A stretch of 64,000 bases of DNA from Laetmonice hystrix (Eukaryota), in contig OZ249447.1 in NCBI GenBank assembly GCA_965235115.1, forward strand, positions 23,994,001 to 24,058,000, written 5' to 3'. A model generated the notes under the pieces. That model was not told the origin of the DNA and did not search any database. It worked only from the letters and a program-made list of their open reading frames with translations. Shown in pieces: positions 1 to 64,000 of this stretch. A program made the translations under genes and the position numbers. How positions within the stretch are numbered: the stretch's first letter is position 1; each line of letters begins with the position of its first letter.

Positions 1-1350
1 TACAAATGAAATTGTTTAAAAGCCCTGGGGTTGAAGCTATTAGGCCAGACAGCACCCTTCACCACAATGTCCAAAAGCTAACTAGTGTCCATGTCCCTGT
101 CAGGCAGTCAGAAATCAATCAGTAAGACTAGACTTATCCAAGGCTATAAAGAACTTCTGTAGCATTATAGGAAAACTGCGCCTCATACAAAATTTCCAGC
201 TGTACGTACCTATTAACATCTATGCAATATCCATCTTGTCAAAGATGCCATTCAACAGGGGAATCCCCTCCTGTGCGAGCGCATCACTGAGCAGGTCATA
301 CCCCTGGCTGGTTCCCTGCCGTTCACTGAAAATATCTCTGAGACGAGTCAGAAGCAGGGAACCAGCCAGGTCATACCAACGGCATGCCGTTTCAAAATGT
401 AAACTCTTTGGGTGGTAGAGTCCTATATCAGAGTCCTACTACTTCATTTTTCTCACATACGGGGGAGTGCATGATCATCATATTTATACATCATATAGCG
501 AGGGATGAAAGGTATCTCGTCATATATTCAGGATGGGCCTTTAAGTTAATCCCGTTTCGTTATAATAAAGCACTTGCACTGTAACCAGCCCTCTCCCTAG
601 TGACCGTGACCTTCTTAGGAAATCTATGAAGCATAACGTTTTTTGAAATGGCTGAATCAACACATTTTGATTTTATTGTACTATTTGAAGGCGTTTGAAT
701 GTTTCTCTGATCAATAACCTCAAATAACTTTACCGACCTACGAGAACCTGGCACAATGGTTTACTCAGGGTTCCATCACACGCATCGGGACAGTAATGAT
801 GGCCTTTAGAATCTGAGTGAAGGTTGTCTTGGTGATGATGGGTGCTTTGATGTAGCTCGACTCACAGAAATACATCATGTAACTTCATGCGACACTTTAA
901 ACACAAAAATCCAGACACACTCAAAAGCATACAAACTACAGAAAGCATGAAGGAGATCTTAATATCATTAATACATACAAAACACTAAACTTGTTTCACA
1001 CAGACAAATAAACATTATTATTACACCATGATGACCAATGAATCATAGCATAGCAAATCTATTACCATCATGGCTAGCATGGCCCTGCAGCGTGCTCAGC
1101 CCACAGCGACCCTTCTATTGATAGTGCAGGAGAAATGTTAGAGTACAGAGTGGTTAACAGAGGCAATGCTAACAAGCTGTGTCACGCTCTAAAACATTCT
1201 TTCAACATTTTCCTAATAAGCACAACAATGCCACCTGGTGTGGTGCTGCCCTGTGCTGCCACCTGTGATAAGACATGTTTGTTTCAACAGGTGTGCTGCA
1301 TATCATTTCGTACTATAATCATCTGCCACAACCAGGGGCTGGTAATGGTT

Positions 1351-4300
1351 TTACTCAAAATATCGATTCATGAGATTCATGTTGTAAATGACAGATCTCC
1401 TGTACTGATCTGTCAGGTGAGCATCCTGTGACGGTGCTGTAGGCTGTGGTGGTGGTGGAGCCCCTGGGAAATATTCAGGTGGCATGGCTCGGCTATCTAA
1501 TGGTGGCACCGTCTGGCCAAGTTTGCGAGAACTGAGAGGGTGATATTGCTTTTCCCCCATGAAGGGGTATGCTGGGGCTTGAGGGTACATTTGAGACCGT
1601 GTGTAATCTCGGTCGTGATACGCCCCCTGAGTGGAAGTTGTCTGTGGGATGAATGCTGCAGGGCTAGAGGCAAGGTGTTGGGGGCGGTACATAGCCTCAC
1701 GAGGGTAATAATACTTGTCAAGGCCAAGTGAAGGGTTCATTGGGTTCATACCCACCCGCCCAAACATGTCTGCTGGGGAAGGCGTTGTCTGCGACAGCGT
1801 CCTGTAATCGGGCATGTGACCTGTGTGACGGTATGCCTCCTCGTATGGTTTGGGTGTGCCACCTGGTGTTGTCATGTGGCGATTATATTGGGCTGGGTTC
1901 GCAGGGGGCTGAAAATGACGGCCGCTCATGTACATGCCTGTCATGTCAAAGTGTGTCAGGGCTGCTGGATCATTGATCGCGTCCCGAGGAGGCATGGCAA
2001 AACTGGAGGGAGCTCGTTTGTTGGGGTCCAAGTTGGCATACTCCTTTTCAGATGAGCTAAGGAAGAGGTCCTTGGCCAAGGGGCTCCCGCTGGAGAGGTC
2101 AGGGGTCATGGACAGGGGAGACGCTTGGGCCCAGTTACGGACCCGGTCGTCTTGGCCCATCCAGTGCTGCTGTGGAGGAGTGGGTGTCAGCAGTTCCTGG
2201 CCACTGTAACTCCTCCCCATGGCAGTCTCTGAGGCTCTTCTCAACAACTCGGCATTACTTCGCTGCAAAACTTGGAACCCTGAAGGCTGACCGGCCGGAG
2301 GTTGTGGGAAGCCTGTGGGTGCCTGGATGGACGGCGGTTGCTGGCAGCTGGTGTAGCGAGAGTCTAACGGAGGCTGAAGCCCAGCACAACCTGGTAAGTA
2401 CTGGCTGTAGAAGTCCCCTGTTAATGGTGGTCCACCAGTATTGTTTGTGCTACCACTACTTGCGCTGCTGTACGGAGTGCCCTCCTGGGTTCGGCCTACA
2501 AATGTACTAAGGGAACCAAGGATAGAGTCTCGACTTATGATCTCAGCATCTTTGGGCATGCTTGGTGCCATCTCAAAGTTCTTGTTGGGAGATTGGGGTT
2601 TCTCAGGGAGTGGAGCATCTTTACTGCTGTATCCACTATAAGATGAGCCTCTGATGACAGTGGCAGTGGCGGAGGAGAGGGGAGTGGAGGCAGGTTCCTG
2701 GCGTGAGGCTGCACGGTCAGGTAGCATGGGAGATATGTAAGGGTCTACAGGTGGTGGAGGAGCGATGGAATGGCGCGGCTGATCGTATTGTGGCAGCAGT
2801 TGTTCGGACTGTAGGGGACGTACATGAGCAACATTGCTCTGGTAGCGTGTGTCCAAGCTCGATGTGCACACCGTCTCCTCTTGAGGTCTTGACGCTGACG
2901 GTGGTGACATCACATCTTTCTGCTGGTGGTGATGTTGTTGTTGCTGCTGTTGATGATGATGGTGATAACTTTCCACATCGTGTTTTTCTTTAACTGGAGA
3001 CATGGGCATCTCGGACATGCTTTGGGGTTTGTCAACCAAGGGCGGTGGCATGGTAGCGTCATACGGCTCAGACTGAGGTGGGGGCTGTGGTGGCCCAGCC
3101 TCCATTGTGTCCTGGTAATGAGGCTGGTTATTGTGACCCATGCTGCCAACGCTGGCTACAGCCATAGCATCCTCGTACATCTCTTCATTGCTACTCTGCA
3201 TGACCCCACAGCCTGGCGTGGGAACCGAGGGCACCCCCTGGTGGCTATACATGTCACTAGGAGCAGCACTGTTCTCACTGCTGGATGGTCCGGACTCTAC
3301 ACTTTGTGGGTGATGCTGCTGCTGCTGCTGTTGTTGTTGTTGCTGTTGCTCTTGTTGCTGCATCATAATGACAGGCACTTCTGAAGACTGCTGCATTGCA
3401 CCTTTAGGTTGGGGTGGGTAGCCACTGTGTCCTTGGTGGTGTTGGTGTTGATGTTGTTGTTGTTGTTGCTGTTGATGCTGCTGCTGCTGTTGATGTTGCT
3501 GCTGTAATTGGCGATATTCTGCTTGTCTTTCCAGAGCATGTTCCTGTGACGAAGGAGGTGAAATATCTTCAACAAAGGCGCTATAGCTGTACAAGGTTGG
3601 GGAGTCCTGTGGCCTTGGTGGTAAGGAGATCTCTGGAACCTCCTCCTCCTCATCAGATATCGGCGATTCCAGTACACGGGTATCATGGCTGAATGCCACA
3701 GAATCCTCCTCGGTCTCCGGGACTGGGTCTGGCTGGTCCTCAACCTGTGCCAAACTCTCCTCAGGTCGATCATCCTGACCATCACTTCTAACACCATCCT
3801 GACTTGCTTCTGTGTGGCTTTCGTCAGTGGCCTTATCTGCCACTTCAGCTACAACTGGGACTGCTGCCACTGATTCCCGAGACTCTGGGTCTACTTCAGT
3901 TGCATCACTGTCAAACTCCTCCTCAGGCTCCTCCTCCTCCTCATCGTGCTCTTCTTCCTCACAGCTTTTACTTTCCTTGACTGCGCCGACAGGTCTTGGT
4001 ATTTCCTCTCCATTTTCTGTCTCCGTCTCTTCCCCTTCATCAGAATATTTATCCTCAATGTCTGTTGTCTGATTTTGTACTACATGCTCCTCCCCCATCG
4101 CCTCTTCGTCCTCGACCTCCTCCTGCGGCTCAGCAACCTGGGACTTTCTGACTTTTGCACTCTTTTTGTCTCCTTTTGGTGACTGAGAAATCTCAACTCT
4201 CCCTTTTGGTGACCTGCCTGGTGATTTGCGAGGTGACCTTGCTGCCCTTCCTGGAGACCTTGGGGAACTCCTGCCTGGTGATGCTGCCGGTGACCTCCCA

Positions 4301-7300
4301 GGGGACCCCGTTGATCGCCATGGAGACCGCCCCGGCGACCGCCCTCTTCCAACCTTTTTAGGTGTGGAATCTGGAGTCTTGACTAATGTTTTTCCAAACC
4401 TCTTCTCCTCCCCTGACTCCATGTCACTAGCAAGGGGACTATCAGAAAACTCATATGGATCAACTTCTGGGTCCACTTTGTCAGTCTTAGGGCCAGACAC
4501 AGCTGGAAGTCCTCCCTTTGGACTTGTTCCCCCCGCAGGTGACATTTTAGTTGCAACAGGTGTGCTCGCTGATGATTTTCCACTTAGAAGCTTTTTTTCT
4601 TTCTTAGCCTTTTGTGATTTATTTACATTCTTCTTAGGAACCTCAACAGGCTCAACCGAGTGTTCTGTCTTCTCTTTTGTTTCCTTTTCTTCTGTCTTTC
4701 TTTTCTTTGCCTTTGAAGACTTTTGGGTCTGTTTGCTGTCTTTCTTAGGGCGTTTCCTCTTTAAGGATTTTGCTGGTAAAGTTTCAGCCGTTTTTGCCTC
4801 AGCTTCATTCTTTACTGACTCTTCCACATCATCTTGTGTTTTCTTTTCTTCCTCCAATGCCTTCCGGTTCTCCTTGGCCCTCTCCTTCATCTGTTCTCTC
4901 AAAGCCTTCTGTTTTTGGAGTTCTGCAAATTCAGTTGGGTGATGCTTCTTCATATGCCACTGAAGAGAACTTTTCTGTCTGCAAGCAAAATCACACAGCT
5001 CGCACTTGACTGGCTTCTCGTTGGTGTGGAGTCGGTAATGAACCTTGAGGTTATCTCGATGTCGGAATGCCTTCCCACAGTCAGGCCAGTCACACTTGAA
5101 CTTGCGGTCCTCTGCAACGGGAATTGAGATCCTTTCTGCAACTGCCATAGACACATTTGATGTTTTAAAAATTCTACTTCTGGTCTTAACCTATCTTCTC
5201 TTTTGTGGTCATTATTAAAGGAAACTTGATAATGTTAAGTTATCCTAAAGTGCCCAATAACTAGAAAACTGGGTGACTGGGACTCGTCACTTTAAGTTAT
5301 TATAACATTCAAATTTGTCATGACATTATTTTGAATGCATAACATTATGGATCCATTATATTTTATAACTCAGAAGATGGCAATACAGGAGTTTCTCAAA
5401 ACTAGTTCACTCAAATCCCGCTATGCGCCACCACGGCTGAAAGCCCACTTTCCGCTAGTGAAACAAGTTTCCCTTATTTGGTATTCTTGTTGCATAGCAA
5501 ACCTTTCTGCCAAATGCTTTCATAATTCCCTCACTGTCCGGCCATGAAGCCATGGCTCCGGAAGAAGCAGCGACTGCAGACGACTCAGCACACATGCGCA
5601 GTGACTGGTGCCGCCGAGTGGGCTTTGCATGAACTAGTTTATGGAAACCCCCCTATTAAACCATGATAATTCGCACATTAGTGTGTCTTAAGATTCTGAG
5701 TCAGTCTGTTTGAACATAAAAGACATCTATTAAAACATTATTTACTAGTAGATGTCGAATACAGGGAAAAAATTGGTCCTGACCAGTTTTCAGTGATGAA
5801 AATCTACAGTGTACAAAATCTACACACAACAGAAGAAAAAAAAAAAAAGAAAAAAAGAGTTACAGCTCGGGGCGATACAACTCACCGTCAAATCAGTTAA
5901 CCACTGATGAAAGGGACATGATACGAATCGCGATACACAGGGCTCAGTACACATTTGATAACAAAAATTACCATTTTGAAGAAATTAATAAATTCCAAGT
6001 TCTGCACCATATTGCGTTTTAAAGAAATGACAGTAGAGCAACATCTGTAGACCTCAAAACTGGACAAATAGTACTTCTTTACAGTACAGAAAGTAAAGAA
6101 GCATAATATTGAATTGTATTGTAACGGTAGCCTCTGTATGATGATACGTATCATAGTGTGAGAAAATGTATCATCACAGCCCTAGTTACAACCTTATCTA
6201 ATACTACAGCACAACAGTTATATTTGTGACATCCTCTTTTGTGCATAGATCACCACCTATTTTGAATTTATGGGTGTAATCTACTTATTGGTCGTGTCTG
6301 GGGGCAGTCGTAGCTCTATACCTGAATGTGTTGCCTGGTGTCTCTGTAGATGGGAGTTCTTGAAGAACTTCTGGTCACAGCCAGGATGAGGGCATGGAAT
6401 GTTGCGTTCACCCATACCGTGTACCTCTTGTTGATGTGTGTTCAACTTGCCAGCTGTCTTGAATGCCTGACTACATCCATCCATTTCACACATGATTGCA
6501 CGATCCTGATGCGTCTTCATGTGGTCTACGAGGTAGCGCAGCAACTTGAAAGACTTCCCACACTGGCTGCACCTTTAAATATTGAAAACGCCCAAGAATT
6601 ACAATCACTTTAGTTGCCAAGTACCCAAGTCTCCACTAAAGAAGGGATATTTTCTTGGTAAAGGTTTGCCATAACAGCTTTAAAAGGTTGGTCATCAAGC
6701 CTAAAAGTACCCATGGCTATTTATTCATCCCACCTTTGTTTGCAATTTGGGCCTATGATTTATAATCATGAAGACCATAGTGGGATCATAGCTGGATTAC
6801 TTTCCTGCGACAGGGTAGAAACTTACGTGTGCTCGGTGTTCTCATTTGAGTGCAGTCTCTGGTGTTTTGCCAATCCCTCCCGCCCTGAGCAAACTTTACC
6901 ACATGTTTCACATGTCATCTCTTGGAGTGCTGCCTCGCCATGCAATGCTGCTATGTGCTTCTTTACGTTTACCTAAGACAGATGGACAGAAAAAGACAAG
7001 ATAGAACCAGCAAGGACACCAATCCTAAATAAACTTCCCTCACACAGCCTATAAAACCTTACTTTGTATACAACATTTTCCATCCATCAACCATCTGTAC
7101 AGCTCATTGTCATGATTGTTGTCCCATGGACCTGTTTTTTGTACCTGGAGTCAAAACTTACTGCTCAATCTCAAAAGCCATAAGCCTTTCAAGCTTATGC
7201 TTAGTTAGTGACCTTGAGCAGTAACTTTTGACTGGTTCCACCAAAAAACTGGTCCCTGGGCAGTTATTAACCCGCCAAAAAATCCATTGATGCTTACCTT

Positions 7301-9493
7301 ATAGTGACTTCTATACTCGCAAAATTCACAGGAAAATTCCTTCTGGATTGTTGTGTCATGCACTTTCATGTGCAACTTCAGTTGACAGGCAAACTTAACA
7401 TGTTTGCCACACTCTGGACAATTCAAGCCCTTTCCACCTGGTGAGGTGTCTTTATTTGGACTCTCTTCAAGTTCAACAGAGGGCAGGGTATCATCAGAAC
7501 TCAAAGTGTTTACTGCATCCCTTTCCAACTCAACACTTGGGTCCTTGAAGTCTTCAGTAGATTTACTTTCTGTTTTCTTTACAATAATGGCTCCATCACC
7601 TTTCTCTTTACTTTTCATGCCTTCAGGTGTCTTTTGCTCATGTGATTTTCTACCCTTTTTGCCCTTGTCTGGATGCTGTTCTTTTGTATGGGTATCCAGC
7701 TCTACCAATGTTTTGAAGACAGTCTCACATAGACCACATGTAAAAATACCATGTGTTCTTTCATGCTTGCGAATCTGGAATTTCCACTTGTTCCGATAGT
7801 CACACACACTACATTTAAAACGTTTAACACTCTGATCACCTTCACTTTTATCATTAGTCCTGCTGTTGTCATTAGCAGATTTTGCCCCAGCTGAGGTATT
7901 CTCGATACCTGAACAGTCAACTTCAGATGCACCTGTATTGACCTTTTGTGACACAGCTCTTTTACCATCACCTCCATCTGGCTGTAACTTTTCTGTGCCC
8001 TTATCCACCTCAAGCTTGATGTCCTGCAAGGAAGGTTTGTTTTCACTGTCTCCTTGGTCAACTCTCTCCTGGGAATTCATTTGTGCCTTCTTTTTTAATT
8101 TCTTAGGCTTCTTAGGTTTTCCTTCGGTAACTGTACCTTCTTTCACTTTAGATGCCTTATTTTTTTTCAATTTTGTTGACTTGGACTTCACAGACTGGAC
8201 ATCGGCTATCTTGATCATATCCACTGCTTGTTGGGAACCTTCATTTTCTTGGTTGCCATCTTCCAATGGAAGAATTTTTGCCTTTTTATTTTTCTTGGCC
8301 TTTGTTTTCTTTGGTGCACCTTCACCACCTTCTGTTGTTTTAGACTTATGGGACTTTGATGGCTTTTTGGACACTGGTGCATCTTTAATTTCTGAGTCTT
8401 TGAAGGAATCACTGTTCTTGATTTCAGAGGCACCTGCCTTACTTGCATCTTTCTTGCTCTTGGACCCTTTCGACTTTTTTGGTCTGGGAGGCTTTTCTTT
8501 TTCTGTCTTGGTTACTGTGTTAATGGACCCTGAATTTTTTTTGTCACCTGATTTCACGCTATCCTCAGAAGAAGGCCCAGGACCATCAGATATACTTTTG
8601 TCAGATTTACTTTTTTTCTTTCCTTTCTTGAGCTTTCGCACCTCAGACAGGGGCTGGTCACTGTCTTCAGTGTCATCAGACACAACCTTTACTTTAGCCT
8701 TTTTGGGTTTCTTTAATTTTTCAACATCATCCTTCTGAGAAGCTTTTTTCTTTCCCTGTTTGTTGGATGATTTCTCTTTGTGCTCAGATTTCCCTTTAGC
8801 AGTGTCACCTACCTCAGACTTACATGCCCGAGGAGAACTAGACCTCCTCTGTTGGGAAACGTTTTCGGCTTCTCTTTTTTCTTTTCCACTTGCTTCTTTC
8901 TTTACCCTTGGTTTTCTAGGTTTCTTGACCTTCTGACCATTCTCAGGTTCAGTGGCTTCTCCTTTGCTCACTTTTGTTTTCACACCCTTTGCAGTTTTCT
9001 TTGGAGCTTCACTGGGTGTAGCTTCTGGGGACATGGACTCCTCTACAGACTTATCTTCCTTTGAATCAGGAGGCACAGACTTTTCCTTATTCTCAGAGTC
9101 TGCTGAGAGTTCCAACTTTTCCTTTTCTGCAGCTGCACATTTTTCAATGCTGATCTCTAGTGTTGGAACAACTTGCTCTGACTCTTCCTTTTTTTCCACA
9201 GGGGCAGATTCGCATTCTCTAGTCTCACTTTGATCAGCATCCTTAGTCACTTCATCTAGCAACTCTGATCCCAACACATCCTGCTGGCCTTCCTCTAGTC
9301 TTAAAGGAGATTTTGAAGGTGTAGTTTTCCTGGACTTACTGTTAGGGGAATTGTCATCAAGCTGATTTTCAGGTTTCGATTTTTTGGCTTTTCGTACTGG
9401 TGTTTCAATCTCATCAGCCCTGACAACTTTCTTCCTCTTTCTTCCATACAGACTTATGTTAGGAAACTCTTCAATCTCTTTGAATTCATCCAT
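1351..9493 (-). CDS. C2H2 zinc-finger protein, ZFP91/ZNF653/ZNF692/ZNF276-like, about 2117 aa, 10 fingers, long low-complexity arms
   Basis: Exons 9493-7298, 6972-6827, 6572-6322 and 5111-1351 join in frame through GT-AG introns (6354 nt incl. stop). The last four fingers ([48 protein letters not shown]) match the ZFP91 finger series in order (CEMEGC, CPHPSC, AFKSSHNLAVHRMIH, CEICGFTCRQKASLNWHMKKH). An acceptor at 9613/9612 implies a further upstream exon, so the start codon is uncertain. Confidence 0.85.
5387..5654. mobile_element. Small non-autonomous inverted-repeat element (MITE-like) in the ZNF intron
   Basis: Imperfect terminal inverted repeats: AGGAGTTTCTCAAAACTAGTTCA at the left, TGAACTAGTTTATGGAAACCCCCCT at the right. 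Confidence 0.45.
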
Positions 9494-10716
9494 GATGAGC
9501 TTCTGGATTGTGTGGTCAAGAATTACTTGACCGTTGACTGATAAAATACTTCACATCTCAGGTAATGGTATGTGTGCTCTCCACACCTCACGTCCTGTCT
9601 TCAAATTAGCACCTGCACAAAAATAAGAACATGGTTACGTCATTTTCTATACCTTTTCATTTAAAAATAACATCAAGTAAGCTCAAATGCAAAGGTGTCA
9701 AAAGAGACTCGATTTTTGACTGACTTTATTTATCGATGCATCCAGTGATAAGATGTATCCACCAGCTTTGGGAGCCATTTCTTTTAAAAAAATGTGCTTC
9801 CAATGGAATAAATCGATGGTCAAAGAATGCTAATATTTTTCCCTCCAAAACTGCAAAACTATGAATGACAAACCTACAACTAGTGTTAGTGTTGTAATTT
9901 GTATTTTCAGTTTGTGAAGTAAAGCAACTGCCCCCAAGTTGGCAGGTGTGGTCTGCCAGGCAGGAGGCATGAACTCTCTTAACTGGACACATGTCATTAC
10001 ATAATGGGGGGGGGGGGGAGGGGTTACCGACTTGGCCAAAAATAAATACTGACTTTTGCCACCTGAGGGCCATGGTCTGTAGGCCGAGGATATCCATCTG
10101 GGAAGAGAAGCCCCTGCACTTCAGTCTATATCTCACACTACTATCTCCCCCTCCCCCAGACCCCCGCACACAAAAACAGCTGTCTCCATGTGTGGGAACA
10201 AGCAGGGCTTCAGATAATATTTTAAGGTGGGGAGTTTTTGACTCCCCCTCTTTTTTCAGGTTGCGTATTGTAGTACCCATCCTCAACAAGTATTGCGTAT
10301 TTGACTTCCAACTTTCAGCTGACCTGCATGTGTTTGCTAATGCTGGAAACAACTGAAACTGACAACTTATAGTATTTTTTAGTTGGCACCCTACTGGCAG
10401 GGTGCCAATGTGTCCAGCTGTTGGCACCCAGCTAGCGCTTGCTGACCACTGCAGACCATTAGAAGCCCCCCAACCATATTTGACGCTCAGTGCAGAAGGA
10501 CTCAGCTTATGGGAAGCTTTTATTACCTAATACTGAGGCGTTTTTGACGATAGGGTCTTCAAAATTACTGCGTATTTCCACCACTTCAGTGCATAAATAC
10601 GCAAATACGCACCTTATCTGAAGCCCTGAACAAGTGTGCCTCCCGCTTATAAAACGCAATTCCGCATGAACAATTTTTTTCCGTGGTCCCAAGTACTTTG
10701 TTTTAAACGGACTCCA

Positions 10717-11590
10717 CTGTACAGTCTTTTAGGCAGTTCCGAGAAGCGCTTTTGATATCCGCTACTGACAATCTTCAGGCATATCCTGGATATGTAAAAC
10801 GATGGTCGATCTGTCGAGCAATCATCCGTGTTTTATCCATATAAAGCTTAGAACTCGATGTCAATTCATTTGTTTGTGATTTTGGCCAGTTCCGATACAC
10901 TTCCGGTAGTTGCGAGAAACGCCATATCGTGAAAAGATGCCGGCGATCAGGGCCCGTTTCAAGATGTTATCATGCCATATTATGGGCCTGATAAACCACT
11001 ACATTATGGTAAATGAGCTTTTCTTTGTCAAACTTTTGATTTTTCATAGTAAGACAGACGAGTACGAGTACACCTACAAGCGCTGTGGATGTGGGCATCC
11101 ATCTTTGCATGTTACTTTGTATGTCACTAGATGGCGTGTAGATCTACGGTTCTACACGCCATCTAGGCATGACTTATCGCAACTACCTGAATTGCCACAC
11201 GAGCATTTATGCTGCTAATATTCTGGCACTACGTGTAAACATCATACAACTTTGCCAGTTTATTGAAGTGATATTTTCACTTCACCTTAGCAAAAAAGAA
11301 GGTTGAGCTCAGTTTGGTTTTGGAGAAATGGTGCCCCAATGTTCGAAGCTTCCGTTTTGCGTCAGCGCCCGCTAATGTGTGCCGTCCGCAACTGGATGTA
11401 ACCCGCTGTGTCACGCGAACACGGATGGCCCAAATATCGCGATTTTTTCATCAGACCCAGAAAATATGTAAGGCTTTACTACCCTGACATCAAATATGTG
11501 TCAGAATGAAATCTTTCAAAACTATGCCTGAGCGAATCTCACATTTCTCGCAACTACCTAATTCTCGGAACTGCCTAAAAGACTGTACAG
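10717..11590. mobile_element. Tc1/mariner-type MITE (about 870 bp)
   Basis: Perfect 29-bp inverted repeat CTGTACAGTCTTTTAGGCAGTTCCGAGAA (10717-10745) / TTCTCGGAACTGCCTAAAAGACTGTACAG (11562-11590), read as TA|CAGTC...GACTG|TA. Internal CGCAACTAC subterminal repeats; no transposase ORF. Confidence 0.7.
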
Positions 11591-12620
11591 ACTTTCAGGT
11601 CAGTGTGCAATCCCGAAACCACAGCCCAATCACTGCACCGTTTCCACAGATTCACTAGGCCTACACATGATGGGTTACCATGAATTTTAGTAATAACTTT
11701 AAAAGATAGTTTTTTTCCTGCTTGATTTGCAAAACTAGAACATGTAGATCTAAATATAATTCACATGTTCTACCCAATGGCAATGGCAATGCATTGAACA
11801 CCTTATGATGAGTTCACGTCGTGGCGTAATAGCATACCAAATGATCTATGCAGGTTCTAACAACAATCTCTCCCCGACAATATTCATGTTATGTTGCCCT
11901 GCCCCCGAATCCACACCCAGCATTAGCACAGCGCCCAACGAGCTCCGAAAGTCGGTCAGCAACCTGCATTTCTCCCCAAACCCACTTTGCAACCAAATAA
12001 ATAGCGAATGATCATGCTATACAACATACTTTGATTACGGAAAGAACAATAGTTTCAATTATAAGTATTTCTATACATCCATGAATAGAATAACTTTCTG
12101 CCTTATTCATTTATAAGGGAAATTTAGTACTATAAATTGCAGACAACTTACCATCTTTATTTGTCTGTCTGTGTGTCTGTGTTCAGAGTCATCCCGCAGA
12201 AAAATTATGAACCGGAGGAGGAAGACATGAAACAGCGAACACATTATGTGTATTTCCCGAAAGAGCAATAAGTAAGTTCCATTATGCGATTTAAAGTGTA
12301 TTAAGAGTCTGTTATGGAGACGTTTTACTTAAAATTGATAAAGTCTTTGAAAAGGAGGTCAAAAATCTCATTATTACATTAATCGTCAGATGGCACCACA
12401 TGTCACGTCGAATCACGCCGGGACACGGCATGTGGCTCAAAAGAAAATGTAAACTTGTCCAACTAGGGCCATATCGACTGGTTACTTGCCTGTGCATCTC
12501 ATGTTTTATTTATACATTTCTCAGAAATATCTGCGAGTAGACTATTATACTTCAGGTCCTGGGGCTAAGCGATTTTTGCAGTCAAGCGTACGACTTTCCG
12601 ATGACACGTCCGCCCAACTC

Positions 12621-12628
12621 TCACGTGA
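12621..12628. promoter_or_regulatory. Palindromic E-box TCACGTGA (CLEAR-like) just upstream of the WASHC4 ATG
   Basis: TCACGTGA ends 16 nt before the ATG at 12644. Confidence 0.35.
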
Positions 12629-12643
12629 TGTGGGTGTTTCAAC

Positions 12644-33204
<20,561 letters not shown>

Positions 33205-34521
33205 GTCGGATGACCAGTCTCTCTATCCTGATATCACGTCGTCAGTTTATACACAGACACATGCATGTGCCTTTAGAGATCGATTTCGTCGTTCTTCAGC
33301 ACGGAAATCTATAACTATACTTGTTTAAATATTAAGAACATTTAAGTAAAAGTACGCAAATTTAGGAATTTATATAATACAATTACCTGTAGGAATAATA
33401 CCTGGCACCTGAATGAACTCATAGCTATTTTCAGCATACAGTATCAATAGGATATTGATACTTACAACTATGTTCTTTTTGATGGCATAAAAGAATAAAC
33501 TTTTAACACTGTTTCTTACAATATTATTAAAAGTCCCTTTCATCATGAAAAAGTTACTCTTGCCTCTTGGTTAAGATAAACCCGCAGTAATTGATTTTAC
33601 CATAGGCTATATATTATATTGTGTTTTTTTTTCTTTTAAATTAACGTATGATTAAGGTATTTGATTTGTTTCTATGAAAATGTATAGTGAACATTTTCTC
33701 AAGTCTGGAACTGTATTGTTAACTTACCATACACGATATCATCAAATTCTGGTAATGTATTGTTGCGTCAAATGGATAAAACTCTGTGTACCATGCCTGA
33801 CAAGGCATAAATTAAACTGTTAAATGTGCACTGGAGTCGATTATGATATGGGGGGGGGGGGGGGGTTGGGGGGGGTTAGGATCTGAGTGCAGTATCAACG
33901 GCTGCTTACAGAGCATTCACCTGGACTACTGTATATGGTGTTTTATATCAGGAGGATGTCTGGTACAGATATCAGCAATTGTCAGGGCCGGATCCAGTGG
34001 CGGTGTAAAAATACAGATGCTGTCTACTTGCTTTGTGATTTCTTCTAACATTCTTTTTCATAGTTCAAAATTGGACTAGGAAATAAAAACTGCATCAAAC
34101 AAGTATTTTAATTTTTCCTTCTATGTTGCCACGACAACTTCCAATATGATGCCGATTCATCCCACAAGTTTCCTTTGTTAGAGTGGCTAAAGTGGCCGTT
34201 ACCATTTTCTGAACAGGCCCCCGCATAGGTTCTGACCAACTCGGGTTGTACAAGTTTGGGGAAGCTTCCCACATGCTTTTTTTCGACACAGGGGCATGGA
34301 TCTCTTTTTTTCTTCTTCTTTTTTTTTGGGGGGGGGGCTTTTTTTATATTATGACCTCTTTCCCCCTTCCAAAAACGTGAAACCGAACTGGGAGCAGAAT
34401 CCAAACCAGTCTATGGGTCTAGTGGAAAAAGTTAAAGGTCAATTAGTCCTAATATAGACTATGTCTTGATTCTGGAGAGCTTCGAAAGGTTATGGGAATG
34501 GCAAGGATCATGATTGTGATA

Positions 34522-34625
34522 TAGCCTGGTTCCCCTGCCCGCCGCTACGCTCCTGGGCGCTGATGGTCGCTTGCTCGTGACCATCAGCGCCAAGGAGCGG
34601 AGCGGCGGCCAGGAGAACCAGGCTA
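34522..34625. mobile_element. Palindromic MITE, TAGCCTGG...CCAGGCTA
   Basis: About 100-bp foldback with TA ends and a nearly perfect stem (GGCGCTGATGGTC/GACCATCAGCGCC). Confidence 0.75.
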
Positions 34626-34711
34626 GATGGTCATGTCATGTCGACACATTACACTCCGATAGATGTCGCTCCTATCGCAGTGGTTGGCGCGCCATCTAAT
34701 GATACGAGACG

Positions 34712-34737
34712 TTCCTAGAAATTGTCATTTCTAGGAA
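34712..34737. promoter_or_regulatory. Paired TTCN3GAA (GAS/STAT-type) motifs in an 11-bp inverted repeat
   Basis: TTCCTAGAA-attgtcat-TTCTAGGAA, about 65 nt before a candidate donor CCG|GTAGGT (34801/34802). YY1-like CGCCATCT motifs flank it. Confidence 0.35.
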
Positions 34738-36032
34738 AATCAGGTCGCCATCTTTCAGAGGCCGGCAAGGAAAGCTATCTCCACAGGGTTTGCATATTCC
34801 GGTAGGTTAAGTCCAATCTATATTCTGTGAAATGTTTGAGAATCTTCAGAAAACTGCCATGATAATGATTGTGACTGAATCGGTGCCTTCCTCCAGGCAT
34901 GCACCTGTGTCTCCAGATCTCTCGGCAGTGATAGATTAGACTCTACTACACGGCTGGATCCCACAGTGTGCACTGACACACCTAGAATTACACTTCTCAG
35001 TTCTAGGGAACCAACGTCTTGGATCCCGCATCCTCATAAAATTTTAATTTCTGACCGCACATTATATTCCACTTTCACCGGATAAATTAATTATCATCCG
35101 TTCATGCGTTCACAGTGATATCTAGGCTATAGGCCTAATACCTTATAGGCAGATATATAATCTATATTTTGCGCAGTTTTCAGATATTTGCCTGTTTTAA
35201 TAGTTAGGCCTTATTGTTTATAGTCCTATAGGTAATATTATAAGAATACTGCGCCGGTATAGTCTCCAGTTCAGAAACAGATTGTCGACCAACGTTACTG
35301 CATGCTGCATACCCGCATGCTGGTATAGGCCATATATTACTTTGTCGACTAGGCCTACATTGTTAAGCCTATTATTTTCCAAATTTAACATATAGGCCTA
35401 CTCTCGTAACCAAAAGAAAACATCTCGATCCCCTGCTTAGCCTATATCACGGGATAAGCCATACGTAAACAATATCTAGGCTATACAATATAGAGATAAA
35501 AAAAATCCATTTAAAGTTCTATACTACGTGTGTTATGTGTGGTCCAATGTCTTTCTACAGCAGAGACCAAACAGTTTGAGACCCACATAGTATCAGATGA
35601 CCTTCTTACAAGGTCTGGCGTTCCTCCGACCTACTCGGACTCGGCCTACTCCCGGCAGATGCCGACAGTCGATGGCCGCTCACTGCCAGGAATGTCCCAG
35701 TAGCCATGGCTGCCGCCGACACGACCAATCAGTGAGCACGGGCTGCCTGGGGTGGATCGAGCGGTCGGGGGTCGGAAGGCATGCAGCAGGCAGGGTGGTA
35801 CGTGTCTGTGCCCCGCTGTGGTCGGGATGTGACTCACCACGGCTGACAGACACGTGCGTGCACGTGTGGCCGCGTGCCCCGCCACCGGAGACATGGCAAG
35901 GGAGATGGGGCGAATAAAGGCCTGAACCCACCGTTGCGTTTTATCTGGCGGAGTATAGATTTATACTGGACTCACTGCATCTCCGGCACGCCAAGCGGGA
36001 AAACGCGCGGGAAAACGCGGCATGTGGGTCCA

Positions 36033-36296
36033 GGGTCCGGTTTTTTGGTTTACTTTTCCACCGTGAGCAAGGGTGCTGAGCTGAGCAAGGGTGAATATGA
36101 GCTCATTCTCACCGTTTTCGTGCTTTTTTGGTTGCTTTTTTTCCATGAAGCGTGCTCATGGCAAGCAAGCTCGCGGAAAAACACCCCAAAAAACAAAACC
36201 AGTGAGCAAAACGGTGAGCATGAGCTTCTGCTCACCCTTGCTCAGCTCAGCTCACGCTTGCTCACAGTGGAAAAGTAAACAAAAAAAACTGGGCCC
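36033..36296. mobile_element. Foldback MITE with long inverted arms
   Basis: GTTTACTTTTCCACCGTGAGCAAG...CTGAGCTGAGCAAGGGTGA pairs with TCACCCTTGCTCAGCTCAG...CTTGCTCACAGTGGAAAAGTAAAC. Confidence 0.7.
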
Positions 36297-37506
36297 AGGC
36301 CTTCAGGCGTAGCTCAGGCGTTTCGGTTTGTGTCAATGGACACGTAGGCCTATATTTATTGTAACCTGGAATGTATGTTCTCTGATGTTGACAGAGAGAC
36401 ATAAAACCATAAATTATGTCGATGCTTCCAAAATTAGGGCCCGATTCCACGACATGTGCTTACAGTCATGTCCTTATTAAATTCCCCGTGGACAGGGAAC
36501 ATGTTTGTCCTGCTCATGTGCAGATCATCCCACCTCTAGCCCAGCATGCCCACAACTGGCCTATATATTGCAGGTCTTCGAATCCACCAGGAAAACTAAA
36601 TCGTTCTCAAACAAGTGTCCATTGTTAAAGTAGTCGCTCTTTAAGAGATGATAGGCCTAAATTCACTTGACACGTTTCCACAGTCATATGCCCGTTGATC
36701 GGTCTTTATGATGACGTATAGCTGGGAGGCAGGGTCGTGAATATGCTAAAAGGTCTTTTTGTATTGACCGCTCGCTGAGCTTTTAACGACTCCTGAGCGT
36801 ATAATTCTCTTTTCTACTGATGTCCTTCCATGATGACCATAGTGAGTGCGACAGGATTAGTAAGCAATAGGTGGGCGTTGTATAGTTCAGAGTAATACAC
36901 TGACTAAGGAATGCACACATGGTTTGCCGTTGGGGGTTGAAGGAGGCAGCATTGTATACCATTTCCTTGCATGCCTAAATACAACGGTCACGAGTCATTA
37001 CTTTGGTTAGCCTGGCTGTCAGGCCATCTGGCGGGTACACTTTTGTTATTACAAAGATCACAGACGGCAAGGACCTGTTGAAAGTCCTTTAACTTTCTCT
37101 ATATATAGCCTGGCCATCGGCTTGTTCCGGCTGGCCGCCGTCGTTGCAGTTATAGAGTAACGAGAAAGTATAGGGCAACATCTGCTCAAGGCATAGATCT
37201 AATCCTATGTCCACTTGGCCTGTGCACTGCCGTATCATTCTATGCACGGACATATAGAGGGGCGTCATGGGGGAATTATTGTGTAAACTTCTAGGCCTAT
37301 AGCCTGCACAATGCTCAACGAATTAATGAACCATTCCCATTCATTGATTATTTCACTAATTTAACTGGGGTTATCTCCACCCTCCACTGTTTAATGATAG
37401 ATCTCTATTGCTCTGATATTGTATCTTTATTCAGGTCCTTCGAACGATCAGCACCATCAACCTTTTCTCAACCCCATTCTATCAACCCGGCATCTGCAGC
37501 ACCAAC

Positions 37507-38782
37507 ATGGCCTGCCTCTGCTGCCTAGAAAAATGCCTCCCACTCGAAGAGGAGAATATCAAGGAAGACCCTTTAGTTGACCTTGAGAAAGCAATCCTCA
37601 AGGTCGCCTGGGACTGCCTCTTGGCCGATCCCCCTGAACAACTTTCCTGGCGGGAACGACTGTGCCCCTTACGTAAAGTCCTCCGGCTAGAAGTAGATAA
37701 ATCATTCCTTGGGTTCGAGCCAAAAGAAATGAAGCTCTTTCCCCAGAACGCCGATCTTCCGGCTACGACGGCGGGACAGACGACTGTGCTCTTTAAAAGC
37801 CATTACCGTAACGACACGGATTCCGTGCAGCACTACTCGTTCAAGACGGAGCGAACGACCAAGTCGTCGGTGGAACTGTCCCTGCAGCGAGGGTTTACCG
37901 TCGGACAGACGCTCGAGGTCGACCTCAAGATACCCAGCGGGGTGCCCGGCTGTGACGTCTCCGGCAAGCTGGGCGGACAGCTCCAGTGGTCATTCCAGCG
38001 TGGCAAGGTTTGCCAAGTTTTAACCTGGACACAAGTGGAAGCGAGGCGGGGGGGGGGGGGTGTTAAAACAAACTATTTATTTACACTCTGCATTATTTAA
38101 GTGTAATAACAGACATATTGACCTATATTTACTTATATATAGATCTATATGTATAATTCTGCAAGTCATCAAGAAAGAGCTCTAACTAAGTCTAACTAGC
38201 CTAGAAAGAGCCAATTAAAGTTAAATCACGTGAAAAGACGCCTTTTCTATCAAAAAGACCCTATCGATTTGCTAATAACCTGGTCCCCCACATGATCTAC
38301 ATTGTCATTCAAATACATTGTAGCCTGTATTTGCTATTGCCGTCTAGATCACCCGCCAGGAGGACCAGGTCATGTGGTCTGTGGACAACCAGGTGGCGGT
38401 AGCCCCCGGGAAGACGGGCGAGGCCCGCCTCAAGGTGAGGGAGTGCCGATGGAAGGCCGACTTCAAGCTGCCGTGTACCATCCGCCCCCGGACCGACGAC
38501 CACAAGATTCCGGTGTTTGTTCGGCGCCGCCGCTCGGGTGACCTTGTCAAGGTCTTTGACGTCTCGTGCTATGACGTAGTGGCGGAATGCGGAGACCACA
38601 TCCGATTGGACGAGCACGACGACGGCGCCATCACGTGTGATCTGCAGGGGGTATGTCACGTGGTGTGCGCCGTAGAACAGGAGGTGTGGTTGCGGGAGGC
38701 CACTCTGCTGCCTCCAGAGGCGGCTATCGAACCACCTATCGTCATCCCTGTGGATGGCCTGGTCAAGGACAAAGGCTCTTAA
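37507..38782 (+). CDS. Aerolysin/ETX-MTX2-like beta-pore-forming protein, paralog 1 (311 aa)
   Basis: Exons 37507-38007 and 38348-38782 (phase 0). Motifs: LFKSHYRNDTDSVQHYSFKTERTTKSS, an alternating amphipathic hairpin GFTVGQTLEVDLKIP...GGQLQWSF, and WSVDNQVAVAPGKT. A 5'UTR acceptor lies at 37434/37435. Confidence 0.75.
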
Positions 38783-40569
38783 CGCAAAAATACTGACTGG
38801 GTGGGGGTGGGGTGGCTGGGATGGGAATCTAAGGGTTGGCAATGATGTGTTGGGTTTCGCTTCGTGTGACGGTTTGCCGTCTCTGGAGCTAGAAGAAACC
38901 ATAGGCTACACACAACCCCCACCCTATCCCATCCTTCCCCTGCCCATCCTATCCCATCCTTCCCCGCCCCATTCTTCCCGACCCACATTACCTCTGCCCC
39001 GTCACACCCTATAGTCAAACGCAGCGAAAGGCTGAGACGGTGCTGACTCTGAGCGGGTATGGGAGTGCATGGTCAGACAGACTTCGTGCTATTGTTTTCT
39101 GCAGCATATTTTTCATGCCTGGTGTAGGCTTATCCACAGATCACGCGTACATTTCTGTGGAAAGCAATAATTAATACGCCACCACAATCGTGAAATAGTT
39201 TGCCTTTATTAACCAACTAGGAGAAGCTAATAACTAAAGTGGCCACTTACAGATAATGTCACCCGGTTAGCTTTATCGGTAGAAAAAGATACTGAACGTC
39301 ACTGAGATTGATAGCGGTACAATGGTGACGTAAATATTAGAGGGTGAGGGTGTGTGGGTTTTAAAAGTTTCCACTGAGATGTTGATTGGGAGCGTGAATT
39401 GGTCGAGACAATGTAAAGGAATTTGAACGAGCTGTTACTGCAGGGTATCAGCGTCAGCGTCACTTTTGTAGTGTCCAGATGCTCTGATTGGTTAATGCAA
39501 AACACACAGGTCGGGTGGGGATTGTGGTGGCTACTAAAATTTCCAATCGACTCGTGATGTACATTGTGTTTATGTATAGTTTCAACAGTTGAACCTATAC
39601 AGTGTGTGCTTGAACTGAATAACTATTTATTTATTATAACATGAAGAAGCCAAGATGGAGCTAAAGTCAGGCATTGGGACTGATGTGCAATACTTATACA
39701 TTTATATCAATTGTAAAGGTTCAATGTAGAGGATTATTGCTTGTGTGATCTGCATGTCTCATATATTGTATTGTAAGAATAAAGAAATACATGTAGGTCT
39801 TTAAATTATTGCATTGATGTAAAGTTAAGCCAAGGCTATACCTTGATTTAAATAAAATATATTTACTTTGCCATCTTCTCTAGTCCTATTTTCAGTCTAT
39901 TGAACTTAAAACTTGTAATTGTGAAACTCGAATTCTGTACTTCTAGATCTGCGTGTCACTGTGTATCGGTTTAAAAGAATAGTACCATGGTTTAACTGTC
40001 TGAATATTTCACAAAACATGTCCAAAACTCCAGCCAACTGTATTTTTCAAATCAAAATCTTGTATTGGCCCAAATCTTTTTCGAGCTGTCCTTTAAATTA
40101 AGTTCTAAAAAGTACAATAATTATATTTCTCGTATGCTGTGCTAAGGGAGAAGATTGCCAAGATGATCATAGTGGCTACAAGAACTGCGCTGTCCTTAGA
40201 CTGAGTCAATTTACCGGATATATGGCTTGTTTGTGTATGTTCGTACTTGCCTTTCCCTACCTGAAATATAACTAAGTCTAGAATTTCTCTAAGTCCATGC
40301 ATAATATTTCAGTCTAGCATGTGCAGTCTAGCAAATGTAAAATAGTAATTTCCGTCAAATCGATTTTAAACATAAAAAACACCATATAAAAACCATCATA
40401 TAAAACACTGACCCCCTAGCTCTCCTCACAGACTACTAAACCATATTAACATTAATCGGTGATTGATTTCCTCTAGGATATATACTTGTCTCCAACCCAC
40501 ACTCATCCACTTCACACTTCATCATGATTACTCACCTTAGAAATCGGTTGGTGTACCTAACCTTACAGG

Positions 40570-41955
40570 ATGGTGGATCTCAACGATGTACATCTAAAAT
40601 TGTGCTTAATGGAATCAGTAATCACTAAATTTGAGGATCTTGCAGCAGTCAAAGGGTTAAACATTGCACACCTAAACGTTAGAAGCCTTGTAGATAAAAT
40701 TGATCAACTACGGATACTACTAAGAAATGAACCGGTTGATATAATGTGCATATCGGAAACGTGGACCAATGACAACCACACAGCTGCCCTTTTGAATATA
40801 CCTGGTTACACTTTAAACTTGCAAAACCGGGCTCCCACTGACGTCAGAGGTAATGTTCAGAGGGGTGGTGGTGTTGGTGTTTATGTCAGATGTGATTCAT
40901 ATCTCACAGTGAACTCATTGGCGGACCTTCATGTGTGCGATGACGATATCGAATGTTTCTGGGTGGATATTATATACAAGTATTCTAGCTCTACAATTTA
41001 TAGACCCCCGGCAGGGTCTTCCAAACGATGTCTAGACGTTTTGCATGAAATACTCAATCGCATCCCGCAAAAAATGACATAATGTTGTTTGGCGATTTTA
41101 ATATTGACTACATGAAAAGCGATAGCAGTACAAAAAAAACTAAAGAACTTTGCGCGGGAAAAATCACTAAAGCAGATCATCAAAAAACCCACTCGAATCA
41201 CTCTCAGAACAAGTACAATTATAGATCTAATACAGAGTGGGACATTACCCTGTGGTATTAGTAACCATAGCATTATATTTGCTGTGAAAAAGAAAACGCC
41301 ACCCAAGCGTGAGAGTGCAACGTTTAAAGGCAGAAGTTATAGAAGTCTTGACACCAACAAATTACAAGCTGACCTTTCGGCCTTGAATTGGACGCCTTTC
41401 TATGAATCATCTGACCCTGCGACTTGTTGGGATATCATGCTAAATAATATATTAGGCGTTGCAGACCGTCAGTGCCCACTTAAGGAATTCAAAATAAAAA
41501 ATGTAAAATTACCTTGGATTAACAATGGCCTGGTCGAAATGGTAAATGACAGGGATAGTATGCAGAGAACATATGAACAGACAAAAGATCCCGCTGATTG
41601 GCATACTTATAAAAGACTGAGAAATGAGGTAATAACAGGGGTGCGCATTGCTAAACAGGACTTCACTATAGATAACCTAGAAACAAAATGCCGATGACCA
41701 TAAGAAATTCTGGAAACAAATAAATGAACTATTTCCTCGGTCTAACTCACATAGTACTATCCTTAAACTCGTTGATCAAAACGATAAAAGGGAAATTAAC
41801 AAGAATGAAACAGCTGACTATAATCACCTTCTTTGCAAATATTGGCCCTAATTTAGCGCGCTCCTTCAATGAACCATCGACGAGAGATATCACTAAATCA
41901 AACCTAGAACTACCGACCATGACTACTAATGAACTTGAAGTAAATAAGCTAGTTA
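40570..41955 (+). mobile_element. Degenerate CR1/L2-like LINE ORF2 fragment (AP endonuclease plus linker; RT absent)
   Basis: HLNVRSL, CISETW, RGGGVGVYV, IYRPP, a frameshifted GDFNIDY, KPTRIT..TIIDLI, LPWIN and KKFWKQI; multiple frameshifts. Confidence 0.85.
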
Positions 41956-42309
41956 AAGAGATTAGTATATAATATAATTTATATTATATAATGCTATCTC
42001 ATGTGACAGGATATTACTACGGACTACGTCCTGTTCGGTGCTGGTGTCCAAGGTCCCGGCCACCCACCCAAACTTGCCCCTTCCCGCACCCGTATATAGG
42101 CGCGTTTGGCTCCCAAACTTATTACCAAGAGATTAGTATATAATATAATTTATATTATATAATGCTATCTCATGTGACAGGATATTACTACGGACTACGT
42201 CCTGTTCGGTGCTGGTGTCCAAGGTCCCGGCCATCATCCCACCCACCCAAACTTGCCCCTTCCCGCCCCCGTATATATATAGGCGCGTTTGGCTCCCAAA
42301 CTTATTACC
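41956..42309. repeat. Tandem duplication of about 171 bp, two copies
   Basis: AAGAGATTAGTATATAATATAATTT...CCCAAACTTATTACC begins at 41956 and at 42127; the second copy has small insertions. Confidence 0.9.
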
Positions 42310-43376
42310 CTGTCAGACAGACCCATTGCTGTTGTCCAGCAATATCCTGGCAAAACAACCAAGGCCTTCAAAGACCGCCGCTGATCAGTTCCGGTAAGTA
42401 GCTATTCTGATTTTTGGCTCGACTCATCAGGTTTCCAAAATTCATGTCCAGTTTGCTGAAGTATAGGCGTGGGCTACGTTTCTGATAAATCCCCTCCCCC
42501 CCCGGATAATGCAGACGGTTTTGCAGGTTTTTGATTTATTACTTAGGCCTATATTGAATCCCCGACCCCCTCTCTCATGTATACGTTCGACCTCCACCTT
42601 TTATACAAATACATTGTTCTGGTTTATAGAACTACTTCTAATCAATACGCAAATATGTCTGGCCAAATATACACATTATATAGGGGCCTACATCTTGGCT
42701 GGTTCCGCATTCTCCAAGTCATACCAGGTGCGATCAGTCCCCTATCACAGCTGGATGGTAGAAGTCAATCACACTTACACTGCACATTACACAACATTGC
42801 ACATATCAGTGTACGAGCCTCATTAAGAAGACTGCTCCAGGTCCAGCAACACTTCATTGTGCGCCGAACAGCCACACAGCGTCCGAGCCTGGACATATCG
42901 TACACCCCTGTCACTTTCTGCCAGGCCGAAAACACGGCCAAAGGACAATAACATCAGTTTATACGGGACTTTCGCTGTACCTTGTTAATTAACATAATTA
43001 ACCCAACCCGGTACCCGCTGAGGTTACGTAACGTAGCGTCTGGTGTGGCAATGTGTTCTTGCCATTGTCAACTCCTGGGAAACATCCCTGAAATGAGACA
43101 AAGGACCCACGCTCGGCTGTAAAACGTCAGTCCAAATCGGCAACAGATGGCCCGTGGCGGAAACATGCCTGCAGGTGGTCCACTGTGAGGACAGGTGGGC
43201 CGTGCCAAAGCTAATCACATGTCTCCAAGCTAAGGGGGTTAAAAGGCCGAGGTCCAGGAATGTTGGGGTGAAACGACGGGTGAGGGTTGGCAGCAGATTA
43301 CGGGCGGTCACACCGACAGACAGTTTCTCCGCTTTCAGACGTGCGCTCAAAGAGTAAAGGTTGGTACGTTTCTGCA

Positions 43377-43577
43377 TATATATGAGCTCTAATGTATCCC
43401 TGAACGAAGGATAGGATATATATGAGCTCTAATGTATCCCTGAACGAAGGATAGGATATATATGAGCTCTAATGTATCCCTGAACGAAGGATAGGATATA
43501 TATGAGCTCTAATGTATCCCTGAACGAAGGATAGGATATATATATGAGCTCTAATGTATCCCTGAACGAAGGATAGG
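43377..43577. repeat. 40-bp minisatellite, 5 copies
   Basis: Unit TATGAGCTCTAATGTATCCCTGAACGAAGGATAGGATATA at 43381, 43421, 43461, 43501 and about 43543. Confidence 0.95.
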
Positions 43578-43615
43578 CAAATGTTCATCTGCATTAAGGT
43601 GAGGCAAAGTGAGAT

Positions 43616-43757
43616 TTAAGGGCCAGATCCACAGACCAATTTACCGCCGATTTTGCGATACGGCCGATTTTTCTCCATGGTTTTCCTCTGGAGAAAAATG
43701 GAAATCGGCCGTATCTCAAAATCGGCCGTAAATCGGTCTGTGGATCTGGGCCTTTAA
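43616..43757. mobile_element. Palindromic MITE flanked by TTAA
   Basis: TTAA-GGGCCAGATCCACAGACC...GGTCTGTGGATCTGGGCCT-TTAA. Confidence 0.7.
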
Positions 43758-43997
43758 GGCCGCGACACATATGCGACTTGTTGTCGGCCGTTCTGTCGGC
43801 GCATCTATCGCTTGACTTGTCGCAGCAACAGGAAAATATTCAACATGTTGAATATTTGTCGCTGCATTTGTCGGGCCAAGTTACGACAAGTCAAGCGACA
43901 GAATTCCTGGCGACAGCCAGGACACACTAGTCGGCAACAGAAGCGATAGCCGTCACTTGTGTTATCGGCTGAAAAAATCGCATAGGGTGTCGCGGCC
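43758..43997. mobile_element. MITE with GGCCGCGACAC TIRs (PIF/Harbinger-like), abutting the previous element
   Basis: GGCCGCGACAC...GTGTCGCGGCC with T/A-rich flanks and internal CGAC/GTCG subrepeats. Confidence 0.65.
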
Positions 43998-44440
43998 TTT
44001 ACTATTACAATACTCATCAAGGCAATGGATAATGGAGTGATTCTTTAAGTTAAAAGAAAGCTACAGGAAAAGTACCAAACATGGAGGAATCTGCATGTCC
44101 TGTGGGTAACAAACTTCCATCTATAAGATGGCCGTCAGAGACAGATTGGTTTCGGGGTTAGGCCTATAGGCAAGGCAGTCGCGGGACCGCACTCTTGCCC
44201 TCAGGGCATGGTTTCGAGGTGTAGCGGGGCACACATGCCGCTCCAACACTAATACTCACCTGCCACTTAAACTAGTAAATGAGGCATGTCTCATCTTCGG
44301 CACGTCTCATCTTCGGCATATAGTCTGCAGGTCTGCACTGTATACTATACATAGGAATTTACCGTTTTCTGTTTTGCCTTAATTTGTTATTAAATCAGTG
44401 CATCTTTTCGTTTTTAGGTACAATAGACTGTAGCATCAAC

Positions 44441-45978
44441 ATGGCTTGCTTCTCCTGCCTAGAGAAATGTTTACGGCCTCTAGATGTTGATCTCCGTGAA
44501 GATCCCATGGTTGACCTGGAGAAGGCGATCCGCACGGCGGCCTGGGAAATCCTGGACGCTGACCCCCCTAAAGCCCTAACATGGCGGGAACGGCTGAGCC
44601 GTAAACGTGGTATTCTCCGACTGGAGGTTGACAGATCCTACTTCTCAGTGGAACAATCAGGTGAGATGGAATTCCCTCCGGACCACCGCACGAAACCCGC
44701 CAACGGAACGACACCAGCACCACAAACTCTTCATAATGGAGACCCCGCAAATATTACCATTGATCAGACAGAAGAGACGGAACTACTTCCACAACAAGCC
44801 GAACTCCCTGATGCGCAGGTAACCGAGGAGACTGTAAGTCGTAAATTCGCTGACGTGGTGAAGGTGGTAGGAGGGCCGACCATACTATTCCAAAGCCGTT
44901 ACAAGAATGACACAGATTCCGTACAGCACTACTCGTTTAGGACAGAACGTTCAACCAAGTCATCCGTTCAGATATCACTTCAAAAAGGATTTACCTTGGG
45001 AGAAACACTGGAGCTTACCTTGGCTACACCTGACCTGAACCTGGGAAAGCTTGGAGGAGAATTGAAGTGGAGCTTCCAGCGGGGCAAGGTAGGAGATGAA
45101 CCCAAACTCTGACAAAAACATGTGTTTATAATATGTCACATTGTCGCTTGAAAATAACAAACGGCTACACCTGTTATATATAAATACATGTGGTATTATA
45201 ACAATCCCCATCAGCTCCGGCGTTCGTTCCTCTCAGAACGAACGCCGGGGCTGTTCGTATTGGCTCCCGATCTCCCACCCCCTACACAATTACCCGTTAA
45301 TTAATCCTGAATGCTAAAAATCAACCCTCGAGTGCCAAAGTATACAGCACATGTTCGAAGTTCCGCGGCTGCTCTTGCTTTGTGCGGACTTTTTTTTTTT
45401 TTTGGGGGGGGGGGGGGAGTCCTATTGGATCTGCCGCTGTGTCCTCCCCCCAACCTATAAGACGGGTTGTGATATTAGGGTTAATCGCTGGCTGTCTTAT
45501 TTAGGCCTATAATTTGTGATATAATGTTTATTTTATATCTTTTTGTCACTCATGTATTATTTCACTGCCCCTCCAGGTGACGACTCGCGAGGACAACGTC
45601 ACGTGGTCTGTCGACAACCAGATAGCCGTTCAGAAAAACAAGACAGGTGAAGCTTTTCTCCAAGTCACCGAGCGCCGCTGGCAGAACGAGTTCACTGTGC
45701 CCTGTACCGTCCGCCCCCGCACGTCTGACCACACCTTCCCTGTGTTCGTTCGCCGGAAGAAGTCCGGAGATCTAGTGAAAGTCGTCCATGTTACCTGTTC
45801 GAGCGTTGCCCAAAAATGCGGCGACCACATCAAAGCGAATGCAGCAGACGACATGATCACGTGTAAAGTTCGCGGGTTTGTCCGCGTGGTGTCAGCAGTG
45901 GAGCAGGAGGTACGCCTCAAGGAGGCCAACATGGTGCCCCCCGAGACGACACCTAGCGAGAGCGAGCGGCACCAGTGA
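44441..45978 (+). CDS. Aerolysin/ETX-MTX2-like beta-pore-forming protein, paralog 2 (349 aa)
   Basis: Exons 44441-45088 and 45577-45978, with the same phase-0 intron after FQRGK as paralog 1. It shares NDTDSVQHYSF.TER.TKSSV, WSVDNQ and VFVRR..SGDLVKV. A 5'UTR acceptor lies at 44417/44418 and a candidate non-coding exon ends at 42393 (CCG|GTAAGT). Confidence 0.75.
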
Positions 45979-47224
45979 TGGGGTTCAGATTGTGTCAACT
46001 TATCGTGCACAAACATTGCGAGTGGTGAAAGGGACTGAGCACATACCCCCACCGGCTATCCCAGTCTAGCAACTCGTCTCATGTCACTGACGTTGATTCC
46101 GCCTATACCATGCCCTAACCTTGCCGTTGTGGCCATGGTTACATAGATTGGAGCCCATATCAAACAATATAACAAATAATAGAAACAAAAGTTATAGGAC
46201 CCTTAACATTGAAATACTAATCATGCAAGATTTCTCACCATATGGAATGGATGCTGTTTATGTCTGAGGGCCATAACAATAAAAAAAAAATTTTAATTTT
46301 CAACTGTATTTTCCTCGATTTACTGAATTTTATGTATGGGGTAGCTTTCGTAATTGTAATGGCCAGTAAGCATTACAACAAAATCTTGGGCCAACGTTTT
46401 CTATGCCAAAAACGATAGAAATGTTCCGTCTGTACAATATCTCCAGATGAAGCAGATAGCCTTTACAACTTAAAATGTATACAAATTAATGTCTGAAGTG
46501 AGAACTGACAACAAACTAGTAAAAAACGTCAAAGGTAAATTCTAACGATGAAACTCATCATAACACTCCCTTAAGGTTACCGCCTCATACGTACCGCGAT
46601 CTAACGGACCTGTATTCTGTTCCGGCCGACGGGGAATGCCTCAATATCCTTTCAAAACGGAGAAGAATCACATCAGAAGTAAATACGACTTTATTCCCAC
46701 TGCTTACACAGACGATCAGTCTTCCATGAAGCGACTTCTGAACCCAGTTCCAATATCCCCAGAGAGAAAGATTAAACCGCTTCCCCTTGCCATCCCAATA
46801 TTCAATCCTCAGTTACACCAGGCACATCAAACTAAACGGGCGTCCTGAGTACGAAATGACGTCACAAGTACCACAGACCTGGAGGGGAAGATACCAACCT
46901 GTATCTGGAGTGTGGGAGACAAAAACAACACAGTTTTATTTTCTTGACACATAATTCATTCTTCCCCATAATAATGTAAGGCGATGCAAACCTGGCAGTT
47001 AAATTTCAGTTGTATGCCCCTCCACTGTGCTGTAACGGATCAGGCAGTCACACTCCTGCATACAATAGTACTTTATAATACAAGGTGTACATAGTTTCAA
47101 GGATTACTCTGAAACAACATTCGCCCAGTTGCTATTACACAAACAAATTATAAATCCAACTTACATGCATTTCGTGGCATACAAAAAGGCTGTACATGAG
47201 TGTAAGCTTAGTCTGAAGGCTCAA

Positions 47225-47390
47225 GGCCGCCGCACACGACGAACATTTGTGCGCGAACATTTGTCCCCGAACAAAAATCCGCTCGTGTGCGGTGATCAAA
47301 ATGCCGAGCGAACAATTGTTCGTCAGTATTTAACATGTTGAATACCGACGAACAATGTTCGCGCACAAATGTTCGTCGTGTGCGGCGGCC
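47225..47390. mobile_element. MITE with about 37-bp perfect TIRs (PIF/Harbinger-like)
   Basis: GGCCGCCGCACACGACGAACATTTGTGCGCGAACATT at the left and its exact reverse complement at the right; AA/TT flanks. Confidence 0.75.
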
Positions 47391-50103
47391 TTAATGTGCA
47401 TGCCACAGAGTTGGATTTAAAATCGATAACGATTTGTTAACTAGAAACAGATGTGCCATTGGGCGGATAAATATATGTACACATCATTATTATTATAATA
47501 CAAGTCCATTCACAATTATATGGAGGTGTAACATCACTTTACTCCACACAACTCCATCCATAACGTATGACCAGGATAAATACAAGCGTCTGCTGTACAT
47601 AACATACTGTGCTGGGTTGTATAGAGACGGCCGCGCAGTGCCCTTCCATTCCCTATACCATTCGTAGATACACGCGGATCATACACTAAAACGGAGAAAC
47701 CTCATGTAAACACCTTCGACGACATCCACTTCCGCCGAGTTCAATCGAACGGATTTAAGTTTATTTTAGCCACCTTAAAGCATTCGAAAATAAACTCTGT
47801 GGAGACTCTGCAATTTCAGATATGATTTTATCATTTTTATTACAAGCGTTAAACACCGTCGTTTAAAGTTAGCGGATGTTGCGTGTGAAGGACATAAAAT
47901 ACGAGTTGACTAAGCACCTATTTATAAAGGCTCAAGTTAAGAATCAACAGCATGTGCTTGTAAACAGCATCTGAACAAAAAACACACAGTAAGTGTGTGA
48001 AACACGTTCCGTCCGAGACAGTGGCCCATGGTTTAAATAAAAAAAACATGTGACAGGGTTCTGTATGGACTGAAGTCACCACTGTGGCCACAGACGGAAC
48101 ACAACGAGAAACAGAAGACATTGCGTAAATCGGACAACTGCGTATTTTCTCAAACCCCAGAAGGAAAGTTTCGTTTTCCTTTCCTAGAGTCCTGGATAAC
48201 TTTCGGTTTAACGGAGTTAACCTTCGGAAATTAGCGGTAATTTCTGGTTTACTGTAGGTTTGCAGTATACGGTTCGCTGGAAATATCAATGACCATGAAA
48301 CAAAAGCCATACATAAAATGAAGTTTCAAGCTACCAAACCTGTAGTTTTAAGTGTTAGGAATATTGGCAGGCCTGTTGTGTGTATAGTGCCAGGAGTTGC
48401 CTAAAGAGAATAACTCGAGCGATGTGGAGACCTACGTTCAACACAGCGAGATTAATGTGCAGTAGAGAATAAAACCAATCCCCCACTTTTAAAAACCCCC
48501 ATCACCATTTGACCGGGTGGCGCCCCCTGGATTCCTGTGTCCGCTGTGACATGAACCCCCGATAGGAGCTCGACTGGCGGCCAGGATCTCTCAGCGTACA
48601 ACATGACAATGATGAATAACGAGAAGAACTGATGGCCAGGACTCTAGCCGCACACCACAATCATTGTTCTCACCACTCATAACACTCCAACCTTTACGTA
48701 CAGAACAAAGCCATTATAGTATGGATAATATACGTCTCTTATATATATATATTTAACGTCAAAGGCCACCTTTTTGGCATGGTGTGATATATGTATGGTG
48801 TAGGCCCTTTTCAAAGTCTACACTCGCGGGGATTGCCTTTGCTATTTAGAATGAATCGTTTTTTTTCTCTATAATGCGAATCCTCTGTCGTCCACGTCCA
48901 GCTGTCGGAGACGACTGGTCGCGCCACCTATCGTCTGTGAAGGTCACTGTCTCCACGTGGAGCACGAGGCACACACGTCAGTGGGGCGGGCTGTCCTCCA
49001 CTGACCCCAACCTACCCGCCGTCCTACCCTCACACCAGGCCTTACCAACCATTTACGGGCAGGCCTATCTTTTTGGTATGAAACTGTGCCACCTTTAATC
49101 TACTGTTTCTGAACCACGCACCTTTTGATTTCCTATTGTTGACCTTTGATTAACCAAACTACTCCCTATAGCGTTCTTTTGCTTTATTACACTAGGCGCC
49201 ATCTTAAACTTACTGTTAATGGCGACCATAAGGCAGTCGGCTATCTAATCAGCAAACAGGCCAAGCTGTGGTGCATCGGCACGAGTTATATCAGAATGCA
49301 AGATGCCTTATTCAATATGGATGTAACGTTATCTTGGCACATGTACTCAAAGTGTACGCTTGTACACTAATGACTCTGGTTTCGATATAAAAGTTACCTT
49401 TTTCAGTGGAAGGTTAGCAGTAGAAAAAGCTATGTGACATGTGGATGTGTTGGTTTGTATGACACCCATTAGGCCTGTGCTCCGGTCCACCACACCATGA
49501 CTAAAGTGGTCGCCGTACGTAACTAGAACTGTCAACCAGTCGTATTAGGTGGATTTCGTGAAAAAATAAATTCCACAGGGATCAGGGCACCATGTCTCGA
49601 CATCCACGTTCCCACTGCTGTGAGCTGAGACAATGCTACTTGCAGCCGACATGTAGTGGGTGGGGGCAATGATAGAAGTTGAGAATTTGGGCATTGTGTC
49701 TAGGACAGGATCTACACTGTCCCCTAGCCCTCCTCTTCCTATGGATCCTTTGGTTGGAGCGCAGGGTGCAGACAGACGATGAGGTTATATGGAGTGGCGA
49801 TCATCCAATGCATTTCGACCAACGCTGCACACAGTTATCACACTCAAGCGCGCCCCATGACGTCATTATAATCATATTATGTACAATATTTATAAACATC
49901 ACGATCCCTGTGCACACAGGTCCCTAACCAATGAGCATCGGGAGGCGTTCTCATCCATCCACGTCCCATTAAATGTGGCCGCCAGGGGGCGTCGTCATGA
50001 GTTGTTTCATATATAACCTATTGAAGACGTAGGTCGGCATGAGTCAAGCTTGATGAGTGTGATACGGAGGGGGGGGGGGGGTCTGAACAACCGACACCCA
50101 CTA

Positions 50104-53100
50104 TCAGTGACACCGTAGTACGTGTACTACAAATAATAACACAGTCAGGAGGAGCAAAGATGAAAAGTTCCGGCAGCTCCCGCAATGTGTGGCGTCCTCC
50201 TGTACGAATACACAACGAACGTATGAGAGCAGGACGAGGGGAACTTATACAATCGCAAATAAATGACCCAACACAAACAAACATTTCACAGCCAACGAGA
50301 TGACATACATGATTTACCGAGGCATAGAAAGAATAATAATCTTAATAGTCCAAGCATTCATACGAGAGTTGATACAATTTCGACAATTTGAACGATTAGA
50401 TCTAAATATCATGGAGAACAACTTGTGACCCCACAATACTTATTCGTCCTCATATAAGACTCGATCTTCATGCAAAGATAGGGGGTTTGTACATTTATAT
50501 GCTATTATCTGTTTTATTTATCCATTATATTTTCAAGATGGCTCCCATGTTGTTAAGAATTCGCCCTCTAACCTCGATGTGATACGAGTGACACTCGTCA
50601 GGCCTCTTTCTGTAGATGTCTTGCTGTAGACGTTGACACGTCATAGTGTCGTTATGTAGGCAATGTCAAGGTCAAAAATCAACAATCAAAAACAGATCAT
50701 TTTTACAGATCGAGCATCACAAACAGGGGCTGTACAATAATATCCTCATTTAATAAACAGTAGACTAAAACTCAACATAGAAAACACTTGATCTAAAATG
50801 GTCACCCTCTCAAAAATGGCTCTCAATATGGGCCTGTCATACCCACTCGTAATAAGATCACTAACACGGGAGAAAAACACGCCCGTTTTCAAACCCAGAC
50901 AGATGTGGCCATGTGGCTGTGATCTAAAGGATATATTCAATCTTCTTTGGTTCTACCACTATGGGCGGGTCCATGATGCAGTAGCATTGGGCGTCAACGG
51001 CTAGCAACATGAGGTTGGTTCGCTCCACGCGATGGATGGAATAGGACCTGTAACATTGACGTGTAGCCACAATAACGACGTTATGTACGAGCGCCTGGTA
51101 CATAACAATATCACTGCCTGGTATATGTAACAAACACAATAGTTTCTACCCTTTCAGCAAACCGGAATATACATGGCCAAACTGTCCAACGTAAACCAGT
51201 GCCGCTTTTACAGACATCACGTCAGTTATATTTTTTGTTACTGACTCCGGTGGGCTCAGGGTATACTTATGAAATCTTAAATATTAGCATGTTTTCTTCA
51301 CATCTATGAAGCCGAAAGTCACCACCACTGAAGACAAGTGACTCTACAGGTGTGATTAATCTGTGCCTTGTGTGAATCAATAAACGGCTTAAACTCAATA
51401 TGCACCGACTTTGGGTTCACAATCCTTAACGCAATGTGTATACATAAACTGTGCATGGCATTATGAAACATTTAAAAATAAAGCTTGCCACACCATATAC
51501 ATCAAACAGCTCAGGATGATAACATAATATAGCAGATCCAGAATATATTGATCTATTATCGACCGTTATGACAAACATCCCGGAAACCCATCAAACAGGC
51601 AAGTTGCAATTACCGCAACAAGGAGCTACTATAATTGTGATGAAAATGGGCACACCGCCACAACATCCTTACTGTTTTGGTCATATGATGAGTGGTTTCT
51701 ACTTTCATCCGGAGATCTCCAATCAAGTATTAAAGGAATACTTCGGCACCCTTTTACTTAAAATCTTGATCAAACATAACCAGTACACAAGCCTAGTTGT
51801 AAAGTTAATGCACACTACAATCTTGACATGTTTTCTTCAGCTGATGTCATTTAAGACGGTGTTTTTAGTAATATCTAAACCGTTCTACCATCCATCGTCA
51901 ATGAAGCGTCACAGCAGCGTCACTGTGACCATTTCCACCCACAAATTCCCATCAGAATAAATGTCACTAATGAAATTTACGATCAAGCTAATGTCGATAT
52001 ATAACAACCCATCTTTGTTGATGCTAAATGCATACTGCTGTCTAACAATAACAGGCCAAAGACAAACTGCATAACTGTCTACGTGATCAAATTAATTCTG
52101 CAACGCTGCAGCATATGAACGTCTAATGTTACTGAGTGCTTGGGTGCAAGGTGTCGTCCTTAGCAAATAATCAACAAGCTTTGGCCTACTCAACTGGTTG
52201 TATATTTTTATGATTTTTCAACTAACGAGTGGACTGGTAGACTGCCATACAATCTATGACTGTATGTGGGCCTAGCACGGTGATCCGCCATGAAAATCAC
52301 ACCCGTCACATTCATCCTTATGTGTAACGGATATCATAAAGCCATTCCTTAATGAATTATTCTGACACTAGGTGTCTCTGTCTGTCGGTGTGATGTTAAA
52401 AGAAAGCAGAGCGTGTCACCGTGCTGGTAGAGGTGGTATTCAGTGTAATAACTCGTTTTCAGTGATGGTGCAAAAATTGTCAAATTTCAACAGCTGCTTT
52501 TCTAGCATACATACTAACTGCTCAGACAGAAGGTTTTACCTGGTGGTGGCATTTGGTACTACAATGTTTCAAGTCTCCCTCAGCAGGGGGCCTAAATACC
52601 GGCGTCAAATGTGACATTCAATGAAACAAGGCCGTGCGATCTTAAAATTCCGAAAGGTTGTTTTATACGTCAATGCCACGTCAAGTAAAATACAAACGTC
52701 GAACAAAAGTCATCAAAAATTTCCCCAAATCTACAACATGGAATGTTCATCACAACTGTAACTACGGATGTTCACACAGAGAGCATGTAACACGATTAAC
52801 AGGATTATCGCAGAGCGATTATTAACTGTCCACTTACGAACTGTAATCCCCTATCCAAAATAGTAAATGAACACTCTTTATAAAATCCTGGGCGCCATGA
52901 CACTGAGGACATTTTGCCTGTTGTTCCAAGAATTCTATGTTCGGATGGCAGAAGCAAACGATGTATCCTAATTAAGGCGCTTGCAATTTTTGGGCGATGT
53001 CTCACTATCTTACGAACTAAATTACTGTTCGAACGACACTTTTGGCATCTGATCGCACTTTTTATCCGAATTTGCGAGCGATATGATTGAACAACGGTCA

Positions 53101-56100
53101 CTGCTGGTTGGGTTCCTTCCACGGAGAGCGTACAAGTATAGTGAAGCTATTGTATAGGCGTGCAACAGCCACACACTCACATTTTAAACGAAATCTCTTG
53201 GAAAAGGGGGACCATAGTCACAATATTCTATTCATTATTTGGTATACCGGTAATACTTCTATATCGTTGTAAAATACTTGATGAGGAAATTTTTGATTTT
53301 TCTTTGAGAGTATTTTTTTCTCTTTGAAACAGATACTAGTAGTTCACACAAAAGGGGCAATGCCTTGATGTAGAGGCACGGGCCACTGGAGTGAGCGCTG
53401 GGGAAGCTTGGCAGTGGTAGATTCACGCACTTTGCCTTCATCACGTACTTTCCCAACCGGAACTTATACAAAATGACGTCACAGTAAACAGTAAACGTTC
53501 AGCCCGCCACTTACTGCAATGATTATAACAGGTCCCTGGCGACTCTAACAGACTGACTGTATTATACAATAATAATACATGGACAGCCAACGAGCACCAA
53601 TGGCTATCAGGATACTCGGATGCCAAATACACTGCTGTCACAAAGGCTCCCATCCATCTCAACAAAAGCTTTTAAACCAAAAACACTGGGATTCGTCCAA
53701 GCTTGTCCAAACCAACCAGGGCTGATGCCAGTACACATTCTCGTCTATTATAACCATATCTAAGTTGATAATCTTGGCAGCTTTGGTCTCTCTGTGTACC
53801 CTGGGACCATGCATACTTATCTGTTACTGCCGAGTTTCCACAACCATACGTTGTTGTATAGCTGAATACCAAAATACATAATTGAGGCCCAAGACAGGTT
53901 ATTGGCTGAGTGACTTCAAGTGTAAGATAGGGTTGTTTATAACAAAGCCAGAGTGATACGTCGGATATCACCAGGTTATACCATGAAGTTGTGGGCCCCA
54001 TGTCACGAGTGCAAGATCCGCTCCAGTTTGACCAATCGTACAACGCCGTGACAAGGATCGCCATGTCTTAATACGCCAGCACTCACACAACTTACTATAA
54101 ACAGTTTGTGAGAGCATTGCACTGGCCATTACGATGTAGGCCTATAATTAATTGTTATACAGAACTACAGCGCTGGAATATTACACTTTCGCAAGCTGGT
54201 TTCAATATCAAGCAGGTTGCTTCCTTTGCCCTAAAGGGCCTACATAATGAAAAAGGAAAAAGCAACCGGTTCAGTATTAATAAATCGGAGGGCCCAACGG
54301 TCGTTTTCCCGCTAAAACAGCTCGTGACGCCCAACCCCGGAGAATGGATTCCACCTTACTGTTTCTACAACGGTATCTGACGTCATCCTTCTATCTCAAT
54401 GGACACAGACTGTTTTCAATACAAAGGCGTTGCTGTGGATTCTAAGGTGCATACCAGCCACACACCACCACAGATTATTATACCAAAACTAATACTTATA
54501 AAAACGCCAACTCTACATTAACTACTTACCTTGTGCACCAACCACATTTGAGTATAGTATCAAACTGTGGCAAAGAATCAAAGTCGACTAAAAACAATGG
54601 GAACTCCTTTGTGCACGACTCATGACCAATAAGCCGAGGGCCATACTGCTTCTTGAGCGTGCCGTACCACTCCATGACCTCCTCGCGGTTGGTGTAGTCC
54701 ACCCGACTACCGAATAATTCATCTTTCCATTGAAACACCTGCTCCTCGTTACCGAAATTGCGCAGTTCGGTCAAAATCCGACCTATCAAATCTTCCATGT
54801 CATCTATGTTCTGAAACTCGTCGCCACCTGTGTTTGCTGACGACAGAAACAAGCACCAAGGGTTTACACGTCATTCGTGCTGTTATAGAAGTGCCGCGGC
54901 GACTGCCCAACGGGCCGTCCGCAATACTGACTGACATCATAGTGAGTAGTAATTGCTACAGCATGCAGGTAGAGCAGTTGGTGTACTATGCACACCTCCC
55001 TGCGCAAGGAAGCAGACGTTTTGCATGGTTGCCTTATCTCCAAATTTTGTTCGAAAGGAAATCTATTGACATACAAGGACACACCAAACATTCCAAGCCA
55101 AGGTCAACACGAACTGGGGCCGATGAATAATTAACCCGCGCAAATAGCCATAATTAGCGCAAATAATTTTTACATTTGGATGTTCTTATGAAGCTCTGAT
55201 CACTAAATGTATCGGTACTCAAGCGGCCAAACATATTATACAGTTATAGGTTTATACGTTATGCGTTTTTCCGCCGAAGGTCGGCAGCACAGCAAACTTA
55301 AAGCTCAACTTTTTAAACAAAAATTACCAGGACAGATATCTCCACCACCTCACTTCAAACATGTTGATTCTGATATTTCGTTTTGTTTTCGCATTGTAAA
55401 ATTTAAAGGGCAGCTTTTAGGAGGGGTTTGAAGGTTGGTGGAGGTATAGCTTTGACAGCGGAGGGGAACATACGGACACCACTGAGCAGAGAAAACACTT
55501 ATATACATCCATACGGTGTGCATGGTCTTCATCTAGACTCTATCTTTCCGTATCTGTATTGTTGTGTCACCCCGTGTAGAAATAAGTGAACCAAAGTTAT
55601 AAACCGAAATGAACATGTCAGAGGTAAAACAGGAATAGTGAGGAAGTCAACTTGTGAAAGAAAATTTAAATAACGAAGGTGTTAACGAAAGGTAAATGAT
55701 ATGTGTTACTGTCTCATATAGTGCTTCACCCAGCCACCCTTCATTTAGTAGACTGCTACAGAACTAGCTCCTGCTCGACGACCTGCTGGCAAGGTTATAA
55801 AGATCATTCAGAGAGACAGAGCTACAAGACTGCATTCATGGAAATATCATGCAACATAAAAGTACTAAAAGTACAAACAAGGAGATTTTGGGATTAAATC
55901 AGATGAAATTAAAAGCCCAGCAGAAGGGGCTGTCCACATATTAATGGAGTTGGGCGATTGAGGTATCCGGGATTGTTGATTATGACTTTCAGACAGAGAC
56001 TGAGAGAAAAAGCAAGCCAACATCCCACAGAAACAGCCATGGAAACAGGGAGGTATACAACCATGTAGAGCTGACTCAAACATCACGGCGGGCCGGTGCT

Positions 56101-59100
56101 GACCTTCCGTCACCGCCGAAGGTCATCACGCGGAGTCGCGAAAAAAAAATTAATGTTGTGTTGGTGATAAGGCAAGATGCAGATACTGCAATACTATATG
56201 ATGTCAGGTTTATCAGATCGTGGAGGCCCCCGTGGTTTGGTTGAACATGATGGGAGGTAAGAGACGGGTATGAGTGTTGTGTTCTCTAGACAAGGCGCGT
56301 TATGTGATGAACGTAATGAACAATGACTGTGACGAGATGGGGGGTCAATGGTGAAGAGTGAGATGAGTGGTGATATGTAACAATGGTGTTTATGAGCTTC
56401 ACCCTGAGCCACATACTGGAAATACAATCTCCATGCTAGACACCTCAAGGAAGCAGTTTTCCAGTAGGAACTAAAACAACGGTTCATGATGATAAGCATG
56501 ATGGTGCTGCTGAAAAATGATCAGGATGTTGCAGAACATGAGCGTTTACATTCCAGTAAAAAGAGAAGCTTCGTTTAGTGAGAGGAAGAGCCGCCAGGGG
56601 GCAGCCTGTGTGCATGGATGATACTCACTTAGTTGTGTTCACACACTGGTCCTGGCACTGGATGGTTCCAGAACTCGGGAGGCCTCGCAGATCAGCCGAG
56701 AAGAGAGATAGGCTATTTATGCACTCCTCATGACCAATAATGTGCGGCCCGAACCGTTTCTTGATATTCTTAAACCACTGCTTGATGGCAGAATCTGGCT
56801 GCCTGTCCATGATCATCTCTCGCCACTCATTCACCCACATGCGGATCTGATCCTTGTTGGCAATGGGGACCAATTCGTTAAAGTCAGGCACGTATTGGTC
56901 ATAGTAGTCATCGGTAGGCTTGCCAGTACTGACTGGATCCGAGTAATAAGGCGACTCTTCGGACTGATTGCCTGTGAAGCACATACGGTAAATGATCGAG
57001 ATACGATCAACCACCACCAATGTCGGGGGCAAGGAGTCGCCCCCTAGTGGCGGCCATGAAAGTGGCGCCACACCAGCCACTTCCGAGGAATCCCACGTTG
57101 GGCACAGGATTACAAAGGGACTTGTACGGAATGAGAAATAGAAAGGGCAATGAGAGAGAGAGAGATAGAGAGAGAGAGGACATCTGGCTTAGCTATAAAA
57201 GGTTACAATGTTATACAACAGCAACCACAATACCGAGGGACTGACACGCTCCTCTTGGTTAAGGGAATATACACAATCTGAGGACGATTTTCACCATCTA
57301 CCATAATAATATTTTTCAGGTTTCCCTCCCCAAACCTTCACCACTCTACCATGGACACTTCCTTCAGCCAATTTCTTGAACATGCTTACATGAAAAGGTA
57401 TGGGATTTAGCACCCCCCCTTTTTTGCCGCTGATCTAGGATTGCTATACGTAGAGACGCCTTCCCCTACAATCCTGGATCCGCTACCATGAAAGACCATG
57501 AAGCATAACAGCAAAACTATGATATGGCCTGATCAAAATGATACTGATACTGGAACGCGAGTGTTCAGTAAAATGTGCATTGTATTTAGTACTCTCGTCA
57601 ATGTATCGTGAAGCCTGTTCTACTCTGCTGCACCATTTCTTGGTTTATCACCCTTTTATTATACGAATATGAAACCTGGATTTTAACTGCAGAGAAGTTG
57701 ACTACGTGACGGCTCGTACATGATATACTTTTGAAAACAATGATAAATGACGAAAGAGAGTAAGAGATAGGCAAGACAATGACTTTGCTAGCAGGCCTAA
57801 TGTCAGAAAGAAATCCTATCAAGAGATATTCTGCTGCCTAGGCGGTGTGGTCCTTGTGAAGGTTCCCGCCCGAATCTCCTGCCTACCCCCACCCGTACTA
57901 CACTCCCGAACGATGCCCCTTAACACTCAAGGCTAATGGCTGTAGCCTACAAGAGTGCCTCCTTAAAGGCTGCAGAAAAGCGTCTAACATCAAAGACAAC
58001 CCCCTGGATCGATCCGCAAGCAGGTGGACAATAGCGTTAATGCCTAATCCCCAAGGACAGGGGTAGAATGGCAATCAAGCTCGCTCCACAGCTCCACAAG
58101 TTTATCATGAGGATGGTACCAGCTGACGACTTTCTCCACACGTCCTCGGGTCCCTATGTTCCTCCATTGTTCGTCTAGTCTTCTCTTTTAAATTTCTTTT
58201 CGAATAATATGTTAAATGATCCTAATTGAATGAATGAGTAAGAGAGGGGAACAACACACATGGGCCTTTGATTACAATACAATGCGCATGTTACTTAAAG
58301 GAGAAAAGACCAGGCGTCAAGAGTAAAGTATGCTTATAATATAATGACAGATATGTCACGTACTTGGAGCGAACCTTTAAAGCTGAGATGCAGTGCCCGA
58401 GCGTTAGAGAAAAGATGATGGTAGGGAGACAGAAGGATGCGGATGGCGACATACAATGAGAAGGAGTCAGAGAATGACTCAGCAAGATGAAGCAGGCACT
58501 GTGCGAAGAGCAGGTATCACACTCACAGCTTCACCCTCGTACTTCATCTGCCACTCTGACTGACCGCAAGCCGCACAGCATGCACGAGATATCACAGCCG
58601 CAAAACCAGCACCAGTCTAGTCCGTACTTCAAGCCATTTCGTAAGCCACTACAGATAAAAGGACTTTACAAACTCAGGCTTTCTGGCAAAGCTAAGCCAC
58701 CTAAACGTAAAAAAGGCCATGCCAAACTCACTCTTTTTATGATATGATTAGAAAGTTGTAATTAGAGGCCAAAAGCTTTGTCCAAAATAAAATGTGCATT
58801 GATTGGACGCAGTTCGCCTGAACAATCGAACATAAAGTAATCTGTGGCAGGGGAAGATTATCTCTTATTTCACATATATATTTTGTTTTACCATCCGACC
58901 AGCTGTCCGTTGATCTGTGGTCACAGTTTTAAAGTTCATGCTGACCGCCCACGTCTGGTGTTATTTACGCATAAACTGAACAATTTGGCTGCTATCTACA
59001 GAACGCAAACAGAGCTAATGTGAAACCAAATCCACCACACATATACACACGTCTGATTGCACACCTCGCGAGATTTCTGACAATCACCTAGCAGCGCAAC

Positions 59101-62100
59101 CATATAAAGCAACATGGTACTAAATGAGAAACTCTCAGGTAGGACGAACGCTCGTCTGGTCTGCCTCTGGTCTGATGAGGTTATTGGACCACTACTATGA
59201 TATCCACGGACAGGTTCCGTATACCCTCAACATTCTGTCTGAGAATCTACCCTTTTTTTATTAGTTGAAGGAAGTGTCCAGTCTACCATCACCTCTCTCT
59301 TAGTTTTCTCCCAAAGTTCTGAATTGTAACCGAACTTACTTTGTTTTGACTCGGCTGTGTGCAGCCAGTCATCATGCCTTGTATGGATATGGTGGTGTAA
59401 GGGTTCTACACAGGCACAAAACACAAAATACATGCCTCATTGCATGCCTGATAACCAATTATCTTGTCAGCTGAGGATGCCAGGTATAGCCGTCAAGGTA
59501 GAACCAAAAGGGCACGAGGTGTATGTATACAACTCGAGGTCTATACATAGAAACACCCGTCAGGTTAACAGCCGTGATGCGGCTACAGACGACGCCATCA
59601 TCATTTCTGAAGGTAACAACTAGGAATTGGATGGCAGGAAACGGTAAGAGCCGACTGGTCGGTGCGAGGAGCAACACACCACATCCAACAATACATAGCA
59701 AGTCTACTGAGGCTTCATTGGACGGGTGGTTACAGTCACGGCACCAGACAACAAGGGTGGGTGAGGACGTGTGGTAACACATGTAGGGGGCGGGCAGAGA
59801 GACATGATCCCACACCAAACCACACCATTAAATACGGGATCCGCAGTCAGAGAGGCAAGAGTAGTGAAGGGTCTACACACATAAATACCATATGTATCAG
59901 TCAAGAATGGTTGGAAATGCCTTTTTGACACCACCCGTTGAAATCGCATACAAGAAATTAAATGGGAGCAAAACGTAAGGTATATGATTTTGGATGCAAA
60001 GGTTATGCAATCATGCAATGGATGGCGTACTGCAGTCTTTGAAATGGTGCGTAATTAAGTCAAGTCGCTATAGATAAGCTGAGGCCGTCCGTTACAAACA
60101 GGAGATAACAGACTGGCCTTGTATCCATAGAGTAAACTAACTCTGTGAGATAACTTTTGAAAGGACAAAATGTGTAACATAGCGTGACTGTTTCTGGCAC
60201 TCCTAACAGGCTTTGCTTCACCGCGAGGAAGAGAAAGAGATTACAAGCTGTAGGGATCGCTTTACATTCAGCATAATTTGTTTGTTAAGGATCGATGGAG
60301 GAATTGTTTATGATGAACAGGTGACCTGGATCTACAGTAATCAGACGGTGAATGTGAGATGGGAATGAATATATGTATAAGATGAGAGTAGAGGTTGAAA
60401 ATGAACGTGATGAACCGCATGGATGATGACGTCATGAAGGCGGGTGACGGGTAACGTGACCGGGAACCATGTATGACCAGGCGTGACCGTGTCATGACCG
60501 GGGTATTTAAATGAAACAAGATTAAACGCAGTGACGGCCTGACGCTACTGGATGCTGGAGACCCAGAGTCACCTCTAAACATGAATGATACGTCCTAGAA
60601 AATGGACGCCCCTGACTCCTAGACATGTACGTCTATGTGTATTTCAGGAAAACTGGCGGGCAGACCAAAACCTGCAGGAGTGCCTTGAGTGTCCTAAACG
60701 GTTGAGGAAGGGACAGAGATGCCATACGGTGAGCAGCAATGTAAAGCACGATGCGTAAATAAGGCATTTTAAATATGCTGCCAGCAGCGAAGATTCAGGC
60801 AGTTCGTAAGGATAAGGAAAGCTTCAGTCCATAAACAGAACGGGTGAACAGAGGTGAGAGGAAGGTATACAGTACACTGAACCAGTTTCCCCCAAATCTG
60901 GGGCGAGTCAGATTATCATAAAATGTGGGCATGAAATGACAATTTGTTGATGCCCAACAACGTGATGGGTAAATAAGGATAAATTCGTAAAGACTGAATT
61001 GTGTGTGAAACCTAGAGTACAAAAACTCAAGGATAATAAAGAGGTGTTATTGAAATAACATGCTTCTAATTCAAAAAAAGTTAAAAAGTGTTCAATATGA
61101 TGAAACTTCTCCCCACTTCTCCCCAAAGAGTGTATGTGTTGCCGTCTTTTTCAAAGTTTGTAATCCACATTGAATACAGGATACAAAGTTTTCAAGGTAC
61201 CGTTTATAAACATTCGTAATTTACTGAATCTTTTGACAAAAAGATACGTTAAAAGCTGTGGTTTTCTTATACTTTTGCTTCATTTATAGTACATATCAGA
61301 GTATAATTCTAAGCATCTATCATACTGTACCATATTACACAGATATAAATGTTATCGAAATAATTTATTACACTTACCTCTTACTGTTGTATAGTCACCA
61401 TGCCACCAGCTAAAGAAATTAAACTGCAGTAAAAACCTGAAAGTCAAACCATTATTAGAAGATTTACGACCGACCTTCAGCGAGTTACATACACCACAGG
61501 AATCCGACATAGCGGTACCAACATTAGCGGGTGGACCCCTGAAGCCCCCCCCCCCCCTCCTCCTCGATCCATTCCTGCATATACCCGTCTTATCGTAGTA
61601 TACTGGACACACTTATCACTCTAAAATAACCATTAATCCAGCATCACAGCTCATGCTTCATGTAAGTCTGTACCAACATGGAAATCAGAGCAAGGTTTGA
61701 TTTTGCAGATTTATGTTCATTCCATGTGTACTCACAGCGCTATCTCTTGGACCAGCCATGATAGTGAAGAAAATAAATGTCTCAATGGCTGAAAAAAATC
61801 ATACATTTCAGAGTCAGATAATGGATACACATACAAATCCTTTCTTAGGTTTTCAAAGGAAAAGATGAAGTAATGCATCAGCTGATGGGTTCAGCAACAC
61901 GTGCACACATCAACCATCCACAATATAAGTGCACGGAGTTTTAAGCTGAACCTTTATATAAATATAAACGTAAATCTCAGGTCATCGTTTTTGTTACAGG
62001 GAATAGTGCACGGAGTTTTAAACTGAACCTTCATATAAATATAAATGTAAATCTCAGGTCATCGTTTTTATTACAGGGAATAGTGCACGGAGTTTTAAAC

Positions 62101-63734
62101 TGAACCTTCATATAAATATAAATGTAAATCTCAGGTCATCGTTTTTGTTACAGGGAATAGTGCACGGAGTTTTAAACTGAACCTTCATATAAATATAAAT
62201 GTAAATCTCAGGTCATCGTTTTTATTACAGAGAATAGTGCACGGAGTTTTAAACTGAACCTTCATATAAATATAAAAGTAAATCTCAGGTCATCGTTTTT
62301 ATTACAGAGAATAGTGCACGGAGTTTTAAACTGAACCGTCATATACCCTCTGACCGGATACCTGTCTGGCAGCTGAGAAGGCTTTCACTGATCTGAGATA
62401 ATAATAGGTTGATACTTACATCTATAAATAGGGACCGTGCTCCTGACCCTCCTCTCACCCAGATTTCACATATTCCTTGGTAGTCGTACATTTGTATTCT
62501 ACAAATGAAGAAGAGAACATGAACTCTTACGGTAAAATACAATAAAATATTAGATCGAATTCCGCAAACATTACTCTCAATATACTATGAATATTAACAC
62601 GCTCTCCTGAAATATATCTACTGTTTATTGACAACTCATATACCGGTAAGCCAGAAATAAAGGCTGCCAAGAATGACATGGTGTTGAAGAGATAAAAGGC
62701 TGCCAAGACTTAGTCGACGTTGAAGACACCTACCTCCTAAAAACCCCTTTCTTAATGCCCATACTATCGGCCTCCTCATGTTGGATAAGTTCCTTCATTA
62801 ATGTTCCATCCAGCTCCCCAAAGAATTTACCAATCTGCAACATAGAGATTTGATGTGGACGAGATTCGTTTCAAATTCACGACAGCCGACGTATGAACGT
62901 GGCTACGTACAGTTGGCACCTCTCATTGTCTCTCTGTCATCTGGTTCAGGTTGGGCACACCGCACAGAAACGTAGCAGGTCATATTCAAATGAGCGTAAA
63001 TTGTTGTTCATGCCTGCATACACCTTATTCATTACCACTTCACATTTTCTAAATACTGTTTGCTAAAAAATCGATCTAGGACTTACCTCGCCTTGGTTCT
63101 CCGACAAAACCACAAAGCCATTGTTATCAAGGAGATAACAATCAAGCTCCTGAAGCCAAACAAATTATTGATATCACTGTTAATGAAACAACTATAGAAA
63201 GACATGTTGATTGACCTTAGTCACACCAACAAACATACAGCAAACATGTCAACATACAAAACCTGTCAACAAACATACAGCAAACATGTCAACATACAAA
63301 ATCTATCAACGCAAAATGAGCAAAACATATCACCGCAAAATGAGCCAGCTGAAACAAGCTCGCACAATTTGACTGTTGAAGTTGCCGATAAATTAATCCT
63401 CGTACACGCAGAAAATTCCCCTCTTGATCAGGTATCGACCTTAGTTATGACCGCATACATCAAAAGTCGACCAATGGCAGTGTGTTAAGACAGTATTAGA
63501 CGATAAATGCCAAGGAGTCTATGAAAGATGATTTACGTACAGCACTTTCACAAGTCATGTTACACGGAGCGTCCTTGAAGGGGCAGACTCTCGTCTGGTT
63601 GATGAAGAACTCGTAGAACTTGTCGTATCTCATCTGGAGACCGACGACGGCAGCCACCGCCTCCCGGCCCTCCTCCGAGATGATGATCGGTGAACTGGCT
63701 GTCACCACCGTCTTGTTCCACTCCGACTCATCAC
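50104..63734 (-). CDS. CACNA2D: Voltage-gated calcium channel alpha2delta subunit, 3' part (gene continues beyond the window); CACNA2D3/4-like
   Basis: Exons in frame: 63734-63541 (AAVVGLQMRYDKF...CNMTCES), 63149-63087 (ELDCYLLDNNGFVVLS), 62834-62734 (IGKFFGELDG), 62498-62420 (QMYDYQGIC), 61788-61736, 61436-61378 (FNFFSWWHGD), then 56971-56629 or 54836-54530, then 51047-50935 (TNLMLLAVDAQCYC), 50655-50573 (CQRLQQDIYRKRPDECHSYH), and 50199-50104 (EDATHCG plus a hydrophobic GPI-type tail). Confidence 0.93.
50656..50934 (-). other. U12-type (minor spliceosome) AT-AC intron, 279 bp
   Basis: Donor ATATCCTTT (50934-50926), branch CCTTGAC (50671-50665), acceptor CTAC ending at 50656. Removal restores the frame (KIEY-NDTMTC). 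Confidence 0.92.
54530..54836 (-). CDS. alpha2delta alternative exon C (alpha2/delta junction, 307 nt, phase 1 to 2)
   Basis: Acceptor TTTCTGTCGTCAG, donor AG|GTAAGT. Encodes ...WYGTLKKQYGPRLIGHESCTKEFPLF...LKCGWCTR, which resembles the delta N-terminus (PCDTEYPAF...CEDCSK). Confidence 0.8.
56629..56971 (-). CDS. alpha2delta alternative exon A (alpha2/delta junction, 343 nt, phase 1 to 2)
   Basis: Acceptor GTGCTTCACAG, donor AA|GTGAGT. Encodes ...WFKNIKKRFGPHIIGHEECINSLSLF...QCQDQCVNTTK, paralogous to exon C. Confidence 0.8.
57640..58060 (+). mobile_element. Highly degraded RTE-like LINE 3' remnant
   Basis: Short peptides LLLYEYETWILTAEKL (compare LLYGSETWTLT) and RWTIALMPNPQG; broken by stops. 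Confidence 0.3.
59340..59405 (-). CDS. Candidate 66-nt symmetric (phase 1-1) cassette exon of alpha2delta
   Basis: Strong pyrimidine tract TATTTTGTGTTTTGTGCCTGTGTAG and donor A|GTAAGT; reads EPLHHHIHTRHDDWLHTAESKQ in frame. Confidence 0.5.
61928..62337. repeat. 77-bp minisatellite, about 5.3 copies, in an alpha2delta intron
   Basis: AGTGCACGGAGTTTTAAACTGAACC... recurs at 61928, 62005, 62082, 62159, 62236 and 62313. Confidence 0.95.
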
Positions 63735-63891
63735 CTACAACAATGGACAACACTGGCGTCAACTGTAACTTCACCTACAGCAATGGACAACACTGCCGTC
63801 AACTGTAACTTCACCTACAGCAATGGACAACACTGGCGTCAACTTTAACTTCACCTACAGCAATGGACAACACTGGCGTCAACTGTAACTT
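63732..63891. repeat. 40-bp tandem repeat, 4 copies, overlapping an alpha2delta splice acceptor
   Basis: Unit CACCTACAGCAATGGACAACACTGGCGTCAACTGTAACTT at 63732, 63772, 63812 and 63852. Confidence 0.92.
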
Positions 63892-64000
63892 CTCTGTGTA
63901 AACTGGTCTGTCTACCTCACCACGACTCGTTATATAAACTGGGCTGTTTCTACCCCGCCACTGTTCGTATATAAACCTTTGTAAAAATGAATATTGCAAG

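Follow-up and report, generated by a model that had tools for sequence, protein, structure and literature searches.

LIN-24 of nematodes is the sole member of its branch of ETX/MTX2 proteins with genetics; where it is located, what it interacts with and how it is folded have yet to be established (PMC12945463). Glabralysins, ETX/MTX2 proteins of the snail Biomphalaria glabrata, have Cry23, Cry45 and Cry51 as their best structural relatives and are encoded by genes of 4-5 exons on separate scaffolds (PMC7016736). Cry23Aa1, Cry51Aa1 and Cry45 of Bacillus thuringiensis (Mpp-type) and the epsilon toxin of Clostridium perfringens are secreted or crystal toxins, often proteolytically activated. Among vertebrates, Dln1/natterin-like proteins and BmALP have the aerolysin fold but no classical role as toxins, and carry lectin or beta-gamma-crystallin N-terminal domains; in the toad, the paralogue BmALP3 is reported to restrain BmALP1 (PMC7995273).

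We analysed a window of 64,000 nucleotides from Laetmonice hystrix (contig OZ249447.1, positions 23,994,001 to 24,058,000 of the forward strand), in whose coordinates all positions are given. A sequence-only reading of this DNA had proposed two paralogues of the aerolysin/ETX-MTX2 type, here called A and B, each with two coding exons (311 and 349 aa) and the same intron position, in a transposon-dense interval between WASHC4 and CACNA2D. The following genes and elements were located:

14-20 kb of the window: BEL/Pao element
21430-31439, plus strand: WASHC4 (WASH complex subunit 4/7), upstream neighbour, with colinear Pfam matches
37507-38782, plus strand: gene A, 311 aa, two coding exons, intact frame
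37507-38007, plus strand: gene A exon 1 (ATG at 37507)
38008-38347, plus strand: gene A intron, 340 nt, GT..AG, phase 0
38348-38782, plus strand: gene A exon 2, including the stop codon
40570-41972, plus strand: LINE-like retrotransposon fragment between A and B (Exo_endo_phos, E 4e-8)
44441-45978, plus strand: gene B, 349 aa, two coding exons, intact frame
44441-45088, plus strand: gene B exon 1 (ATG at 44441)
45089-45576, plus strand: gene B intron, 488 nt, GT..AG, phase 0
45577-45978, plus strand: gene B exon 2, including the stop codon
62733-63774, minus strand: CACNA2D-like gene, two candidate exons with two colinear sub-threshold VGCC_alpha2 matches, downstream of and convergent with gene B

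The gene models agreed with the earlier description. The same conserved residues precede the phase-0 intron in A and B, so that its position is identical in the two genes, and the splice position was also found in a relative at locus L001. A and B, the only two copies of this type of gene in the window, have two coding exons each and lie in tandem, in contrast to the 4-5 exons and separate scaffolds of the glabralysins; the nematode lin-24 genes also differ, having several introns rather than one. Of the two flanking genes that had been named, WASHC4 was identified by colinear matches to WASH-4_N (profile positions 1-38, 96-150, 189-235 and 519-563), WASH-7_mid (316-345) and WASH-7_C (56-175). 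The CACNA2D-like gene is a weakly supported candidate, because its VGCC_alpha2 matches reached 13-14 bits, below the gathering score of 22, and a search of PDB sequences with it was negative. Transposon-derived sequence was present as had been claimed, in the form of the BEL/Pao element and of the LINE-like fragment, which contains an endonuclease domain and whose reading frame is broken into several ORF pieces. A zinc-finger exon with 34% identity to a pearl-oyster protein was also seen.

The two proteins had been judged roughly half identical by eye, and BLASTP gave 172 identities in 348 positions (49%, E 4e-116); identity was 58.5% over 294 ungapped columns. The dN/dS ratio between A and B was ~0.19 over 294 codons with dS saturated, demonstrating purifying selection on both, and pseudogene status was rejected on the basis of this ratio. 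Of 36 family-conserved columns, 28 are kept in A and 29 in B, including an invariant Asn and a near-invariant Gln and Gly. Because transposon fragments surround both genes, they could in principle be unexpressed relics or annotation artefacts of a repeat-rich interval. We consider this extremely unlikely, given the unbroken frames, the canonical splice sites at a position occupied also in the L001 relative, the dN/dS ratio and the retention of family-invariant residues. A and B are intact tandem paralogues of an old duplication, which may be lineage-specific (bootstrap 68%). Recent horizontal transfer was rejected on account of the introns in the genes and the breadth of the family across protostomes.

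To the family assignment the single exons contributed unevenly. When the four exon translations of A and B were scanned separately against Pfam, no match was obtained at E<=10, the domain being divided by the intron. Against PDB sequences, A exon 1 and B exon 2 returned chance matches only, and a word-indexed protein search with B exon 1 returned no match. A exon 1, in contrast, retrieved 122 relatives from a library of 1.8 billion representative proteins, with an E value of 4.9e-11 for one of them, P0007. Several relatives exceeded the gathering score of 22 bits of the Pfam ETX_MTX2 profile (PF03318), namely P0020 (42.7 bits), P0007 (40.4), P0012 (32.1), P0026 (32.0), P0013 (29.5) and P0017 (24.3), and many more had precomputed PF03318 matches. 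The Pfam comparison suggested by the earlier reading was therefore negative for the exons taken apart and positive for relatives that align with the joined proteins from end to end.

When the exons were joined, the alignments ran through the exon junction over nearly the whole length. Joined A matched P0125 over residues 7-289 (E 1.2e-33) and P0007 over residues 10-289 (E 2.5e-33), both of which are intronless relatives; across P0007, P0125, P0020 and P0013 the E values were 1e-28 to 1e-33 over residues ~5-297, and joined B matched P0125 and P0007 at ~1e-24 to 1e-25. Tblastn matches to intronless ORFs in L002 and L003 were likewise unbroken across the junction. A profile built from the family matched PDB sequences of Cry23Aa1 (2.6e-11), Dln1 (2.4e-8), Cry51Aa1 (5e-8) and epsilon toxin (8e-3).

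A exon 1 folded alone with the family alignment gave a poor model (pLDDT 64, pTM 0.43). The structure model of P0007 was better (pLDDT 87, pTM 0.79), and the Foldseek comparison that had been proposed was run on it. The model matched Cry23Aa1 (1e-13), Cry51Aa1 (8e-13), Cry45 (1e-11, TM 0.58/0.69) and epsilon toxin (5e-10), and parasporin-2 and aerolysin were also matched. The top structural matches are the same as those of the glabralysins, with which the comparison is one of domain and structural neighbours rather than of sequence. To the Cry and epsilon toxins the likeness is one of fold, including the long strands that flank an amphipathic insertion hairpin, whereas sequence identity is 12-15%; furthermore, the genes of the animal proteins contain introns, and the proteins begin with a Cys-rich leader and a conserved helical module but lack an export signal. 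Dln1/natterin-like proteins and BmALP differ in their N-terminal domains, since the N-terminal module of A and B is predicted to be a short helical domain that forms part of an ETX-type head. The family and fold of A and B rest on homology (30% identity over ~280 aa) and on the model of their relative P0007. On these grounds the aerolysin/ETX-MTX2 fold put forward in the sequence-only reading is supported, and we place A and B in the ETX/MTX2 (aerolysin-fold) family of predicted beta-pore-forming proteins, within its LIN-24-like branch.

The kinship with LIN-24 that had been suggested was upheld as well. A profile search found nematode ETX_MTX2 proteins at E values of 1e-52 to 1e-75; two of the nematode proteins, P0220 and P0228, are annotated CRE-LIN-24 and matched the family profile at 4e-61 and 1e-52. 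Aligned directly with A and B, the CRE-LIN-24-annotated proteins gave E values of ~1e-13 to 2e-14. A and B accordingly group with the nematode LIN-24-type proteins more closely than with other groups of the aerolysin family. The link to LIN-24 is through the annotation of orthologues in other nematodes, C. elegans LIN-24 itself not having been retrieved by name. An N-terminal V-D-x-E...A-W module is common to A, B and the spiralian and nematode members, and nematode LIN-24 resembles A and B in this motif (V-D-x-D/E...Y-A-W), in the ETX_MTX2 core and in the lack of a signal peptide. Identity to A and B is, however, only ~23-25%, and most nematode members begin at the conserved motif without a Cys-rich leader.

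Members of the family were found in molluscs, annelids, nemerteans and nematodes. This range contradicts the earlier proposal of a lineage-specific cluster: the LIN-24-like branch is widespread in protostomes, and A and B are additions to a family already known in invertebrates. On the contig of a close relative, P0003, the ORF sizes look like those of a tandem array. At the related locus L001 one copy lies within +/-10 kb, and a second copy of that assembly is on another contig.

This arrangement bears on the suggestion that A and B form a two-component pore, that is, an obligate heteromer. Their tandem position on the same strand, the intactness of both under purifying selection and the distinct linker and hairpin tip of B would fit such a partnership. 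Each protein is, however, built as a complete single chain, like the members of the family that form homo-oligomers; a single copy lies within +/-10 kb at L001, and tandem duplication alone explains the pairing. Nothing was found in support of the suggestion, and we regard a heteromeric pore as very unlikely.

The motifs on which the first assignment had been based (a Ser/Thr-rich strand, an alternating hairpin and W-x-V-D) are present in A, B and their relatives. Within the two proteins the following parts were delimited:

37507-37575, plus strand: gene A N-terminal leader, aa 1-23; 4 of the first 12 residues are Cys, and a hydrophobic signal-peptide core is lacking
37891-38007, plus strand: gene A predicted pre-stem (membrane-insertion) amphipathic beta-hairpin, aa 129-167, alternating pattern
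44441-44509, plus strand: gene B N-terminal leader, aa 1-23; 3 of the first 12 residues are Cys, and a signal-peptide core is lacking
44648-44875 (approximate bounds), plus strand: Pro/Thr/Glu/Gln-rich insertion specific to gene B, ~54 aa relative to A, placed by gaps in the A/B and family alignments
44987-45088, plus strand: gene B predicted pre-stem hairpin, aa 183-216, with a shorter tip than that of A

In both predicted hairpins polar and apolar residues alternate and are flanked by Ser/Thr; that of A stops exactly at the boundary of exon 1. They align with residues 118-160 of P0007, a loop that the model places between two long strands (E97-121 and E161-177). The insertion of B follows the N-terminal module and precedes the first long strand; in the P0007 model it corresponds to a lower-confidence loop (residues 64-77).

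Identity to close relatives, measured on a trimmed alignment of exon 1, was 49-55% for B versus 65-72% for A. As judged from these alignments, B is the faster-evolving copy, with an added, apparently disordered linker and a shorter hairpin tip. One might therefore suppose that one copy, most likely B, has become a non-pore-forming regulator of the other, in the manner of toad BmALP3 and BmALP1. The rapid evolution of B, its 54-aa disordered insertion and shorter hairpin, and the precedent for regulation by a paralogue among aerolysin-family proteins (PMC7995273) speak for this possibility. B nevertheless keeps the amphipathic hairpin together with its 29 conserved columns, and a regulatory role for one copy appears distinctly unlikely to us.

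The leaders were examined for a signal peptide by a simple hydropathy test, the maximum over 9-residue windows among the first 35 aa, which is not a trained predictor. By this test no signal peptide was found in A, in B or in any of 50 relatives aligned at the N-terminus: maximal hydropathy was 1.56 in A and 1.08 in B against a family median of 1.28, and acidic residues occur from position 8 in A and B. Cysteine, in contrast, made up 6.8% of residues in the family leaders versus 1.5% elsewhere (odds ratio 4.8, with related sequences treated as independent). At least one Cys was present within the first 10 residues in 48 of the 69 leaders longer than 8 aa, and Gly2 with a nearby Cys in 5 leaders. 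The Cys-rich leader stands directly before the conserved, cytosolic-looking N-terminal module, and in gene A it ends at the V-D-x-E...A-W motif. A and B fit the pattern of N-terminally acylated (myristoyl/palmitoyl) peripheral membrane proteins, in which a Cys cluster, Gly2 or both are found at the extreme N-terminus of a cytosolic protein. The Cys-rich, signal-less leaders, the one unusual trait of A and B, suggest lipid-anchored cytosolic proteins. A full-text literature search found no paper that connects such N-terminal lipidation with proteins of the aerolysin-like type.

The Cys-rich leader and the absence of a signal peptide speak against secretion of A and B as toxins by the classical route. 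Release from cells is nevertheless known for several eukaryotic aerolysin-like proteins that lack signal peptides. A and B could be imagined as conventional toxins of the immune or venom type that leave the cell to lyse microbes or parasites, comparable to biomphalysin and as proposed for glabralysins. The fold family is common to known cytolysins, duplication is typical of immune effector genes, and snail ETX/MTX2 genes are responsive to immune challenge (PMC7016736). Against such a role stand the lack of a signal peptide throughout the sequences aligned at their N-termini, the conserved leader abutting a cytosolic-looking module, and the nearest named relatives, which are LIN-24-like and not biomphalysin-like. 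We therefore consider extracellular toxins unlikely, although less so than a regulatory or heteromeric function.

These comparisons establish the homology, the structure of the genes, the purifying selection on them and, for one member of the family, the fold. The most probable overall reading is that A and B are old tandem LIN-24-like paralogues with a pore-forming fold, predicted to be held on the cytosolic side of membranes by a lipid anchor. By analogy with the family, each protein would be an elongated three-domain molecule of beta-sheet that oligomerises on a membrane, whereupon the amphipathic hairpin (aa 129-167 in A, aa 183-216 in B) would swing out to form a beta-barrel pore. As far as sequence can indicate, A and B would bypass the classical secretory pathway, and S-acylation of the N-terminal Cys cluster, suggested by the motif, would probably tether them to the cytosolic face of a membrane. 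If so tethered, they would act cell-autonomously or after damage rather than as exported toxins, possibly in regulated membrane permeabilisation or in signalling during stress or immune responses, roles that have been described for LIN-24. It is a tentative and rather doubtful extension of this reading that spiralian LIN-24-like proteins in general are cytosolic, S-acylated pore formers, some of them also N-myristoylated, which act from the inside to permeabilise the plasma membrane or the organelles of their own cell, and that the tandem pair represents two differently tuned versions. If true, protostomes would possess in them an equivalent, with another fold, of executioners of the gasdermin or MLKL type.

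Aerolysin-fold proteins of animals are numerous and barely characterised. This locus adds two intact and divergent spiralian members of the LIN-24 branch with a clean gene model, and the analysis extends the branch over molluscs, annelids, nemerteans and nematodes. It also brought out a Cys-rich, signal-less leader across the spiralian members. If this leader is an acylation signal, the proteins would work from the cytosolic side of the membrane, which would change how the animal "toxin-like" genes of the LIN-24-like family are annotated and studied.

Genes A and B are tandem + strand paralogues, each with two coding exons:

37507-38007, + strand: gene A exon 1, with the ATG at 37507 and a GT donor after 38007
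38348 to the stop codon at 38780-38782, + strand: gene A exon 2, with an AG acceptor before 38348; product of 311 aa
44441-45088, + strand: gene B exon 1, with the ATG at 44441
45577-45978, + strand: gene B exon 2; product of 349 aa

The introns (340 nt in A and 488 nt in B) are both in phase 0 and follow identical conserved residues, and an intron occupies the matching position in a related homologue (locus L001). Intronless ORFs at two other homologous loci (L002 and L003) aligned with A unbroken through the exon junction, which validates the splice model. Because polypyrimidine-AG acceptor-like sites were present just 5′ of both ATGs (37424-37433 in A and 44411-44417 in B), each gene may have one more 5′ non-coding exon. 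The two proteins shared 172 of 348 positions (49% identity, E 4e-116), or 58.5% identity across 294 ungapped columns. The lengths, the common intron and the "roughly half identical" products described in the sequence-only reading were all correct. A translated search detected no third copy in the window.

DNA similarity between A and B was confined to the conserved coding core (37774-37917 vs 44870-45013, 71% identity), indicating that the duplication is old. Synonymous sites were saturated (dS ~1.8) and dN/dS was ~0.19; purifying selection has maintained both genes. The possibility that they are pseudogenes was ruled out by the intact frames and the dN/dS.

Individual exon translations of A and B matched nothing in Pfam or among PDB sequences, and a word-indexed protein search with B exon 1 was blank. 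An exhaustive HMMER search of 1.8 billion representatives with A exon 1 returned 122 proteins, of which the closest (P0001-P0005) were exon-sized ORFs with 59-65% identity to A exon 1 (alignment A2); the matches also included full-length relatives of about 300-450 aa. The gathering score of Pfam ETX_MTX2 (22 bits) was passed by 6 of 10 scanned full-length relatives, with 24 to 43 bits, and precomputed annotation placed this domain on many further relatives. End-to-end alignments were made with the A and B proteins, their predicted exons joined unaltered. Joined A aligned with two homologues at E 1e-33, P0125 (residues 7-289) and P0007 (residues 10-289), and also with P0020 and Capitella teleta P0013; joined B aligned with the same four proteins at E ~1e-24. 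At least 60% of 56 members agree on the residue at 36 columns; A retained 28 of these and B 29, in both cases with the family's invariant Asn and near-invariant Gln and Gly. These results show that A and B, both intact, are paralogues within the LIN-24-like ETX/MTX2 group, adding members to an already known protein family.

When PDB sequences were searched with a profile of the 56 members, Cry23Aa1 (2.6e-11), zebrafish Dln1 (2.4e-8) and Cry51Aa1 (5e-8) were matched, as were LSL and epsilon toxin. The AlphaFold2 model of P0007 was confident (pLDDT 87, pTM 0.79), and Foldseek matched it to Cry23Aa1 (E 1e-13), Cry51Aa1 (E 8e-13), Cry45 (E 1e-11, TM 0.58/0.69) and epsilon toxin (E 5e-10), with further matches to parasporin-2, Mpp75Aa1, aerolysin, Dln1, lamprey immune protein and LSL. 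When A exon 1 was folded by itself, the model was poor (pLDDT 64) and was not used for fold assignment. The aerolysin/ETX-MTX2 fold proposed earlier was thus borne out by the Pfam matches of relatives and by the P0007 model; for A and B themselves, an ETX/aerolysin-type fold is predicted by homology, at ~30% identity over 280 residues.

In the P0007 model, very long strands at 97-121 and 161-177 stand on either side of a loop (118-160). The segments aligned to this loop, aa 129-167 of A and aa 183-216 of B, have polar/apolar alternation on both arms, the usual signature of a membrane-insertion hairpin as judged from sequence. The alternating hydrophobic segment that had been quoted as a hairpin falls inside this predicted one, and the exon boundary is its exact end in both A and B. 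We found no evidence that A and B form an obligate heteromer, the two-component pore envisaged before; each protein has the full architecture, and the related locus L001 has one copy within ±10 kb. Given a 54-aa disordered insertion and a shorter hairpin tip in B, it is possible that B regulates A.

Named members of the family occur in molluscs (Lottia, Haliotis, the chiton Liolophura, a cuttlefish and four scallops), annelids (Capitella and Helobdella), the nemertean Lineus and many nematodes, indicating that the family is protostome-wide rather than lineage-specific as had been supposed. The profile search matched nematode ETX_MTX2 proteins with E-values between 1e-52 and 1e-75, among them two that bear the annotation 'CRE-LIN-24 protein' and others named 'Cry15Aa' or 'ETX/MTX2 domain-containing'. 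A and B matched LIN-24-annotated proteins directly (about 1e-13 to 2e-14), and the N-terminal V-D-x-E/D...A-W motif is common to them and the nematode members. By way of these annotated proteins, LIN-24-type proteins are the closest known relatives by sequence. Closest in kind, judged from the published description, are the snail glabralysins, mollusc ETX/MTX2 proteins whose structural neighbours Cry23, Cry45 and Cry51 are the same as those of the P0007 model (PMC7016736). However, glabralysin genes are divided into 4-5 exons and are spread over separate scaffolds (PMC7016736), whereas A and B have two coding exons and form a tandem pair.

A neighbour-joining tree built from the exon-1 region placed A and B as sisters (68% bootstrap) within a clade of close relatives, so that the duplication itself may be lineage-specific, with B evolving faster than A. 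A second homologue in the assembly of L001, on another contig (L004:7698-11378), matched A/B in five separate pieces, which may reflect either extra introns or damage. A 13-kb stretch around P0003 (ERZ26222911) contains repeated ORFs of about 166 aa and of about 130 aa, all on one strand; their sizes fit exon 1 and exon 2, which suggests that this species has at least three copies in tandem. In the nematode protein P0006 (Oesophagostomum dentatum, 164 aa), the conserved core occurs as two tandem copies, with query residues 79-147 matching both 17-84 and 96-160.

The surroundings of the pair contain the following features:

1351-5154 and 7205-9493, - strand: two very large exon-like ORFs (1267 and 762 aa) encoding C2H2 zinc fingers and long low-complexity, poly-Q and Lys-rich tracts; best named match a Pinctada imbricata (pearl oyster) protein, 34% identity over 21% of the query
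14011-20056, + strand: BEL/Pao-type LTR retrotransposon with two long ORFs, one gag-like with DUF1759 and one pol with Peptidase_A17, integrase and DUF5641
21430-31439, + strand: eight ORF pieces matching three Pfam families colinearly, WASH-4_N (profile positions 1-38, 96-150, 189-235 and 519-563), WASH-7_mid (316-345) and WASH-7_C (56-175)
43376-43577: 40-nt tandem repeat between A and B, five copies, 98% matches
43615-43757: 56-nt inverted repeat following the tandem repeat
54529-54870 and 56628-57188, - strand: two ORFs with a similar C-terminal motif block
63499-63774 and 62733-62870, - strand: ORFs matching consecutive VGCC_alpha2 profile positions at only 13-14 bits

The colinear WASH-4_N, WASH-7_mid and WASH-7_C matches, whose scores mostly exceed the gathering cut-off, confirmed WASHC4 as the upstream neighbour, ending ~6 kb before gene A. 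On the other side, the two colinear VGCC_alpha2 matches make it plausible, but do not establish, that a CACNA2D-like gene lies convergent with gene B: their scores are low, and a PDB sequence search gave no match. The A-B intergenic stretch also contains a LINE-like fragment that carries an endonuclease domain. The ORFs at 54529-54870 and 56628-57188 resemble paralogous exons or gene duplicates, and neither had a convincing Pfam or PDB match.

A hydropathy scan detected no signal-peptide-like hydrophobic core in A, B and 50 N-terminally aligned relatives (median maximal 9-residue hydropathy = 1.28), which speaks against classical secreted immune toxins, a reading we disfavour. A short cysteine-rich leader sits before the conserved N-terminal motif, with four Cys in the first 12 residues of A and three in B. 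In 69 members with leaders >8 aa, Cys accounted for 6.8% of leader residues vs 1.5% elsewhere (odds ratio 4.8, a statistic that ignores shared ancestry). Cys occurred within the first 10 residues in 48 of these leaders, with two or more in 28, and five had a Gly at position 2 and a Cys close by; the leader is missing in most nematode members. N-terminal lipidation has two classic contexts, palmitoylation of a Cys cluster and myristoyl-Gly with palmitoyl-Cys, and both are predicted from motif among the family leaders. A full-text literature search found no paper linking aerolysin-like proteins to such N-terminal lipidation, and this acylation-type leader is the sole element of A and B that might be new.

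The ETX_MTX2 (LIN-24-like) gene of Caenorhabditis bovis is directly preceded, on the same strand, by a gene for a DHHC palmitoyltransferase, and in C. auriculariae the two are merged as one 717-aa gene model (neighbourhoods L006:1945-11723 and L005:8001-18875). FoP_duplication and PRK flank these genes in both species, and the adjacency may be plain synteny within Caenorhabditis, although the Cys-rich leaders of spiralian members make it intriguing.

By analogy with the family, A and B would be soluble or peripheral monomers that oligomerise, and the oligomers would extrude the hairpin to form a beta-barrel pore. Their sequences suggest that they are kept outside the secretory pathway and that acylation probably anchors them to the cytosolic membrane face. 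LIN-24, whose subcellular location is still unknown, has been associated with cytotoxic cell death, stress resilience and immune signalling (PMC12945463). If A and B are cytosolically anchored, they would act cell-autonomously or upon cell damage, a mode of action that would fit the LIN-24 literature.

What the first reader, a model, noticed from the sequence alone, without database searches (positions are those of the whole stretch)
54530..56971. Duplicated, apparently mutually exclusive exons that swap the alpha2/delta junction of a Ca-channel alpha2delta subunit
Seen: two paralogous exons (343 and 307 nt) lie in the 10-kb interval between the WWHGD exon and the TNL exon. Both enter in phase 1 and exit in phase 2, and share W..E...W(F/Y)...KK.(F/Y)GP..IGHE.C...(F/L).LF..D...LP...TI..C..C. 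Either alone restores the frame; joining both directly frameshifts to a stop. Established: this segment contains the alpha2/delta proteolytic site and the delta cysteines that link delta to alpha2. Inference: the gene encodes two isoforms with different, roughly 70-residue helical inserts at the junction (much longer than the vertebrate linker). These could differ in maturation, trafficking or synaptic partners. I do not recall this exon-switch cassette being described.
Basis: partly seen in the sequence, partly recalled or inferred. Interest (0 to 1): 0.78.

Follow-up and report, generated by a model that had tools for sequence, protein, structure and literature searches.

The report
Two swappable exons in alpha2delta
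A worm-like invertebrate's calcium-channel helper gene (alpha2delta) holds two old, selectively kept versions of the exon spanning the alpha2/delta junction, only one of which fits in an mRNA, so it very probably makes two protein forms, though no RNA data could show this.

Summary
On the minus strand, exon A (56971-56629) and exon B (54836 or 54827-54530) are paralogs: 32% amino-acid identity, E 6e-16. They share phases and have good splice sites.

A alone or B alone keeps the frame. Including both, or neither, gives early stop codons.

Both exons are real and old:
- Four other species carry the same tandem array between the same constant exons, and two of them also carry a third copy, C.
- Between species synonymous sites are saturated (pS 0.64-0.83), while pN is 0.12-0.15 for B and 0.34-0.37 for A.
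- About 100 database exon sequences split into an A clade and a B clade.

New here: the A-B intron holds two unique, mutually complementary elements (a 19-25 bp duplex) in all four species with DNA. Further conserved islands lie downstream of B.

AlphaFold models give a confident helical module in both versions. B keeps the vertebrate-like CGxC(S/T)R ending.

No RNA run exists for this organism, so mutually exclusive use is inferred, not shown. I found no paper describing it. This scan has noted other such clusters in this genome, including another pair in this same gene.

The parts
61378..61436 (-). Upstream constant exon (59 nt). Encodes ..FLLQFNFFSWWHGDYTTVR and ends in phase 1.
   Evidence: Sequence. 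Frame. Homologous to P0086 ..FSVFHWW...
56629..56971 (-). Alternative exon A (343 nt, 113 full codons, enters in phase 1 and leaves in phase 2). It has two N-glycosylation sequons (NQS, NTT) and cysteines at C83, C105 and C109, with a CxxxC ending.
   Evidence: Orthologs: P0001 (78% identity), L004 1016-1340, L007 7369-7711, L011 11261-11609. Between species pN is 0.34-0.37 against pS 0.71-0.83. AlphaFold gives helices at 30-33, 39-54 and 59-73, mean pLDDT 82.
56160..56182 (-). Intronic element E1 (CTGCATCTTGCCTTATCACCAAC), about 450 nt downstream of the exon A donor. It is one arm of a conserved long-range RNA duplex.
   Evidence: It matches the A-B intron of L004 (21 of 22 bases), L007 (15 exact bases) and L011 (17 exact bases), although the introns otherwise do not align. 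Its 19-mer occurs once in the own genome. It is the best partner of E2 in all four species.
55021..55044 (-). Intronic element E2 (TTTGGAGATAAGGCAACCATGCAA), about 200 nt upstream of the exon B acceptor. It is the other arm of the duplex.
   Evidence: Present at L004 3000-3021, L007 9769-9790 and L011 13353-13373. The duplex has 19-25 bp and -24.5 to -27.7 kcal/mol. The core is invariant; the distal helix differs in L011 but still pairs.
54530..54836 (-). Alternative exon B (307 nt, or 298 nt from the orthologous acceptor at 54827; enters in phase 1 and leaves in phase 2). It has an acidic N-terminus and no N-glycosylation sequon. Cysteines are C74, C97 and C100, with the vertebrate-like CGWCTR ending.
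   Evidence: Orthologs: P0104 (92% identity), L004 3406-3700, L007 9975-10269, L011 13588-13897. Between species pN is 0.12-0.15 against pS 0.64-0.74. AlphaFold gives helices at 13-27, 30-41 and 50-64, mean pLDDT 83.
53813..53866 (-). Conserved intronic island G, about 700 nt downstream of exon B. It ends ..ACAGATAAGTAT and holds a small hairpin.
   Evidence: A 62-nt stretch is 87% identical between L004 4401-4462 and L007 10828-10889, and part of it is kept in the window. The hairpin reads ACAUCC/GGAUGU in the relatives and ACAAC/GUUGU here, a change on both sides of one pair.
53282..53297 (-). Conserved intronic element F1 (ATCAAAAATTTCCTCA), complementary to F2.
   Evidence: Inverted repeat I6. 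Identical 16-mer at L007 11161-11176. F1/F2 duplex is -21.8 kcal/mol.
52710..52727 (-). Conserved intronic element F2 (TGGGGAAATTTTTGATGA), complementary to F1.
   Evidence: Identical 18-mer at L007 11668-11685.
52455..52472 (-). Conserved intronic element H (TGCACCATCACTGAAAAC). It is complementary to the conserved 3' end of exon B (GUGGYUGGUGC).
   Evidence: Identical at L004 5314-5331, and 15 exact bases at L007 12007-12021. The duplex with the exon B donor region is -18 to -23 kcal/mol, which is not above chance by energy alone.
50935..51047 (-). Downstream constant exon (113 nt), entered in phase 2. Encodes SYSIHRVERTNLMLLAVDAQCYCIMDPPIVVEPKKIE.
   Evidence: Aligns to rabbit alpha2delta-1 [25 protein letters not shown] through P0086. 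Orthologs start at L004 ~6291 and L007 ~13226 and lie at L011 14631-14681.

Best explanation
Exons A and B are a cluster of tandem-duplicated, mutually exclusive exons in an invertebrate alpha2delta gene.

The cluster is old. Relatives carry the same A-B pair, and some carry a third copy, C, upstream. Every copy enters in phase 1 and leaves in phase 2, and each has a length of 1 mod 3. Only single inclusion gives an open frame. Double inclusion or skipping gives early stop codons, which nonsense-mediated decay would probably remove.

The gene therefore makes two alpha2delta isoforms that differ only in a segment of 100-113 residues. That segment comprises a flexible linker after the hydrophobic WW stretch, a helical module, the conserved YGPxxxGxExC motif and the first three cysteines of delta. 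By position it should hold the alpha2/delta cleavage site.

- B is the slowly evolving, ancestral-like version. It has three helices, an acidic linker and a CGWC(S/T)R ending as in vertebrates and in the paralogous gene.
- A evolves about three times faster. It lacks the first helix, has a longer Pro/Tyr-rich linker with N-glycosylation sequons, and has a different cysteine spacing.

Exon choice is probably steered by conserved long-range RNA pairings. One is the E1-E2 duplex inside the A-B intron. F1-F2 and H lie in the intron after B.

Shown here: the anatomy, the frames, the orthology, the selection on both copies, and the conserved complementary elements.

Inferred: actual alternative use, the role of the RNA duplexes, and any difference in maturation or function between the isoforms.
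For: - Paralogy: E 6e-16.
- Splice sites and phases.
- Frames.
- Orthologous tandem arrays flanked by the same constant exons:
  - relative 1: P0001 and P0104 are about 2 kb apart on one 369,521-bp contig;
  - relative 2: L004 and L005;
  - relative 3: L007, with C, A and B;
  - relative 4: L011, with C, A and B.
  - L017 holds two A-clade exons 600 nt apart.
- Purifying selection on both copies, with saturated synonymous sites. The exons are almost the only alignable DNA between species.
- 99 representative exon sequences split 51 A-type to 48 B-type. The tree has an A clade of 50 rows (support 90) and a B clade of 45 rows (support 93).
- Spliced mRNA-derived alpha2delta proteins from other lineages carry exactly one copy of the segment, between WW.. 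and SYS..TNLMLL.
- The conserved E1/E2 duplex is present in four species. E1 is unique in the genome and there is no Rfam match.
- Further conserved intronic islands.
- Confident helical models for both exons.
Against: - There is no RNA evidence for this organism. Only three DNA runs hold the stretch.
- No spliced sequence with an A-clade or B-clade exon turned up in the protein collections.
- E1 and E2 lie in the same intron and pair with each other. No competing third partner was found, so they do not fit the classical docking/selector logic and their effect on exon choice is unknown.
- A evolves much faster than B, so A could be a minor or tissue-restricted form.
Confidence: 0.8

Rival explanations
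1. Only one exon, most likely B, is ever spliced in. The other is a dead or dying duplicate.
For: B is far better conserved than A: 71-92% against 43-78% identity to the orthologs. B carries the vertebrate-like ending. The paralogous gene has only a B-type exon. No RNA shows A in use.
Against: A is intact, with conserved cag|GC acceptor and AA|gtgagt donor, in four other species. Its pN is 0.34-0.37 where pS is 0.71-0.83. The flanking intron does not align at all. A-type exons form a deep clade of about 50 representative sequences. A dead exon would have decayed like the intron around it.
Confidence: 0.06
2. Both exons are included together. The frame is restored by the 68-nt segment 54999-54932 or by another small linking exon, giving a protein with two copies of the module.
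For: A + the 68-nt segment + B reads open. The segment has a cag|G acceptor and a gtcagt donor.
Against: Neither the 68-nt segment nor its peptide is found in the A-B intron of L004 or L007. Relatives with three copies would need two such linkers. mRNA-derived relatives and the vertebrate proteins have one copy only. Doubling the cysteine set would probably disturb the disulfide pattern.
Confidence: 0.03
3. The exons are alternative but not strictly exclusive. Double-inclusion or skipped mRNAs are made on purpose as unproductive, decay-targeted forms that tune alpha2delta dosage. The conserved E1-E2 duplex, which brings the exon A donor near the exon B acceptor, would promote that A-B join.
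For: E1-E2 lies entirely inside the A-B intron and would shorten the effective intron to about 650 nt. A+B and skip-both forms carry early stops.
Against: This does not explain why both protein versions are kept under selection. It could act alongside the main explanation and need not replace it. No RNA data bear on it.
Confidence: 0.1

Closest known systems
Tandem-duplicated mutually exclusive exons of ion-channel genes, for example the two exon pairs of Drosophila Cav2/cacophony (PMC11828482) and the human tandem exon duplication events (PMC5740500, PMC9741552)
   Same: The exons are adjacent and homologous, with the same phase. One is used per mRNA and both are conserved over long times. 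They swap a defined structural module of a channel protein.
   Different: The gene here is the auxiliary alpha2delta subunit, not a pore subunit. The module spans the alpha2/delta junction. Use of the exons is inferred, not shown. I found no paper that links alpha2delta with such a cluster.
Competing RNA pairings that control mutually exclusive splicing: Dscam, 14-3-3, and the bidirectional model for srp (PMC4691838)
   Same: Short intronic elements are conserved in otherwise unalignable introns. They are complementary over about 20 bp and lie between and after the alternative exons. In srp, too, two of the four elements lie between the two exons.
   Different: In srp the two inner elements each pair with an outer docking site and so loop out one exon. 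Here the two inner elements pair with each other, and no competing partner was found. The logic therefore differs or is incomplete.
Proteolytic maturation of vertebrate alpha2delta at LEA//VEM (PMC5092059, PMC9016415)
   Same: The cassette covers the stretch that, by position, holds the cleavage site in alpha2delta-1. From my recollection of the rabbit sequence, that site is about 16 residues before the first delta cysteine.
   Different: The exon has no LEA/VEM-like sequence. The invertebrate stretch is about 75 residues longer: 160 unaligned residues against 86. It is predicted to be helical. Cleavage of this protein is untested.
A second candidate alternative exon pair in the same gene, in the dCache_1 region (scan note s1-344595, about 20 kb beyond the window)
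   Same: Same gene, same kind of tandem exon pair, and likewise without RNA data.
   Different: It affects the ligand pocket, not the junction. I did not examine it here.

Membership tests
Voltage-gated calcium channel alpha2delta subunit | C-terminal VGCC_alpha2 region and delta part that are collinear with known alpha2delta proteins | tested here: met
   The window exons match P0117 residues 746-1072 in order. P0117 carries PF08399, PF00092, PF02743 and PF08473. P0086, matched in order by the window exons over its residues 262-612, aligns to rabbit alpha2delta-1 565-889 and 975-1077. One window exon gives a weak PF08473 hit, E 0.035.
Voltage-gated calcium channel alpha2delta subunit | N-terminal VWA domain with a MIDAS motif, and Cache domains | not tested
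   These exons lie beyond the window's end. Another scan note (s1-344595) describes the dCache_1 region of the same gene.
Voltage-gated calcium channel alpha2delta subunit | Cleavage into disulfide-linked alpha2 and delta | not testable with these tools
   Only positional homology is available. The conserved cysteines of the cassette align to the first delta cysteines of rabbit alpha2delta-1.
Mutually exclusive exon cluster from tandem exon duplication | Adjacent homologous exons of similar length with identical phases and usable splice sites | tested here: met
Mutually exclusive exon cluster from tandem exon duplication | The frame is kept only when exactly one exon is included | tested here: met
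   A only and B only are open; A+B and skip-both give early stops.
Mutually exclusive exon cluster from tandem exon duplication | Each copy is kept by selection in other species | tested here: met
   Orthologous arrays in four other species. pN is well below the saturated pS for both copies.
Mutually exclusive exon cluster from tandem exon duplication | mRNAs contain one or the other exon, never both | not testable with these tools
   No RNA run exists for this organism. Spliced relatives from other lineages hold one copy, but they come from species for which no array was seen.
Docking-site/selector competing RNA structures | Conserved complementary intronic elements at the cluster | tested here: met
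   E1/E2 in four species and F1/F2 in two.
Docking-site/selector competing RNA structures | One docking site that can pair with two or more selectors, one per exon | tested here: not met
   E1 and E2 are each other's best partner in all four species. The next-best duplexes are weaker and lie at different, non-corresponding positions in each species.

The most novel reading that the evidence does not exclude
The cassette could be a splice-controlled switch of alpha2delta maturation. In this reading the A, B and (in relatives) C versions present different linkers and cleavage contexts at the alpha2/delta junction. One gene would then yield forms that are cleaved, and so activate the channel, at different rates or places. 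In vertebrates the uncleaved form holds channels latent (PMC5092059). The choice would be set by a long-range RNA duplex whose logic differs from the known docking/selector schemes.
Probability: 0.15. Interest if true: 0.8.

Novelty: new member of a known kind. Interest (0 to 1): 0.6.

Why it matters
Alpha2delta subunits set the surface density and activation of CaV1 and CaV2 channels, and they organise synapses. In vertebrates, their cleavage into alpha2 and delta is a checkpoint that releases latent channels.

An old exon switch that is kept in many invertebrates and replaces exactly the junction segment would be a natural experiment. It bears on what the linker, the helical module and the first delta cysteines contribute to the protein's function.

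It also offers a small two-exon system, with short conserved complementary elements, for studying how RNA pairing steers exon choice outside arthropods.

Tried and rejected
- RNA evidence. The look-up of sequencing runs gave only three DNA-type runs from one sample, so I did not use read laying.
- Spliced A or B forms in the protein collections. The exon B search found only genomic open frames. P0089 found only itself. The P0086 region search found one full-length mRNA cluster, P0117, whose 12 members show no variation in the segment. A motif scan of all fetched proteins found spliced forms only in the intermediate 'D' group.
- Metagenome scan. It returned three short genomic contigs with a B-type exon only. 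An alignment of both exon types was too diverse for that tool.
- Third copy in this window. None was found with the family profile or with the L007 C exon.
- The 68-nt linker exon. It is not conserved.
- Inverted repeats by the generic tool. It gave seven pairs, of which only I6 (F1/F2) proved to be conserved.
- A competing third partner for E1 or E2. None is conserved.
- E1 or H pairing with the exon B donor region. The energies are not above those of shuffled controls.
- E1 as a transposon end. Rejected: it has one copy in the genome.
- Known RNA families. None matched.
- Fold search of the exon A model against the PDB. No significant match.
- Profile search of A/B against PDB sequences. Only chance hits.
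- Naming the organism. 'Annelid-like' comes from other notes of this scan and was not tested here.
Full report
**Anatomy**

The gene runs on the minus strand. The window holds its C-terminal third.
- P0086 (a 648-aa partial alpha2delta from a metatranscriptome) and P0117 (a full-length 1133-aa mRNA-derived alpha2delta) match the window exon by exon.
- The matches run from about 63717 down to 50579.
- P0117 carries VWA_N, VWA, dCache_1 and VGCC_alpha2.
- P0086 aligns to rabbit alpha2delta-1 at 565-889 and 975-1077.

Between the small constant exon 61436-61378 and the constant exon 51047-50935 lie 10.3 kb holding two paralogous exons.

| Exon | Coordinates | Length | Acceptor | Donor |
|---|---|---|---|---|
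| A | 56971-56629 | 343 nt | cacag\|G | AA\|gtgagt |
| B | 54836-54530 | 307 nt | gtcag\|C | AAG\|gtaagt |

- A second in-frame acceptor for B lies at 54828|54827. It is the one that lines up with the relatives' cag|GTGACGAG.

**Frames**
- A alone and B alone read through into the next exons.
- A+B stops 9 or 12 codons after the A-B junction, depending on which B acceptor is used.
- Skipping both stops after 15 codons.
- A + the 68-nt segment 54999-54932 + B is open. However, neither that segment nor its peptide is found in the A-B intron of the relatives.

**Is either exon dead? No.**

A profile of A and B, searched against 1.8 billion representative proteins, gave about 99 true hits.
- Nearly all are open frames over genomic exons.
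- They split 51 to 48 into an A type (ending C..K) and a B type (ending CGWC.R).
- A tree gives an A clade of 50 rows (support 90), a B clade of 45 rows (support 93), and a small intermediate group.

The array itself is orthologous in four other species, flanked by the same constant exons.

| Species | Source | Exons found |
|---|---|---|
| Relative 1 | one 369,521-bp contig | P0001 (78% to A) and P0104 (92% to B), about 2 kb apart, same strand |
| Relative 2 | L004 | A 1016-1340, B 3406-3700 |
| Relative 3 | L007 | C to 6451, A 7369-7711, B 9975-10269 |
| Relative 4 | L011 (more distant) | C 10254-10608, A 11261-11609, B 13588-13897 |

A fifth contig, L017, has two A-clade exons 600 nt apart.

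Selection between these species:
- Synonymous sites are saturated: pS 0.64-0.83.
- pN is 0.12-0.15 for B and 0.34-0.37 for A.
- Apart from two short matches, the exons are the only DNA that aligns.

Both copies are therefore under purifying selection, B more tightly than A.
- The window has no third copy.
- The own genome has one further match: a B-type exon in a paralogous alpha2delta gene at C13:13.13-13.145 Mb. That gene has no A-type exon.

**What the segment is**

Through P0086, the last ~30 residues align to rabbit alpha2delta-1 975-1003 (SCITEQ..CGNCSR). The next exon aligns to [14 protein letters not shown]..CPC.
- The cassette therefore holds the first three delta cysteines.
- B keeps the CGxC(S/T)R ending. 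A has CQDQC..K.
- The vertebrate cleavage site is LEA//VEM (PMC5092059). From my recollection of the rabbit sequence it lies about 16 residues before that first cysteine.
- By position, then, the site would fall inside the cassette, near the conserved KK.(F/Y)GP stretch.
- The region between the last Cache-type block and that cysteine is 160 residues in P0086 against 86 in rabbit.

AlphaFold models, built with about 100 aligned exon sequences:

| Exon | Helices | Mean pLDDT | Ends |
|---|---|---|---|
| A | 30-33, 39-54, 59-73 | 82 | N-terminal part less confident (block means 66-71) |
| B | 13-27, 30-41, 50-64 | 83 | first residues low |

- A has two N-glycosylation sequons. B has none and is strongly acidic at its start.
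- The cysteine I recall as forming the C404-C1047 bridge would align to CQRLQQ in the constant exon 50655-50573, not to the cassette. This is from memory and was not verified.

E1 and E2, in the A-B intron:
- E1 (56182-56160) and E2 (55044-55021) recur in the A-B intron of L004, L007 and L011.
- They are complementary. The duplex has 19-25 bp and -24.5 to -27.7 kcal/mol.
- The cores UUGCCUUAUC/GAUAAGGCAA and UGCAU/AUGCA are almost unchanged in all four species. The distal helix has different letters in L011 but still pairs.
- Each is the other's best partner in all four species.
- The E1 19-mer is unique in the 627-Mb genome, so it is not a transposon end. No Rfam family matches.

In the intron after B:
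- F1 (53297-53282) and F2 (52727-52710) form a second complementary pair, identical in L007.
- Element H (52472-52455) is kept in L004 and L007. It can pair with the conserved 3' end of exon B.
- Island G (about 53866-53813) holds a hairpin that keeps pairing through a change on both sides.

Energies alone do not exceed shuffled controls. The weight lies in conservation, reciprocity and position.

The arrangement recalls the conserved elements of srp and Dscam (PMC4691838). It differs in that E1 and E2 pair with each other inside one intron, and I found no competing partner. What the duplex does to exon choice is therefore open.

**What is missing**
- No RNA run holds this stretch.
- I found no spliced sequence with an A- or B-clade exon.
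- The mRNA-derived proteins that I did find (P0086, P0089, the P0117 cluster) belong to the intermediate group. They carry one copy of the segment with no isoform variation.
Other notes of this scan call it annelid-like; I did not test that.

**Literature**

Two full-text searches that joined alpha2delta or CACNA2D with mutually exclusive or tandem-duplicated exons found no description of such a cassette.

**Verdict**
- The reading as a mutually exclusive pair is very likely right, at about 0.8.
- The functional consequence, whether for maturation, trafficking or partners, remains a hypothesis.
- It is a new member of a well-known kind of splicing device, in a gene where it matters.
- This genome seems rich in such clusters, including another in this same gene (s1-344595).

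Noticed in passing
window 50656-50934 (minus strand): The intron after the TNL exon looks like a U12-type AT-AC intron. The donor is GAAT|ATATCCTTT, a branch-site-like ccttgac lies 9 nt before the end, and the acceptor is ..cctac|ATAACG. It keeps the frame into the exon 50655-50573 (YNDTMTCQRLQQ..). The ATATCCTT donor is conserved in L004, L006 and L007 but not in L011.
   Followed up: partly
L007 about 6100-6451; L011 10254-10608: Relatives carry a third paralogous exon (C type, ending ..C.KK|gtgagt) upstream of A. It groups with five database sequences inside the A clade. It is absent from this window.
   Followed up: yes
own genome G000:C13:13130300-13145500 (plus strand; L012-L014, L003): A second, compact alpha2delta gene lies 11 Mb away on the same chromosome-scale contig. 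It has a single B-type junction exon (..ATCGWCSR) and no A-type copy.
   Followed up: partly
window 63731-63999 (minus strand): Open frames repeat ..KLQLTPVLSI.. just upstream of an alpha2delta exon. This fits the 40-bp minisatellite at a splice acceptor noted by another reader (s1-344642).
   Followed up: no
window 14011-20056 (plus strand): A BEL/Pao-type LTR retrotransposon with long open gag-like (DUF1759) and pol (Peptidase_A17, integrase, DUF5641) frames.
   Followed up: partly
window 37507-38782 and 44384-45978 (plus strand): Two paralogous two-exon genes begin MACLCCLEKC.. and ..MACFSCLEKC.. They have no Pfam match. Another reader noted them as pore-former-like (s1-306561).
   Followed up: no
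window 1351-5154 and 7205-9493 (minus strand): Two very long single open frames (1267 and 762 aa) have C2H2 zinc-finger-like motifs and low-complexity acidic, basic or polyglutamine tracts. The second has no Pfam match at E 0.001.
   Followed up: no
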